From Dimorphilus gyrociliatus (taxonomy: Eukaryota > Animalia > Annelida), in the NCBI GenBank assembly GCA_904063045.1, contig CAJFCJ010000025.1:1-64000 (forward strand): DNA of 64,000 bases, given 5' to 3'. The translations under genes were made by a program, and so were the position numbers. Shown piece after piece: positions 1 through 64,000 of the stretch. Every line of letters starts with the position of its first letter. Within the stretch, counting starts at the first letter, position 1. The notes beneath the pieces were generated by a model that worked only from the letters and a program-made list of their open reading frames with translations, searched no databases and was not told the DNA's origin.

Positions 1-3000
1 AAAAAAGGCGTTGAGTTAACCGTGACTAGGTTGTATATAGTTGGACGAACATCCATTCTCTTTTCATTTCCCCCTCGACGATTATTATTTTTTCTCTCAT
101 TTTTTTTATTGCTTAATTTTAAGATAGTTTATTAGATATTACTTTTTTTATAATCGATTCCAATTTTATAACCTTTATGCTTAACCAATATACCTTGGAA
201 ATTGGATAAGATATAGAAACGAATGAAAAAAGGAAAAAAAAGCAATTCGATATATTTACAGCTGTGTGGAGGAAGTAAAAAAAAGAAAACGCCGTCGCGT
301 TAAATGATGATACATCACCAGTTAAAGTGTATAAAAACAGAGAAGAAAGTTTTTTTTCGATTTAAAGCGTATATGGAGAGAAATGGGGTAACGAATTAAA
401 AATATTCTATTTAATTTAATGGGGTTCTGAATTCATTTTCTTTCTACTCTTAAAGTATAATAGCGTTTACACTTGTAAGATTAGACGTCTAAATTACGAT
501 TTATTCACGTAAATAATAACGCAAAAGTCCTGAAAAGTATAATTCAATTTTACTATAAGAATAGTAGTAACTATAATAATAATTAATAATTCCTAACGTT
601 TCATCCTAAACGCCACCTTAGAGAAAGATAAACGGGTAAATTTCTACCTTTAATACCCTTTCTCCAGAGGCTTCAGTCAATAATTCTAAAAACTAAAACC
701 AAGCGAATAAATAAGATGTCCGACACGTGTTGATTGGAATACGAAAGAAAGTAACATATTTTGCCACCATAAGACTCACACGAATCTTACCTTTGTTAGT
801 TTGTTGAACAGATTTGTTGAAAAACAAACTAACAATAGAGAAAAAGCGTTTTTCCAACAAAAGCAAAAAAAAAGACGTAAAACAAAAAGCCTTGTCACTT
901 GTCAAAATGTTTCAAAGTTTTTATGATAGAGTTATTACAAATTATATCTAACGATTAAAAGTGTCAACTCGATAAATTTAAAAACAAAAAGAAGCTGAAA
1001 AAACAGAAAATACAGGGAGAATTTATAAAACTTCGTAGTCTGTTTGTACAGAAACATTGAAAGAGTGAGAAACCTCTGAAATGTGACATCTTTTTCAAAT
1101 AGAAGTGCCAAGTAAATATGTAAAAGTAGTATACCTTAGCTAAATGGTCTTCATGTTATAATATTTACCCAATCTCGTTAACAATAATACTAAAAATTAG
1201 TATAATTTACAGAACATCGTTGTACATCGTTTACTTCCAGTAGAACAAAGTTATGCTATTGTGAGAGTTAAAGGGAAACCTAACTCGCCATTCAGTTATA
1301 ATTTGGCAAGGGCAGAATGACAGAAAAACTAAATAAATAAGCAAAAGGAAGTTTATTAAAATTTATTAAATTATCATGTATCTATTTACTAGCGTAAGAT
1401 TATTATATCAAGCTAGTAATTTCTACATCTTCACTTCCCTTTTGCTTTAGAAAATTATCGACTGTGCGAAAACCACATTCCTCTCTATAAAACATATCAA
1501 AACAGCTGTACATAAAAAAAATAGGAAAGAAATAGAAACCGATGGATAAGTTCTTCTTCTACCAAGATTATTTATCAATATATAAAATTCAGAACTTTGG
1601 AGATAAAAAAAACATAAGAGTGATAACAAACCCAACAATCGTAAGAGTGTACATCATAAGGGTCCGAATTGACGTTAATTTTGCGTCCTACAGGCGATTC
1701 TTTGTACAAGTGACGCAATTTCGCCAGTTTTACTGCTAGTAGAAGAGGCGTTGAATTCGTTTCCGAACTCTCTTGTCCTATCGCTCCTTGTCTTATCAAA
1801 GCCATTTGATAATTGAAAATTGCTGCTCATTCGACCTTTCCGACGACGCACTACATACTATTTACAAATTTTTCGCCGTCTAAAATACAATTTTCGTAAC
1901 TGACAGAACGCCACCTAGCTATGAGGATAAAGATTGAGTATAAAATACTTAGGGAGGGGTCGTTATGATGTCCCATTTCTCAGGTTATTATAATTGGTTG
2001 GGCCAAATTAGATTGGAGGACCAGAGGTCACATTTTCAACGCTTACTTCATCTCCCCGTATAAGTTCTAAAGAATAATTTTTTTTTTATCCAATTTTCAT
2101 ACTGTATAATTTATCAAATAAGTCGAGTGTGGACGGTTGACCAAACTATTCTACTAGACTATAACAAATAGATAGTGAAGCTTCGATTAGCAGTTATTCT
2201 ATCCCGTTTTTCATTCTCAAAAGAGAGGAATAACTAACGTTCAACTCTTCATATCGCTCTGAGTATTGTTCTAATAAGAAATTTTCGCTCCCTTCCCCTA
2301 TAAATTAATAAGCATCTCTGAAGGTTTCCACTATAGATTGGAATATAAAACTGATAAAACCTTCACCGAAATCGAAGCTCTATACGCATGTGGTTTATTA
2401 TTTTCCCAAATATTTTTTTCCATCTGCAACACTATCTACCGTTTCTTTCAGCTCTCCATGAAGAGGCTAAGCCAGTCGCTAATTCGTAATAAAGACATAA
2501 GTCCCAAAATTGAATTAAATTTTATACAAAGTCTTCTGCACAGATACTAAATTAGATTATTGTGTTTATTCCAAAGAAATTATGCTCAGCATAATAAATC
2601 TTAAAAACGATTTGTAAATAGTTTCTAGAATAATAATATAAACTAATAGTATAATTAAAGATGATATGTTCTTAATAGCATGAAATAGACATCTTTTTCA
2701 AATTGCTAGTCAACTCTCTTACTATTGTTTTCTTAGCAAAACGTAATTTAGATCATTTTCTCACATGTCTCTTACAAATATTAATAAGCTAACAAAATAC
2801 TTATATTCAAATACTACTTGGATCGCCATCTTGCGTGAATTTTCTGAAAAACGTTTCTTCATACTTTAATGAATACTTCTAGCTAAGTTATATTTTTAAT
2901 TTTATTTTTCTTTTTGAAAGGAAACTATATTGAAGAACATCGGTAATGAAAAGAGTTAATGGAACCTAAGATATATAATCATCTTACCGCATGGAAGTCT

Positions 3001-5284
3001 TTTCAATGGAGAAACTCAAGTTAAGGATTTTTCATTTATCTTTAATATAAAAATAAAGATTAGGTCACTGGTGATTCTCATGTCCCTCTTCAAGAATAAT
3101 TATTCAAAAAACAAGATTTAAGGGCAATTGGCTGTCTTATACAGACGAAAAGCGTCTCTAGAGAGGCTGTCGGTTTAGCTATTGGATTCCTTAAATTATA
3201 ATATTTAAAGCATTAGTAAAATATTAAATTCTAATTAATTAGACAAAAGCAAATTCTTCTACCCAAATGTAATTTTTAATCAATCTACGAGGCCCTTTTA
3301 TTGCTTGAGTAAACAAGCTATTGGATAGGAATCAACATTGGTTTATCCTAATCGAAAATCATTGACAACTACTTGAAGAAAAAATCAAGATTTTTTTCAG
3401 TAGGCCCAAAACTGAATATTTTGCAGAAATAGTTCGTTGCTAGTTGCTGCTTAAAACATATCAAGAAAAATAGTCAGTCGGGGGAGTTTTAAATTAAAGA
3501 CACAACAAAAACTTGCCCTTCTTCTCCCATTACTTACGACAGATTACGAGTAGACAATGAAGTAAAATAAAGGAAGAATAGAGTTTCTTTATTTTCTTTT
3601 TTTAAAAACCGTGTAATTGATCTAAACTTTTGCATACGCTCATAAAAAAACCTAAATTTCTCTTCGACGGCCGATTCCCTCCTACTTCTATGCCAATGAC
3701 GCCTACAAAGCTTAACCCCCGCCGACCTGTCGGCTATAATTCGCAGCTGCGAAAATATATCGACCTTCTCTACTCCCTCTCGGAAAAACTGGGTAAAAGA
3801 AAAACATCCGCGGATCAATTACAGCCTTTTTCCGATCGAATAAAGAAGCAGGAAAAGAAGAGAAATAGAAAAAATGATTGAAAATCTTAATCGATTCATA
3901 AATATAAACATTTTTCTCACCTCTCTTCTTTTCAAGATTAGACTGATGAAAGAGGCTAAAGCTGCATTAGTTGACGATAAGACGACGAATTTTTTACTGG
4001 CTGCACGTTCTGCGTTAAGTCCATGCATAAGCTGGAGGCTGCGCGCTTTTCGGACAGAGTGTGAGAGCAAACGATAGAACGCGGAAAAAAGGTGGTGAAA
4101 TCAGTTTTCAGACACTATTTAAATTGATAGGAGAAATCGCCAACGGGAAAAGACGGTAGTTTTAGACCGAGTGCGGCGTTAATCCGACGCCTAGCGGTGA
4201 GGAAAAAGCCCCAGCGTTCCCTTTTTTGTTTTACTTCTGTAAATGATAAATTGACGTAGGCCAATTTAACTGGGATCGCCATAGAACGAAATCACGCATG
4301 CGTTTTGGTAATTCGTCAGGACAGGTCGTAGAGGTTGTCCTATGCGAATATTTTGAAATAACAAGAAGCAATATGACATGACCCTATTCTTGAAGTTGGA
4401 TCTGACGTTGTCCGCTCACCAAGGTATACAGAATGGATAAAGTTCATATTGGACGTTAGAAATATGATATTACTCTTACTTCGATTTTAAAGACAAAAGA
4501 TTAATTGTAGCAAGTTGTTAGTTTACTAATGTTACTAGGAGAGTTTTAAAGCTGTTCAATCAGATATAAAAAGATATCTTTTCCTTTCAAAATACCCTAC
4601 TGGGGCATATTTGGTATATTTTCTACCTAAAGGTTACCCAATTTGTAGAACTTTATACTTTCGAACACATCAGATGCCAAAAAAATATTTTCCACCTAGT
4701 CTTCAGAAATCAATGATAGTCCAGCAAGGAGAACGTCAAGAAAACGTAAACAAACTTTATTACTTTTAGTTTTTAGCATAAAAATTTTTATGATCGTTTT
4801 CATCATATTTGGTGCTAATTTTATGCTATATAACTAATTCAAATAGAATATTAAATTGATGGAAAGTTCATACGCCCTTCCCTACGCCTAATTCGTGACA
4901 AAAATCTTGTCTGTTTCGGTCTGAACTCCCTCGGTGTTTCACTATAGGAGTACATCACCCGTAATCTGCATATATTTCGTTAGAAAATGCACGCAATTCC
5001 ATATCTTACTATTCAAGCTACTATAACCATCTTTGATAATTATGTATAAAAATACCCTTAACGTTTAACATTCCATCAGTAAGTAACTCTTCTAATTCTT
5101 GGAAAGGAGTTAGAAAGGTTATAGCAACCTCACCAAGGCACGAAAGAAAACAAATTACATAGCTTCTACAGATTTAAACGATTTCAAAACCTACTCATTA
5201 GATTGTTTGTTTTCAAATAAGATTTCTCTTTAAACAGAGAGGAAGCCGAGAACATTAGATCATATTAAACTCTATAGTACAAAC

Positions 5285-8200
5285 CTGCAATAAGGCGTAC
5301 AATTTCCGATCTTGAAGAACCGAATCAACAAAATGAGCGTGTCTCTCATCGTCTTCTGTCAAGCATTGAATTTCTTCCAAACTATCCAAAATCAAGCTTA
5401 CGGCTGTGTAAAGAGAGAAGACATTGTACATGCTTTTTATATTGTAAATTACAAGTATATTACTGTTTAGGCATTTAATGTATAGTCTAGATTTATATAT
5501 GTGACGTATATAAATGTTAATTTTTAAGGTACATAGTGTATCCATTTGTAAAGTTTAATCTGAAAATATTTTCCATGAGAAGGAAATGTTCAAAGAAATA
5601 CTTTTGACATTTTGGTAACATTCTTATCATCAAAGACTTAACTCTAGGGTAAATATCAGGGGGAGCATATTATGATTTTCGGTTCTTTTGCCTGTGTTTT
5701 CTTTTTCATTTCATTCACTTAACTGATCTAAAACATCTGAGTAATTTCGTAGAGAGCAATTACATGATATTATACATTATGAGTGCAGTAGATAGTTGTG
5801 CTTGATTATTGCACATTACAAAAGCTGCAATTGAGTTAACCAAAAGGGAAATAAACACAAAGCTATATATTGTTAGTCAATTATAGATGAAAAGGCTGCT
5901 TTCTCTTTCCTTCTTCCCTCTGTCTACTCATACTTTCTTTATCACTCTACCACGGTCTTTGCTGATTTAATAATTAAATACATTCCGAATTATCAGACTG
6001 ACTGATTTTATCTTTACCGTACGAGTTTAAAAAAACAATTTGAAAGATCTTAAAAGTTTTTCAGCATCCCCCCTCATTCACGAAGAATAATTTAGCAAGA
6101 AAATTTATCTTACCTGCACTTGTGACGTCATCATCTTGGAAATCTACGAGACATTCTTCCTCCCCTTCTTTTTTCCACTTTGCACTGGAAACTGCTGCTA
6201 GAACAGCTCCTTTTAATTTTCTTCTTGTATTGAAAGCTCCCATTTCTTCAACTGTTTCCTGCAGGTGGAGTTTGGAAACCCTCGATCGATCCTGTTAACA
6301 AAATACGCCATCTAGTGGTTAGAAAGTGAAAATGACTTATTGGCGGAAAAATCTTTTAAGTCCGTTATTATCGCTGAATCAAACAAAGCTCCAAGAGTTA
6401 TGTGGATAACAAAGTAAACATTGTACGAATTGCTATAAGGCTTCAAAAACGAATAATTTTTTCTATTGCATACGAAGAAAATTGCTTTTATTGATTTTTT
6501 TTTGCAAGATAAGAGAACAATATAGATTAGGGATAGGAGGAATGACATCGAACTATCGGTATAACATTAATGATATCCGGGTCAAGTCATATGTAGCCTT
6601 TGATGACCAACAGAGTATAAATAGTCTATACAACCTTGTTTCCCTTCATTTTTTGTATATACACCTGCGCGAAGATTTTTTAAGACTAAATATCTCGGTT
6701 GAGATTTTTATTATAATAATCAAAGAAGTTGATAGGATAAATAAATAAGATTTGTTGTTGTTCTCTTCTTTTCCATATATCATAAATTTTTGGGTACTGA
6801 TTTTTCAAATAATAAGTATTGAACTAGTTTAATACCTTACAGTTATATACAATATATGAGGTATAATGTAATGCGTTTTGATGAAATGATTTGTACGCAG
6901 GTAATGGTAAATCCATGTTCTCTTTATTTCTCAATGAAAAGTTCCTTAGTTGACTAGAGAATGAAAAGCTTATATGTAATGATAAATGTATAAACTCCTA
7001 GCGAATGGCCTTTTCTTCGTTTTAGTAAAATATTTTGTGGATTTTTATCCCTTCCGAAGAAATTGTCGTGGTTAAATTAACTTATTCTTAGCAGTTCTTT
7101 TAAGTTGAGGAGAGGTTTAAGAGCTTTAGCGTTCTCAGATCACTAGTAGATATAAGTAGATAAAAAGAATAAATGAGAAAAGGAAAAAGGGCGTAGAAAG
7201 CCCGAACTAAGCTCTTTATAAACTTTTCACACTCCTATTAAATCGCTTTCCATTCTTTTTACTAATTCATATTAGAAATATCTACATTTTGTAAATTTTA
7301 AAGTCAATTTAATAGATATATTTTAATGGCTTCGAATTAATCACCCATTTGAATATAAAATATTATCTTACATTGAGAGAACATTAACAGAGAAAGTAAA
7401 CATCCAGAAAGGAATACGACGCGAAATCGATATACTGTGTAGAATTATTAAGGCTTCCAAAATGCTTTAAATAGCTCTCCAAGTCTTTACTTACAATTCT
7501 TATATTTATACGTTTTACTGTATATAACAGTGTAATACTTTACTTTTCCTTTATAGCACTATAGATATATTTATAAATATATATATGAGAATGGACGAGT
7601 TATTTCATTGTTTATCTACTCTATATATTACTTAAATATTATTTATTTATTTTCTAACAATCATTAATTTCAATATACACATGTTGTTTTAAAAAACAAG
7701 GGAAAAGGCTATTCTACGCAGACTGTTTCTTACTGTAATACACCGTTCAATTAAATTAAATGCTGTAGAAAGCAAAGCAGTCAGTAATTGCCTTTTTTAA
7801 GATAGAAATATCGTTGCGTTCATCGTATAAGTAGAGAAACATCTACAAATACTTGTTATTTATTAATGGCTGTTTCTTAATACTTTTTGAACACACGTCT
7901 TAATTTTAATACATTTTAATACACGTAGTTTATAACTTCTATTTATACTATTTATATTTTCTATTCATACATTATCGGATTGTTTATGACATTACTCTTC
8001 TTTAGTTATCGGATTATGTTGCAATATTCAAAGTTTTTCTACCTAATATAACTATTTTCATTGTCAATTAGAAGGAAAAGCTGTCTTACATACTATATTT
8101 ATCCGGATTAAAGTAACAAAAACTCTCTATATAAATTATTAATGGTTCTTTAAAAAGAGATGTCCTCTTCTACTGTACAAATTGTTTTTTTTTAACAACT

Positions 8201-11200
8201 TAGGGGCAAAATAAACTAACCAAAGCGAAAAAATAACAATCTAGTGGGCTTTCTCTTTTTTGCAACGCTTGCTCTAACATATTAATCATCACTATCCTAG
8301 ACCCGTGATGCGTTCGACCGTAGAAAGAAAGAATTCTTTTAGTTGGTAATATGTAACGAAACTTTTTTTAAGTTCTCTTAGTACTTGCACTTGTTTATTT
8401 TCTGCCTAAAGATAAATATATCTAGAAGAGTGAAATATACGAGAAAATCGGTACTTTTACCAAAGTTTAAATTTCTTAAACAGGAGACGATGATACAGTA
8501 AAATATTCTTGTAGTGCGAAGAAGCGAGAAAACCGATTTTAACCTTAGCTTAAGTAACGCCTAAAAATCCCTGGGGATGCGAAGAAATGATTCTATGCAT
8601 CGTTGGTATAGAGACAAATCAAATTCGATAGTTGTAAAATCTCTAAATGAATTAGGAGTGTAATTCAATTTCTCCAACTTTAAACTGAGTAAAACAAATA
8701 AATTTTCGATTGGGTAAAAGAAATATTGCATTATAAAAGTTATATGTAATCATTCTACTCCCGCCCGCCCGCCTTCCTCGCTATGAGTAAAGAACGAGAT
8801 ATTGTTCAAGATAAACATTTAGAATCCCCTCTAGAATTGTTCTTTAAGCATAGGAGCAATACGATTGAAGACTTTTGTATATCCACCGTGTCATTTACAG
8901 TTGAGTAAAAGATCTAACAAATGATGCGAAGAAAATTACCTTGATCCAAGGATGACGTAGGGCATCCTCGATTGTGATCCTCTGATTCTGATCAGGCTCC
9001 AGTAACCTATGTAATAAATCTTTGGCGTCCTCAGATATCAGTTGCCATTGTTTTCCCGTCAAAGAATAGTCGCCTTCAGTTATCATCTCAAACAGCCGCT
9101 CTTTCGTACCGTAAAAGGGTAACGTGCCAGATAACATTATATACATCATTACACCAACTCCCCACATATCAACCGCTTTACCATACCCTTCTCTTCTAAC
9201 TACTTCCGGTGCCATAAAGTGTGGTGTTCCGATCCGACCTAGTTGGTTGTAAGAGAAGGAGAAAAAAGAAAGAGTTAGAGAAACTTAATACAATCTTTCT
9301 GTCGATTAGTCGAGCGAGAAGTTAAATCAACCGCGTGCGTAAGGAATAAGGTTAAAGCGATTAAGGCTTGTGGATTTTATTTTATGAAAGATTTTTCATT
9401 TTTTATTCTAATATCCTTTATTGCATTTGTTACACTTTTATTCTGCAAAAGAATTCTACTTCTCTTTCCCCTTATGACAAATACCAATAAATTATTTATA
9501 TGAATTATCTGAAACCAACATACAGGTCTTTTTTTTAGGTTCTCTCACAAAAACCCAAGTAGGTGTTTTTTATGTTCTATCCTACCCTAACGGGCAAAGA
9601 AATTTCCTCCGGGCAAGAAGATAAAACCTAGCCCGTTCTATAGAAAGAGTAAGATAAAAAGTCTTCGAAACCGGAACGAAAGGCTTCGAGAAAATGCTTC
9701 TAGACCCCCATGGAATTTCTCTTTTCTCAATTTAATAGATATTTTCTAGTAGCCTTAAAAGAAATAACTATTATTTTCTTACGATTACAGATTTTAAATT
9801 ATCTCTCTTTTTTCACAACTGTTTGTAAGCAATTAGTTAAAAATCCAGAATAAAATCAAATGCAACTGTGGTTGATATATTGCTTATTGTGAAGCATACA
9901 GCCTATATATTTATATACATATATATCTATATATATATCTATATATATATATATGGTACATATGGAGCTTTTATATAAATACAGCATAAAAAAGCCAAAA
10001 AGCTATGCATATCAAAAGAAAAAAGAGTTAAGCTAGAGACCACAAATTGGATAAGGAAAAAAGAAAATCCCAATAGAAAAGCTTCGGCTCACCGAAACCA
10101 TCCGTTCTATAAAGGTTCTCGGATCCACAGATGAAGCGTTCTGAAAAAATAACTCCTGGTTTTTTTTTTCTTACAACACATAATATCTATTTGAATCTAG
10201 AGAGACGTTTGTCTATCATCGCATTGCGTTTATAGGACTCGTTTAAAAAAAAAGAGTGAGAGAAAATAGGAATTATGTGCTGTGGGTTGAAGTGGGATGA
10301 GGAAATGAAATAAAAAAAAGTCTATTTACCTCCTCCAAGAATGGACGAGTTATTAAGTAAATGTACGGCAACACCAAAGCCTCCCAATTTTATCGGGGCG
10401 CTATTCTCCTTATTCGCTAATAGGACGCAGTGGGGTTTAATATCGCGATGAATAACGCCGTTAGCTGTAAAAGACAAAAAGAAAAGAAATGTAATATATG
10501 CTAAATAAAGGAAGAGATATATAAATAATATGTGTCAAAGCTAACACGAAAACCTTTTCTCTTGTTAAGCTATTAAGAGGTATGATTATTGACAATTTGG
10601 TATTTTTTTAAGTTCACATAGGGTAGCGAAAAAGACAGTTAGAAAAATAAATTGAATAAAAATACAAATAATAATAAATTCATAGCTGCAGGTAGGTAAA
10701 TTATATTATAAAATGTGAATTGATGGTTTCACCCTTCCTCTACATGGCTAAAGTGTATGTTTATTTTACTTCTATGAGTTATTTTATTGCAGTAGAGTTT
10801 GCAGATATCCGCTAAAATTTCACCCCGTCTTTGCCTAGTTTAAATAATATTTAGGTTACACAGTGCGCACTATTTATACACTAACCGTCGAGGCAATTAC
10901 CTTAATTCTCTAAAACATCACTTAGAATGAATTAAGCCAATAACATTAATAAGGCAGGAAGGAAGAAATAACTGTTGACAGTTATAAATATCTCAGTTGT
11001 TAGTTGGGCCATTAGTATAGGCGAAACTCTAAAAATCTGTCGTCCTACATCAAACGCAATTGTCAAACGTCTTACAGATAGCGCTATCGAAGTACAATCC
11101 CCTTTTATACAATTTCCATTTAGAATAAGAGCAATTTGACGGTGAAAGACTATGAATATCTCTATTTTTCTTTTGTAAATAGATATATAACGACCATTTT

Positions 11201-14200
11201 CATTCTTCTGATAATCTAAATTGGAAAAAAAAGATCCTAAAGACGAGGGATATCAGAATAAAATCCTCCATAGAATTCGCCTTCTTCGCCCTAATATACT
11301 TAAGTAAAATATGAATCCAAACGTTTCAATGATTCTTATCATTAATTCGTAATTAAAAAAAACAAATATCCAGATTTTACTCGAATGCAGAATTTTATAT
11401 ACATAGTATATATATATATATATACACATAAAAAAGAGAAAATGTAAATATTTTCTATTACGTCTACCAGTAAATATTTACCGGCAAAAATTGCATCCGT
11501 TTTTGATATATCGACGTGAAAAGAGAGGCGAAAATTGAATAAGCCTTCCGGGATTAAGCTCGTTACTAGACTACAAACTCTTGCAGTAACCGCTTAGTAG
11601 ATGTTAAAAGGACGTCAGTATGGGAAATTTTTCTAAATAGGAACGATTTAAACGAAAAAAATATGAGAGTGACGGGGAATTTTGGAAAAAGAAAAAATTG
11701 AGTTGATTGAGAGGAGGGAGGGAGGAGAGAGAGCAAACGACTAACCTATATAACTATCTGTTCTAATATTCTGAATTCTAACACTTCAGAGAGTTTCATT
11801 AGACATTCGATTAAATGGACCAGCGGTGTAATAAATTGGCATTAAATTCTTAAACAGTTCATTGACCTTTTAAAAAATCTATGAAGAATTATCAATCTCC
11901 TCTCTTTTTTAATACTATGTAATTTGTAGCAATAGAAAAAAACTGTATTTGAGCAAGAAAATGGAAATGGTGAGAGAGTGAGAAATAAAAGAAAAAGGAG
12001 TGGGAGAGTGAGAGAGGAAAAAAATAAAGAATATAAAACATTCATCTTGCTTAATTTACACCTAAAATCCACGTACTACCTAGACTATTTGGTTGATTAA
12101 ATTGGCACTGAAAAGGATTCTCGCTACTGATTTTGTCAGTTTATAATTAGCTCCTCCTCGGAGTAAGCGTCGTTAAGATAAGCAGACGATTTATTGACAT
12201 CTTTCTCTCACTTGGTTTTATATCAAACTTAATTTATTTCATTATCCAATGTAACAATCTAATTGGTTTCAGTGTTTCGTAGTCATTAGTGGTGCGGAGC
12301 GGGGAGTATATACTCTCCATTCTGATTATTTTCTCAACTAAATCGTCTCCGGCTCAATCAATATCGTAATGAGTGTTGGTCATTTCTCTCTAATCTCTTC
12401 AGGTATATACAATAAAAATTACAAATTATAGTCACGCGTAAATTAAGAATCTGACGTTGACGTTCTAATTAGCAAGCTTTTCGCCTGGATGTACTCTGTA
12501 TTAATTCATCAGAGAATCCCAGTTGCCTGCAAAATACGATTACAGCTAAAAAATTTTCTTTTTCCTTTTTTCCTTTATCTTTTTTTATGTTGTAAAATAA
12601 TCACATCCCTTGTGAAAATGAGTAGGAGAACAGATAATGAATACATTTTCATCTCAATAGCATTTCTTAAATCAGTTGTTTCCTAAAATCTTACATAGGT
12701 AAAGGAATTGAGATAAAAACAAATGTGAAACATGCAAAGGTAGCAAAAATTTGTACCAGTAAAAGGCTGAAACATTTTAGCCATAAGAGCGCTTTATTTT
12801 GGGAATGAAAATAGTTTTTTTATGAACTACCAATAAACTCTTCCCTTTATAAAAAAAAAATAGTCTGAAAGAGTGTTGGATTATCCGAAATTGGAGCGGA
12901 GATTGAACGAGGCTTTCAATCAAGTTACACAACTTACAATACTTTATCGACAACATAAAAAGCGTTTGTCATACAGCGAATAAACGCTTATGGAAAAACC
13001 CTATTTAAAAAATAACCAATTGTTTGCCATATTAAACTAGCTCTAGCATTAATTGTATTATACGTTCTTCTGACTATTGCAATATCGCCTTTTGTCTAAG
13101 AAAAGACCAATTTCACAGGTGGAAGCTATTTAGTAGCCATCTTTTTCCCATACGTCCCGTTAAGCTTTCTTCAATTTTAGGCCTAAGTGCTTGTCTTATT
13201 TTCCTTTACGCTCCACAGATATGCAATTGATTTCAATTCCCCTGGAAAAGTCGTCACTTATCGAATTCTCTCCACATAGTTAATATGAAGTAGCTACTCG
13301 ATTGAAGAGCGACAGGCGGTGGGTGAAAGGCCCAGTTTATAAATTATACATTTTTTATGTTCTTTAATACAAACTAAAATTTTGAATAACCGAAGCTCGT
13401 TTATTAACTATAATCATTTGCATATTCTACTCAGGGTATACTGTCTAAAGAATTTCGATGAATATCTGCCGTAATCTAGAATTTCAGTCTGTCCTTCATA
13501 CAAAGTTATAAAGTAAAAACATGCCATCATTCCTTAAATATTGCATATTTTTAGTACATTATATTAAATTTGTCTCAAAATAAGTAAAATCCGAATGGCT
13601 TATATTAGTACGGGAAACTAATAACTATAAGGTAATTTTTAAAAAAAAATCGTTATTAAACGGATATAAATTGAATTTTTAAATAAATTTCATTTTTATC
13701 TCTTTATTCTTTATATGCTGCTTAAATATCTGTACTTTTATTTACTAAAGCTGAATAATTTTTATTTGCATTTTTTTAGAATCTGACCTTTAGCACTAAC
13801 CCAATAGTATTTATTTGCTATATCTTCATTAATGAGATGTTTAAGAGAATAGACAAGATAATAAACTTACTATGGCAATATCTCACGGCTTCCAATATTT
13901 GTTTCAGGTAATGGCTGGCCACACTTTCGCTATAAACATAGCCAGCACCGGCTCGTTTGACAATTTCAAAGCATAAATCAGCTCCATCAACATACTCGAA
14001 AACCATATAGAGTAAGCCATCAGAACTGTACGTTTCAAATAACTCAACAATATGTGGATGCTTAAGCATATGACATATTGACGCCTCCCTTTTCAAATCT
14101 TCTGTCGACAAGCCGGGTGATGCTGTGAATTTCGCGACGTCAACAATTTTGACAGCAAATTGTTGTTGATTTTGCTTATGTACACAACGGCGGACGACGG

Positions 14201-16051
14201 AAAAGGGACCTCTGCAAAAAAAAAAAATAATTAATCAAAAAATAAATAAATACACAAAAACATAATATAATTTTCAAGTGGATAAATTATTTCTTTTAAA
14301 GCGTATCATGCTTTTCTTCTTATATAAAAAAAACTATGGATATTTGGCTTAAAAGCGACGAAACCGCTTTTGATTCTTAAAAAATGTTTATTCGCGTTCT
14401 TTACTACTGCGCCCTGTCGTTATTCTTATTTACTTATGGTTACGTTTGTTTCATGTTTTGTTATCAAAAATATTCTGATAAGCACCTAAATATTTTTTTC
14501 TATGATTCGAATCGTATAATTTCTCAACTTCTTTTGTTTACAAACTATAGATACTATCTTTAAAGAAATTCTATTTATTTTGTACATTCTTCTTTGTGCT
14601 CCTATTTTCTCTTACTATAATGAACTTTATAGAGGAGAAAATATGAGCTTCGTTAAAGGCACCACGTAATTCAGTTCGTAAAGTGCGTTATTAAGAAACA
14701 GTTCTTCCGGTACTCTTCAAGTTCAGTTATAAAAATGACTGTCTATTTATATCAGCTAAAAGCTTTTCAGCACTTTTTATTCTCTTAATTAAACGAAAAA
14801 CTGTTCTAATTAATAGTAAATTGGGGGAAATATTGATTGTTCAGAATGGACGATACAAGCAACCACTTGTCAAATATTCTGGGAGGACACTCTATCAATG
14901 AACTCTACCTCTTAACCCTCCTACATTGCATAAAATGCTTAATACTATCAGAATATTCATTACTACCAAAAAAGCCATTCCCAATTCAGAGAAACATGGC
15001 ATGTTTTTTGTTCTCATTTCTATGACGTCAACAAGTACTTGATCAGAATTGTTTTAATCGCTGATTTTTTTTTTTCAAGGCTTTTTGGTTCCTTCAGTAC
15101 ATTGTGCTTCAAGTTTATTCTAATAGTTTTTAAGCGAGATTACGAATGTGTTAAACACATAAATCTTTTATCAGCCAATAACCAAAAAGTGATTGGGAAA
15201 GTTCAGACAAAGAATATTCTATTTTCACCAATATGTTAGTTGAAAGGAAATAGTATGCGCAGAAAATCATTAGTCAACATTGCGGTCGATCGAACAATGC
15301 CCATAACATGTTCATTTGCAGGTTCAAGTAATTTCCCAAGTCTGAACATTTCAAAAGAGGCCTAAGATTTCAAATATATCAATGGAACAGTTATAGATTC
15401 GTTTATATTTACTTGTAATGAATAATTTCTCTTTTATAAGGAAAATCTGTTAAAAATTTAGGTAATAGTGTAATTTTCCTTTGAATTTTTATAATTAAAA
15501 GTGATTATCCCTTTCTAAAAAATTAATCTGACAAATATTAATCCAACCGCAAAATAGCAACAAATTTTTAATTCAAACTAGACACTTTTGCAGGCTAGAT
15601 TACGTTTCTGAAATAACACATGTTTACCGGTGAAAGATTTATTGCTGTAGCATACAATCCATTGAAAATGGAATTTCAACTTCCTCTGGATTGATGATTT
15701 TTACATAGGAGACAAAAAAATTAAGACTATTCATCTCTGGCTTATACAAATTTACCGTCTCTTCTATTCCCCGACCTTTTTAAATGCGATGTCTAAAGCA
15801 TTTGATGAAGCTATATACATATTTATATAGAGAGACAGATAAGCTTTAATAACAGAACATAGTAACATATATTTCGAAGGGTTGCGATCGAACTATTCGA
15901 TCCGCTTAATTTTCGATATTTAACATTAAATTCACCGAAAAGACAAAATATAATCTCAGACAAAAGTAATTTTTGATTGATAAACTTACTTTCCAATCAT
16001 CTCGCAAACGTCGTACATGTCGTGGAATAAGACGTCGTTCGTATCCATCAT
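5285..16051 (-). CDS. CASK: CASK/LIN-2 MAGUK, 5' portion (CaMK-like domain and first L27 domain); remaining exons lie left of the window
   Basis: Six phase-compatible GT-AG exons: 15990-16051 ([21 protein letters not shown]), 13871-14211 (GPFSVVRRC...[17 protein letters not shown]), 10330-10464 ([28 protein letters not shown]), 8940-9238 ([11 protein letters not shown]...HPWIK), 6114-6291 ([17 protein letters not shown]), 5285-5403 ([17 protein letters not shown]27). These match the CASK N-terminus, including the GFG-for-DFG signature. Confidence 0.96.
6306..6318. promoter_or_regulatory. CTCF-like motif CGCCATCTAGTGG in CASK intron 4, next to the exon-5 acceptor
   Basis: Close match to the reverse complement of the CTCF core CCACYAGRKGGCR; binding not shown. 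Confidence 0.5.
9905..9955. repeat. Imperfect (TA)n microsatellite in a CASK intron
   Basis: tatatatttatatacatatatatctatatatatatctatatatatatatat. Confidence 0.8.
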
Positions 16052-17339
16052 TGGAATATATTATCTATGCTTCTGCTCTCATTCTAATTTGCATATCCTA
16101 AATTATCAGGCTTTTGTTAGCAGATCGATTAACAACTGTAGACTTGCAGCTACAAAACTTCCAGAGATCCTTCTCTTAAGAGACGTGGTAGAAAAATAAA
16201 AACGTAGAAAATATCGTAGAAAATGATTTCAGTACGCCATTTTTAGACCGGAAGTTAGCCGGTTAGAAGCCACCAGAGGAGACTGTAGTGTCGACATCTA
16301 GCGAGAATATCTTGAGCATTTCCAAACTGTTCCTTTTATATTTACCAACTCAAATAATATAATAGGGTCCTTTCAGCATTTTCAAACATTAACTTGATTA
16401 ATTACCCCTGAAAACTGTACAAAATCCAACGGCTTAATGCTTAATAAAAAGGAATCAAATAAGCCGTCGCCATAGGCTTACTGTACAATTATTTTAGTAC
16501 TTGATAATATTTGTATTCAAACTATATAATTCCCATTTTAACATTGCCTTTTCATTTAAAGAAAAGATTAAGTGACCGATTATAGAATATCACAGACGGT
16601 CGAAGTTATTTAGGCGCCAGCTTGTAAAAAAAAAGGAGTCAGATCTGTCTAAATGGAAATGTTTTTTATTAGGCCGAAAACATTTCGATGAAAAGGTAAT
16701 AAAAGAATTGAGGGTCTGGAGAGAACAATGGAATAGAGCTAACCAATAGTTTTTAGTAAAAAGAAAAAAGAGCTTAAATAAGTAAAACGGCAGAATGCTA
16801 ATGGCAAAGGAAATGTCTGGAGGCGTTATCAAATGTTGATTATTTCATAACATTTTATCTGTAAATGCATTAGAACAAAAGAGGTAACGCCACCTAAGTA
16901 ATGAAGTAATTATACATATTATTTCACTTCACAATAATCCTTATATTTAGCGTAATCCGTTACATTAAGAATATTATTGTATTAGGATAAGTGTTGTAAA
17001 TGGTAACTAGTGGATTTGATACGGACGAAAATATAGTAAAAAAAATAACATGACTTTGGCCTTAAAGAGATTTGTCATTTGTTGTTTCTTTTTTCATTTC
17101 TATTGGGATTAGAAAGTATGGGAAGGTGAGTGCGACAAAAATATAGTTAAGTTTACATGAGTACTTTCTTTGTTTTCATTGAAGATTTTAATGAAATTCT
17201 CGTATAGAATTTAATAACTGTAAGCTAATTTTATAATTTTTTTTTTATAAAAAATATTTCTTGGACCCATTTCTTCATAATTAACCATATAGAAAAAAAA
17301 ATAAAACAACGAGTAGAACAACAACAATAAGTTCTTCCT

Positions 17340-18101
17340 CTACTGCGCATGCGTTGAATTCGGAACGACGTCCTGATGACTTGGTGCTGCCCTTGATATG
17401 GTAGCAATCGGTGGTAGGATACTGGAAAAATGCGGTAAGTCCTGTGTATTATCCGACCATTGAACGGTTTGAGATACCGGTAAAAAATGCGAGTAAGTCT
17501 GACTAATATCATTAAAAACTCCTCCGTCGTTCTTCTTCTTGTGAATGAAAAAATGCGTTGTAAAATCGTACCAATCCTGCGCCTTGAAATCGCAAAAAGA
17601 GCATTTTTTGGGATCCTCGGAATTATGGCAACCTCGATGCAGGAAGTACAAGGTTTGTTCCTTAAATATCATTCCACAAATGCATTGGAAGATGGCACCT
17701 TTTTCTACTAGTTTCGAAATTATCTGAGCGTCAGTGAATTTCGATAACTTTCTCCTTCGCTCTTCAGTCGACATTCTCTCAGGAGGTGTTGAAGATGTTG
17801 TACCACTAGAGAGATGATTCCTTCGTTTATGAGCTAAAAGACTCTCTTTGCATTCAAACTTAAGATCGCATATTTCGCATATAAAAACTGATTGAACAAC
17901 CTTCTCTTCGGTACCATTTTCACAAATATCTTCTTTTTGATTTCTTTTTAAGGCATTTGTTCTTGATCTGGTGGCCATAACTCCACCACCCCTAGTTCTT
18001 GCTTTTCTAACTGTTTTTCTTTTAGACTGATCATTTTCACTCTCACTAATTTCTTTCATATTTGCCATTAAGCTACCTACTTTATCGATCTCGTTCCTCA
18101 T
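17340..18101 (-). CDS. C2H2 zinc-finger protein with Ikaros/Hunchback-type C-terminal dimerisation finger pair
   Basis: Single 253-aa ORF. One canonical finger (CEICDLKFECKESLLAHKRRNH) plus the pair CICGMIFKEQTLYFLHRGCH...KCSFCDFKAQDWYDFTTHFFIH, which resembles the Ikaros/Hb C-terminal YxxHxGCH...C..C...F..H pattern. The exact C-terminus is uncertain. Confidence 0.75.
   Translation of the reverse strand: MRNEIDKVGSLMANMKEISESENDQSKRKTVRKARTRGGGVMATRSRTNALKRNQKEDICENGTEEKVVQSVFICEICDLKFECKESLLAHKRRNHLSSGTTSSTPPERMSTEERRRKLSKFTDAQIISKLVEKGAIFQCICGMIFKEQTLYFLHRGCHNSEDPKKCSFCDFKAQDWYDFTTHFFIHKKKNDGGVFNDISQTYSHFLPVSQTVQWSDNTQDLPHFSSILPPIATISRAAPSHQDVVPNSTHAQ
17344..17353. promoter_or_regulatory. 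NRF1-like palindrome TGCGCATGCG
   Basis: Near-consensus GCGCATGCGC motif seen in the sequence; function not shown. Confidence 0.35.
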
Positions 18102-19057
18102 AGAGTGATCGGCATGTAAGTGAGATTGTTCACCGTTTTTTTACAGTTGGGGCTGGCGCGATAAACAATTAGATATGCATGTTTCCGTTTCCGGCGGTTT
18201 TTTTAGGATATGTCTTTGCAGTGACATCTACCGGGTTGCCCCTTCCATATTCTAAATGCAAATAAATGACATTATGAGGAACAAGTAGCCTCATCAAATT
18301 TAACCTCTAAAACGGCGGTTAAGCCAATTATTTCGAAATTTGAGAATTATTAATGAGTTCATTTAGTATTTATATAATTGAAAATAATACCTTCTATCAT
18401 TGAATATAGAATATTTAATTAAAATTTTAATATAAAACTTTAAATAATACAGTGTCTGTATAATATAAATAAGGTCTCTTTACAAGTCTAACTGAATCCC
18501 ATGATGACAGGGGAATCAGCTTTCTTAAGACTTCGGATACCCAATTATCTTCATAAAATGATAAACATGAAAGGAAAAGAGAAGCGTCCTATGTTTCATT
18601 AATTGAATATTCTGAGAAGAGCAGAAAAATTGTATAAATATTCACATATTATACTCTTTCCCTGTTCTAACCTTTACAAAATAACTTTCATAGACAATAC
18701 TATCAATTACACATACCCCGTATTATTAATTTAATCAAACATATAGACTTTGACAAAGATGTAACGCTTTTCTAATGCGACTGTTTACTGATATGTTTTG
18801 TGACATTATCATAAACGTGTTTGGAAATATTATTCTAAGTAATTAACATATTAAAATACGCAATTTGTTCGAAGAGTATTTAATGCATGCTCCTACTGTA
18901 TATTTAGGGCAGTTGTTCTCTTTTGTTGCTAACTATATTTAAAGTACGCATCACAGATGATTGAATATTTAAAGATAATATCCTCCAGCTATGTATATAA
19001 AATGATAATGTTAGAGAATCTTATTTCATTTCGGTTGTTTTAAATGAACTTTTCAAA

Positions 19058-20504
19058 ATGACAAAGAAAACTTACACAGTCGAACCTCCTGCTATTTGGC
19101 AAACGTCTAACGAAAATTGTACTTGTACTGAATTTATAAAAACCAATGACTATCTGTCAAAAACTAACAGTAATAAGATATATCAGGAAAAAAATGATGC
19201 TACCAAAAGTAATTCCGAACAAATCGATAAAGGATACGCTTGGATAATATTATGTCTTTGTATAGTTCTTCAGTGTTTAGCTATGGCAACTATTGGAACC
19301 TATGGGATTTTAATTGTAAATATTGTTGATGCGACTGACTATTCAACAGGCTTTATATCTCTGTATGGGAATCTTGCTTTTGTGTCATTTACAATTACAA
19401 GCCTCTTTACAGGACCTTTTATATCAGCATATGGCTGTCGAAAAGTTATGATAGTAGCTTCGTTTATAAAAGCATTAAGCTATATTCTAACAGCATTTAT
19501 CCCTGAAATTCCACTTATACTACTTACCCTGGGAATTATTCAAGGGATTGGCCTTGCCTGTTTTTTTGTTTGTCCTGCCACAGTAGTTTCATACTGGTTT
19601 CTTAAATATCGATCGCTGGCCTTGGGCTGTGTTGCATCTGGTCAAAGTTTGGGACTTTTCTTTTGGAGCCCTTTTGCAGCATATTTGACTGATACTTATG
19701 GATGGAGAGGAGGGATATTACTTATAGGAGGGTGTTTGTTGAATGCGATAGTATTATCTGCTCTATTACATTCACCTACAAGTATTACAATTAAGCAAGA
19801 ACGAGTTGAAAATACTAAAAATCCTTTAAGTATTGTGATAAAAAAACTTGCAAATAAGGACTTACTCAAAAATAAACTTTTTATATTATTCGCCTTTGGA
19901 AATTTTTTTTCCTACTATGGGCATTGTACACCGCAAACGATGCTCCCAAGGAAGATAGCTGACCTTGGTTTCTCCAATCTAGAATCTGCATTTGTCCTCG
20001 GTATATCTGGTATAGTGGGCGGAATAGTTAGAATTATTATTGGTTCAATAGCCGATTTAAAATATTTTGATAAAATATTTATGACAATGATGAGCAATTT
20101 TATTCTAGGAATATTGACTATTTGTACAATATTTTACAAAACTTATACAGCATTTTCTATTTACTCAGCCCTCCACGGGGTTTTTTCCGGTAATCTAAAT
20201 ATTTTAAGCATCATTGCCTGTTGTCATCATTTTTTTTTACTTTTCAGCTATCTACATCTCTATGCTAAGTCCTGTCGTACTGATTGTAGTTGATTTAGAT
20301 CACAGTGCTCAAGCATTGGCTTGGATTTTGGTCTTAGTGGGAATAGCTATATCAAGTGTTTTAAGTATAAACGGATTACTTTATGATCTGTTTAATGATG
20401 CATCATTTAGCTTATTTTTAGCTGGTGTTATGTTTATAATATCCTCAATTTTTCATCTTATATTATGGATTTTAAAAAAAAGGAGCAAACAAAGCAAGTT
20501 TTAG
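19058..20504 (+). CDS. SLC16/monocarboxylate-transporter family MFS protein, ~462 aa
   Basis: Exons 19058-20189 and 20248-20504 (58-nt GT-AG intron, phase 1 preserved). DKGYAWIIL at the position of the DGGWGW motif; YWFLKYRSLALG and YGWRGGILLIGG are SLC16 motifs; about 12 hydrophobic segments. Confidence 0.9.
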
Positions 20505-20756
20505 ATAGCACTAAATTATAAAATACATTATTACCAAGTCAATGATATTTCCATATTAGCGCCTAAAATGAGTTTTTTAATTCAAAGTATCATAAAGTTT
20601 TTTATATAATTATGTATTTTAATATTTCCATTCAAGAAATACAGAGCTTGATATCAACAAATGTTTTTTTAAGTTTTTTTTTATATAGCACAAGAAATAT
20701 TTCCAACAAAATTGATTTCGTTCAAGACTGTAAATCTTTGTAATTTTCTGCCAGAT

Positions 20757-22147
20757 TTAAGGATTATACCAGTCCAAAAAAAGTAAGGAGAATGCAGATA
20801 CGATTAAGAAGAACAGGATCCAAACTCTTAAACCAGCGTTATTTTTCATAGCCTATTTAATATAATAGAGAATAATTAAGATTATTTAAGAAACAAGTTA
20901 AATTACTTGTCGGATTTCGTCATTAGCGTCTTTTATATTTTCGCTAGATCCGATAACATTATCGCTTGTATGGTTGACAATTTGTTCTTGTTCCAAAATC
21001 TTTTCTGTAAAAATAGCTTGTAATCTAGATATTTCCACAACTTGACCTTCTATGTTTTTTACTTCTTCTCCCAATGAATTCATATCTTGCAACAGGTGAA
21101 CATTTTCTTGTTTTAGCTGTTAAAATTAGAGTAAACTTATCAGAATAATGAATAGAGTAATGAACAGTTATTAATTTTATACTAAATCTTCTTCGTCAGG
21201 AGCCAATATGTCATCATCGTCAAGTAAAAATGAACGGGTATTTTTTATTTGGTTATTTTTATCAGATTTCTTATTAGTTAAATTTTCATCAGGCTTTTCC
21301 ACATTTTTTCCTTCTGGAAGAAAAAATTCTTACAAATTTATATGAATTGTTAATACTACTTATAATTCTACCACCTTTGTTAATATATGGAGGACTACTT
21401 TTAATTCTTGGTTGTGAAGGTTTCAGTCTTGAGCTAGAAACATAAAGTTATCAAAAATAAATTACTTCTTATTTATGAAATAAATACTGCCTTACACTTG
21501 TTTTTTATCAATCATTTTCTTTAATCTAACAGCTCTTTGAGAACTATACATATTGCAAACAGCTTTAAATATAAACAAAAGTTAGTTTTTGAAGAAAATT
21601 TTAATTAATTCATACTAACATTTCAAATATTCTTCGATAATTTCAATAACAGCTGTATAATGTTCTTTTGCTTGGTCGCTTACAACCATCTTTTCAACTT
21701 AATAAACAATAGAAATAAAAGCTTAGCATTAGCAATTAGAATATTTTATAATCGTACCATAAGTTTCTAGTGTTTTAATTGTTTCTTTACAAGTTATAAT
21801 GTATTTTTGGGCATCTAAATCAATCTGATTCCTTTCTTCTTCAGTCATTTTACATGACGTCTCTTTTAAAAGATTTCCGGCAGCTGTGTAGTCTTCCCTA
21901 TGACTTTGCAGGAAGTTTTGAAGTTCACTTATGCCCTTAACCTGATTAATTATGAGGTAGTATAATTATTAATATTTATAGACGTTCATTTACGTACGAC
22001 ACTTTTTGCTTTGATCGAAAATTCGGACAGCTGCTTTTTTCTTGGGAAAATGTTTGTTTTATCGCCCTCTGAATTTAATTTTCTACGAGTTTTTACTGTT
22101 TTCACAGTTGCTTCGAATAGCGACGTTAAATCTTTCACTGGAATCAT
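20757..22147 (-). CDS. STX18: Syntaxin-18 (ER Qa-SNARE), ~325 aa
   Basis: Eight phase-compatible exons: 21998-22147, 21758-21941, 21620-21697, 21496-21562, 21372-21433, 21183-21313, 20907-21116, 20757-20852. N-terminus [19 protein letters not shown] motif [20 protein letters not shown], tail anchor [28 protein letters not shown]. Confidence 0.96.
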
Positions 22148-22616
22148 TCTTATTTAAAATGTCTATTTTTTCTTTATATTTTAAAGGCTTATTTATAAAT
22201 ATTTTTGAGTGATCACAAATATATTTCGTCACAATATAAATTGGTAAAACACTACGGTCCTTTCGCACCCGTTTCTCTTTCAGATAGCAACTTGTCTTGT
22301 ATTTCTAGTATAAACTTTACAAATTCGTGTGTTGAGGCCGACCTAACATTACAAAGTGGTTTTAACTAAAGAAAGATGCGGGAAATAAGTGAAGGTACGT
22401 TTAAAGATGTTAATAAAGTAAAAAAATTGTGGTTTTACTGGATTGCACGTGGTCATATTTTGATATCTTCTGTAAAATGACAAAAATTTTCTGCAAAATA
22501 ATTAAAGGACGAGATGCAGTTTGTGAGAATCAGTATCGAGGAAGGTACAAAACAATGTGTTAATATCTCTAGTCTTCCAAGGGATTCAAAGCAAAGGCAC
22601 GTGACTAAAGTTACGA

Positions 22617-22630
22617 CCGCTAGATGGCAG
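22617..22630. promoter_or_regulatory. CTCF-like motif CCGCTAGATGGCAG in the STX18/KHDRBS divergent promoter
   Basis: Strong match to the CTCF core, 28 nt upstream of the KHDRBS ATG, within a 510-bp intergenic region between divergent start codons. Confidence 0.55.
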
Positions 22631-22657
22631 TAGATCCAGACTAAGTATTCTTTCAAG

Positions 22658-25136
22658 ATGGCGATGAACCGTGCCGACAAATCCCCGAAACCGTTAAAAA
22701 ATCAAGTTCCTCAGGCAGAATATGACAAAAAGGCAACTGAGCTGGAAGAGGAACTCAAACATCTTTCAGAAGACCAAGTTCCGAATATAAAGCAATGTAT
22801 TGAAGAAGGTAATGCTAGCTCGTTTTTAGGTCAGATTGTTAGGTCATAGAATTATCCCGGGTTTTAAATTTCTAATTATCGAGAATCCTTCCTGTTGTAT
22901 CTTAAAATTGCAAATATTCAATTAAAATTATAAAGCATATTTTAATTGCTATTAAATTGAATGATAAAGTCTAAACCTAAAAATTATTTTTACTTGTCTG
23001 GTAATTTGACAAAGAGAACTCCTCATATCAATTAATCTTGCATCTTAAGAAGATAAAATAGTTAACTGTACGTCTAACATAACGGAAGAAATACTAATAA
23101 AAACCTATACAGCCAAGGAAATAACTTTTTTGATATAGAATAAATAAAAACTTTGGAAAGATGTCTCATTAAGTTATGCATATATCTACTCCAATTAAAT
23201 ACAGAGATTAAAAAACTACGCAGTGGCTTGAAATTTTATAACGAATTTCTTGAAGTACATCACAATGATTTGACTCGTTACGTAGCTCGTGTAGCTATTC
23301 CAGCTGACCAATATCCACAGGTATGTTAAAGTAAAATTGTAGACTATTTATCGTATGAATAATCATTATCAAACTAGTTGTAAAAGCTATAATAAATGTA
23401 TCGTCATTGAAAATAAACGAATACTTTACAGAAACCATGTAAAGAGTGACCAAAATATCATATTACATATCTATCAGACTGGCTTAAATTTTTAAATAAT
23501 TTAATTAAAATTCCCTAAACAGATATATCTTAACTACTAAATATTTCCAAATTAATCAAACTAATAATTTAAATACATTTAAAATTGAAAATATCCACCT
23601 TTTAACATTAAATAATTCTAAACTTACTGTAAAAATTATAATAAAATTCAGTCTGAAGCCGCTAAGATTCTGTAGTGATCGATTGGATTTTTTTAATTTT
23701 ATTATTGAGTAAATTGATAATATTACTATTCAGTTCAACTTTTTGGGAAAATTATTTGGTCCTGGAGGAAATACGTTAAAAAAAATTTCTACTGAATCTG
23801 GTTGCAAAGTACACATTCTCGGAAAAGGTTCGACACGAAATAAAGACAGAGAGATGGAGCTTGCAAAAGAAGGGGGTGGCCATGCTCATTTCAATGGTCC
23901 ATTACATGTGTTCCTCGAGTCAACAACAGCGGCGCCTGAAGATGCTTTCAATAGATTCGCTTCCGCATTAGCAGAAATGAGAAAATATATTAACCCTGTA
24001 TGGCATTACTCACATAATTATTTCTTTCTATAGTGCTAACTATTTTTTTACTCTGCAGTCAAATGAAGATGGAATTTTAGCCGAACAATTACAAGAACTT
24101 AAAACAATGAAAACTCCTCCATCCAGAGGGCGAGGACGCGGTTCGCCTCAACCTGTTAGAGGTGGCGGTGGTGGAGGAGGAGGTGTTGGAGGTGGTGGCG
24201 GTGGCGGCGGCGGCGGCGGCGGTCATCCTCATCATCATCATCACCACCCGCCTCCTCCACATCATCCCCCTTTTGGTCGAGGAGGACAACAAAGAATGCA
24301 CCCTGGAAGAGGAGGGCACCAACCAATTCAACACCCGCCACCAATTCCTAGAATGGAGAAACCGTGTCCTCCACCAAGGCATATGCCGCCGCAGATTAGG
24401 GAGCCCTACGGACAACCACAAAATGTAGGTAAAACATAACTGAGTTTGAACAAAGTATCCATTAGTTACATTTTTAGGCATATCCATACGAAGAGCAGTA
24501 TAATCACGAAGAAGATTACCGTGGACAAGCTAGCTATAGTCAAAATACTTATGGTAATAATAATTCGAATTATGGACCAAATAACTCAGAGCCCAACGAA
24601 GAATATGGCATGTAAGTTGATTTGAAATTGAGTTCAATTCAAAACTGAAATCTTCTAATCTTACCAGGAACTATGGTTATGATAATCGACAAAATTTTGG
24701 TAGAGGCGGTGGCGGTGCAGGAATGCAGGGTCCAGGACCAGCCCCTGGCCCTGGCCCAAATCCAGGTCCAGGTAAGAAAGATAGAATTAATTTTGAAAAG
24801 AGCTAGGCTTTATTGATAATAGAGTTGTCTATTAATAAATTTATGGACGTCGATTATGAATAGAGTGTTTTACTCTTTCATAATCGTGCTCGTATCAGTT
24901 TAGCCTTATATAAATAAAGCGGTCTCATAGTGCTGTAAGAGCATCAAAGCTTCTACAGTCTCCAGTATTGCTACATATTCATGTTAAGTAAATTCCTAAA
25001 TTTTCCAGGCGGTGATTATGACGCTGCAGGAAAATACGGTGGGGCTCCGTGTAGAGGAAAAGGAATGATAAGGCAACATCCCTACGGAAGAGGAATGGGA
25101 GCAGCAATGGGCGGAAACGACCAAAGGCATTGGTAG
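22658..25136 (+). CDS. KHDRBS: STAR-family KH RNA-binding protein, Sam68/KHDRBS-like, ~420 aa
   Basis: Exons 22658-22808, 23205-23320, 23734-23997, 24059-24424, 24478-24611, 24668-24771, 25009-25136, all in phase. KH domain PADQYPQFNFLGKLFGPGGNTLKKI...ILGKGSTR, RG-rich and Tyr-rich tail, C-terminal RQHPYGR (PY-NLS as in Sam68). Confidence 0.9.
24160..24270 (+). repeat. Coding GGN/CAY low-complexity tract (poly-Gly followed by poly-His/Pro)
   Basis: ggcggtggtggaggagga...ggcggcggcggc then catcatcatcatcaccac inside KHDRBS exon 4. Confidence 0.9.
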
Positions 25137-26224
25137 TGCGAAGATGTTTTAAAAAATTAAAATTCATTATCTTGTAAGAATCTAAAAGTATCATTTTCTC
25201 GTCTCCACATTTCAACTTAATTTGCCGAAACTACTGTTTATTTGACTTAGAATGAAGTATATCTTGTTGTTGAACTCTTTCGTGAGGCAGCTGATGTAGG
25301 TTATTGTTGTTTGAGAAATTATTATATGTTTAATTGCTTTTATCCTATTTTTTTTTTACATGTTATATTTATTGTTGACTTGAACAAATATGTTCCTGTT
25401 ATGTGTTATTTGTTACAACTCGTTTATATAGGACATTTAATGGGTTTAGTAACTGAAGAGCATTAATTAACGAAATATAGTCAAAGATATTGTTTTTGTA
25501 CAGAGTTTTATCAAAGTTTAAGTATAAACTTGCATGCTGTATTATTTTTTGCAGTGCAATTTTATTATATACTAGTATTATTTTTTTTTGAAGGCCTTGC
25601 TTCTTGAGCATATTTACAAAAACCAATAAAAAAGACAACGAATTGAACAATCAAATAATTTTTTACTTATTCCTCTATATTATTTATTAATCTATTTAAC
25701 TAATGAAACCTTGAACAAAGTAATACAGTGTATTTTATGTTTGTTTACTATGCGCTATAATTTCAATACTACATTAAGTTTTCTATCGGGAAAAAAATGT
25801 AACCCACTTTCGTACTCACTTAAAAAGTCGTGTGAGAAAAAAGTTTGTAACTTGATACGATACGATATGGTTTGTCGGTGGTTACATGCCAGTTACGACT
25901 ACTACAGGCTAAACTACTGATTTTTGCTGAAATTGTTCAATTTACAAGCTCTTGTTAATTATGTAATAAATTAATGGCACGAGATAAAGGAATGCTCAGG
26001 AATAGGGTATACTGATAATTTTGATTTTACTGATAACATAGTGATAAAACACTCTCTCCCAGTAAAAACTTAAGTTTAGAAAATAAAAGAACAACACTTT
26101 AGTTGTGAGTAGTTAGTTATAATTAACAAGCAGTAGTTGAGTAGTAAATTGCTAGCTGTTTCACTGAAAATCCAGACATTATGGTTGACATATCGGACGT
26201 TTCAAGTAGGGCAGAAACTTTTAG

Positions 26225-26295
26225 CTCCGCCCACCTCTAACGCTAATTGGCTATTATCTGTTCGAGACAAAAATGGCGACCAATCGTATAAAAAG
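26225..26295 (+). promoter_or_regulatory. Candidate Pol II promoter of bZIP 1 (GC box, CCAAT, TATA)
   Basis: ctccgccc at ~26225, accaat at ~26279 and tataaaaag at ~26287, about 90 nt upstream of the ATG at 26380. Confidence 0.5.
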
Positions 26296-26379
26296 TAAAT
26301 GAAATAAAGTCAACTTCATTATATCACTTTGTTCCTGACTTGATTAGCACTAATTGGAGGAAAAGTAGAAAGATTCAGC

Positions 26380-26877
26380 ATGAATAGCGTTATAGCTGAT
26401 ATTGTTGATATTTATTCTCTTCCCGACTTTGGTCCGGGATGCTTCGAACTGTCTGATGATGAAATTATCGACTCCGACTTTTTAACAGACATTAGTTTAT
26501 CACCTCTGGACGTGGATCAAATAGACAATATGAAACAAGAAGCGGTGGAGGAAGAAGAGGACGAAGAAGAAGAAGAGAATGAAGACGTTGTCGAAATAAA
26601 AGTTGAAGAGATAAAGGAAGCAATAAAAAAATCTACAACCAAAAGGAAACGTCAAAGAAAGAGAGCTTGTAAAGGAACACCCGAATATATTCTAGAGAGG
26701 AAGAAGAATAACGATTCGGTAAGAAGATCAAGAATGAAAAAGAAAGTTCAAGAGCAAGAGAAGGACGAAGAAATTATAAGACTTCGTAGAAGAGTAGATA
26801 TTTTGGAAAGCGTTATTAAAATATGTGGTAGTTGTACAAAATTAGTTGAATTAAAGAGTAAATTCAATAATCTTTGA
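26380..26877 (+). CDS. C/EBP-like bZIP transcription factor 1 (intronless CDS, 165 aa)
   Basis: Acidic N-terminus; basic region PEYILERKKNNDSVRRSR with the C/EBP-type NNxxVRxSR Val; short zipper. Confidence 0.8.
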   Translation: MNSVIADIVDIYSLPDFGPGCFELSDDEIIDSDFLTDISLSPLDVDQIDNMKQEAVEEEEDEEEEENEDVVEIKVEEIKEAIKKSTTKRKRQRKRACKGTPEYILERKKNNDSVRRSRMKKKVQEQEKDEEIIRLRRRVDILESVIKICGSCTKLVELKSKFNNL

Positions 26878-27179
26878 ATAGTTCTGCATTTATGTCAAAA
26901 ATATCTTTTCTACAATCATATATTATAATAAATATACAATATATATATATATATATATATCTATTTTTGCTAATATTATTATATATTTGGCTAATACAAA
27001 TACAAAAAATGTACTTGCAAACAAATTTAACTCTCTTTAGAAATATAAATATATTGTTTGTTTAATCATAAATATGCTACAGCTAGTTGTTAAATAATAA
27101 AATGTTCACTTAATTAAAGGATAACAAGAGAAAAATAATTTGTAGACATGTACTCACCTGATAGGCCAAATTTTTGCTT

Positions 27180-30100
27180 CTAGTCTAATATTACACTTTC
27201 AATTTCGCTTAAGTCCGATTGAGATGTATCAGAATAATCTGGTAGATCATCCATTTGAGTCTTAATTATTTTCATAGGTATACTTTCGCTCATTCTCCAA
27301 ATTGATGGTAATTTCTTAAGAATTGGATTTTCATCTTCGTCAGACCAGTATTCATTATCCGAATCCATTATACTAAATAAATCGCCTTTTATCCATTCCA
27401 GTTTACCCTTACTTAGAAACTGAGGCCATTTCAATCCAAGCTTTTTATGAACGCTTAGTAAGAGCTTAAAACAATCGAACGTCATTTTAATTATCTTACT
27501 ATATTAATAAATCTATACTTACAAATCTAGGCTTTAAACAGGTAAAATAGGCATTTTTAACTTCACGATATAATTCAAACTCTTCTTTATAAATGCTATT
27601 CTGACACACAATCTCTATATTTAAAAGTTCACCGTTTATGGTAACATTTGTCTCTCCATCCTCGTAATCGTCTATTATTAATTTAACGCACAGCCAATGC
27701 TTGCTTTGTGACCAATTAACTCTACAAAAAATTTTTCCACGATTATTTTGAACTATAGAATTTGGTTTCTCCTTTTTAACAACTTTAGGAAGTTTTTCTA
27801 ACAGTTTAGGTTCTTCATTATCGACATTTTTCTTCATTGCTGGTGGTTTTATTATTGACATAAATGTCTCTAAAATAGCTTTATCCTTTTCTTTTGATAT
27901 TTTATCAATTTCATCATGAATTTTAAAAATAATACGATGTTTATGCTCTGTTGACCATTTAGAAAATTCGCTATGTTCTATCAGTAGGAATATTCGTACT
28001 ACGAGTGGGATAATAACGCTGTTACTGGTTTCTAATAAAAGTTCAGAGAGAGTTGATGTCGATACGGAAGCTAAAAATGGTATAGAATCGGGAAACTTTT
28101 GAAAGATATAATGTAAAATCTTCAGTGCGTATATTCTGACTTTCTTTTCTATTACTCTTACTTTTAGAAGATCTAAGATTGTTCCAATATATCCGATATG
28201 GTATACTTTCTTTATTGAGCTGAATGAGTAAAATATTCTAATTAGATGCTAATTTAAATAATTAATTAATTCATTGTTTTAATAATACTCACTCAGATGT
28301 TATGTTGTCATGACTCATTAAAGTTCGAAAGAATTTACAAAAATCGTATTGACCCTCCTCCTCCATATAATCTAGTCTAAAAATTGATCTTATTGTTGAG
28401 AAAAATTGCTTATCTTCAAAGATCACTTCGTTGTATCCTTGATATTTTGATAGATTAAGAATAGTGGTTTTACACAAATTCGGCCATAGTTGGTTCAAAT
28501 GGCTAATATATCGTAATCCATTTACTTCTTTGAAGAGCTTCCATCTCTTCCCATTGTATTTCGTTATCCAATTCACAAATAAATCGAGAAGTCTAATACG
28601 TTCATCGTGTCTTTTTGATAGTATAACTGCCTTTGCGAAGAAATCTATTGAAAGCTTAATACATCTAATAGTGGAGCACGTGATAAGATTATCTAAATTA
28701 TCTTCTAATTGAAATTGTTCCATTGCTCCATTCAAAGTATTATAGATCACTTCTCCGCAAAATAATCTTAATTTTTCATGGCATTTTTCGTGTACCTGCT
28801 CTAAATGAACGGTAAACCAACTGTCAAAAGTTCTCTTATCTAAAGTTCCAAAATTGTTGGCTTGTAAATGACAACTTAAGTCAAATTTCTTTAATTTATT
28901 ATCAGTATTTACTAGATTAACTTCGTAAATCGATTTTCTTTTATTGCAAGCTAATCGGGTAACTTCGAATTTGAGATTCATAGTTATTTTTAAGAATTCA
29001 ATCACTCTTTCTTTACTTTCTCTATTGCATAAAATATTACCTAGGATGCAATGAATTGCTCCGAAAGGTTTCTTGAGATGTTTAGCTTTTAAGCATTTTA
29101 TGTCAGATTTAAAAACCTCGCAGCATTCTGCATTGTCAATAAATAGAACTTTAAAAGTTCTATCATATCTTTCTAAAACTCTAGCTCTTAACCAACGATT
29201 ATTCCATTTAGCTAGAACATAAGTTGGAGCATCCCAATCTACCTCAATAGGTAATGAATCCTTATCATCTTTCTCCAAGAAATCATCTAATGATTTCGTT
29301 TCGCTACCCACAATCCTAGTAAAGAAATTTACAGGACTTATCGCTGATACTATCCTAACAACATCGCCAACTTTTAAAGAGGATTGTCTTAATTTGACAG
29401 CTTCACCATGAACAGTATACCCGTAGCTGCATGTATCAATATGCTTCGAAAACAGTCTAAATAAGTTTGTTACATGAAGTGGATTGCTCATAGCCATATT
29501 CATATCCAACAACTTTCTTCTTATTGTATCGTAGGGAGTAGTTGTTCCCATCGTTTTAAGATCTACCTCCACTCGTAAATGATCAACGACTAAAGTGTCA
29601 CATGTAATAATTAACACTTGTGCACTCATAGTTTTATTCAAGACTTCTCCTGTGACAAATTCTGTAACATTATCTGGCCATTGTATAAAATCATCAATGG
29701 GTCGAACTCTTGCCAAACGAACTTTCATTAGTTGAGGGGGTATTATGCCTAATGACGGTGGAAGCTGTAAAAGTTCACTAGAATGTACCTCTTTATAACT
29801 TCCAATATCAACTAAATGAACTCTTATTAAGCCTTTTTTCCATTCCTCCTGTAAAGCTTGAACTTCTTCTACTCTAACTCTAACAAAGGTTTCATTCTCC
29901 AATTTAAGTGCGGCCAAATCGCCTTCTTGAACACAAGCTGACGTACAAGTTTTTTCTTGACAGCAAGTCTTTAAAGGAATTCTATTGCTTTCTTCTTTAA
30001 AATAGTTATTAAGCGAAACTTTCAGCTGATAAAACTCTTTGTGAAGGCTGTATACATCTCCTTTTTCGTTTTCGTATGATAAAATTCTAGCATAGTAAGA

Positions 30101-33100
30101 TATTGCGTTTTGGAGATGTACAATAATCAGCCTTATCTTACCAGAAACATGGAAATTCGATTGATACATAGTCGGGGTGGGTATATCCTTCTGAACAACT
30201 ATTTTATGCCTCCAGCCGCATTTTTCAAATTTGTAACATTTTCCATATGAAAGTAAAATATGGCACAACTCGTTTCCATCTTTTTCTGTTTCAGGACTAT
30301 GTGGGAAATGTTTACTCTTCCATTTCAGAAATTTTGGAGGTGGTTCAGTATTAAAAGCTTTCATAACCTTTTCAACAGTTGGTAGCTGAAGCATACACTC
30401 TTCTCTGGTAAAAACATACATTGATGGATCCGTAGTTTGGGAAACTTCAGGATCATATGTAATCTTTTTTACTATTTTTTTAGCTAAAGCTTCATAAATC
30501 AAAGTAAGCGTTTCGTACATTTCCTTTTGCTTGGGCATATAAGTAAAAACTAAGATTTGCGCATTGTAGAAAGGTATCGAATTTCCACGAATCGTTACGA
30601 ATATTTTTTCACTGGTATCGGAATCGTTTTTTTCGTTTAGACAAGATTTTATGACTCCTTCGTTTAAAATTTTACTTTGTAATGAAAATTTGGAATTTAG
30701 AACTGATGCTAAAAAGTCGGCTTGTTTTATCGAATCTGCATAGATCACCGCTCTCTTATTCGGTACTTTTAAGAGTATTTTCCCAATTTTTGTGAAGATT
30801 TCCCTCTCGTCATCACAACAGTCAAAAAAATATTCAAGAGGAGCATACACGGCGGCTACGGTCGGATTGCAAATGAAAATATGCGTCTTTAGGGTTTTCA
30901 TATAGGTATTAAAGAAGCAAACTACTTCTTCCGTTAAAAGATCTGTTATAAGGGCAATTTGAGGTATCATTGATTCATTTTTCTCGAGGACAAACGACCA
31001 ATTTTTCATGAAAACTTCCAGCGAACTCTTGTAGAGTTGTAATACCAAGTGAGCGTTGTGAATGCACAAAAACTGAGTTTTGTCAAGTCGAATGCTTTTC
31101 TTTTCAATGGCCAATTGAAAAATACTTGCGGTGCAAACTAAAACGTCACAGCCGTTTAATAATAATACATCTATATCATTAGAAATACCGTTTCCGCAGG
31201 CTGCAACAATTTTTGGTGCATGTAGAGTATTTTCTGTCGTAAGAATCCTAAGGGCGGAAGTTATACTTTCGACGCACTGCCATGTCTGGCTGATGACGAT
31301 GAAGACGGGTGACGATGACTTGAACTTAATTTCTGATAGTTTCCTCACGATTGGAATAATGAACGTCATGTCAATATTATCCTTGCTTCGCCTGTGAGGG
31401 GTTACCATAAATACAGAGCTAGAACCAAGCAAGAGTGGCCAAGCAACAGATTCACTGAACGATATTTCTCCATTTCTTCCTAACATAGCCAGTAGCCGTA
31501 TTTCTCTGGAAGATGATGCAGAGACAAACGGCTCTGCTAATTCTCTACCATACGGTATTACTCCTTTACCAAATAGCATGTTTCTTATTTTCTTATTGTG
31601 TTCTTTCAGTGATAGTCGCCGGGACCTTTTTTCTCGTCTATATCGACTCTTAATATTCAAGTTAGAAAACTTAATTATGACATTATCATCAAAAAGGGAT
31701 GGAGCAGCAGACGAAGGCATTTTTAAAGGCGATCTTTCAAGAGTGTGCAAAGTTTTAATACAATCATTTTCTATCAAATTTAAACAAACTTCTCTCTCTC
31801 TAAATACGACTGGCTCTTCATTTTCTAACGTTTCTTCAAATAATTTACTATCAAAATCTAAATCCGTATTATCGTTTTCGAGCTTTGACATTGTTTCTTC
31901 CAAGTCGGTTGTATCAGTAGATTTGTCTAATAAAACTTTAGTAGTACTTTTCTCATGATCTTTTGACTCTTCCGAAATTTTTTCCAATGAATAACAACAT
32001 ATTTTTGTCAAATTTTCGGCAAGAGATTCTTCCATGCTTTTTCCATTGCCATTACAATTCTTTTGAGAATTTTCCTGTACATCAGGGGCGAATTTAGTTT
32101 CTAGGGCACTCGTAGATTTTTGAAGTTTCTTTTCTTTTTCATTATTAAGAAATTCTAATATAGCATTGAAAAGAGCTTTCTGCCTTCTTTCATTAACAGT
32201 TACATCCGCTTGTTCGACGAGTTTATGCTCGTCTTTTTGTACATTGTTTACAAGCGATTCTGTTATATTAGTCGTCGCATTTTCATCTTTTATAGAGTTG
32301 CAATTGTCGTTGTCAGCATGAGAATCAGCTACTTTTTTTTCACACTCTTGATTAATTTTATTAATTTCTAAGACTTCGATGTGATTCTCTCTTTTTAATG
32401 ATTCTCCTTGGATTGTGTCCATCTTTTCCTTATCTACTTCATCATTTTTATTTTCATCGTTAATCAAACTGTTCGATTTGGTCCTTTTACGCTTTATCTT
32501 AATTCTTATAATCTTCCCGGGTTTCTTAGCCATATTTGTTATAGTGTTGCATTCTCTATTTAATTCTATTTTAGATTTAGAAGCTACAATGTCTCTCTTT
32601 TCTTCGTTTTCAACTATTTCGTCATCTTTCTGTTTCTTCCCTTTATCAACATCATCTATGATTGATGAACTTTTTTTTGAAACTGACTTTCTTTCTTTTA
32701 ACTTCTTCGAAACTTCTTTTTCTTTATCCGTAGTTACAACATTTGAGGAATTTACATCTTTCGAAGACAAATTTTCATTGTTTATTTTCTTTGATTCTGT
32801 TTTGTTTTTTGGGTTTGTTAAAGAGCTCGTAGATGAAGTGTCCTTTTTGAGATTCTCAATCATAGTCTTCATTTCATTAACAGAGTTCAAGAGGTTCGTA
32901 TTTGTTCTTTTTCTTTCAGTTACTACGCTGCCATGGTCTTCGTGAGGTTGCGTAACTTCTTCAGATACCTGATTTTGTTTAATCTTTTTCGTTTTAAATT
33001 TGGTCTCACAATTCCGCGTTGATAGTTGAAGAGTACCATTTTCTGAGATTTGCTCTTTCTTATAAATACATTTCTCTGTCGTCTGTTCAGTTGTAATTTT

Positions 33101-36100
33101 TGAAGAGTCTTCATTATAAATTGACAACCCCGATGATATTTTTCTTGGTTTTAAGCTTTTCAATGGATTAGTCAACTGGAATATTCTCTTAGGAGAAGAA
33201 TTATTAACAGATTCTTTTATATCGATTTCAGTGTTTTCCAGTTCAATTTTCTTCTGCTTCGTCTTTTTAACAATAATTTTTTTAATTCGTTTTAACTCAT
33301 TGTTTACAGGGTCGTCTAAGTCCCCTGTCTGTTTAGGACTCTTTTTTTCAATAGACTCCTTTGCCTTTGTAGCCGATTTTGAAGTAGGAGTCATTCTAAT
33401 AGGACTAGTATTGATAAGGTATTTTTTATTGCCGAGAACGGTGAAACTTTCATTCAGATAGTTCGGTAAAGTTTCTATTTTCAACTCGGTATTATTGTTT
33501 TCATCTTTCTTTGGAGAAGAGGGCTGTTTTGTTAGAAGATTGTCTTTTGATTCTTTGACTCTAGTCCTTACAAATTTGGACTTCTGAGTTCCGTTTTTAG
33601 GAGTTTTTTTCATATTATCATTTTTAGCTAGTTTGTCCTTTTTCCAATTTAATATATTGATTTCAGTAATTCTGTCTGCATTTTCATCAGTATAAAAAGA
33701 TCCAGCATTCTTCGTTGTTCCATTTTCCGAAATTCTTTCGGTCTTCGATTGATATTTTGGTTTATCAATCTTTTTCGAAGGTGAATTGTTTGTTGAATTA
33801 TCTTCAAAAGATTTTTTCATATGAGATTCACATTGAACTTCTTCTTTTGACTTTTTCGAAGGGGATTTCTCAATGGATTTCCTTATCTTAGGTTTTAAAT
33901 TAAACTGTTCGGAGTCATTCTCTTTGGAAGAGACTTTTTGGGGAGAAGTTAATTTCTCTTTTACAGATTTTGAAACCTTCACCCGATTATTTTCATTAAT
34001 ATGAGATTCAAACCGATCTGTTACTACAGTATCTCTTTTTAATTTTCTCACAATTTTGTCCCCGATTTTGTTTTCGCGGTCAGGAACTAGTTTAATTGGT
34101 ACAACTGTCTCATTATTCAGTTGGCAGGCATTTCTAGCACTTACAGTTTTTATAGAAGGTAGAGTTTTTGTTTTCAATAGATAACGATCAGAATAGTTTG
34201 GACCATTAGTATTTTTGATACCATTAACCAGCTTTTTCTGGGCAGTGAATGTTCTTCCTTTTTTTCCATATACCATATTATCAAGGGAGGCGTCACTACT
34301 TTCATCGTCTGATAATACACACTTACGATCATCATTAGTTATATCAGAATCAGATTCGCCTAAAGTAGCATCACTGATGAATGAGAACAGCTTTTCATCA
34401 GCTTGAATCGGAGTACTATGACCATTCGGTAGATATGGAGGAGAGCCAATTTTCGCTAAGGGTTTCTTGACAGATTCAGTACCCTTTGCGATTGACCTGG
34501 AATTACTTGTTTCATCAGGTGAAGTAATGGATATTTCAATTTTGGCAGAATCATCCAATATTTCGTGACAGTTATCGGAATTTTCTTTAGGTTTTTCAGT
34601 ATTAACAAAGCTGGAATGTTTCTTGTTTTCTTCCTCTGTCGTTTCGCAAGTGTAATTATATTTTTTCAGTTTTTCTTTTAAAATGAAATCGAAAGTTGTT
34701 GGATTAGGAATTGGAGCAGCTCGTTGTTTAGGTATGACTCTAACAATTTCGTTCCTTTCTGTCGCAACTTTATCATTTTTCTTTTTTTTAACAGCTTTGA
34801 CTTTGATAGTTTTAGTAGGAGACTTTTTATCTTTTTCAGTTTTAGTCTTGTTAGTTTCGTCTTTGACAGTTTCAGATTTGTCAATTTGACCTTGACCTTT
34901 GTCTGTTTCCGACTTCTCCATTTCTTCTTGGTCACTTTTAGTTTTTTCAGTTTCAATCCGATCAGCTTTGGCCTGTTCAGTTTTAGGTTTAGATGTTTCT
35001 TCATTCGCGTTGCCATTGTTAATCCCATTATTAACATCTTTTGCAACATCATCTTCTTTATTCTCGTCTTTCTTCTCACCAGAAGATAATCTTTTTTCCT
35101 TATTTCTTTTATCTTTAGATAATTGGATAGTACTTTTAGCAGGAGGTAGAAAATAAGGTCTATTTGTTTGGTTCTTTCTTAAAAAGTCTTCAACGTCTAC
35201 TTTGGTATAGTTTGAATTTCTACTACTCGCAGCTTTAGAACGTTCTCTTTGTTTTTGTGATATTCTATCCAACTCCTCTTTAATTTGATAATCAAGATCG
35301 TAGAGGAGTCCCTGATCATCCTTCCTCTTTGTCTTTGTAATAAAATTTTCATTTTCCTCATTTCTTGCAACTTTTCGAAGAAGCTTATTAACTGATTTTG
35401 GCTTTGGAATGACACTTTCATCTTTGGATGCGTCGGAAGATGTTGAATTATTCATTACAGGTAGAATTATATTTTTAATATATTCAGTGTAATCTTCAGC
35501 TAAAAAATTATGAAAGAAATACTGAAATTTCTCAAACGAATGGTAAATATTTCATGAAAATAACCTTCATAATCATCTTCATATATTCCATATCCCGCTT
35601 TGACTAGTTCTTCGCTGGCTTCCAATATTTCTGGATTATCAGAATCTTGTTGGAAGAAAAGTCTAACTTTCTGATTATTAACGTCGGATACGTCAATAAA
35701 ATGTACAAAAAAAGTGTGTTCCTTATCTTTTAAATAAGGCAAAATCGAATTAGAAATTAATGAATAAATATTGAATTTTATTGAAAGTTTACCCAGCATT
35801 CTTTCGAAAGCGTTTTTCGCTGAAAATGTCCAATTTTCTACTTTTCTTCATAAATCAGAAATAATTAGAATTTTTTGGAATAGCCAATAAAGATTCTTAA
35901 ATTTCAACTTACTTTGTTATAAATAGTGAACTCTCTTGATCTCTGGTCAATTCCAGTGGCGCTAATTTATAAAGGCTACAACATCTACTTTGCTGCGGTA
36001 CTTTAAGAAACTTTTTCGGTAATATTCTTAATCTGTTAATAAGTTTCTACCAGGTATACAGTATGAAATAGTTACGTAAATAGGATAGCATACGTTGTTA

Positions 36101-36639
36101 ATGGTATCTTTCTCACAAAACTATAGTCATGCGATGCACATCTGGAGAATAAAATGAAATTATTATCATAATTTATCTATAAAGGAACAAATACATACAA
36201 AATTTGAATAGAACTCTGTATTCCATAATTCCCTTCCGAGAAGCAGCAGACTCTTGCAAGTCTTACCCATTCCCCTCTTTGCTTACTAAAAGCTGCAAAG
36301 TTCTGCAACATGATTTTAATATAATACCTTTTCTTTTCAAATTAGCTAATATTTTCTAATATATAAGAAATATACAAACTGAATGTTTATTAATATCCTC
36401 TCTTTTTAACACGATATCATTTTCAGGTTTTGAGTAGTATCTATCCATTTCTTTTTTTAGTTTATGAAAGGCCGCAGCACTATCACGTCTCTTCGGATCA
36501 TAAAGTAGACGTATCTCGAATTTAGATGGTGAATTAGTCTAATAAGTAATTTTAAAATAATTTAGACGTCTATCAAATGAAATTTATACTCTGTACGTAC
36601 TTTTAAAATTTCAACAGGTAAGATTGTAGGTAACCCCAT
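27180..36639 (-). CDS. TDRD12: TDRD12-like piRNA-pathway protein (Tudor - long insert - DEAD-like helicase - CCCH - Tudor - Tudor - helical region - CS), ~2,976 aa
   Basis: Exons 36601-36639, 36380-36538, 36199-36302, 36117-36141 (least certain), 35913-36046, 35565-35845, 28293-35499, 27523-28219, 27180-27464 join in frame (8,931 nt). N-terminal Tudor (AAFSKQRGEWVRLARV), helicase fold (ESVAWPLL...GCDVLVCT), C-x8-C-x5-C-x3-H finger, Tudor (FVRVRV...LVDIG), C-terminal CS/p23 domain (VNWSQ...KWPQFL...WIKGD...DSD). This architecture is typical of TDRD12. Confidence 0.88.
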
Positions 36640-37788
36640 TTTAGGAAATTTTTAATTTTTCTTTACTTATATTTTTGATAGCTGAAAAGAGGAAATTACA
36701 AGGTAAGTCGTGCATTTTGTATAATAACTAATTATTGTAGTATGGATTTCCATAGGGAAAGCATGCTTTGAGTGGCTGAAAAAAGTCACATGTTTTATTA
36801 CTTTCAACAGTAATTAAGTTATTAACTTCAGGAATTCGCTTTTCATGAGTTTTACACATTTTAATTCTTATACATTAGAATATATCAAAAAGGAGGGGGG
36901 ATAGCTTACCCTTTAGTATATTTAACTTTATCAAAACCGTGATGCAATGAAGAGCCTCGTTTTCAATTTCTTAAATGGGCAGTAGCCATAAACGTGTGAC
37001 TAGCAAGTGAAAGGGTATGTTACATCTAAAGTGGTCCGGGGCTCCGCGTCTTATAAAAGTATTTCTTAGAAAAGTAGATGCAATAAAGTAAATAAAAACA
37101 CTAAAATACGTTTAAGAAAGAGGAAATTTCACAATAATTTAACTTACTTGTTAATTTTCATTGATTTGAAAAGCATACTTTATTTTCGCTAAAAATATCC
37201 ATATTTCCGGGGATAGCGGTCAACTTTATAAGGTAAGTTTATTACATTAAAATCTCCATTAGATATCAAATATTCGACAAAATAGTATTTAAAACTTTTC
37301 AAGCTCTGTGAATTTATATATTAGTATGAATTTATATATATAATATTAATAAAAGAATAGAGAAAAGTTTATATACTAACTGATAAAAAAGCCTATATGG
37401 ATTATTTATTTAATTACATAATATTTGGTTATTTGAGGAAACGTTTTATTGTATCAGCTACTTATAGTAGTAGTAGTGTCTAATTGCTACTACTATAAAA
37501 ACACTTTTAATGAAACACTAGAGTAAAAGGTATTACTTATCATCTCTGAGTATAATAAAAAGTTATAATAAGTTACTAATTATAATAATTGAGTGGAATA
37601 GGTACCCATACTCAATAAGCGACATCTATGCGACGTTTAATCTGTAGTAAAGCCGATCCTATCCAAACTTGGCTTATACTACTGCAGATAAATTTAATCG
37701 TATCTGTGAGAAAGTGTACGCATTTTCAATCCAAGTTTTGCCGTATAAATGTTCTAATATGATTTTAACGCTACAGATATAGCTTGCG

Positions 37789-38523
37789 ATGGAGTTTGTT
37801 AACGCTACCGACAACTTTTATCAATCTGCTATATCACTTGAAGATTCAAATGATCTCTTTGTAGTTAGCCCAGATTTATTTAAAGATACAGATGATTCGG
37901 TAAGTATACTCAAGTGTTAATTAATTACATAATCTGTATTTATGTACTTAGGAAATGCTATCGGGAAAGTTTATTATTCAATCAACGAACACTACGGTAT
38001 CCGACATATCAAAGCCAAATGCAGCTGACGAAGAATTTCAAACATCAGAAATTCGTACTAAACGACGTAGAAAACCTACCAAAAAATATCAAGGTTTTTT
38101 TTATGAATATTAAACGTCTACATTTTATATTAATAGGCAAATTATTTCCCAGACGATTTGGAAGATATAACCAAAGCAAGACCTATAAAACGCCGAGTAC
38201 GTAATCTACCAGCTAAAAATACACCAGAGCATTACGAGCTTAGACGTAAAAATAACGAAGCTGTACGTAGAAGTCGTCTACAAAAGAAAAAGAAAGAACT
38301 GGAAAAAGATCAAATTATCGAAGAGCAAATACAAAGAATTCAAAATTTAGAAAATGCTCTTAACGCATCAAAACAAGAGAAACTTATACAATATAAAAAG
38401 TTTGATGATCTTACAGTCCTGTTACGTTTAATCGAAATTGAGCTTAAAGATCCTATATCTCATAGTCGTGTTTCATCTTTAATCATACATAATATGAAAG
38501 AAGTATTAAAATCGGAAGTGTAG
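37789..38523 (+). CDS. C/EBP-like bZIP transcription factor 2, ~207 aa
   Basis: Exons 37789-37899, 37952-38093, 38153-38523 in phase; basic region TPEHYELRRKNNEAVRRSR followed by a heptad zipper. Confidence 0.8.
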
Positions 38524-38662
38524 CATAGTTATATGCAGTTCTATATCTGTATTAGTTTATATTTTTAATAAAGCATCCTTGGATTTTACTCGTAAACTAA
38601 TTATTGTAAAAATTGGCTAAGCATAGTCATATATTAGATATAGAAAAGAGCTATGTTCACAA

Positions 38663-38684
38663 TCTCTCTCTCTCTCTCTCTCTC
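38663..38684. repeat. (TC)n microsatellite
   Basis: tctctctctctctctctctctc between bZIP 2 and the TRAPPC3 3' end. Confidence 0.85.
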
Positions 38685-39174
38685 TATGCATTCATTCAAA
38701 AACATTAAAAAATCTTTCAAGTGATTTTATTCACTTTGAGGAAAATATCATATTAGTTGTTTTTTATAGTTTTTATTTGTTTATTTGTTTTTCTTTTGTA
38801 ACATTAATTATTTAAATATACAAATGTTTTGAATGAAAAAATGGTAAGTTAATACTTTCTATATTAATAAATAAACAAAATGAAAATAACATTAATTTAT
38901 GAATTGAACTATAATAATACATATTATGTGTATGTCAAATTGCTTTTCTACGTTTTTATAGGTTTTAACTTTAATAATTGACTGTAAGTTTAAAACTTGA
39001 ATATGTAATACAAACAAATAACTCCCTATTTAGTCAGCTAAATTTACTGTATTCTTGATGTTATTAGAAGTTATATAATAGTTATTGAAATAACCATAAA
39101 CTATTTAACATTTTACTATCAGTCCATGCACCAAATGAAGTGAAGAAATGAGTTTATTGGGAATATTTCTTCAT

Positions 39175-40153
<979 letters not shown>

Positions 40154-41646
40154 TATTAAACTAGGAGGTTCTTAGTTTCTGCTAGAATGTTTAAAGGATG
40201 TTTCACAAAACGATAGCGGAAGTTGGTCGCACAGTTCTAAAGCTAAATCTAATAAATTATGTAAAAAAATTGATTCTTTACCGATAACTGCTACTAAGTG
40301 GTTCCTTGCTTAAACTCACAAATATTATTTCCTTCATTTCAATTTTTTTCATTTTTCAGATATGCTTAAGATCTTTTAGTATTGTTAGCCCTTCCTCTCT
40401 AATAAACATAAATTTCTCTATATCGTGGAACAGGATACCTAGCAAATTGTTTTGGTCAAGGTCAAATTTAAAATATAAATATATATACTGTATATTATTC
40501 CTTTAAATCAAGATGAACCCTAGAAATTCTCGGATTTGCCAAATTTTCGTTATGTTACATATTGAGACAACGAAATGTATTTGTAAATTCTTGAATTTAT
40601 CACTAGACTATAGTATTAGCACATACATTGTATAACACCTATAATTTTATAAAGTAACTTAAATTAATTTTATTATTACTCCGATTCATCTATAAATTGA
40701 ATTAAATTGATTAAACGTTGTGATCTTAGTCTGAGAAAGATTGGAAAAAAGTATCCTCTTGGATGGGGTAATAAAAGTAAAATTTCATACCATAGTTAGT
40801 TAGTAAATAATAAAATATTATCCAAAAGTACTAAAAATTATATTGGAAAGCGCTTCACTACTCTCCATGAGTAATTAGATAGAGTCGCAATCAATTATCC
40901 GACCTATTAACTACTATTTGGAAAATATTCTTTTTTAAGATCGAATCTAAAAATATTATAAAGACTTGTTAGGTGTACAAATTTGAATAATTTAATCGAT
41001 CTATGTAGTAAATTGGATACTATTATATAATAAATGATATAAATAAATAATAATTTGATATAAGTTTTATTTTATTTTATTTTTACTTCTTGCACGCAAA
41101 CCAGTTTCGAATTTTTAAAATATTGCTCTACAATTAATTATAAAGTATCATTGTGAATAATTCAGAAAGCAATGTTCATTAGTTTCAAAAGATAGCTAGA
41201 CCTAACAACTTGCTTTCTTTTTGTATTACTTTCTTTGGGCTAATGTTTATTGTCTGAGAAGCCCGTCAGGTGCACCGGAAATAAAGAAAATGGTTCTCAA
41301 AAAGTGCTGTTGTTTTGCCTTATATTAATTCATATATTGATATAACATACATAAATTAACTTAAATTTTTATTAAATATAATTCGATAAATCATATATAT
41401 ATATGGGTAAATTAAACCATCAGAGTCTCTAAAATTATATAAAGGATACAGCAGGAGTAAAGATAAGCTAGAGACTATTTGTTAATTGAAAACAATTCCG
41501 AACCCGATATTCCTAACTCTTTCAAGGACGGAACACTAACCATTTAGGAATCTTCCTGAGGTTTTACACGCCATTCCGGCATTACAACATGCTGAATTAA
41601 AGAATAATTTGCTCATTTAAATTAATATTGTACTTAATTTTTCATC

Positions 41647-44296
41647 ATGACGGACGCTGGCTTCTTTAAGGTTATTTGCATCATGATTCTTCACATGAAG
41701 AGTTTTTTTGATGCTAATTGAGATATCATAGCTGATAATTTTTTGAATTTCTTAAACGTTCATACTTCGCTTTCCGGTTACACTGTGTATAAATAACCTC
41801 TTTTTTTATTAATAAGTATGTTTTTTGGACGATAAAATATCGATTTTAGACTATGAGCTTTGAAAGATATTTCAAAGCATAAATCACAAGTGTAATAGCG
41901 AAAGTTTTATAGCGTCTTTTGGTCGCATTATTCAAATGTATGATAATATGCAAAAATAAGCACCTCACATAAAAATTGTTAAGATCCGTCGTGATTTTAT
42001 TTTAAAATAAGTTTCGTTTTATTTTAGGGAACGAGTGCTGATCAAGACAATCGTTTCTCGGACAAGAAGAAGAAGCTTATGAAGCAAATGAAATTTGCTG
42101 CTAATCTCGAAAAGAAGGTCGATATGGTTCGGGTAAAGTTGGACACTATAAAACCATGGATTACCGATAAAGTTACGGAAATTCTTGGCATGGAGGATGA
42201 CGTAGTTGTTGGTCTAACAATCAATCAATTGGAAGAAAATAGGTATTTATGAAGACATTCTTTCTTTTGTGAAACTATCAAAATATTTTCAGATATCCAG
42301 ATGCAAAAGACATGCAAATAAATCTAACAGGATTTTTAAATGCAAGAAATGCTCGAATATTTATGAGTGAACTGTGGGACCTGATGTTGACAGCTATGGA
42401 GTCTCCGAATGGCATTCCAGAACAGTTTGTTGAGAAAAAGAAGATTGAACTATTGAAAAGGCAAGAGGAAGAAGATAAGATTCGTCAGAGCTTAAAGGCA
42501 AAAGAGGAAGAGATATCTAAAGTATTGTTAACAAATAAAGGTTCTGTTATTAAAGAAGAGAACTTACCGGATTTAATACCCAGTGATATTAAAAAATCGA
42601 CGTCACCGGAAGCTGCAAAGTCTCGCTCTAGATCGAGCTCCAGAAGTAAGTCCCCTAAAAGAAGATCAAGATCAAGGTCAAACAGACGAAAATCCAGATC
42701 AAGGTCCAGGTCTCGCAGAAGACGATCCAGATCGCGCAGACGACGATCTAGATCAAGATCTTTAAGAAGAAGATCTGGTTCTCGATCGTACAGACGTCGA
42801 TCAAGATCGCCTCGGATTAGACGCCGCAGCCCACGTCGCCGTCCCTCACCTAGAGGAAGACCACGCCGCATTAGCCGAAGCTATTCGCCGAAAAGATGGA
42901 GGCGATCAAGAACACCAAGAAGGCAATTTCCACCTCGTCCTCGCAAGAGTGTTAGTCGTTCTTCTTCGTCATCCTCTTCCGCTAGTAAATCTGTCAGAAA
43001 GAGGAGATCTAAGTCTGTATCATCAACATCCAGTAGTAATTCAAATGCGTCTAGAAAGAGAGCACCACCGATGTCTTCCATTCAGGCAAAGAGAAATTAC
43101 CGGGCAAAAAAGAGTAGGAGTACATCTTCTAGTAGCTCAACCAGCAGTGCCTCAATACCACCGCGTAAAAAATCGCCGATCAGAAGACAATCAAGAAGCC
43201 CTAGGCGACGCAGCCCAATAAGAAGAAGATATTCAAGATCTCCGAGAAGGTATTTATTCTGTATTTATTTTACCTAGTAAGCTTTGAATCAAATATGAGA
43301 GTATTGAAAGTTTCTCCAAGAATTTCAGTCTTACGAAAATTGTTTCCTACAGATAAACAGTTCAAAGTTGATTTCTATTTGTCAAAATATTTTTGGGGGA
43401 TAGTGTTTTTCGGATTTCGTAAAACTTAAAAAAAAACTAAATATGCTTGAAAATTATCAACATATATGTTAATAAGAAACAATTTAAAGGTTTTTCAAGT
43501 AGAAACAAGATTAAACTCTTCTGAAGAGAAATAATTAAGTTGTCTTAGGCTGTGTGCTACGTTTTGTAGTATTAATTGCTTTGAATTTTTTTGTAGACGC
43601 TTTTCAAGATCACCTCGTCGAAGATTCAGTCCTCCCAGGAGATCTCCAAGAAGATCGCATCGTACTCCATCACCGTATGCACGGAGATATTCACCGAGAC
43701 GAAGAAGTCCCCATAGGCGATTTTCACCGAGAAGGGAAAATAGACCGTCACCAAGAAGAAGAAGTCCAAGTTCTCCACGTCGGAGATCAAAATCACCAAG
43801 GGGCCGAAACGTATCTCCTAGAAAATCGAGGAGTCCTCATCGTAAATATTCTACTTCGCCTATAAGACCAAAGCAATCAATTTCCCCTAGAAAACGTCCG
43901 AGAAGCAGCTCTTCGGAAGATGAAAAGCCCAGAAGGGTAGAAAAACTATCCCCCAGACGAAGAGGGAGTCCAAGGACATCACTGTCCGAGAGTAAGAAAA
44001 AAAAAAGTATTTCACCAGACCGTCGCATAATAACCCTGGAGAAGAAAACTGATGACGATGGGGATGCGGATGGGGATGCGGAAAAGAAGAAGAAGAAGAA
44101 AAAAGAAAAGAAAGAGAAAAAACATAAGAAGAAAAGCAAGAAGAAAAAGCGTAGTTCAAGCCCGGAAGAGGCTAATCCAAAAAAAGAGCTTGTTGAACTT
44201 GAGAAGGTTCTCAGAGAAAAAGCATTGCAATCGTTGATACGTAAGCAAGAAGGAAAGAAAACACCGACGCTTTATAGCAGTGAGGAGTCCAATTAA
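41647..44296 (+). CDS. SRRM1: SRRM1/SRm160 splicing coactivator (PWI domain + RS region), ~631 aa
   Basis: Exons 41647-41670, 42028-42242, 42293-43249, 43597-44296. MTDAGFFKGTSADQDNRF...KPWITDKVTEILGMEDDVV...QINLTGFL (PWI), long RS/RSP repeats, C-terminal ELEKVLREKALQSL. Confidence 0.96.
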
Positions 44297-44751
44297 CCTT
44301 TTTCTCAAATAAATTCAGCATGTCATGGGTGTTGTATTTTGAACAGGTATATATGTCGGTATGTTGAATGAGAGAGGTTAATATTATGTTTGTTTTTGTG
44401 TAGATGATAGGATAAAATCACTACTACGTAAAGATTTGTATCAAAGGTTTGAATAAAATCTTGATTGCAATGACACTTATATAAAAGCTATTTTTTAAAG
44501 GATCCGACTTTTGTTAGGTAAGATTTTATCGTAAAATATAACAGATAAAATATTTAACATTTTTTTTTCATTAAATACAAAATTAAAAACTGTATTACTT
44601 CACTAATAAAAGTTTTTTACTTTAAATAATTTATAGTGGTTTAAGGCACCCCTGACTCTTTCATTACATACATAAGTTTAGTATAAACAGAAAAATCTAT
44701 AACTGAAGTAAACTTAATACTGTGTATGAAAAACTGAACAAAATATGCTTT

Positions 44752-47700
44752 TTAGTTCCCTCTTGAAAAGTAGGATGGGTCGACATAACCAGAAACCACA
44801 ACTGGTTGACTAGACATACATTCTACAGAATCATCTGCATTGAGCTGAAACAAGTTAGCTGGAACAGAACCAGATAATAGTCCTTCACCTATGAAAATTT
44901 CTCCACTCTTCTCAGAGTTGTTAGGTCCTGGTCCTGAAACATTCAAATTGTCTCTTGGCAAGTTACCATTATGTGAAGGCGGTCTTTTGATATCATTAAA
45001 AAAGGAGACTTCGTTTGAAATATATCCATTTGAATCCTCTAAATGATGAACTGCAATATATTGTGGATATGTTAAATTCGTTTCGTCGGTATTCTTTTCG
45101 CTTTCGTTTCCAGTTTCAGTGGAACCTAATAACAATTCTACGCCTCCATTTGGTAGCTCATTATTCATTCGTACATCAGGATGGTTGGAAGAAACACTAT
45201 GAAGTCGCACTTCTCGTAGATTTCTACTAATAGGAAAATGAACACACTTCTTTAAAACGGCTCTGTAAAATAGAAATAAATATCCATAGTGTATATATAG
45301 TAACAGAATGATGTAATTAAAAATTTTATTACCTTAACTTCCAAAAGAATAAACTAAAAGCTATAGTTAAAGCTATTGAACTTGCAACACCAACAACTAA
45401 AATAGCAACATTCGATCTAATTTCTTCTGTTGGAAGAAGAAGAAAAAGTATTAATTTTTTATAATAGAAATAATGAAATGAACTTGCCTGAAATTTGTCC
45501 TAAACTTTCTTCTGCGGTAGTATTAGTTGACTCGTCGACATGCGAACCAACATTGGCCCACAGCAATATATTGTTTTTAGCCGAAATATTCAAATCATAT
45601 TGAATAGATATACTTTTACCTAACCACTTCTTTTCAAAGTGAACATCTGAACAAAGGAAGAAAATAAAAGCAAATTCTATGAAAGTTACTTATTGTATAA
45701 AATGACAAATTACTACCTCCTATGCAGACATTATCCTTTGAAATACAGAAATATACAATGATGTACATGAAAAATACATCAAGATCGCAAGGAGATTTCC
45801 TTAATTTAACTATAGCTTGAAACATTTCTCCTTTAACAATTGTTGTTATCCTTTCAATATTATCTTCTCCTCTCGTACCTATTCAATTATTATATAATAG
45901 CTTTCTGTTTCAATTAAATATAAGGAATTATAAAAAAACATACCGTGCAATCGTACTTTATTCTTAAAAACACATGGCGAAAAAATCAAACCAGACATAA
46001 AATTTTCTTCCAATTTTAATGCAATAGCTATACTAAAATTCTTTTGAAAATCGTTTAACGATCTACTATCTATTGAATGTTCATAAACATTCTCTCCTCT
46101 TGAAATTTTAAAAATTTCCAAGTTTGTCTGCATAAAAAAAGAAGAGAATAATTAATAAAAGTCAAATCTTTGCTTTGTTTGCTATTACTCACTTTACAGC
46201 CGTTTAAAAAGCTATCTTGATTACGGCATAAAAGTAAAATATATTCTGCAGCATTCAACGCCCATTCTGACCATAAAACTACAAGTCTCAATGGATGACG
46301 GTCAATATAGGCCGTTACCAAAAGATTTTTTGGTTGTTTTTCTATAAAAAAAAGCAATAGTTTCTAGGGCAATTAAACGGCTTGGATTGTAAATCTTACT
46401 GCTCCAATTGACAGGGAGGGCAATTTGGTCTGGTCTCTCCTTTAATGAGGAAAAGTCAAAAGTATTGTCCTTCTTCCATGTACTTTCAACTCTAATTGCA
46501 TACGGTCTTGTTTCACTAATCAATTTCGAATTAAATTGATAGAAAAAAGGCTCTTCTGCAAACATAATATCAGACAAAATTTTTGCAGTATCCTCTTTCA
46601 ATGTGATTTTGTATGCAGTAGTTTTTCCACCTCTTTGTCTTTTGCTTAATGGCTATTTTTGTTTCATTACAACTTAATGAATAATGCATCGTAACGTTAA
46701 AATAAACACTTACATTCCAGATGATAACTACTGAAGGTTTAATACCATTTTGAATATAATAAAAAGTCTCTGGTAAAGCTTCGGGTTCTAAAAATGATAT
46801 TCAAGGAGATTTAATAATAATAAACATTTATTCCAATTTGAAAATTACCTGTTGTATTTGTTGTAAAAGTATAAACAGTGTTTTCACTAGATTTACCATA
46901 TTCCTTTCCATTATCAGTTCCTATCAACGACATAAACACGCTATAATTTGTTGCAGGGGCTAAATTTTCAAATTTGCAGAATCCACATGAATCTTCATTT
47001 CCAGTGATGACGTATACAGTTTTCTTATCCTTAAAAATTTCACATTTATTTAAAATGTGTTTTCTTTAAGCTTTTATTAATAAAATTTAGAAAAATGAGG
47101 AAATCCTATATTATATCCTATATTTTTTGACCTGTAAGATCCTAATCTTCATTCGTCAGATGGCGTGTGTAGCATAAGAAAGCTATGCTTTATAAAATAC
47201 TATTCTGTCATTCTCTCTCTCTCTCTCTAATACGTAATCGCATTCATAAATCATTTTACATTCCGTACTGATAAGTAGAATGTTTGCAGAAAGACGTAAA
47301 CTCTCATTCGCCTTTTCTTTTCATACGCTTTCTTATCTTTTTTATCCATGCCTCTTGTTGGTCCTGTGAGTTGAACTCCCACTACTGTTCCACATTTATT
47401 TTCTACTCAAAATGTCTCTTCTATCAGAGTTCACTCGATCTTTAGTATTACCTCTCCGCATTTTATCCATTTAGGGTAACTTGTACCTCTTCTTCCTTCT
47501 CTTTTCACTATTTTCCACTTTAATAGAGAACCTAACCTTCTACCGTGTCATATCTTACTTAATAGACAACGTGTTCGTCTTTTCTTACTCTGTCTCCTAT
47601 TTCTTCCTTTTCTCATTTTCTGTTTTTTACATCCTTTTTGACATCCTTGCTTAAGGAGAGATGTTTTGTTGTTTTATTTTATACTGATATTATAGTGGTC

Positions 47701-50247
47701 ACCAGCACCAGTAGAATGAGATAAATACATTTACCAAACTGAGCATGGAGAATTTAATCTTTAAACATTCGCTTTATATTGTAAGTAGATGTGGAAGTAA
47801 CAATGGTACGGTGCGCAGGTATATAGAATACTCTATATCATTTTTTACATACATGGTTGTCATTTGCCTAGATATTTTCTAAACATACAAATACACTTTC
47901 TACCAAATTGTTAATAAAAGGAACTTACAAGTACAGCAACTTCGTTAGATGATAATTTGCAGTAGAGATTCAGTTCAACATCGTAATGATGTTTTACTTT
48001 CAAGAAATTTTTTGACGGCTGAACGGGTATTGTTGTCGATGTTCCGCTTATATCTATATTCTTCAAGTGCTCACATGCGGAGATACGTGGCTTTCCAGGT
48101 GTTACTGTTTATTATGAATTATTTAATAGACAATGTGAATGTTTTTATAATTAATTCGGTTTCCTGTGAATATTAAGCAATAGATTTATGGAAATAGGCT
48201 TACAATTGTCTTTTCCTAATTGATAGATATATTCCCTTTTCCACGGGTGTGAAAAAATTATTGTTGAGTTATCCTTATTCATAGAAACATTTATATTCTC
48301 TTTAGACAAACTTTGTAAATTAAGCCATTGTGGAAACTCCATTAAAAATTTAATTTGCAGTTGGGGACTTAATTGTATTTCGAATTTATTGGTTTCCTTG
48401 TTGTAGGGCGTTTCTATTGTACCTATACAGTGTGTCTTATTTGTAGCCCTTCTTCGACAAAGTTGATGAAAAGTTGAATTTGTTCTGCAAGTATTTCACA
48501 TTAAAAGATATTTGAAAAACATTCGATTTCTAATATTATATGTATTTCGATCATTTAATATAAATGTCTGCTGTTGCTATTGTTGCGGATGAAAGACAAA
48601 ATGTTTTTATAGTTATTAATGGGATTTATAGATAATTTCTAATTTTTCCCAAGATAATTCATATACGTGTATAAGCTAAACAAATGACTACTTTTGATAA
48701 AAATAACTATTGTTGTCTTTTTACTGATATTCTGCTCTAGTTTTCGCTCTCGATTCTCCTCCTTCAAAGAATATTGTTAAGCTTTCTTCATTTACAGAAG
48801 AAGAAAGAACGTATTTAACTAAATGTGGTTTTTTACTTCTGATTAACATAATAACTTCCTCAATCACAGTGTGTGTTCTTCTTTCTCGAAATAAGTTTTC
48901 TCCTATTTCAACAATAGAGGCTACGATATAAAATGACATCTTATACTTTTGCCAATAAGTATTGTGTTATATTGTTTGAAGAGAGATCTATTTTTCAAAT
49001 TTCTCTCCAGCAATTCTCATCTATCAAATTTCGATGAAAATAATCTTAGATATAAAATAAACTTAAGATATATTTTAAATGAAAAACAAATTGGTAATTA
49101 AGTATTTTAATTAGCATCTTATCAGATGAGATTTATCATTTTTCTTCTCGTATATCTTTTTCAACAGTATTTTACACTCAGATTGAATGGCATAATGAAA
49201 AATTACATTGAAATATATCAGTACTATATATACTAATATATTGCTGGTTTGTTAATTTATAAATTCATTCAAAATGTGGACAATAAATCACATTCTATAT
49301 ATTCAACTATATAGAAAGGAAGAAAACTGATATTCAATCGTATAGATTGATTATTGTTCTTCTTGAATTTTAATCATAACTTACGATTTGTAAGTGATGC
49401 TAATGTTGACTTGTCGTAATATTGTACTTCCAAAATGACTAGAGTACACCTGATTATCCCATTTCCATTCGCAATTAACGTTGTAATAATCGTTAAGTTC
49501 ACAATATTTTATTATCGGAGGCTCCAGCCAATCTTTAAAAGAGAGAATAACATAAGAAAATTGATATCTTAGTCATGAAAAGAAAATATTACCAAACATA
49601 TGCAGGGAAGCTTGTCGCCAACTCTCAATTGTGGAGCTCAATTCACATCGACATGTATAAAACCTCTGTAAACTACCACTAAATAATTTGCTCCAGGTTA
49701 TGCCAAACGAAAAGCTAAGTCTAAAAATGTCATCACTCAACTTTTTCTCGTCTACTTTCACAAATAATTTTTCATGGCATCTATCACCAATCCCTTCCGA
49801 TTTGTTAAATTTAAAATTTTCTCTGTTCAAGTAACATATGTAGGTTGAATCTTGTCCTATACTAATAAAAACAAAAGGAACATTTTTTAATTGTACATCA
49901 CAATGTACAACTAAAAATCCATCTTCCATAACACTATAATCATTAGAACTTTGACTAATTCGTATAGCTGTTCCAGTTATATGAATATTACCTAATCAAT
50001 GAATAAAAATAAAGAAATCATGAATGAATTGTTGAAACATACTCAAAAAGAAACAAAAACAAAGAGTAAAAAGTGTTGAAAGAAAAGATTACTTACTTAG
50101 ACTCTCACATTGCGTGGCCACTAAAAGTAAGACGAAATAAATTTAATAATTTCTTTACATTTCTTTAAAAATACACAAATTGAACTATTATTAATATTTA
50201 CCGGTAATAAATAGTAAAGCTGCGCCAAAATATTCACTAATTTTCAT
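44752..50247 (-). CDS. gp130/Domeless-like class I cytokine receptor, copy A, ~946 aa
   Basis: 15 phase-compatible exons: 50202-50247, 50097-50120, 49593-49991, 49385-49532, 48204-48484, 47929-48104, 46849-47029, 46714-46787, 46400-46652, 46193-46341, 45944-46127, 45717-45878, 45488-45646 (GC donor), 45333-45426, 44752-45262. Signal peptide MKISEYFGAALLFITVATQCES, putative Ig-like D1, cytokine-receptor Cys pattern (PPIIKYCELNDYYNVNCEW...C-x9-C), FN3 domains, TM VAILVVGVASSIALTIAFSLFFW, Tyr-bearing tail. Family call is by motif recognition, not a database hit. Confidence 0.8.
46940..47568. repeat. Left arm of a 629-bp near-perfect inverted repeat (partner 60098-60726)
   Basis: Manual comparison: the reverse complement matches 60098-60726 with one substitution (cagtacgg vs cagtatgg) and the same (GA)8 length. 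Confidence 0.95.
49960..50126. repeat. 167-bp inverted repeat arm (partner 57420-57586) covering exon 2, intron 2 and the start of exon 3 of receptor A
   Basis: One mismatch by manual comparison (ttttgtttc vs ttttatttc). Confidence 0.9.
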
Positions 50248-52483
50248 AGCGAACTGTCACATTGTCAATCTGAGTTGAAGTAAAAGAAGACGAGGAAGAA
50301 GCAGCAGCAGTAATAAAATAAAAAATAATAAAATTTAATCAAATTATTGAGGTATTAGACAGTTTATATTCAATTTGCAGTAAAAAGACCTTTAAGGATA
50401 ATATATACTCTCTCTCTTTCTATATACTGTATATATGAAAAGACAGAATGTTTTAATGAACTTAATAAACAATAGTTTTGTAGTCTATATTCACATACGC
50501 TACTGGATGGAGTAGGAAAGAACTAATCTAATATTGTTGTGAAGCATATATGAAGGGATATATTTATTGATGTATACTGTATATATGTACTGTATATATA
50601 AAGGTATGAATTTATATGGTAATTCTGTCAATTTTTTATACTTCTGGAAAAAAAAGAGTACTGTTGTGTTACTTTAGACTTAAATAAGCTAATTTGTCAC
50701 ATCCTTTATGAAAAAATATATGGTCTGATTATGCAAAGCCACGTGGGACTGTATTGAAGCGTAAAGAGAAGAATAATGATTTATTTTAGAAAATATAAAC
50801 TGAAAGAAGTAACATACGATTAGAACATAAGTCAAATAACCCAAGTCATGTTTCCTTATCCATTAATAATCAATTGATGATGAAAAGTTAGATATACTGT
50901 ATATTTCATTAACATTAAAATGTTATTTTGTAAAATTGTAAATTAGATGGAATCTAGAAATAGTATACTAATTTAAATAGGCGTCTTAAACTAAATGTTG
51001 AAACAGTACGTTAATATTTCCATAGAATAGAACAGAAACTTATTATGTTTTATAAACCAATATTCAATTACGAAAGTGTATATTTTAATTATTTTTTGTT
51101 TTTTGTCCTTTATAATTTATATTAAGAAAAAAAAGAAAGAGAAGGAAATAAAAACTAATCATTTATAAACCTTTCATTTTCAATTACCATAGTAAAAATA
51201 TATAACCTCATTCTTTCTTACTTTTTTTCATTATAACTTAAATGAAGATTATTAAAATCTCTTTCTTTTACTTTCTTTGAAACTCAACTTGATTCCTCAT
51301 AATACTTTATATCACGATTGATAGATTATTAATTAATATCTTTTCTTGGTTTCCGGAAGTATCTTTAATACAATTAAAGACATTGTAAGTCTATAGTTAC
51401 TGAAGTGAATTACATAAAGTCAAGCCCATGAAAATATTGTTTATTAGAGTTCAATTTAGTGGGTTTCTGCATAGTATTGTCCTAAAAGTATTCATATAAA
51501 TTTCTGCCACCTACACGATCACCTACACAATTTGCAACCTATATATAAATACAATTTATAATGATAGTATCATCTGCAATATTGTATAGTTTTACTTGTA
51601 TTCTTCTTCCATATGTGTTTTATAGTATAGTAAATACAACAATTATTCTATTGATCTTAATCTTGCTTCTCCTTACTTTACCTTCATATCTCTTCCAATT
51701 AAAGGGAAAAGATAAATTAATAATAAATGTCGTTTATTCAAACTTGTTAAATTTCTAATTACTTTTTAAGAGTTTAGCTTCTTTACTTTTCTATTAAAAT
51801 TCATATAAGCATAAATAATGAGGGAGAAATATTAACTAAATGTCTAGGCAATTTCTAATTTTTCTTTCAATTATTACCATTTCAAAAGTTATAAAGGTTG
51901 CTTTTCTTTTAAAATCCTTATCTTTTAGTATTAATTTGGACGTGATCATGCGTTATAGTCATTCCTACATGTCTCTCTTTCCCTCTCTCTTTCTTCCTTT
52001 CTTTCATATTTAATATGATAGAATAATGCATTGTAATATTTTTCGTAAAACCTAAACTAATTGAATTTCATTATAATGAGAAGAAAAATTCTAAAGCTTT
52101 ATGTAGACATTATTTTGTCAATAGAATAAAATATTCGAATTACAAATTATTTTTTAAACATTTAGATTCAATCAATGAATAGGAATGTTAAATTCAATAA
52201 GTAGACATGACACAATTTCATTTAAAGTCCTTGCTAAAGTAACTAGAGTGTCGTATTTAAAAAACATGCTTACAATAAAAAGAAAACAAACTAACTTATG
52301 CTTGTTACTTGTATATGGACGATATTATAATAGAAATATCGTTACAGGTCGTTGTATAAATGTCTGTTGATAATTTTAATGTTGTATCCAGAAAATGTCA
52401 CTTAAATATTTAGTTAAATAATCTTGATTCACAGGTTTTTTGTCAGGCGAGTCTTCTCTCTTCTTTGCTCTCTCTTTTCGATA

Positions 52484-52564
52484 TGGGCTGGTGACCTGAT
52501 GTTGATCTTACGGAAGTTCCGGTAAATATTGAGGACAAAAGCTGGTTCTCTCTTTTGGCGGCAA
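52484..52564 (-). promoter_or_regulatory. Duplicated upstream element / candidate promoter of receptor A
   Basis: The reverse complement is highly similar to 54730-54809 (ttgccgccaaa.gagagaaccag...ttaccggaacttccg.aagatcaacatcaggtcaccagccca). Looser homology continues over ~52230-52430 vs ~54850-55030. Confidence 0.6.
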
Positions 52565-53791
52565 AACAAATTTGTTCGATGTTATATACGAAATAGGTTA
52601 TAAGAGATTCTAATTACATTAAGTATAATATACAATATAATGGATACTAATAGTGTTACAATATTTTTACGATAATAGTAAATATTTAAGGTAAGTTGTA
52701 TGGGGGCATTGTTATATATATATATCTACACGCCGATACCTTGATAATTTATCAGTAAATGAATCTTTTTACACTTGTTGAGACATTAATTGTTTGAGAT
52801 TTAATAATCTCGTCTTTATCGAATTTATGATACTTCATGGATAGGCTATCTTATTCAATTGTTAACATAATTAAAGAAAACATATATTCAAAATGTTTAA
52901 GGGCAAAAACGAGAGGCAAAGTTGTGATTACTAACTAAAACGAGTAGCAACAACAAATATACAGGTAGTGTATAGAGCAACAAGTTTTGAAAAACACTAT
53001 TAATATTTCTCGAACACAGGTAACAAATGGGTGTTTTAGGTAACTAAACAAAATTCTCAAGTCTTTGTATCTAGGTAATCAATTTCCACACGTCATACAT
53101 GAACTATTTAGAATAGCCCTGTACCTGTGGCTTTTAGTCACATGTATGCTCTAAATAATAAAAAAACAAAAGAAAAAACTTTTGCTCATCAACTTGTATT
53201 GAATTTATTTAAAAATATTATAATAATTTCTAAAAGAATTACTTAATTGCCTATTAATCAAATTTTAGTTGTCAGAGATAACTTATTTATGAAAGGAATC
53301 CATAACTCATCAAACAAAAAAAAAAACATTTCATAATTAAAAGTTTTTTGTTCCCGTATCAAATTCTTAACAGATATTCATGAACAGTTTTTTATTATTA
53401 TACTATTTTGAATTGTATATAGTTGATATTCTCTCAATAGATATCTTCTCAGCAAAGAAATGAAAGTACCAGTGAAATATTTAAATATATTTAATAGAAT
53501 TATTATTTTCGTTAACTAATCATACTTTTATGCCAAAGAAGGTATAACCTTTACCAAGTTAAGTAATTTTACCTTGACTCATTAAATATATAAAATATAT
53601 AGCTGTATATATACATATATATCCAAAAGGGAATGTTTATAACAATATAGCACAAACACAAAAATATCTTTGTTCGTCTCTATTATAATTTTTATTTTAT
53701 AGCTTTTTTGTAGGCTTAATAAAGCAATAAATTCTCAAAGCTTTACAACTGAATGAAATTTTCGATAAAAAAGTTATTTTTTTATAAAATC

Positions 53792-53823
<32 letters not shown>

Positions 53824-54729
53824 TAATATACACAGGCTTTAATTACTCAGTTTTTCCAAATATAATTAAATACTTAGGCGAAAAAGATGAGAAACAAAGA
53901 AGATAATATCACCGTTTTTGCTGTTGATTGTCGATAAGAAGTAGTTGTTATAAACAAATATTTTTACATAAAAATGGTTAAAAAAAGCATAAATTAAAGT
54001 TAAATATAATGAAAGGAGCTTTAATAGTTGAAGAAAAAGTATTAAAAACATAAAAATAAGTCAGTTGTTAAGATGACGATTATAAGATCGTGTCGAAATC
54101 AAATTTGTTTGATAAGAGATTGTAGTTTTGTATAATACTTCTAAAGTCTGTTTTTTTGTTCATTCAATGATTGCTATTTTGAGTTTTTCTTATCTTAAAA
54201 AGTGTATGTTCAAGGTCATTCCTAAAAATTTTATTCTATTAGAAACACACGAAAATATGCTTAGATACTTTCAGTTTATCAAAATGATTATTTTATATGT
54301 ATATATAATATATATATATATAAATTTATATATATATATGCTTATTAATAGTAATTAGTACAATAGAGGCCAAAAAACGCATTAATAATTACTGATAGAG
54401 CAATAATACATTTAAAAAAAATAACAATTCAATTACACATTGCTACATGCTTCTCTAACAAGTTTGCTAATAAAAAAAGTAACATTTGCGTTCAACTGAT
54501 AATAAAATATATATAAGAAATTTTCTGTTACAAATACTTGAACAACACTACACTTCGAATACTATATATGTAAACAATTAAGCTTAATAGAATTAAAGAA
54601 TTATGATTTTTTAATAAAATTAAATCTCAAATTGATAAAATTGATTATAAATATTAATCAATGACTTATTTCATTTATAGTTATCGTATTAACACGTTTA
54701 AATGCTGACAAAACACTGAATAATCTCAG

Positions 54730-54809
54730 TTGCCGCCAAAGAGAGAACCAGTTCTTGTCCTCATTTTTTACCGGAACTTCCGCAAGATCAACATCAGGTC
54801 ACCAGCCCA
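54730..54809 (+). promoter_or_regulatory. Duplicated upstream element / candidate promoter of receptor B
   Basis: Inverted counterpart of 52484-52564; contains TTACCGGAA (GAS-like/ETS) and CTTCCG. Confidence 0.6.
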
Positions 54810-55404
54810 GAGCCAAGGCGAGAGATAAATTCTGCCTTTAAATCTATAAATCAAGACTATTTAAGTGAACATTCAATTGACAATTTCTGGATGTTGGATT
54901 AAATAGATCATTATACAGTGATTTATAACGATATTTCTACCGTAATATCGTCCATGTATAAGTATCAAGCACAAGTTTGTTTTCTTTTTACTATATAGCA
55001 TGTATTTAAATAAAAGATACTCTAGATGCTTCGACGTAACCTATTTAGGCAAAAGATTATTGAATTGAGCACTCTTTTTCATTGATCGATAGAAGTTTTA
55101 GACACAATTAGTAGTTAAAAACATATTCATGTGTTTACTTGCGAAAAATGAAAATGAGATATAAATATTGTATATATAGTATATAAATTTATATATACTG
55201 TATATATATATATATATCTATTAATAGTAAGTGAGCGAATGAGATGTATAATGTTCTTAAAGAAACATATGTAACTAATCTATTATTACTGGTAAGACAC
55301 TTTACAGTTGAAAATCTTTACAGTTGAAATTTTAATACTGTCCTGATGAAAATATTTGAATAATTTGAAAGGCTGTATCATAGTATAAAAGATAGTTGAA
55401 GAAT

Positions 55405-55485
55405 GAAAGACTGAGACAGACAGATATACACAGTGGTAGTTGGATAGACAGACAGACTCATACACATACACAGACAGGCAGACAT
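55405..55485. repeat. Degenerate GACA/CA simple repeat upstream of the receptor B CDS
   Basis: gactgagacagacag...gatagacagacagactcatacacatacacagacaggcagaca. Confidence 0.65.
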
Positions 55486-57229
55486 TTCGATATAAGCATA
55501 ACACGTGGTGTGCTGTCATCTTCAATTATTGGACAAGATGAAAAAGAAGATTTTAGAATGATAATAGCAAATAGACAATTTGAAATCATCTAGACAAATA
55601 GATTCGCTGAATATTTTTCTCATTACTTATTCTTATAATTAATTCTAGAAAAAAGAAGTAGGAGGGTTAATAATAATAAATAATAATTTCTATAGTTTTC
55701 TTTATTTATTCTACTCTAACAAAATGGAGAATATCTCTGTTAATACGATAAGTTTTTATATACTAATTTATAAATGACCTACAAGCCCTTTTCTGAAGTC
55801 AAAGTTATAGGAGATTGTATTGAACAACTCAGAGAAAAGAACGATTTTGTCCCCTATATGAAAATGAAAAGAAATTGTATAATATACATATTCTAATATA
55901 TAGAGATATTCGAAAGAAAAGTTGTGAAAAAGAATATACAATAGGTAACCTATCAGGCAAGGTTGGAATTATTAGAATAATTTACTTTTTATATTTTTGA
56001 TACTATAAAAAGGTATGTTATTCTCTAACATAGAGATAACTTCTCATTGTTTTCCTTTTCATATTCTCTTGATACTCTTTAACGTTAGATTAGCTACAGC
56101 TAATTAAACTCTGTCGGATAACAGATTGTAGGTTAAAAACTATTGAATATTACGCAACTATTGATTGTGACTAGACTTGACAAAAAATACAAAAACTATT
56201 TCGAGAAAAGTAGAATTTATCATCAAATAGTAATAAAAATTGATCGAAATATAAATTATTAAAGGTGCACTGACCGCTTACGGTTTCAAATGTATAGATG
56301 GAAACTTTATAGATGATTCTCCATTGAGAAGCACTTAACACATAAAAAGAAAATAAAATTCAAACTAATGTAACGATTCTTACCTAGTGATATTTCAATG
56401 TTAAACTTTATAATTGCTTTCTTTCATCGTGATATAAGATTAAGTTTGTGAAGAAAGGTCAACGAATATTCAGCGCTTACTGTAACACTATTGATAGAGA
56501 TATTTTCTCTTAATTTAACTTTCTTAATTATATTATTTTAGTGTTTTGTTAATTATATTTATATTTTTTTCTTGATCTTCTTGCTCAACTAACTAACAAT
56601 TTAATGAAATGATAGATAGAGTATGTATATATAAGATGCTTATATAAGATGCTTATCCAGCGTTCTTTTTTTTCTGTCTACACCTAAACTTGGCCTAGTT
56701 GGCCTATTTTTTCCGTTCCGCCTCATTGATAAAGGCGATATACTGTAATGGTGTCATTGACCCTTTTCAACAATAGTTGCTTTTTTTTACCAGCACGTCT
56801 GTTCAGTAGTTGACGTCTGTAACAATTCTATAAAGGCTAAAAAAAAACCTTCGTCCATATAAGTATACTTCATTGTTAAAAGTGTAAAGAAAAATCTGTT
56901 AGGTGTTTCTAATATGATATTTTCATGTATTCATTTTTCAATTTAATAGAAACTCTTTCTGAGCAAAACAGTTAAATATAGGTAGCATCTATATATATAC
57001 AAACGTTTGTATCTACATCATACGGAGAATATTTATATTCTTTCATTTTTAAATGTGTAAAATTGAATGTTTATTACATCCATTCACACAAACACACATT
57101 CTCATATATGTATATTAATATTGCTAATGCTTAGTTTGCTTTTTTTGTTTCTATTAAATAATTTTGGATATTATTCCATTTCTACTACTTTTTCTTCTTC
57201 TTTCAGGAATGACAATGTGACAGTTCACT

Positions 57230-60200
57230 ATGAAAATTAGTGAATATTTTGGCGCAGCTTTACTATTTATTACTGGTAAATGTTAATAATAGTTCAAATT
57301 TTATTAATCTAAAGAAATTAAAAAGTTATACCTTCTATATTTTTTAAATATACATTTTATAATAAATTTCTTGATTCTATTTATAAGTAAAGATTTAATT
57401 ATCTTCTTTTTTGTCTTGCTTTTAGTGGCCACGCAATGTGAGAGTCTAAGTAAGTAATCTTTTCTTTCAACACTTTTTACTCTTTGTTTTTATTTCTTTT
57501 TGAGTATGTTTCAACAATTCATTCATGATTTCTTTATTTTTATTCATTGATTAGGTAATATTCATATAACTGGAACAGCTATACGATATAGTCCAAGTTC
57601 TAATGACTATGTAGCTTTGGAAGATGGATTTTTAGTTGTGCATTGCGAAGAAAAATCAAACAGCATCACTGATGTTTTTGTCAAAGTCAAGTTGCAATCT
57701 AATTTTTTATGTTATGTGAATGAAAAATACCCATTGTCCAAAAGTGTTTATGATGAATGTAATAATATTATGAAAATACGTGTTGAAGAACATCCGGAAA
57801 GTGGTGGATATAGAAATCTCAGCTTTGCCTTTCGTACCCCTTGGCTGAATTATCAGCCTCGGAAAGATTGTAGACATTGCAGGGTATGTTACTGTGCGAA
57901 ACCTTCCTCAAATGATTCTAGAGGGGTAACTCTATCTCCTCTTAGTAAGTATTTTAAAAATAACAATATTAAATTGTAGATTAACCGTCAAGTGTAGAAA
58001 ATTACATTTAAATGTGTTAATTGCTTTCAGGTTGGCCAAAACCCGCAATTATAAAAAAATGCTATTTATACGATTATTCTGATATTAATTGTGAATGGGT
58101 TTTTGCTCACAAGCAGGCCAAGGGGACACTATTGCCGAAATTCAACACTGTTTTGTCTTTTAAAGAGTAAGTAAAGTCTTAATTGTAAAAAGCCACTTTA
58201 TTTTAATTCAGCAGATGTCTTCTAATTGTGCCACTCGGTACCAGGCTTTTGTTTACAGATCTTTCTCTGGTACCTTTTTTTTGTAGTAGTGCAATACTAG
58301 TATTCTTTGGTTTAGAGAAAGATTTTATTATTAGGTCTTGTTTTATTTTTTTACCGACTTTTAAACATCCCACTTCGAAGATTAATAAAATCTATTATAG
58401 TTTCGGATTATCCAGCAGCTTGAATAATAATATATCTAACTTATTTTTATATTCATAACCTATAAGATAAATTTATTCGGGCACCTTAATGAATGGTTAT
58501 AATCTTTATAAGATATATATTTGTTTTCTGTATTTGTTGAAAAGTTCTCATACAAAATAACCTTTTTTCAGAATACTAATAAGAAACGAGAATTAGGCGA
58601 TTTATTTACCTTTTTCTTTTATAATAGCAAGTTGTATATAAACTTAAAATAGAATACTTTTTGAAGTTTACAGCATTCTTATTTTACTGACCTTGAAAAC
58701 TGTTTATTCGCAACGAAAATACGGTGAAGGAAAGATTCTATATTTGTAAAAGGGCTGTTTGATCTTACAGACAGACCAAAAAGATGGCAGCGATATATGT
58801 CAGTCCATTTATAAAGCTCTTATCGAGAAGCTAATTAGAACAGTAGAAATAGAACACAATTTTGCGATGTTATAATATTTTATTTCTAAAAATTTAAACA
58901 TCTTTATCATTCTTTTTTTTGCAGCAAATACTCTGGAGTATATGAGCTATGTACGACAAATATCGCGCTAAACAATTGCACAACTGACATAGGAAACTTC
59001 GCTCAAAGTTTTGCTCAAAAAGACTATCGATTAATGATACGTGCTGAATTGCATATAAAGTTTGAAATGAATTTCCCTAAAAATTTTGACCTGAGCTCTC
59101 TAAACAAAAATAATGTCAATCTTTCCATGGATAAAGAAAATTCTGCAGTAACATTCGCCTATCCTTTTGAAGACAAATACGTTTACAAATTAGGAACAAA
59201 CAAATGTAAGGAGATTTTTTTTTATATACTTTCTTTTCTTTGTTAAGTTGAAAGGAATATTTTCTAGTTGGCAAATTTTTTGCAATTTAAACATATAATC
59301 TATATTAATTGACTTATGTACATATAACTATTTATTTTCTACCATTTCATTACAAAATACTATCATCTATATTTATATTTTCAATACTTATTAAATCGAT
59401 ATTAAACAGTAATTCCTGGAAAACCCATTGTTTATGAATGTGACAACTTGAAGGATCCAATTGTCAATAGCACATCAATGATAGTACCTGTTCAACCATC
59501 AAAAAATTTTTTGAAAGTGAAGCACCATTATGATGTTGAACTGAATCTCTACTGCAAATTATCAACCAACGAAGTGGCTGAATCTGTAAGTTCATTTAAT
59601 ACTACTATATTATAGAAAAATAAGGAAACGATAGTCTCTAAGTAAATGGATAAAAGTGTATAACATATATAGAGTATATAATTTTATGAATATATTATTG
59701 TAATGTATGGAAAGTATAGAGAATCTTTGCATTTATATAGCTTACATGTAGGCAGGGCAGGAAAGACAGCTAATTGATTAGGGAATCTGAATGACAGATT
59801 ACTGGAAAGTATGTTCGTATATTTATAAGTATCTGGGTAAATGACAACGATTTAAGTAAAAATAAAGACTGATATAACATATTGTCTACCTGGACGCCGT
59901 ACTCTTATTACTTTCTACATCTACATACAATATACAACGAATATTTATAGATCAAATTCTACAGGTTAAATTTGATAAAGGTGTTGATCTCACACAACTA
60001 ACATTAGACAAGCACAGTATAATTATGTTATATTATGAAAATATTCATGTTCAATTGATACAAAAACGAGAGACAGGGTCAGAAAAGACGAATTCACTGT
60101 CTATTAAGTAAGATATGACACGGTAGAAGGTTAGGTTCTCTATTAAAGTGGAAAATAGTGAAAAGAGAAGGAAGAAGAGGTACAAGTTACCCTAAATGGA

Positions 60201-63200
60201 TAAAATGCGGAGAGGTAATACTAAAGATCGAGTGAACTCTGATAGAAGAGACATTTTGAGTAGAAAATAAATGTGGAACAGTAGTGGGAGTTCAACTCAC
60301 AGGACCAACAAGAGGCATGGATAAAAAAGATAAGAAAGCGTATGAAAAGAAAAGGCGAATGAGAGTTTACGTCTTTCTGCAAACATTCTACTTATCAGTA
60401 TGGAATGTAAAATGATTTATGAATGCGATTACGTATTAGAGAGAGAGAGAGAGAATGACAGAATAGTATTTTATAAAGCATAGCTTTCTTATGCTACACA
60501 CGCCATCTGACGAATGAAGATTAGGATCTTACAGGTCAAAAAATATAGGATATAATATAGGATTTCCTCATTTTTCTAAATTTTATTAATAAAAGCTTAA
60601 AGAAAACACATTTTAAATAAATGTGAAATTTTTAAGGATAAGAAAACTGTATACGTCATCACTGGAAATGAAGATTCATGTGGATTCTGCAAATTTGAAA
60701 ATTTAGCCCCTGCAACAAATTATAGCTTATTCATGTCGTTAATTAGGGTTGATAACGAAAAGGAATATGGTAAATCTAGTGAAAACACTGTTTATACTTT
60801 TATAACGAACACAACAGGTAATTTTTAAATTTGGATAAATGTTTATTATTATTAAATCTCCTTGAATATCATTTTTAGAACCCGAAGCTTTACCAGAGAC
60901 TTTTTATTATATTCAAAATGGTATTAAACCTTCCGTATCTGTCATCTGGAATGTAAGTATTATTATGATATATTGTATAACTTTTAATACAAGAGAAAAA
61001 ACAGTCCTTAAGCAGGAGACTAGCTGGTGGAAAAACTGTAGCATACAAAATTACAGAGAAACACTTAACGACAATTCTTAATGCTGATATCTCATGTTCG
61101 TTTGAGGACCTATATTCTATATGTAAATTTATAAGAAAGGGGCTCGACAGCAGTATTAGAGTTGAAAGTACATGGAAGAGTGATCTTAGTTTTAACTTTT
61201 CCTTATTGAGAGATGTACCAGATCAAATTAATTTACCTGCAAATTGGGCAGGTTAGTACTCTACTAGTTTTAGTTTTAATAAAAAAAAATAGTTTCTTCG
61301 TAATGAATTTAAAGAGAAAAACAACTTATATTTGTTTAATCTATTTTACAGAAAGGCAGCCGGAAAATATTTTGCTAACAGCCTACGTTGATCGTTCAAT
61401 GAATAATAATAAAGTTATAATTGTATGGTCACATTGGGTGATGAATGCTACAGAATACATTTTAATTTTGTGCCGAAATCAGGACAGTTTTCTTAAAGGT
61501 TGCACAGTAAGTTGAAAATAAAATAAATCATTAATTTTTATAAAGGGTAATGTTAAAATTACTCTGTTTTTCTTTTATAACAATATAGAATAACATGGAA
61601 AGTTTTAAGATTCCTCGAAATGAATCTTTATTTGAATATTCAATAAAAATGGATTTAACGGAAACTGTTATGAATAATTTTAGTGTTGGTGTTTCGGTAA
61701 AGTTTAAAGATGATTTTATGTCTGGTTTGCTTTTCTCTCCTTGTGTGTTTAAGCAGAAAAATTTACATTTTAATGGTATAATAAATACTTTTAATTATAT
61801 TGAGGTTTTTTCTATAACTTCTTAATTAATTAGGTATGAAAGGAGATAATGCTATTGAAAATATAAAGACTAAAATTAGAGGGAAGATTTTGCATTCTAT
61901 AGTAAACTTGAAGAAAAATCCATGCGAACTTGATATATTCTTTACTTATGTTGTAATTTATTTTTGTGTTTCCAAGAACGATGTTTGCATAGAAGGTAAT
62001 CTTTTTTCTTCTTTTTATCTTTATCCTCATTTATATATATATATATATAAATGTATATATAATTAATCGTTAATATTTCTATTGCATAACTCTTAATTAT
62101 ATCATTCTTTATTTCATTTCATTTTTTAAAGAATGCCAAAGGAAAAAATTTTGGATTAAGAATAAGAGCACTATGACATTTGATTTAGGCATTTCCTCCT
62201 CCAAGGAAGTTTTATTATGGGGTAAAGTTGGATCTCACCTAGGTGAATCAACCAATTCAAGTAATTACCAGAAAACAGCGAACTTTTCAGGTAAACTTTC
62301 CAACTGATATATATTATATACAATGTATGTTAAACATAAAAAAGGAGCTAGAACAATTAATTACAAATACTCTGCCTCAGAAACAAAAATAGACAAACAT
62401 AATGGTAGTTTTCTACAAGAATTTGCGCAATTTTTTGTAAGAAAGTAGTGCCATCTGTAAGTCGAATATATGAATTTAATGTATGATTTTCTTTGAAGGA
62501 AATTGTATAGTCTAGTAGCTGCTGATAGGATACTATACAACTTACGTAAGAGAATTCTGTATTTTTTTAATACCTTATATAAATTTTAGTATGTAAAAAT
62601 TATTCCCAATAGATTAACGATTCATTTGCAATAAAGAGAATATTTTATATAGTTTTCAGAATATAGCAGTTTTGTTTTGTTTCTATTCTGTTATATAGTT
62701 TATTATAATGTAAAATGTTGAATGGCAATTTTTTATTACTACAACTATTATTTGTATTGTTATAATAATTATATTGTTCTTTCCTCAGCCGAAAACTCAT
62801 CAAAGGCAAATCTAATTGTTCTCGGTATAGTGGGCTCATTGATACTGGTAATTATTTTCATAGTCTTAGCATGGAAGTTAAGGTAAAAGTAATTTTATTA
62901 TAATAAGCAATTTATTTATTCTCCATCTTTTCATTAAAAACTAATATATAGAGCCGCCTTTTGGAAATTTGTACATTTCCCGATAGAAACGGATTTTCCA
63001 GTTATTTTGAATGAGGTATCTTCGAGCCATCCGAATGGTGATGAAGCGGCGAACGCTGAGCAACCTAACCAAGGAGCTACTCCGCTATTACGGAATGATG
63101 AATCTGTAACTGATGGAGACAAGAATTCGCAGGGTAGTGGTTCGGAGACTCCGATTTATGTTGAGATAAAACATAACAAAGGATCGAATGGTTATTTAAC

Positions 63201-63462
63201 AAATGAACCTGAGAAATTTGAAGATGTTAGAGAAACAGCCAACGGCTACTTGCCAAGAGACAATGTACACCTTTTAGGTCCTTGTAATCCAAATAGGACT
63301 AATGAGGTAACTTTAGTGAAAGGAGCCACTGCTTCTCCTATTTCTACTGATACAATGCAGCTCAATGTAGAGAATGGTTCTACGAACGGTCAATCTAGTC
63401 AATTGGGTGGGAGTTCGGGATCCTACGTTGACCCATCCGTGTTATTTTCAAAAGGAAAATAA
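57230..63462 (+). CDS. gp130/Domeless-like class I cytokine receptor, copy B, ~940 aa
   Basis: 15 phase-compatible exons: 57230-57275, 57426-57449, 57555-57944, 58031-58166, 58925-59205, 59410-59585, 60637-60817, 60879-60952, 61005-61251, 61352-61506, 61589-61775, 61834-61995, 62132-62290, 62789-62882, 62952-63462 (2,823 nt). PKPAIIKKCYLYDYSDINCEW...C-x8-C; FN3 LAPATNYSL; PEALPETFYY...SVSVIW (cf. gp130 D4 PSKAPSFWY...VQLVW); TM LIVLGIVGSLILVIIFIVLAW; tail ending SYVDPSVLFSKGK. Confidence 0.82.
60098..60726. repeat. Right arm of the 629-bp near-perfect inverted repeat (partner 46940-47568)
   Basis: 539 nt of intron 6 plus 90 nt of exon 7 of receptor B; one mismatch to the receptor A copy. Confidence 0.95.
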
Positions 63463-64000
63463 TAAGTAATAATTTGTTTACGTTATATAGAGTATTATTT
63501 TGTTAATAACAAAAATTCGTTACTGGTATTGTTCATAGAAATCTTTGTGTTTTAACTTAAGAGAAATGTTTTCCAACTGCTAAATAAAACAGTTTTCAGT
63601 TATTACTACTTTAAGATGTCTTCTCGCTTTGTTTTCTTTCTTTGATAAATACATAAAGGAACGTTTTGGTGTTTTTATATTTGTTTTCTTAAGTATATCA
63701 TCTATATTTTCCTTTCTGTTTTCTTCACTTCGCTCTCCATTTCCCTTTCTTTAGTATTAATTGTTATGTTTATTATGCTAAATTGAAAATTGATATTATG
63801 TTCTTACTAGTCTAAAGGATTAATGAAAATTTAACTTCAATTTTTTAACCAGTTTTTAACGATATTGAATTTGTATGATACAAGTGGGGAATTGGGGAGA
63901 ATAACAGTAATAGTTTATATATATATATATATATCAATTTATATTGATAATCTTATAGCAGAACAAATTGTATAAAATGAACGTACTGTATATATGTGAA

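Follow-up and report, generated by a model that had tools for sequence, protein, structure and literature searches.

A head-to-head pair of annelid receptor-like genes built on a gp130-like plan

JAK/STAT signalling starts at receptors of the gp130/Domeless type, which have been characterised well in vertebrates and insects and reported in molluscs; in the literature we found no description of such a receptor in annelids. Dimorphilus gyrociliatus, a small marine, laboratory-culturable annelid with a 74-Mb genome, carries on contig CAJFCJ010000025.1 two genes placed head to head, A on the minus strand (50247-44752) and B on the plus strand (57230-63462). Neither is named in the public annotation, because profiles recognise neither of them. 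An initial annotation of the 64,000-nucleotide stretch analysed here (the window) had taken the pair for receptors of the gp130/LIFR/Domeless type. Do these genes belong to the class I cytokine-receptor family, and what might an organism do with two of them side by side?

We used tblastx and blastn to compare the two halves of the locus, which are alike in a collinear and frame-specific manner in inverted orientation. Exons were then curated by hand from their splice sites and phases, in place of an automatic chain of exons ranked by A/B conservation, which scored conserved introns as coding and so over-split the genes into 19-28 exons. Each curated model contains 15 coding exons separated by GT-AG introns, the sole GC-AG intron being intron 13 of A, and the intron phases of A and B are the same (0,1,1,1,2,1,0,1,0,1,0,1,1,1,2). 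The coding exons of A, on the minus strand, are 50247-50202, 50120-50097, 49991-49593, 49532-49385, 48484-48204, 48104-47929, 47029-46849 and 46787-46714 (exons 1-8) and 46652-46400, 46341-46193, 46127-45944, 45878-45717, 45646-45488 (with the GC donor), 45426-45333 and 45262-44752 (exons 9-15). Those of B, on the plus strand, are 57230-57275, 57426-57449, 57555-57944, 58031-58166, 58925-59205, 59410-59585, 60637-60817 and 60879-60952 (exons 1-8) and 61005-61251, 61352-61506, 61589-61775, 61834-61995, 62132-62290, 62789-62882 and 62952-63462 (exons 9-15). The corresponding A/B exon lengths are 46/46, 24/24, 399/390, 148/136, 281/281, 176/176, 181/181 and 74/74 for exons 1-8, and 253/247, 149/155, 184/187, 162/162, 159/159, 94/94 and 511/511 for exons 9-15. 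The divergent pair of 15-exon genes with identical phases that had originally been proposed is thus borne out by the curated models and by the tblastx and blastn comparisons, with the correction that the exon pairs of equal length number 10 of 15 and not eleven. Both reading frames are open throughout the 15 exons and encode proteins of 946 aa (A) and 940 aa (B) that are 49% identical. The curated A protein matches the public DgyrCDS13360 (P0005) letter for letter.

As the initial annotation had described, both proteins consist of a signal peptide, an Ig-like domain, a four-cysteine module, three more FN3-like domains, a transmembrane (TM) segment and a tyrosine-bearing tail. One exon encodes the Ig-like domain, two encode each FN3-like domain, four encode the four-cysteine module (CHD) and one encodes the TM segment; the whole cytoplasmic part is a single exon in A and in B. 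The Ig-like exon, exon 3 (B, 57555..57944, plus strand; A, 49991-49593), was assigned from a VVHC...YxCxC pattern and is near-identical between the two genes over its first ~35 codons and 39% identical over the remainder. Exons 4-7 encode the four-cysteine, cytokine-binding-like module (B, 58031..60817, plus strand; A, 49532-46849), which was identified from its cysteine pattern and the Atlas model described below; its first domain comprises exons 4 and 5 and its second domain exons 6 and 7. The second domain contains LAPATNYSxFMSL...EYGKSSE, with an FN3-type L-x-P-x-T-x-Y-x-V strand preceding YGKSS. Domains 4-6 were assigned as FN3 from the ESM Atlas search and strand motifs only, and hhalign detected no likeness among the six putative domains (probabilities below 2%). 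Hydropathy and a motif scan place the TM segment at residues 752-774 of A and 748-768 of B, with the TM exon 14 and the tail exon 15 at 62789..63462 on the plus strand in B and at 45426-45333 and 45262-44752 in A. The tails, predicted at the outset to be of about 170 aa, are 172 aa long and non-catalytic, with five tyrosines in A and four in B, and have in common the motifs K-x-V-H-F-P-I, Y-[IV]-x-[VI], SNGY[IL][ST]NE, LPRDN and YVDPS. The B-type tail motifs are also kept in a relative (L003/P0006). A and B have diverged most in their Ig-like domain and in domain one of the four-cysteine module, which are 34-39% identical.

We assessed membership of the class I family from its published signatures. 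The class I CHD carries the pattern C-x(9-10)-C-x-W-x(26-32)-C-x(10-15)-C (PMC1963337; PMC7444064). A and B keep the order of the four cysteines and the C-x-W element, with spacings of C-x9-C-x-W-x35-C-x9-C in A (C167-C225) and C-x9-C-x-W-x31-C-x8-C in B (C164-C217) that lie 1-3 residues beyond the published ranges, and only a relaxed pattern fits them. This relaxed pattern arises by chance in 10-24 of 20,000 shuffles (0.05-0.12%). An A-like relative (L001) keeps the four cysteines and lacks the tryptophan. The WSXWS motif, which class I receptors carry towards the C-terminus of the second CHD domain, is absent from both A and B, where YGKSS, within EYGKSSE, stands in the place expected for it; its absence makes membership less likely but does not exclude it, because GHR also deviates from WSXWS (PMC1963337). 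Box1 is a PXP motif, often phi-phi-P-x-phi-P-x-P, just inside the membrane and followed by Box2 (PMC7444064). PXP is absent from the juxtamembrane segments of A (KKCVHFPISRNL, with one proline) and B (KFVHFPIETDFP, containing FPxxxDFP), and the equivalent segment of the relative L003 is KFINFPTVNDFP; at the place expected for Box1, both A and B have a conserved hydrophobic-proline segment. Neither tail contains a YxxQ STAT3-type site.

Profile searches matched no family at all, whether cytokine receptors or the rival FN3 proteins from which the initial annotation had hoped to tell them apart. Pfam (fn3, IL6Ra-bind, Lep_receptor_Ig, LIFR_D4, EpoR_lig-bind or any other family) gave no match at E<=10, whether the query was a whole protein, one exon or one domain, and phmmer and profile searches against PDB sequences returned no receptor, only chance matches to Cas6b and NudI.

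The only methods that recognised anything, the Atlas feature comparison and the Atlas structure model, point to class I receptors of the gp130/LIFR/LEPR/OSMR type, an assignment to which they lend partial support. The domain order of A and B (Ig, CHD, three FN3, TM and a non-catalytic tyrosine-bearing tail) is that of the tall class I receptors. With A as the query, ESM Atlas neighbours of tall layout scored 0.95-0.97; the best match to whole A (0.97) had 209 of 256 features in common with it, and the ten best named matches all fell in the Pfam family or clan of that best match. The matches listed for A are LIFR, gp130, LEPR, IL-23R and 'cytokine receptor' clusters, the one exception being a molluscan fn3-only cluster. 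The protein-language-model neighbours are LIFR, gp130, LEPR and OSMR, a likeness part of which may be accounted for by overall layout instead of descent. By Atlas structure, whole A is closest to OSMR, IL12RB2, gp130, GCSFR and LEPR. The Atlas ESMFold model of A residues 157-422, which is weak (pLDDT 0.56), aligns with class I modules at TM scores of 0.50-0.60 over 187-199 residues, its matches including OSMR, IL2RB, IL27B, LEPR, IL6R and IL13RA1; nine of its ten structural rows are class I modules and one is an ordinary Ig protein. The AlphaFold/Foldseek comparison advocated at the outset was unproductive. AlphaFold2 models of the Ig-like domain with the four-cysteine module (7-row alignment, pLDDT 38) and of domains 4-6 (2-row alignment, pLDDT 33) were unusable, and Foldseek against the PDB with the former model found nothing below E 0.03, the weak Ig-type and EpoR rows not being counted as evidence. 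The gp130/LIFR/Domeless-type identity first suggested for the pair therefore stands as regards layout, Atlas features and Atlas structure, and falls short as regards HMM and PDB matches, WSXWS, the PXP of Box1 and YxxQ. On this partial support A and B are gp130-like in design, with membership of the family unproven.

The same data could arise if A and B are Ig/FN3 surface proteins of another kind, serving adhesion or pattern recognition, that resemble cytokine receptors in layout only and have no part in JAK/STAT signalling. The HMM and PDB sequence searches that match no cytokine receptor and the lack of WSXWS, Box1 PXP and YxxQ are consistent with such proteins, as is the four-cysteine module when compared by features alone, which is closest to generic fn3 clusters (0.91) with a low count of shared features (145-149). 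Local duplication would also fit, as D. gyrociliatus has few expanded gene families and these are mostly immune genes duplicated locally (PMC7854359). However, the listed Atlas matches to whole A are tall class I clusters in all but the molluscan case, and cytokine-binding modules make up nearly all the structural rows for residues 157-422. Moreover, the C-x9-C-x-W...C-x8-9-C arrangement is rare by chance and lies at the right place, and the tails are long and non-catalytic with conserved tyrosine motifs. We consider it unlikely, though worth keeping in view, that A and B are surface proteins of this other kind. In our judgement they are likely to be lineage-restricted, head-to-head paralogous single-pass receptors on the gp130/LIFR/Domeless 'tall' class I plan, and their membership of the family by descent is probable.

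We investigated how widely the pair is distributed by a word-indexed search of 5.8 billion proteins, using B, the A ectodomain and the B tail as queries. Among these proteins the search returned only A and B themselves and one tail fragment, and a profile of the Ig-like exon 3 run against 1.84 billion representatives found only the A-like P0002 and the B-like P0003. Relatives contain fragments of both types, A-like and B-like, whose exon breaks are the same, and fragments are present in runs SRR23372229 and ERR14224705. As no full-length relative of A other than B, or of B other than A, was detectable in this search, their duplication is specific to the lineage and independent of that of dome and lat, in keeping with the independent invertebrate duplication that had been suspected.

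Among known systems, vertebrate gp130 (IL6ST) and LIFR/OSMR/LEPR/G-CSFR/IL12RB2 have the same order of parts as A and B, including a kinase-less tyrosine-bearing tail, and this group is nearest to them both in language-model features and in the Atlas structure model. A and B differ from the group in having no HMM-detectable likeness, YGKSS for WSXWS, cysteine spacings just off the ranges, no PXP Box1 or YxxQ, and a cytoplasmic part made of one exon. The four CHD exons of A and B follow the phase series 1-2-1-0-1, which is probably also that of vertebrate class I receptors. From the Ciona gp130-like receptor to vertebrates the CHD keeps a complex split structure, and A and B share a split CHD with the gp130-type vertebrate receptors, whereas the CHD of Drosophila dome is a single exon against their four (PMC1963337). 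Drosophila Domeless with latran/eye transformer (CG14225) is likewise an invertebrate gp130-like receptor with a local paralogue. Dome is able to form heteromers with Lat (PMC2914635), which by analogy would be a precedent for A:B pairing. However, dome and lat run in the same direction, in tandem, and the Lat chain is short and non-signalling (PMC2914635), whereas A and B lie head to head and, as was recognised from the start, both keep full tails of 172 aa. In the available text of a survey that includes annelids, the lophotrochozoan 'IL6R'/Dome-like receptors of molluscs combine an Ig domain with cytokine-binding and FN3 domains, are found alongside JAK and STAT and, unlike A and B, are recognisable by BLAST and SMART, and that text reports a JAK from the annelid Owenia and no annelid receptor (PMC13203501). 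If A and B are true cytokine receptors, the family can diverge past HMM detection yet keep its layout, cysteines and split gene structure, and BLAST-based surveys that report its absence from a phylum may be missing receptors.

Because the divergence of A and B defeats standard sequence searches, their function can only be inferred. In such a scheme a secreted helical ligand would bind the elbow of the four-cysteine module and the Ig-like tip, and its binding would bring two chains together as A:A, B:B or A:B. A JAK-type kinase on the conserved juxtamembrane K-x-V-H-F-P-I would then phosphorylate the tail tyrosines of Y-[IV]-x-[VI] and YVDPS, which could recruit SH2 proteins such as STATs. The heterodimer, the two ligands and the coupling to JAK/STAT are purely conjectural. 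Given that the parts that would contact ligand have diverged and that each chain retains its tail, the A and B chains most likely read different ligands or make a two-chain receptor, and neither is decoy-like.

Both genes are transcribed and spliced as modelled. In RNA, to which the initial annotation had looked for confirmation of its junctions, 13 of the 14 B introns are exact, as GT..AG joints, among the joints listed for the contigs of run X2, and the B intron 61995>62132 is present in the public model DgyrCDS13362 (P0001). X2 contigs also carry A-specific sequence, seen where their ends come loose at B 57645, 61179 and 61753; the end at 61753 crosses the A exon 11/12 junction. The public B model follows B for residues 1-739 and then reads through the exon-13 donor into intron 13, ending at 744 aa with ...ANFSGKLSN; the introns 62290>62789 and 62882>62952 that it omits are among the joints seen in X2 contigs.

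If this read-through were real, one copy could modulate the other by way of a soluble B ectodomain of 744 aa; alternatively, a full-length chain could damp mixed dimers, as latran does for Domeless, with Lat and Dome making inactive heteromers in Drosophila (PMC2914635). The closest matches to truncated B, that is, its ectodomain, are indeed the soluble class I receptor-like proteins IL-27B, IL-12B (IL-12p40) and CRLF1 (score 0.90), and one X1 contig lies entirely within intron 13 (62514-62754), although this contig may be DNA or pre-mRNA. However, the X2 joint 62290-62789 has a depth of ~357 against 0 inside the intron (62400-62599), and the membrane form of B therefore dominates in X2; in addition, the two full-length tails have their juxtamembrane and tyrosine motifs in common. 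A modulatory role for either copy is improbable on this balance.

Across the whole pair, pN is 0.31 and pS 0.57, with pN below pS in every exon where both are estimable, and both copies are therefore under constraint. The truncated public B model, and inverted repeats that could in principle reflect mis-assembly, might suggest decaying duplicates or assembly or annotation artefacts for one or both copies, but this is very improbable given open frames over 15 exons with matching phases, pN below pS and spliced RNA from both genes, on which the pseudogene reading was rejected, and given an A-B identity of just 49%, too low for an assembly duplicate.

We examined the inverted repeats for signs of exchange between A and B. 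One repeat of 892 nt has its first arm at 46705..47596, covering the 3' part of A intron 6, exon 7, intron 7 and exon 8, and its second in B at 60070..60961; the arms are 97% identical with 29 differences, and a near-perfect, mostly intronic core has 1 mismatch in 629 nt (B 60098-60726). The sequence occurs nowhere else in the window beyond its two arms, and on this ground the identity was put down to gene conversion and not to a dispersed repeat or a transposon. A second tract, found by the repeat search and blastn at A 49867..50289, takes in coding exons 1 and 2, part of intron 1, intron 2 and the beginning of exon 3 and is 84-90% identical to B 57188-57679; the proteins encoded by exons 1-2 are 100% identical. 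Gene conversion has homogenised A and B in these two patches, one in the signal peptide region and one around exons 7-8. With its diverged tips on a homogenised hinge, the pair illustrates clearly how gene conversion acts within an inverted pair of genes. As a more far-reaching and distinctly speculative possibility, A and B could be the two obligate chains of a single receptor, produced in fixed proportion by promoters that stand back to back, in which conversion keeps the hinge (exons 7-8) and signal peptide alike while the ligand-binding tips diverge. Recombination in the 629-nt inverted repeat would flip the 12.5-kb segment that the arms enclose and exchange the tips (exons 1-6) in frame between the two stalks and tails, giving four chains from two genes, as a population polymorphism or somatically. 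We hold this scheme to be improbable.

The upstream regions of the two genes are also related. A has at least one additional non-coding 5' exon, missing from the initial annotation, that ends with a donor at 52299 (minus strand): in an X2 contig, 30 letters corresponding to 52323-52294 of the minus strand, followed by GT, lie upstream of A coding exon 1. The block comprising this exon and the promoter-proximal sequence (52299..52564, minus strand), delimited from the X2 contig and by blastn and MAFFT against B, is 74% identical to a counterpart in B (54730..55031, plus strand) found by the same comparisons, which would contain the promoter-proximal region of B and a putative non-coding 5' exon. 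About 2.2 kb separates the two blocks, which are placed back to back, and A and B transcription may start from 5' exons facing across this interval, that of B being putative. The blocks have in common an exact 16-mer that includes the palindrome CCGGAACTTCCG.

Genes A and B are an inverted duplication of one multi-exon gene. The DNA is eukaryotic and AT-rich (~30% G+C), and nucleotide and translated comparison gave collinear, frame-specific matches between 44-53.5 kb, read on the reverse strand, and 53.5-64 kb. Because the automatic exon chain over-split both genes it was rejected, and exon boundaries were curated manually from the splice sites and open frames. The curated models have 15 coding exons each, with gene A on the minus strand (50247-44752; 946 aa) and gene B on the plus strand (57230-63462; 940 aa). 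They bear out the divergent 15-exon genes with identical intron phases described in the initial annotation (0,1,1,1,2,1,0,1,0,1,0,1,1,1,2 in both) and reduce its eleven equal-length coding exon pairs to ten. Intron 13 of A has a GC donor on the minus strand (CAG/GCAAGT at 45488/45487) where its B counterpart has GT, and the public annotation of A has the identical donor. That public protein, DgyrCDS13360, equals our model A letter for letter. A search of 1.84 billion representative proteins with an exon 3 profile retrieved a 744-aa protein; the public version of B, DgyrCDS13362 (744 aa), agrees with our model through residue 739, past which it runs on across the exon-13 donor until a stop, ending ...GKLSN after the donor at 62290-62310 and losing the transmembrane (TM) segment and tail.

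We used contigs of two public sequencing runs, X1 and X2, placed on 57200-63199, to assess these models. Spliced X2 contigs contain 13 of the 14 introns of B as GT..AG joints at the exact model coordinates. Two of these joints, 62290>62789 and 62882>62952, are missing from the public model. Thus, B is a full-length membrane protein and DgyrCDS13362 is truncated. Gene A is also expressed: X2 contigs that begin on parts nearly identical to B run into A-specific letters, matching exon 3, exon 9 and the exon 11/12 junction.

One X2 contig continues upstream of the first coding exon of A with 30 letters that match 52323-52294 on the minus strand and are followed there by GT, so gene A carries a non-coding 5' exon at this position. 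The exon falls in a 330-nt block with 74% identity to 54730-55031 on the opposite strand, and A and B probably have back-to-back starts ~2.2 kb apart. These 5' blocks contain an exact common 16-mer, TTTACCGGAACTTCCG (52511-52526, minus strand; 54767-54782, plus strand), within which the palindrome CCGGAACTTCCG can be read as two inverted GGAA cores of ETS type. The 16-mer may be a promoter element common to the pair.

The two proteins have the layout that had been proposed from the DNA. Exons 1-2 encode a signal peptide; exon 3 by itself encodes a domain bearing the Ig-type pattern VVHC...YxCxC. The four-Cys module follows, with a domain in exons 4-5 that starts W-x-x-P and contains C-x9-C-x-W and then a second Cys pair, and a domain in exons 6-7 with an FN3-type L-x-P-x-T-x-Y-x-V strand, ending E-Y-G-K-S-S-E. 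Three further two-exon domains (exons 8-13), a TM segment (exon 14) and a 172-aa tyrosine-bearing tail in a single exon (exon 15) complete each protein. The phase series of the module, 1-2-1-0-1, is probably also that of vertebrate receptors. Its division over four exons, after one exon for the Ig domain, fits the complex split structure of the cytokine-receptor homology domain (CHD) that is conserved from Ciona gp130-like to vertebrate receptors (PMC1963337).

The published CHD signature is C-x(9-10)-C-x-W-x(26-32)-C-x(10-15)-C, with WSXWS in the next domain (PMC1963337; PMC7444064). Both proteins preserve the order and the C-x-W, with spacings of 35/9 in A and 31/8 in B, such that the strict cysteine pattern matches neither. 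A relaxed pattern matches both and is rare by chance (10 and 24 of 20,000 shuffles). WSXWS is absent from A and B, which have YGKSS at its place; GHR also departs from this motif (PMC1963337). A motif scan of the tails found no PXP Box1 and no YxxQ. Two tyrosine motifs, Y-[IV]-x-[VI] and YVDPS, are common to both tails, as is a juxtamembrane K-x-V-H-F-P-I segment.

The profile searches for FN3 and cytokine-receptor domains suggested in the initial annotation gave no match. Exons, whole proteins and single domains found no Pfam family even at E<=10, PDB sequence and profile searches returned chance matches only, and hhalign detected no similarity among the six putative domains. AlphaFold models built from just 2-7 alignment rows had pLDDT values of 38 and 33, and a Foldseek search with one of them yielded no match under E 0.03; these models carry no weight here. 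With sequence profiles silent, the positive family evidence comes from the ESM Atlas. By its features, the best neighbour of whole A scored 0.97 (209/256 features in common), and the ten best named matches all have a Pfam family or clan in common with the best one. The clusters listed are LIFR, gp130, LEPR, IL-23R and 'cytokine receptor', plus one molluscan fn3-only cluster. The structures nearest to the Atlas model of whole A (pLDDT 0.56) are OSMR, IL12RB2, gp130, G-CSFR and LEPR. Residues 157-422 of this model alone gave TM scores of 0.50-0.60 over 187-199 residues against OSMR, IL2RB, IL-27B, LEPR, IL6R and IL13RA1, with one ordinary Ig protein among the ten structural rows. Truncated B lies nearest, at 0.90, to the soluble receptor-like IL-27B, IL-12p40 and CRLF1.

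The proposed gp130/Domeless membership is therefore favoured by the layout and the Atlas neighbours, but not by WSXWS, Box1 PXP or profile searches, and for want of these three we do not file A and B among the class I cytokine receptors. The leading alternative, which would suit the same absences, is a different type of Ig/FN3 surface protein with only the layout in common with cytokine receptors; given the receptors that dominate the Atlas rows, we consider this unlikely. We think it probable that A and B are gp130/Dome-type receptors that have diverged very strongly. Their diverged tips would then bind different or composite ligands, and the juxtamembrane segment and the tyrosines of the tail, both conserved, would provide the coupling to SH2 proteins and a JAK-type kinase.

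Overall protein identity between A and B is 49%, unevenly spread: 100% in exons 1-2, 92% in exons 7-8, 68% in exon 6 and 34-58% elsewhere, being lowest (34-39%) in the Ig-like exon 3 and the first four-Cys domain (exons 4-5). Outside the similar patches synonymous sites are saturated, with non-synonymous change lower all along the gene. The exon 7-8 patch belongs to an inverted repeat of 892 nt that is 97% identical, introns included. A mobile element as the source of the repeat was rejected, because the sequence occurs nowhere else within the window; this restriction to the two arms identifies it as gene conversion, part of it apparently very recent. Within the repeat, 629 nt (46940-47568 / 60098-60726), mostly intron 6 and the first 90 nt of exon 7, contain one mismatch, and the second half of exon 7 contains 14 differences. 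The intron is thus better preserved than the exon, and the stretch is either an intronic element under constraint or a patch converted very recently. A second, older homogenised tract spans exons 1 and 2 and the beginning of exon 3. The arms of the 892-nt repeat being inverted, recombination between them would invert 12.5 kb and exchange exons 1-6 between the genes in frame.

Among 5.8 billion proteins, A and B were the only full-length relatives found. Related fragments are present in short contigs from relatives. Contig L001 of run SRR23372229 covers exons 3-6, with exon breaks as in A and B, and resembles A (43-52%) more than B. L003 of the same run covers exons 9-15, with a B-like TM segment and tail (44% versus 27%) and middle exons equidistant from both. 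A protein fragment from ERR14224705 (P0003) is a B-like exon 3. The division into A-type and B-type tips and tails thus predates those species. L001 and L003 could represent two genes, or one gene with an A-type tip and a B-type tail, the expected product of inversion between the repeats. L001 (652-795) keeps the four module cysteines and has C-D-L after the second, so the Trp of C-x-W is not invariant in this lineage.

In Drosophila, latran lies next to dome in tandem orientation (PMC2914635); its product, Lat, is short, does not signal and combines with Dome into inactive heteromers (PMC2914635; PMC4751595). By contrast, A and B stand head to head with both tails complete, and the dome CHD is a single exon (PMC1963337) where their module has four. 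The duplication is confined to this lineage and hence independent of the fly event, in agreement with the initial annotation. The D. gyrociliatus genome paper describes few expanded families, mostly local duplicates of immune genes (PMC7854359); our literature search found no paper linking the species to cytokine receptors. The accessible part of a 2026 survey with annelids among its taxa reports Dome/IL6R-like receptors in molluscs and, for annelids, JAK only (PMC13203501).

X1 is a metatranscriptome labelled 'coral metagenome'. It includes contigs that match parts of gene B and an A-type exon 7 at 99-100% identity (60637-63199), and one variant end past exon 13 is unlike the window. The sample therefore seems to have contained a Dimorphilus-like worm.

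Elsewhere in the window the genes are unrelated to A and B. They include plus-strand MFS transporter (19058-20293), bZIP (26380-26877) and PWI-domain (42312-43277) ORFs, none related to cytokine signalling. On the minus strand, an uninterrupted ORF (28289-35455) encodes a 2,388-aa Tudor protein in a single exon, unusually long for this intron-rich genome.
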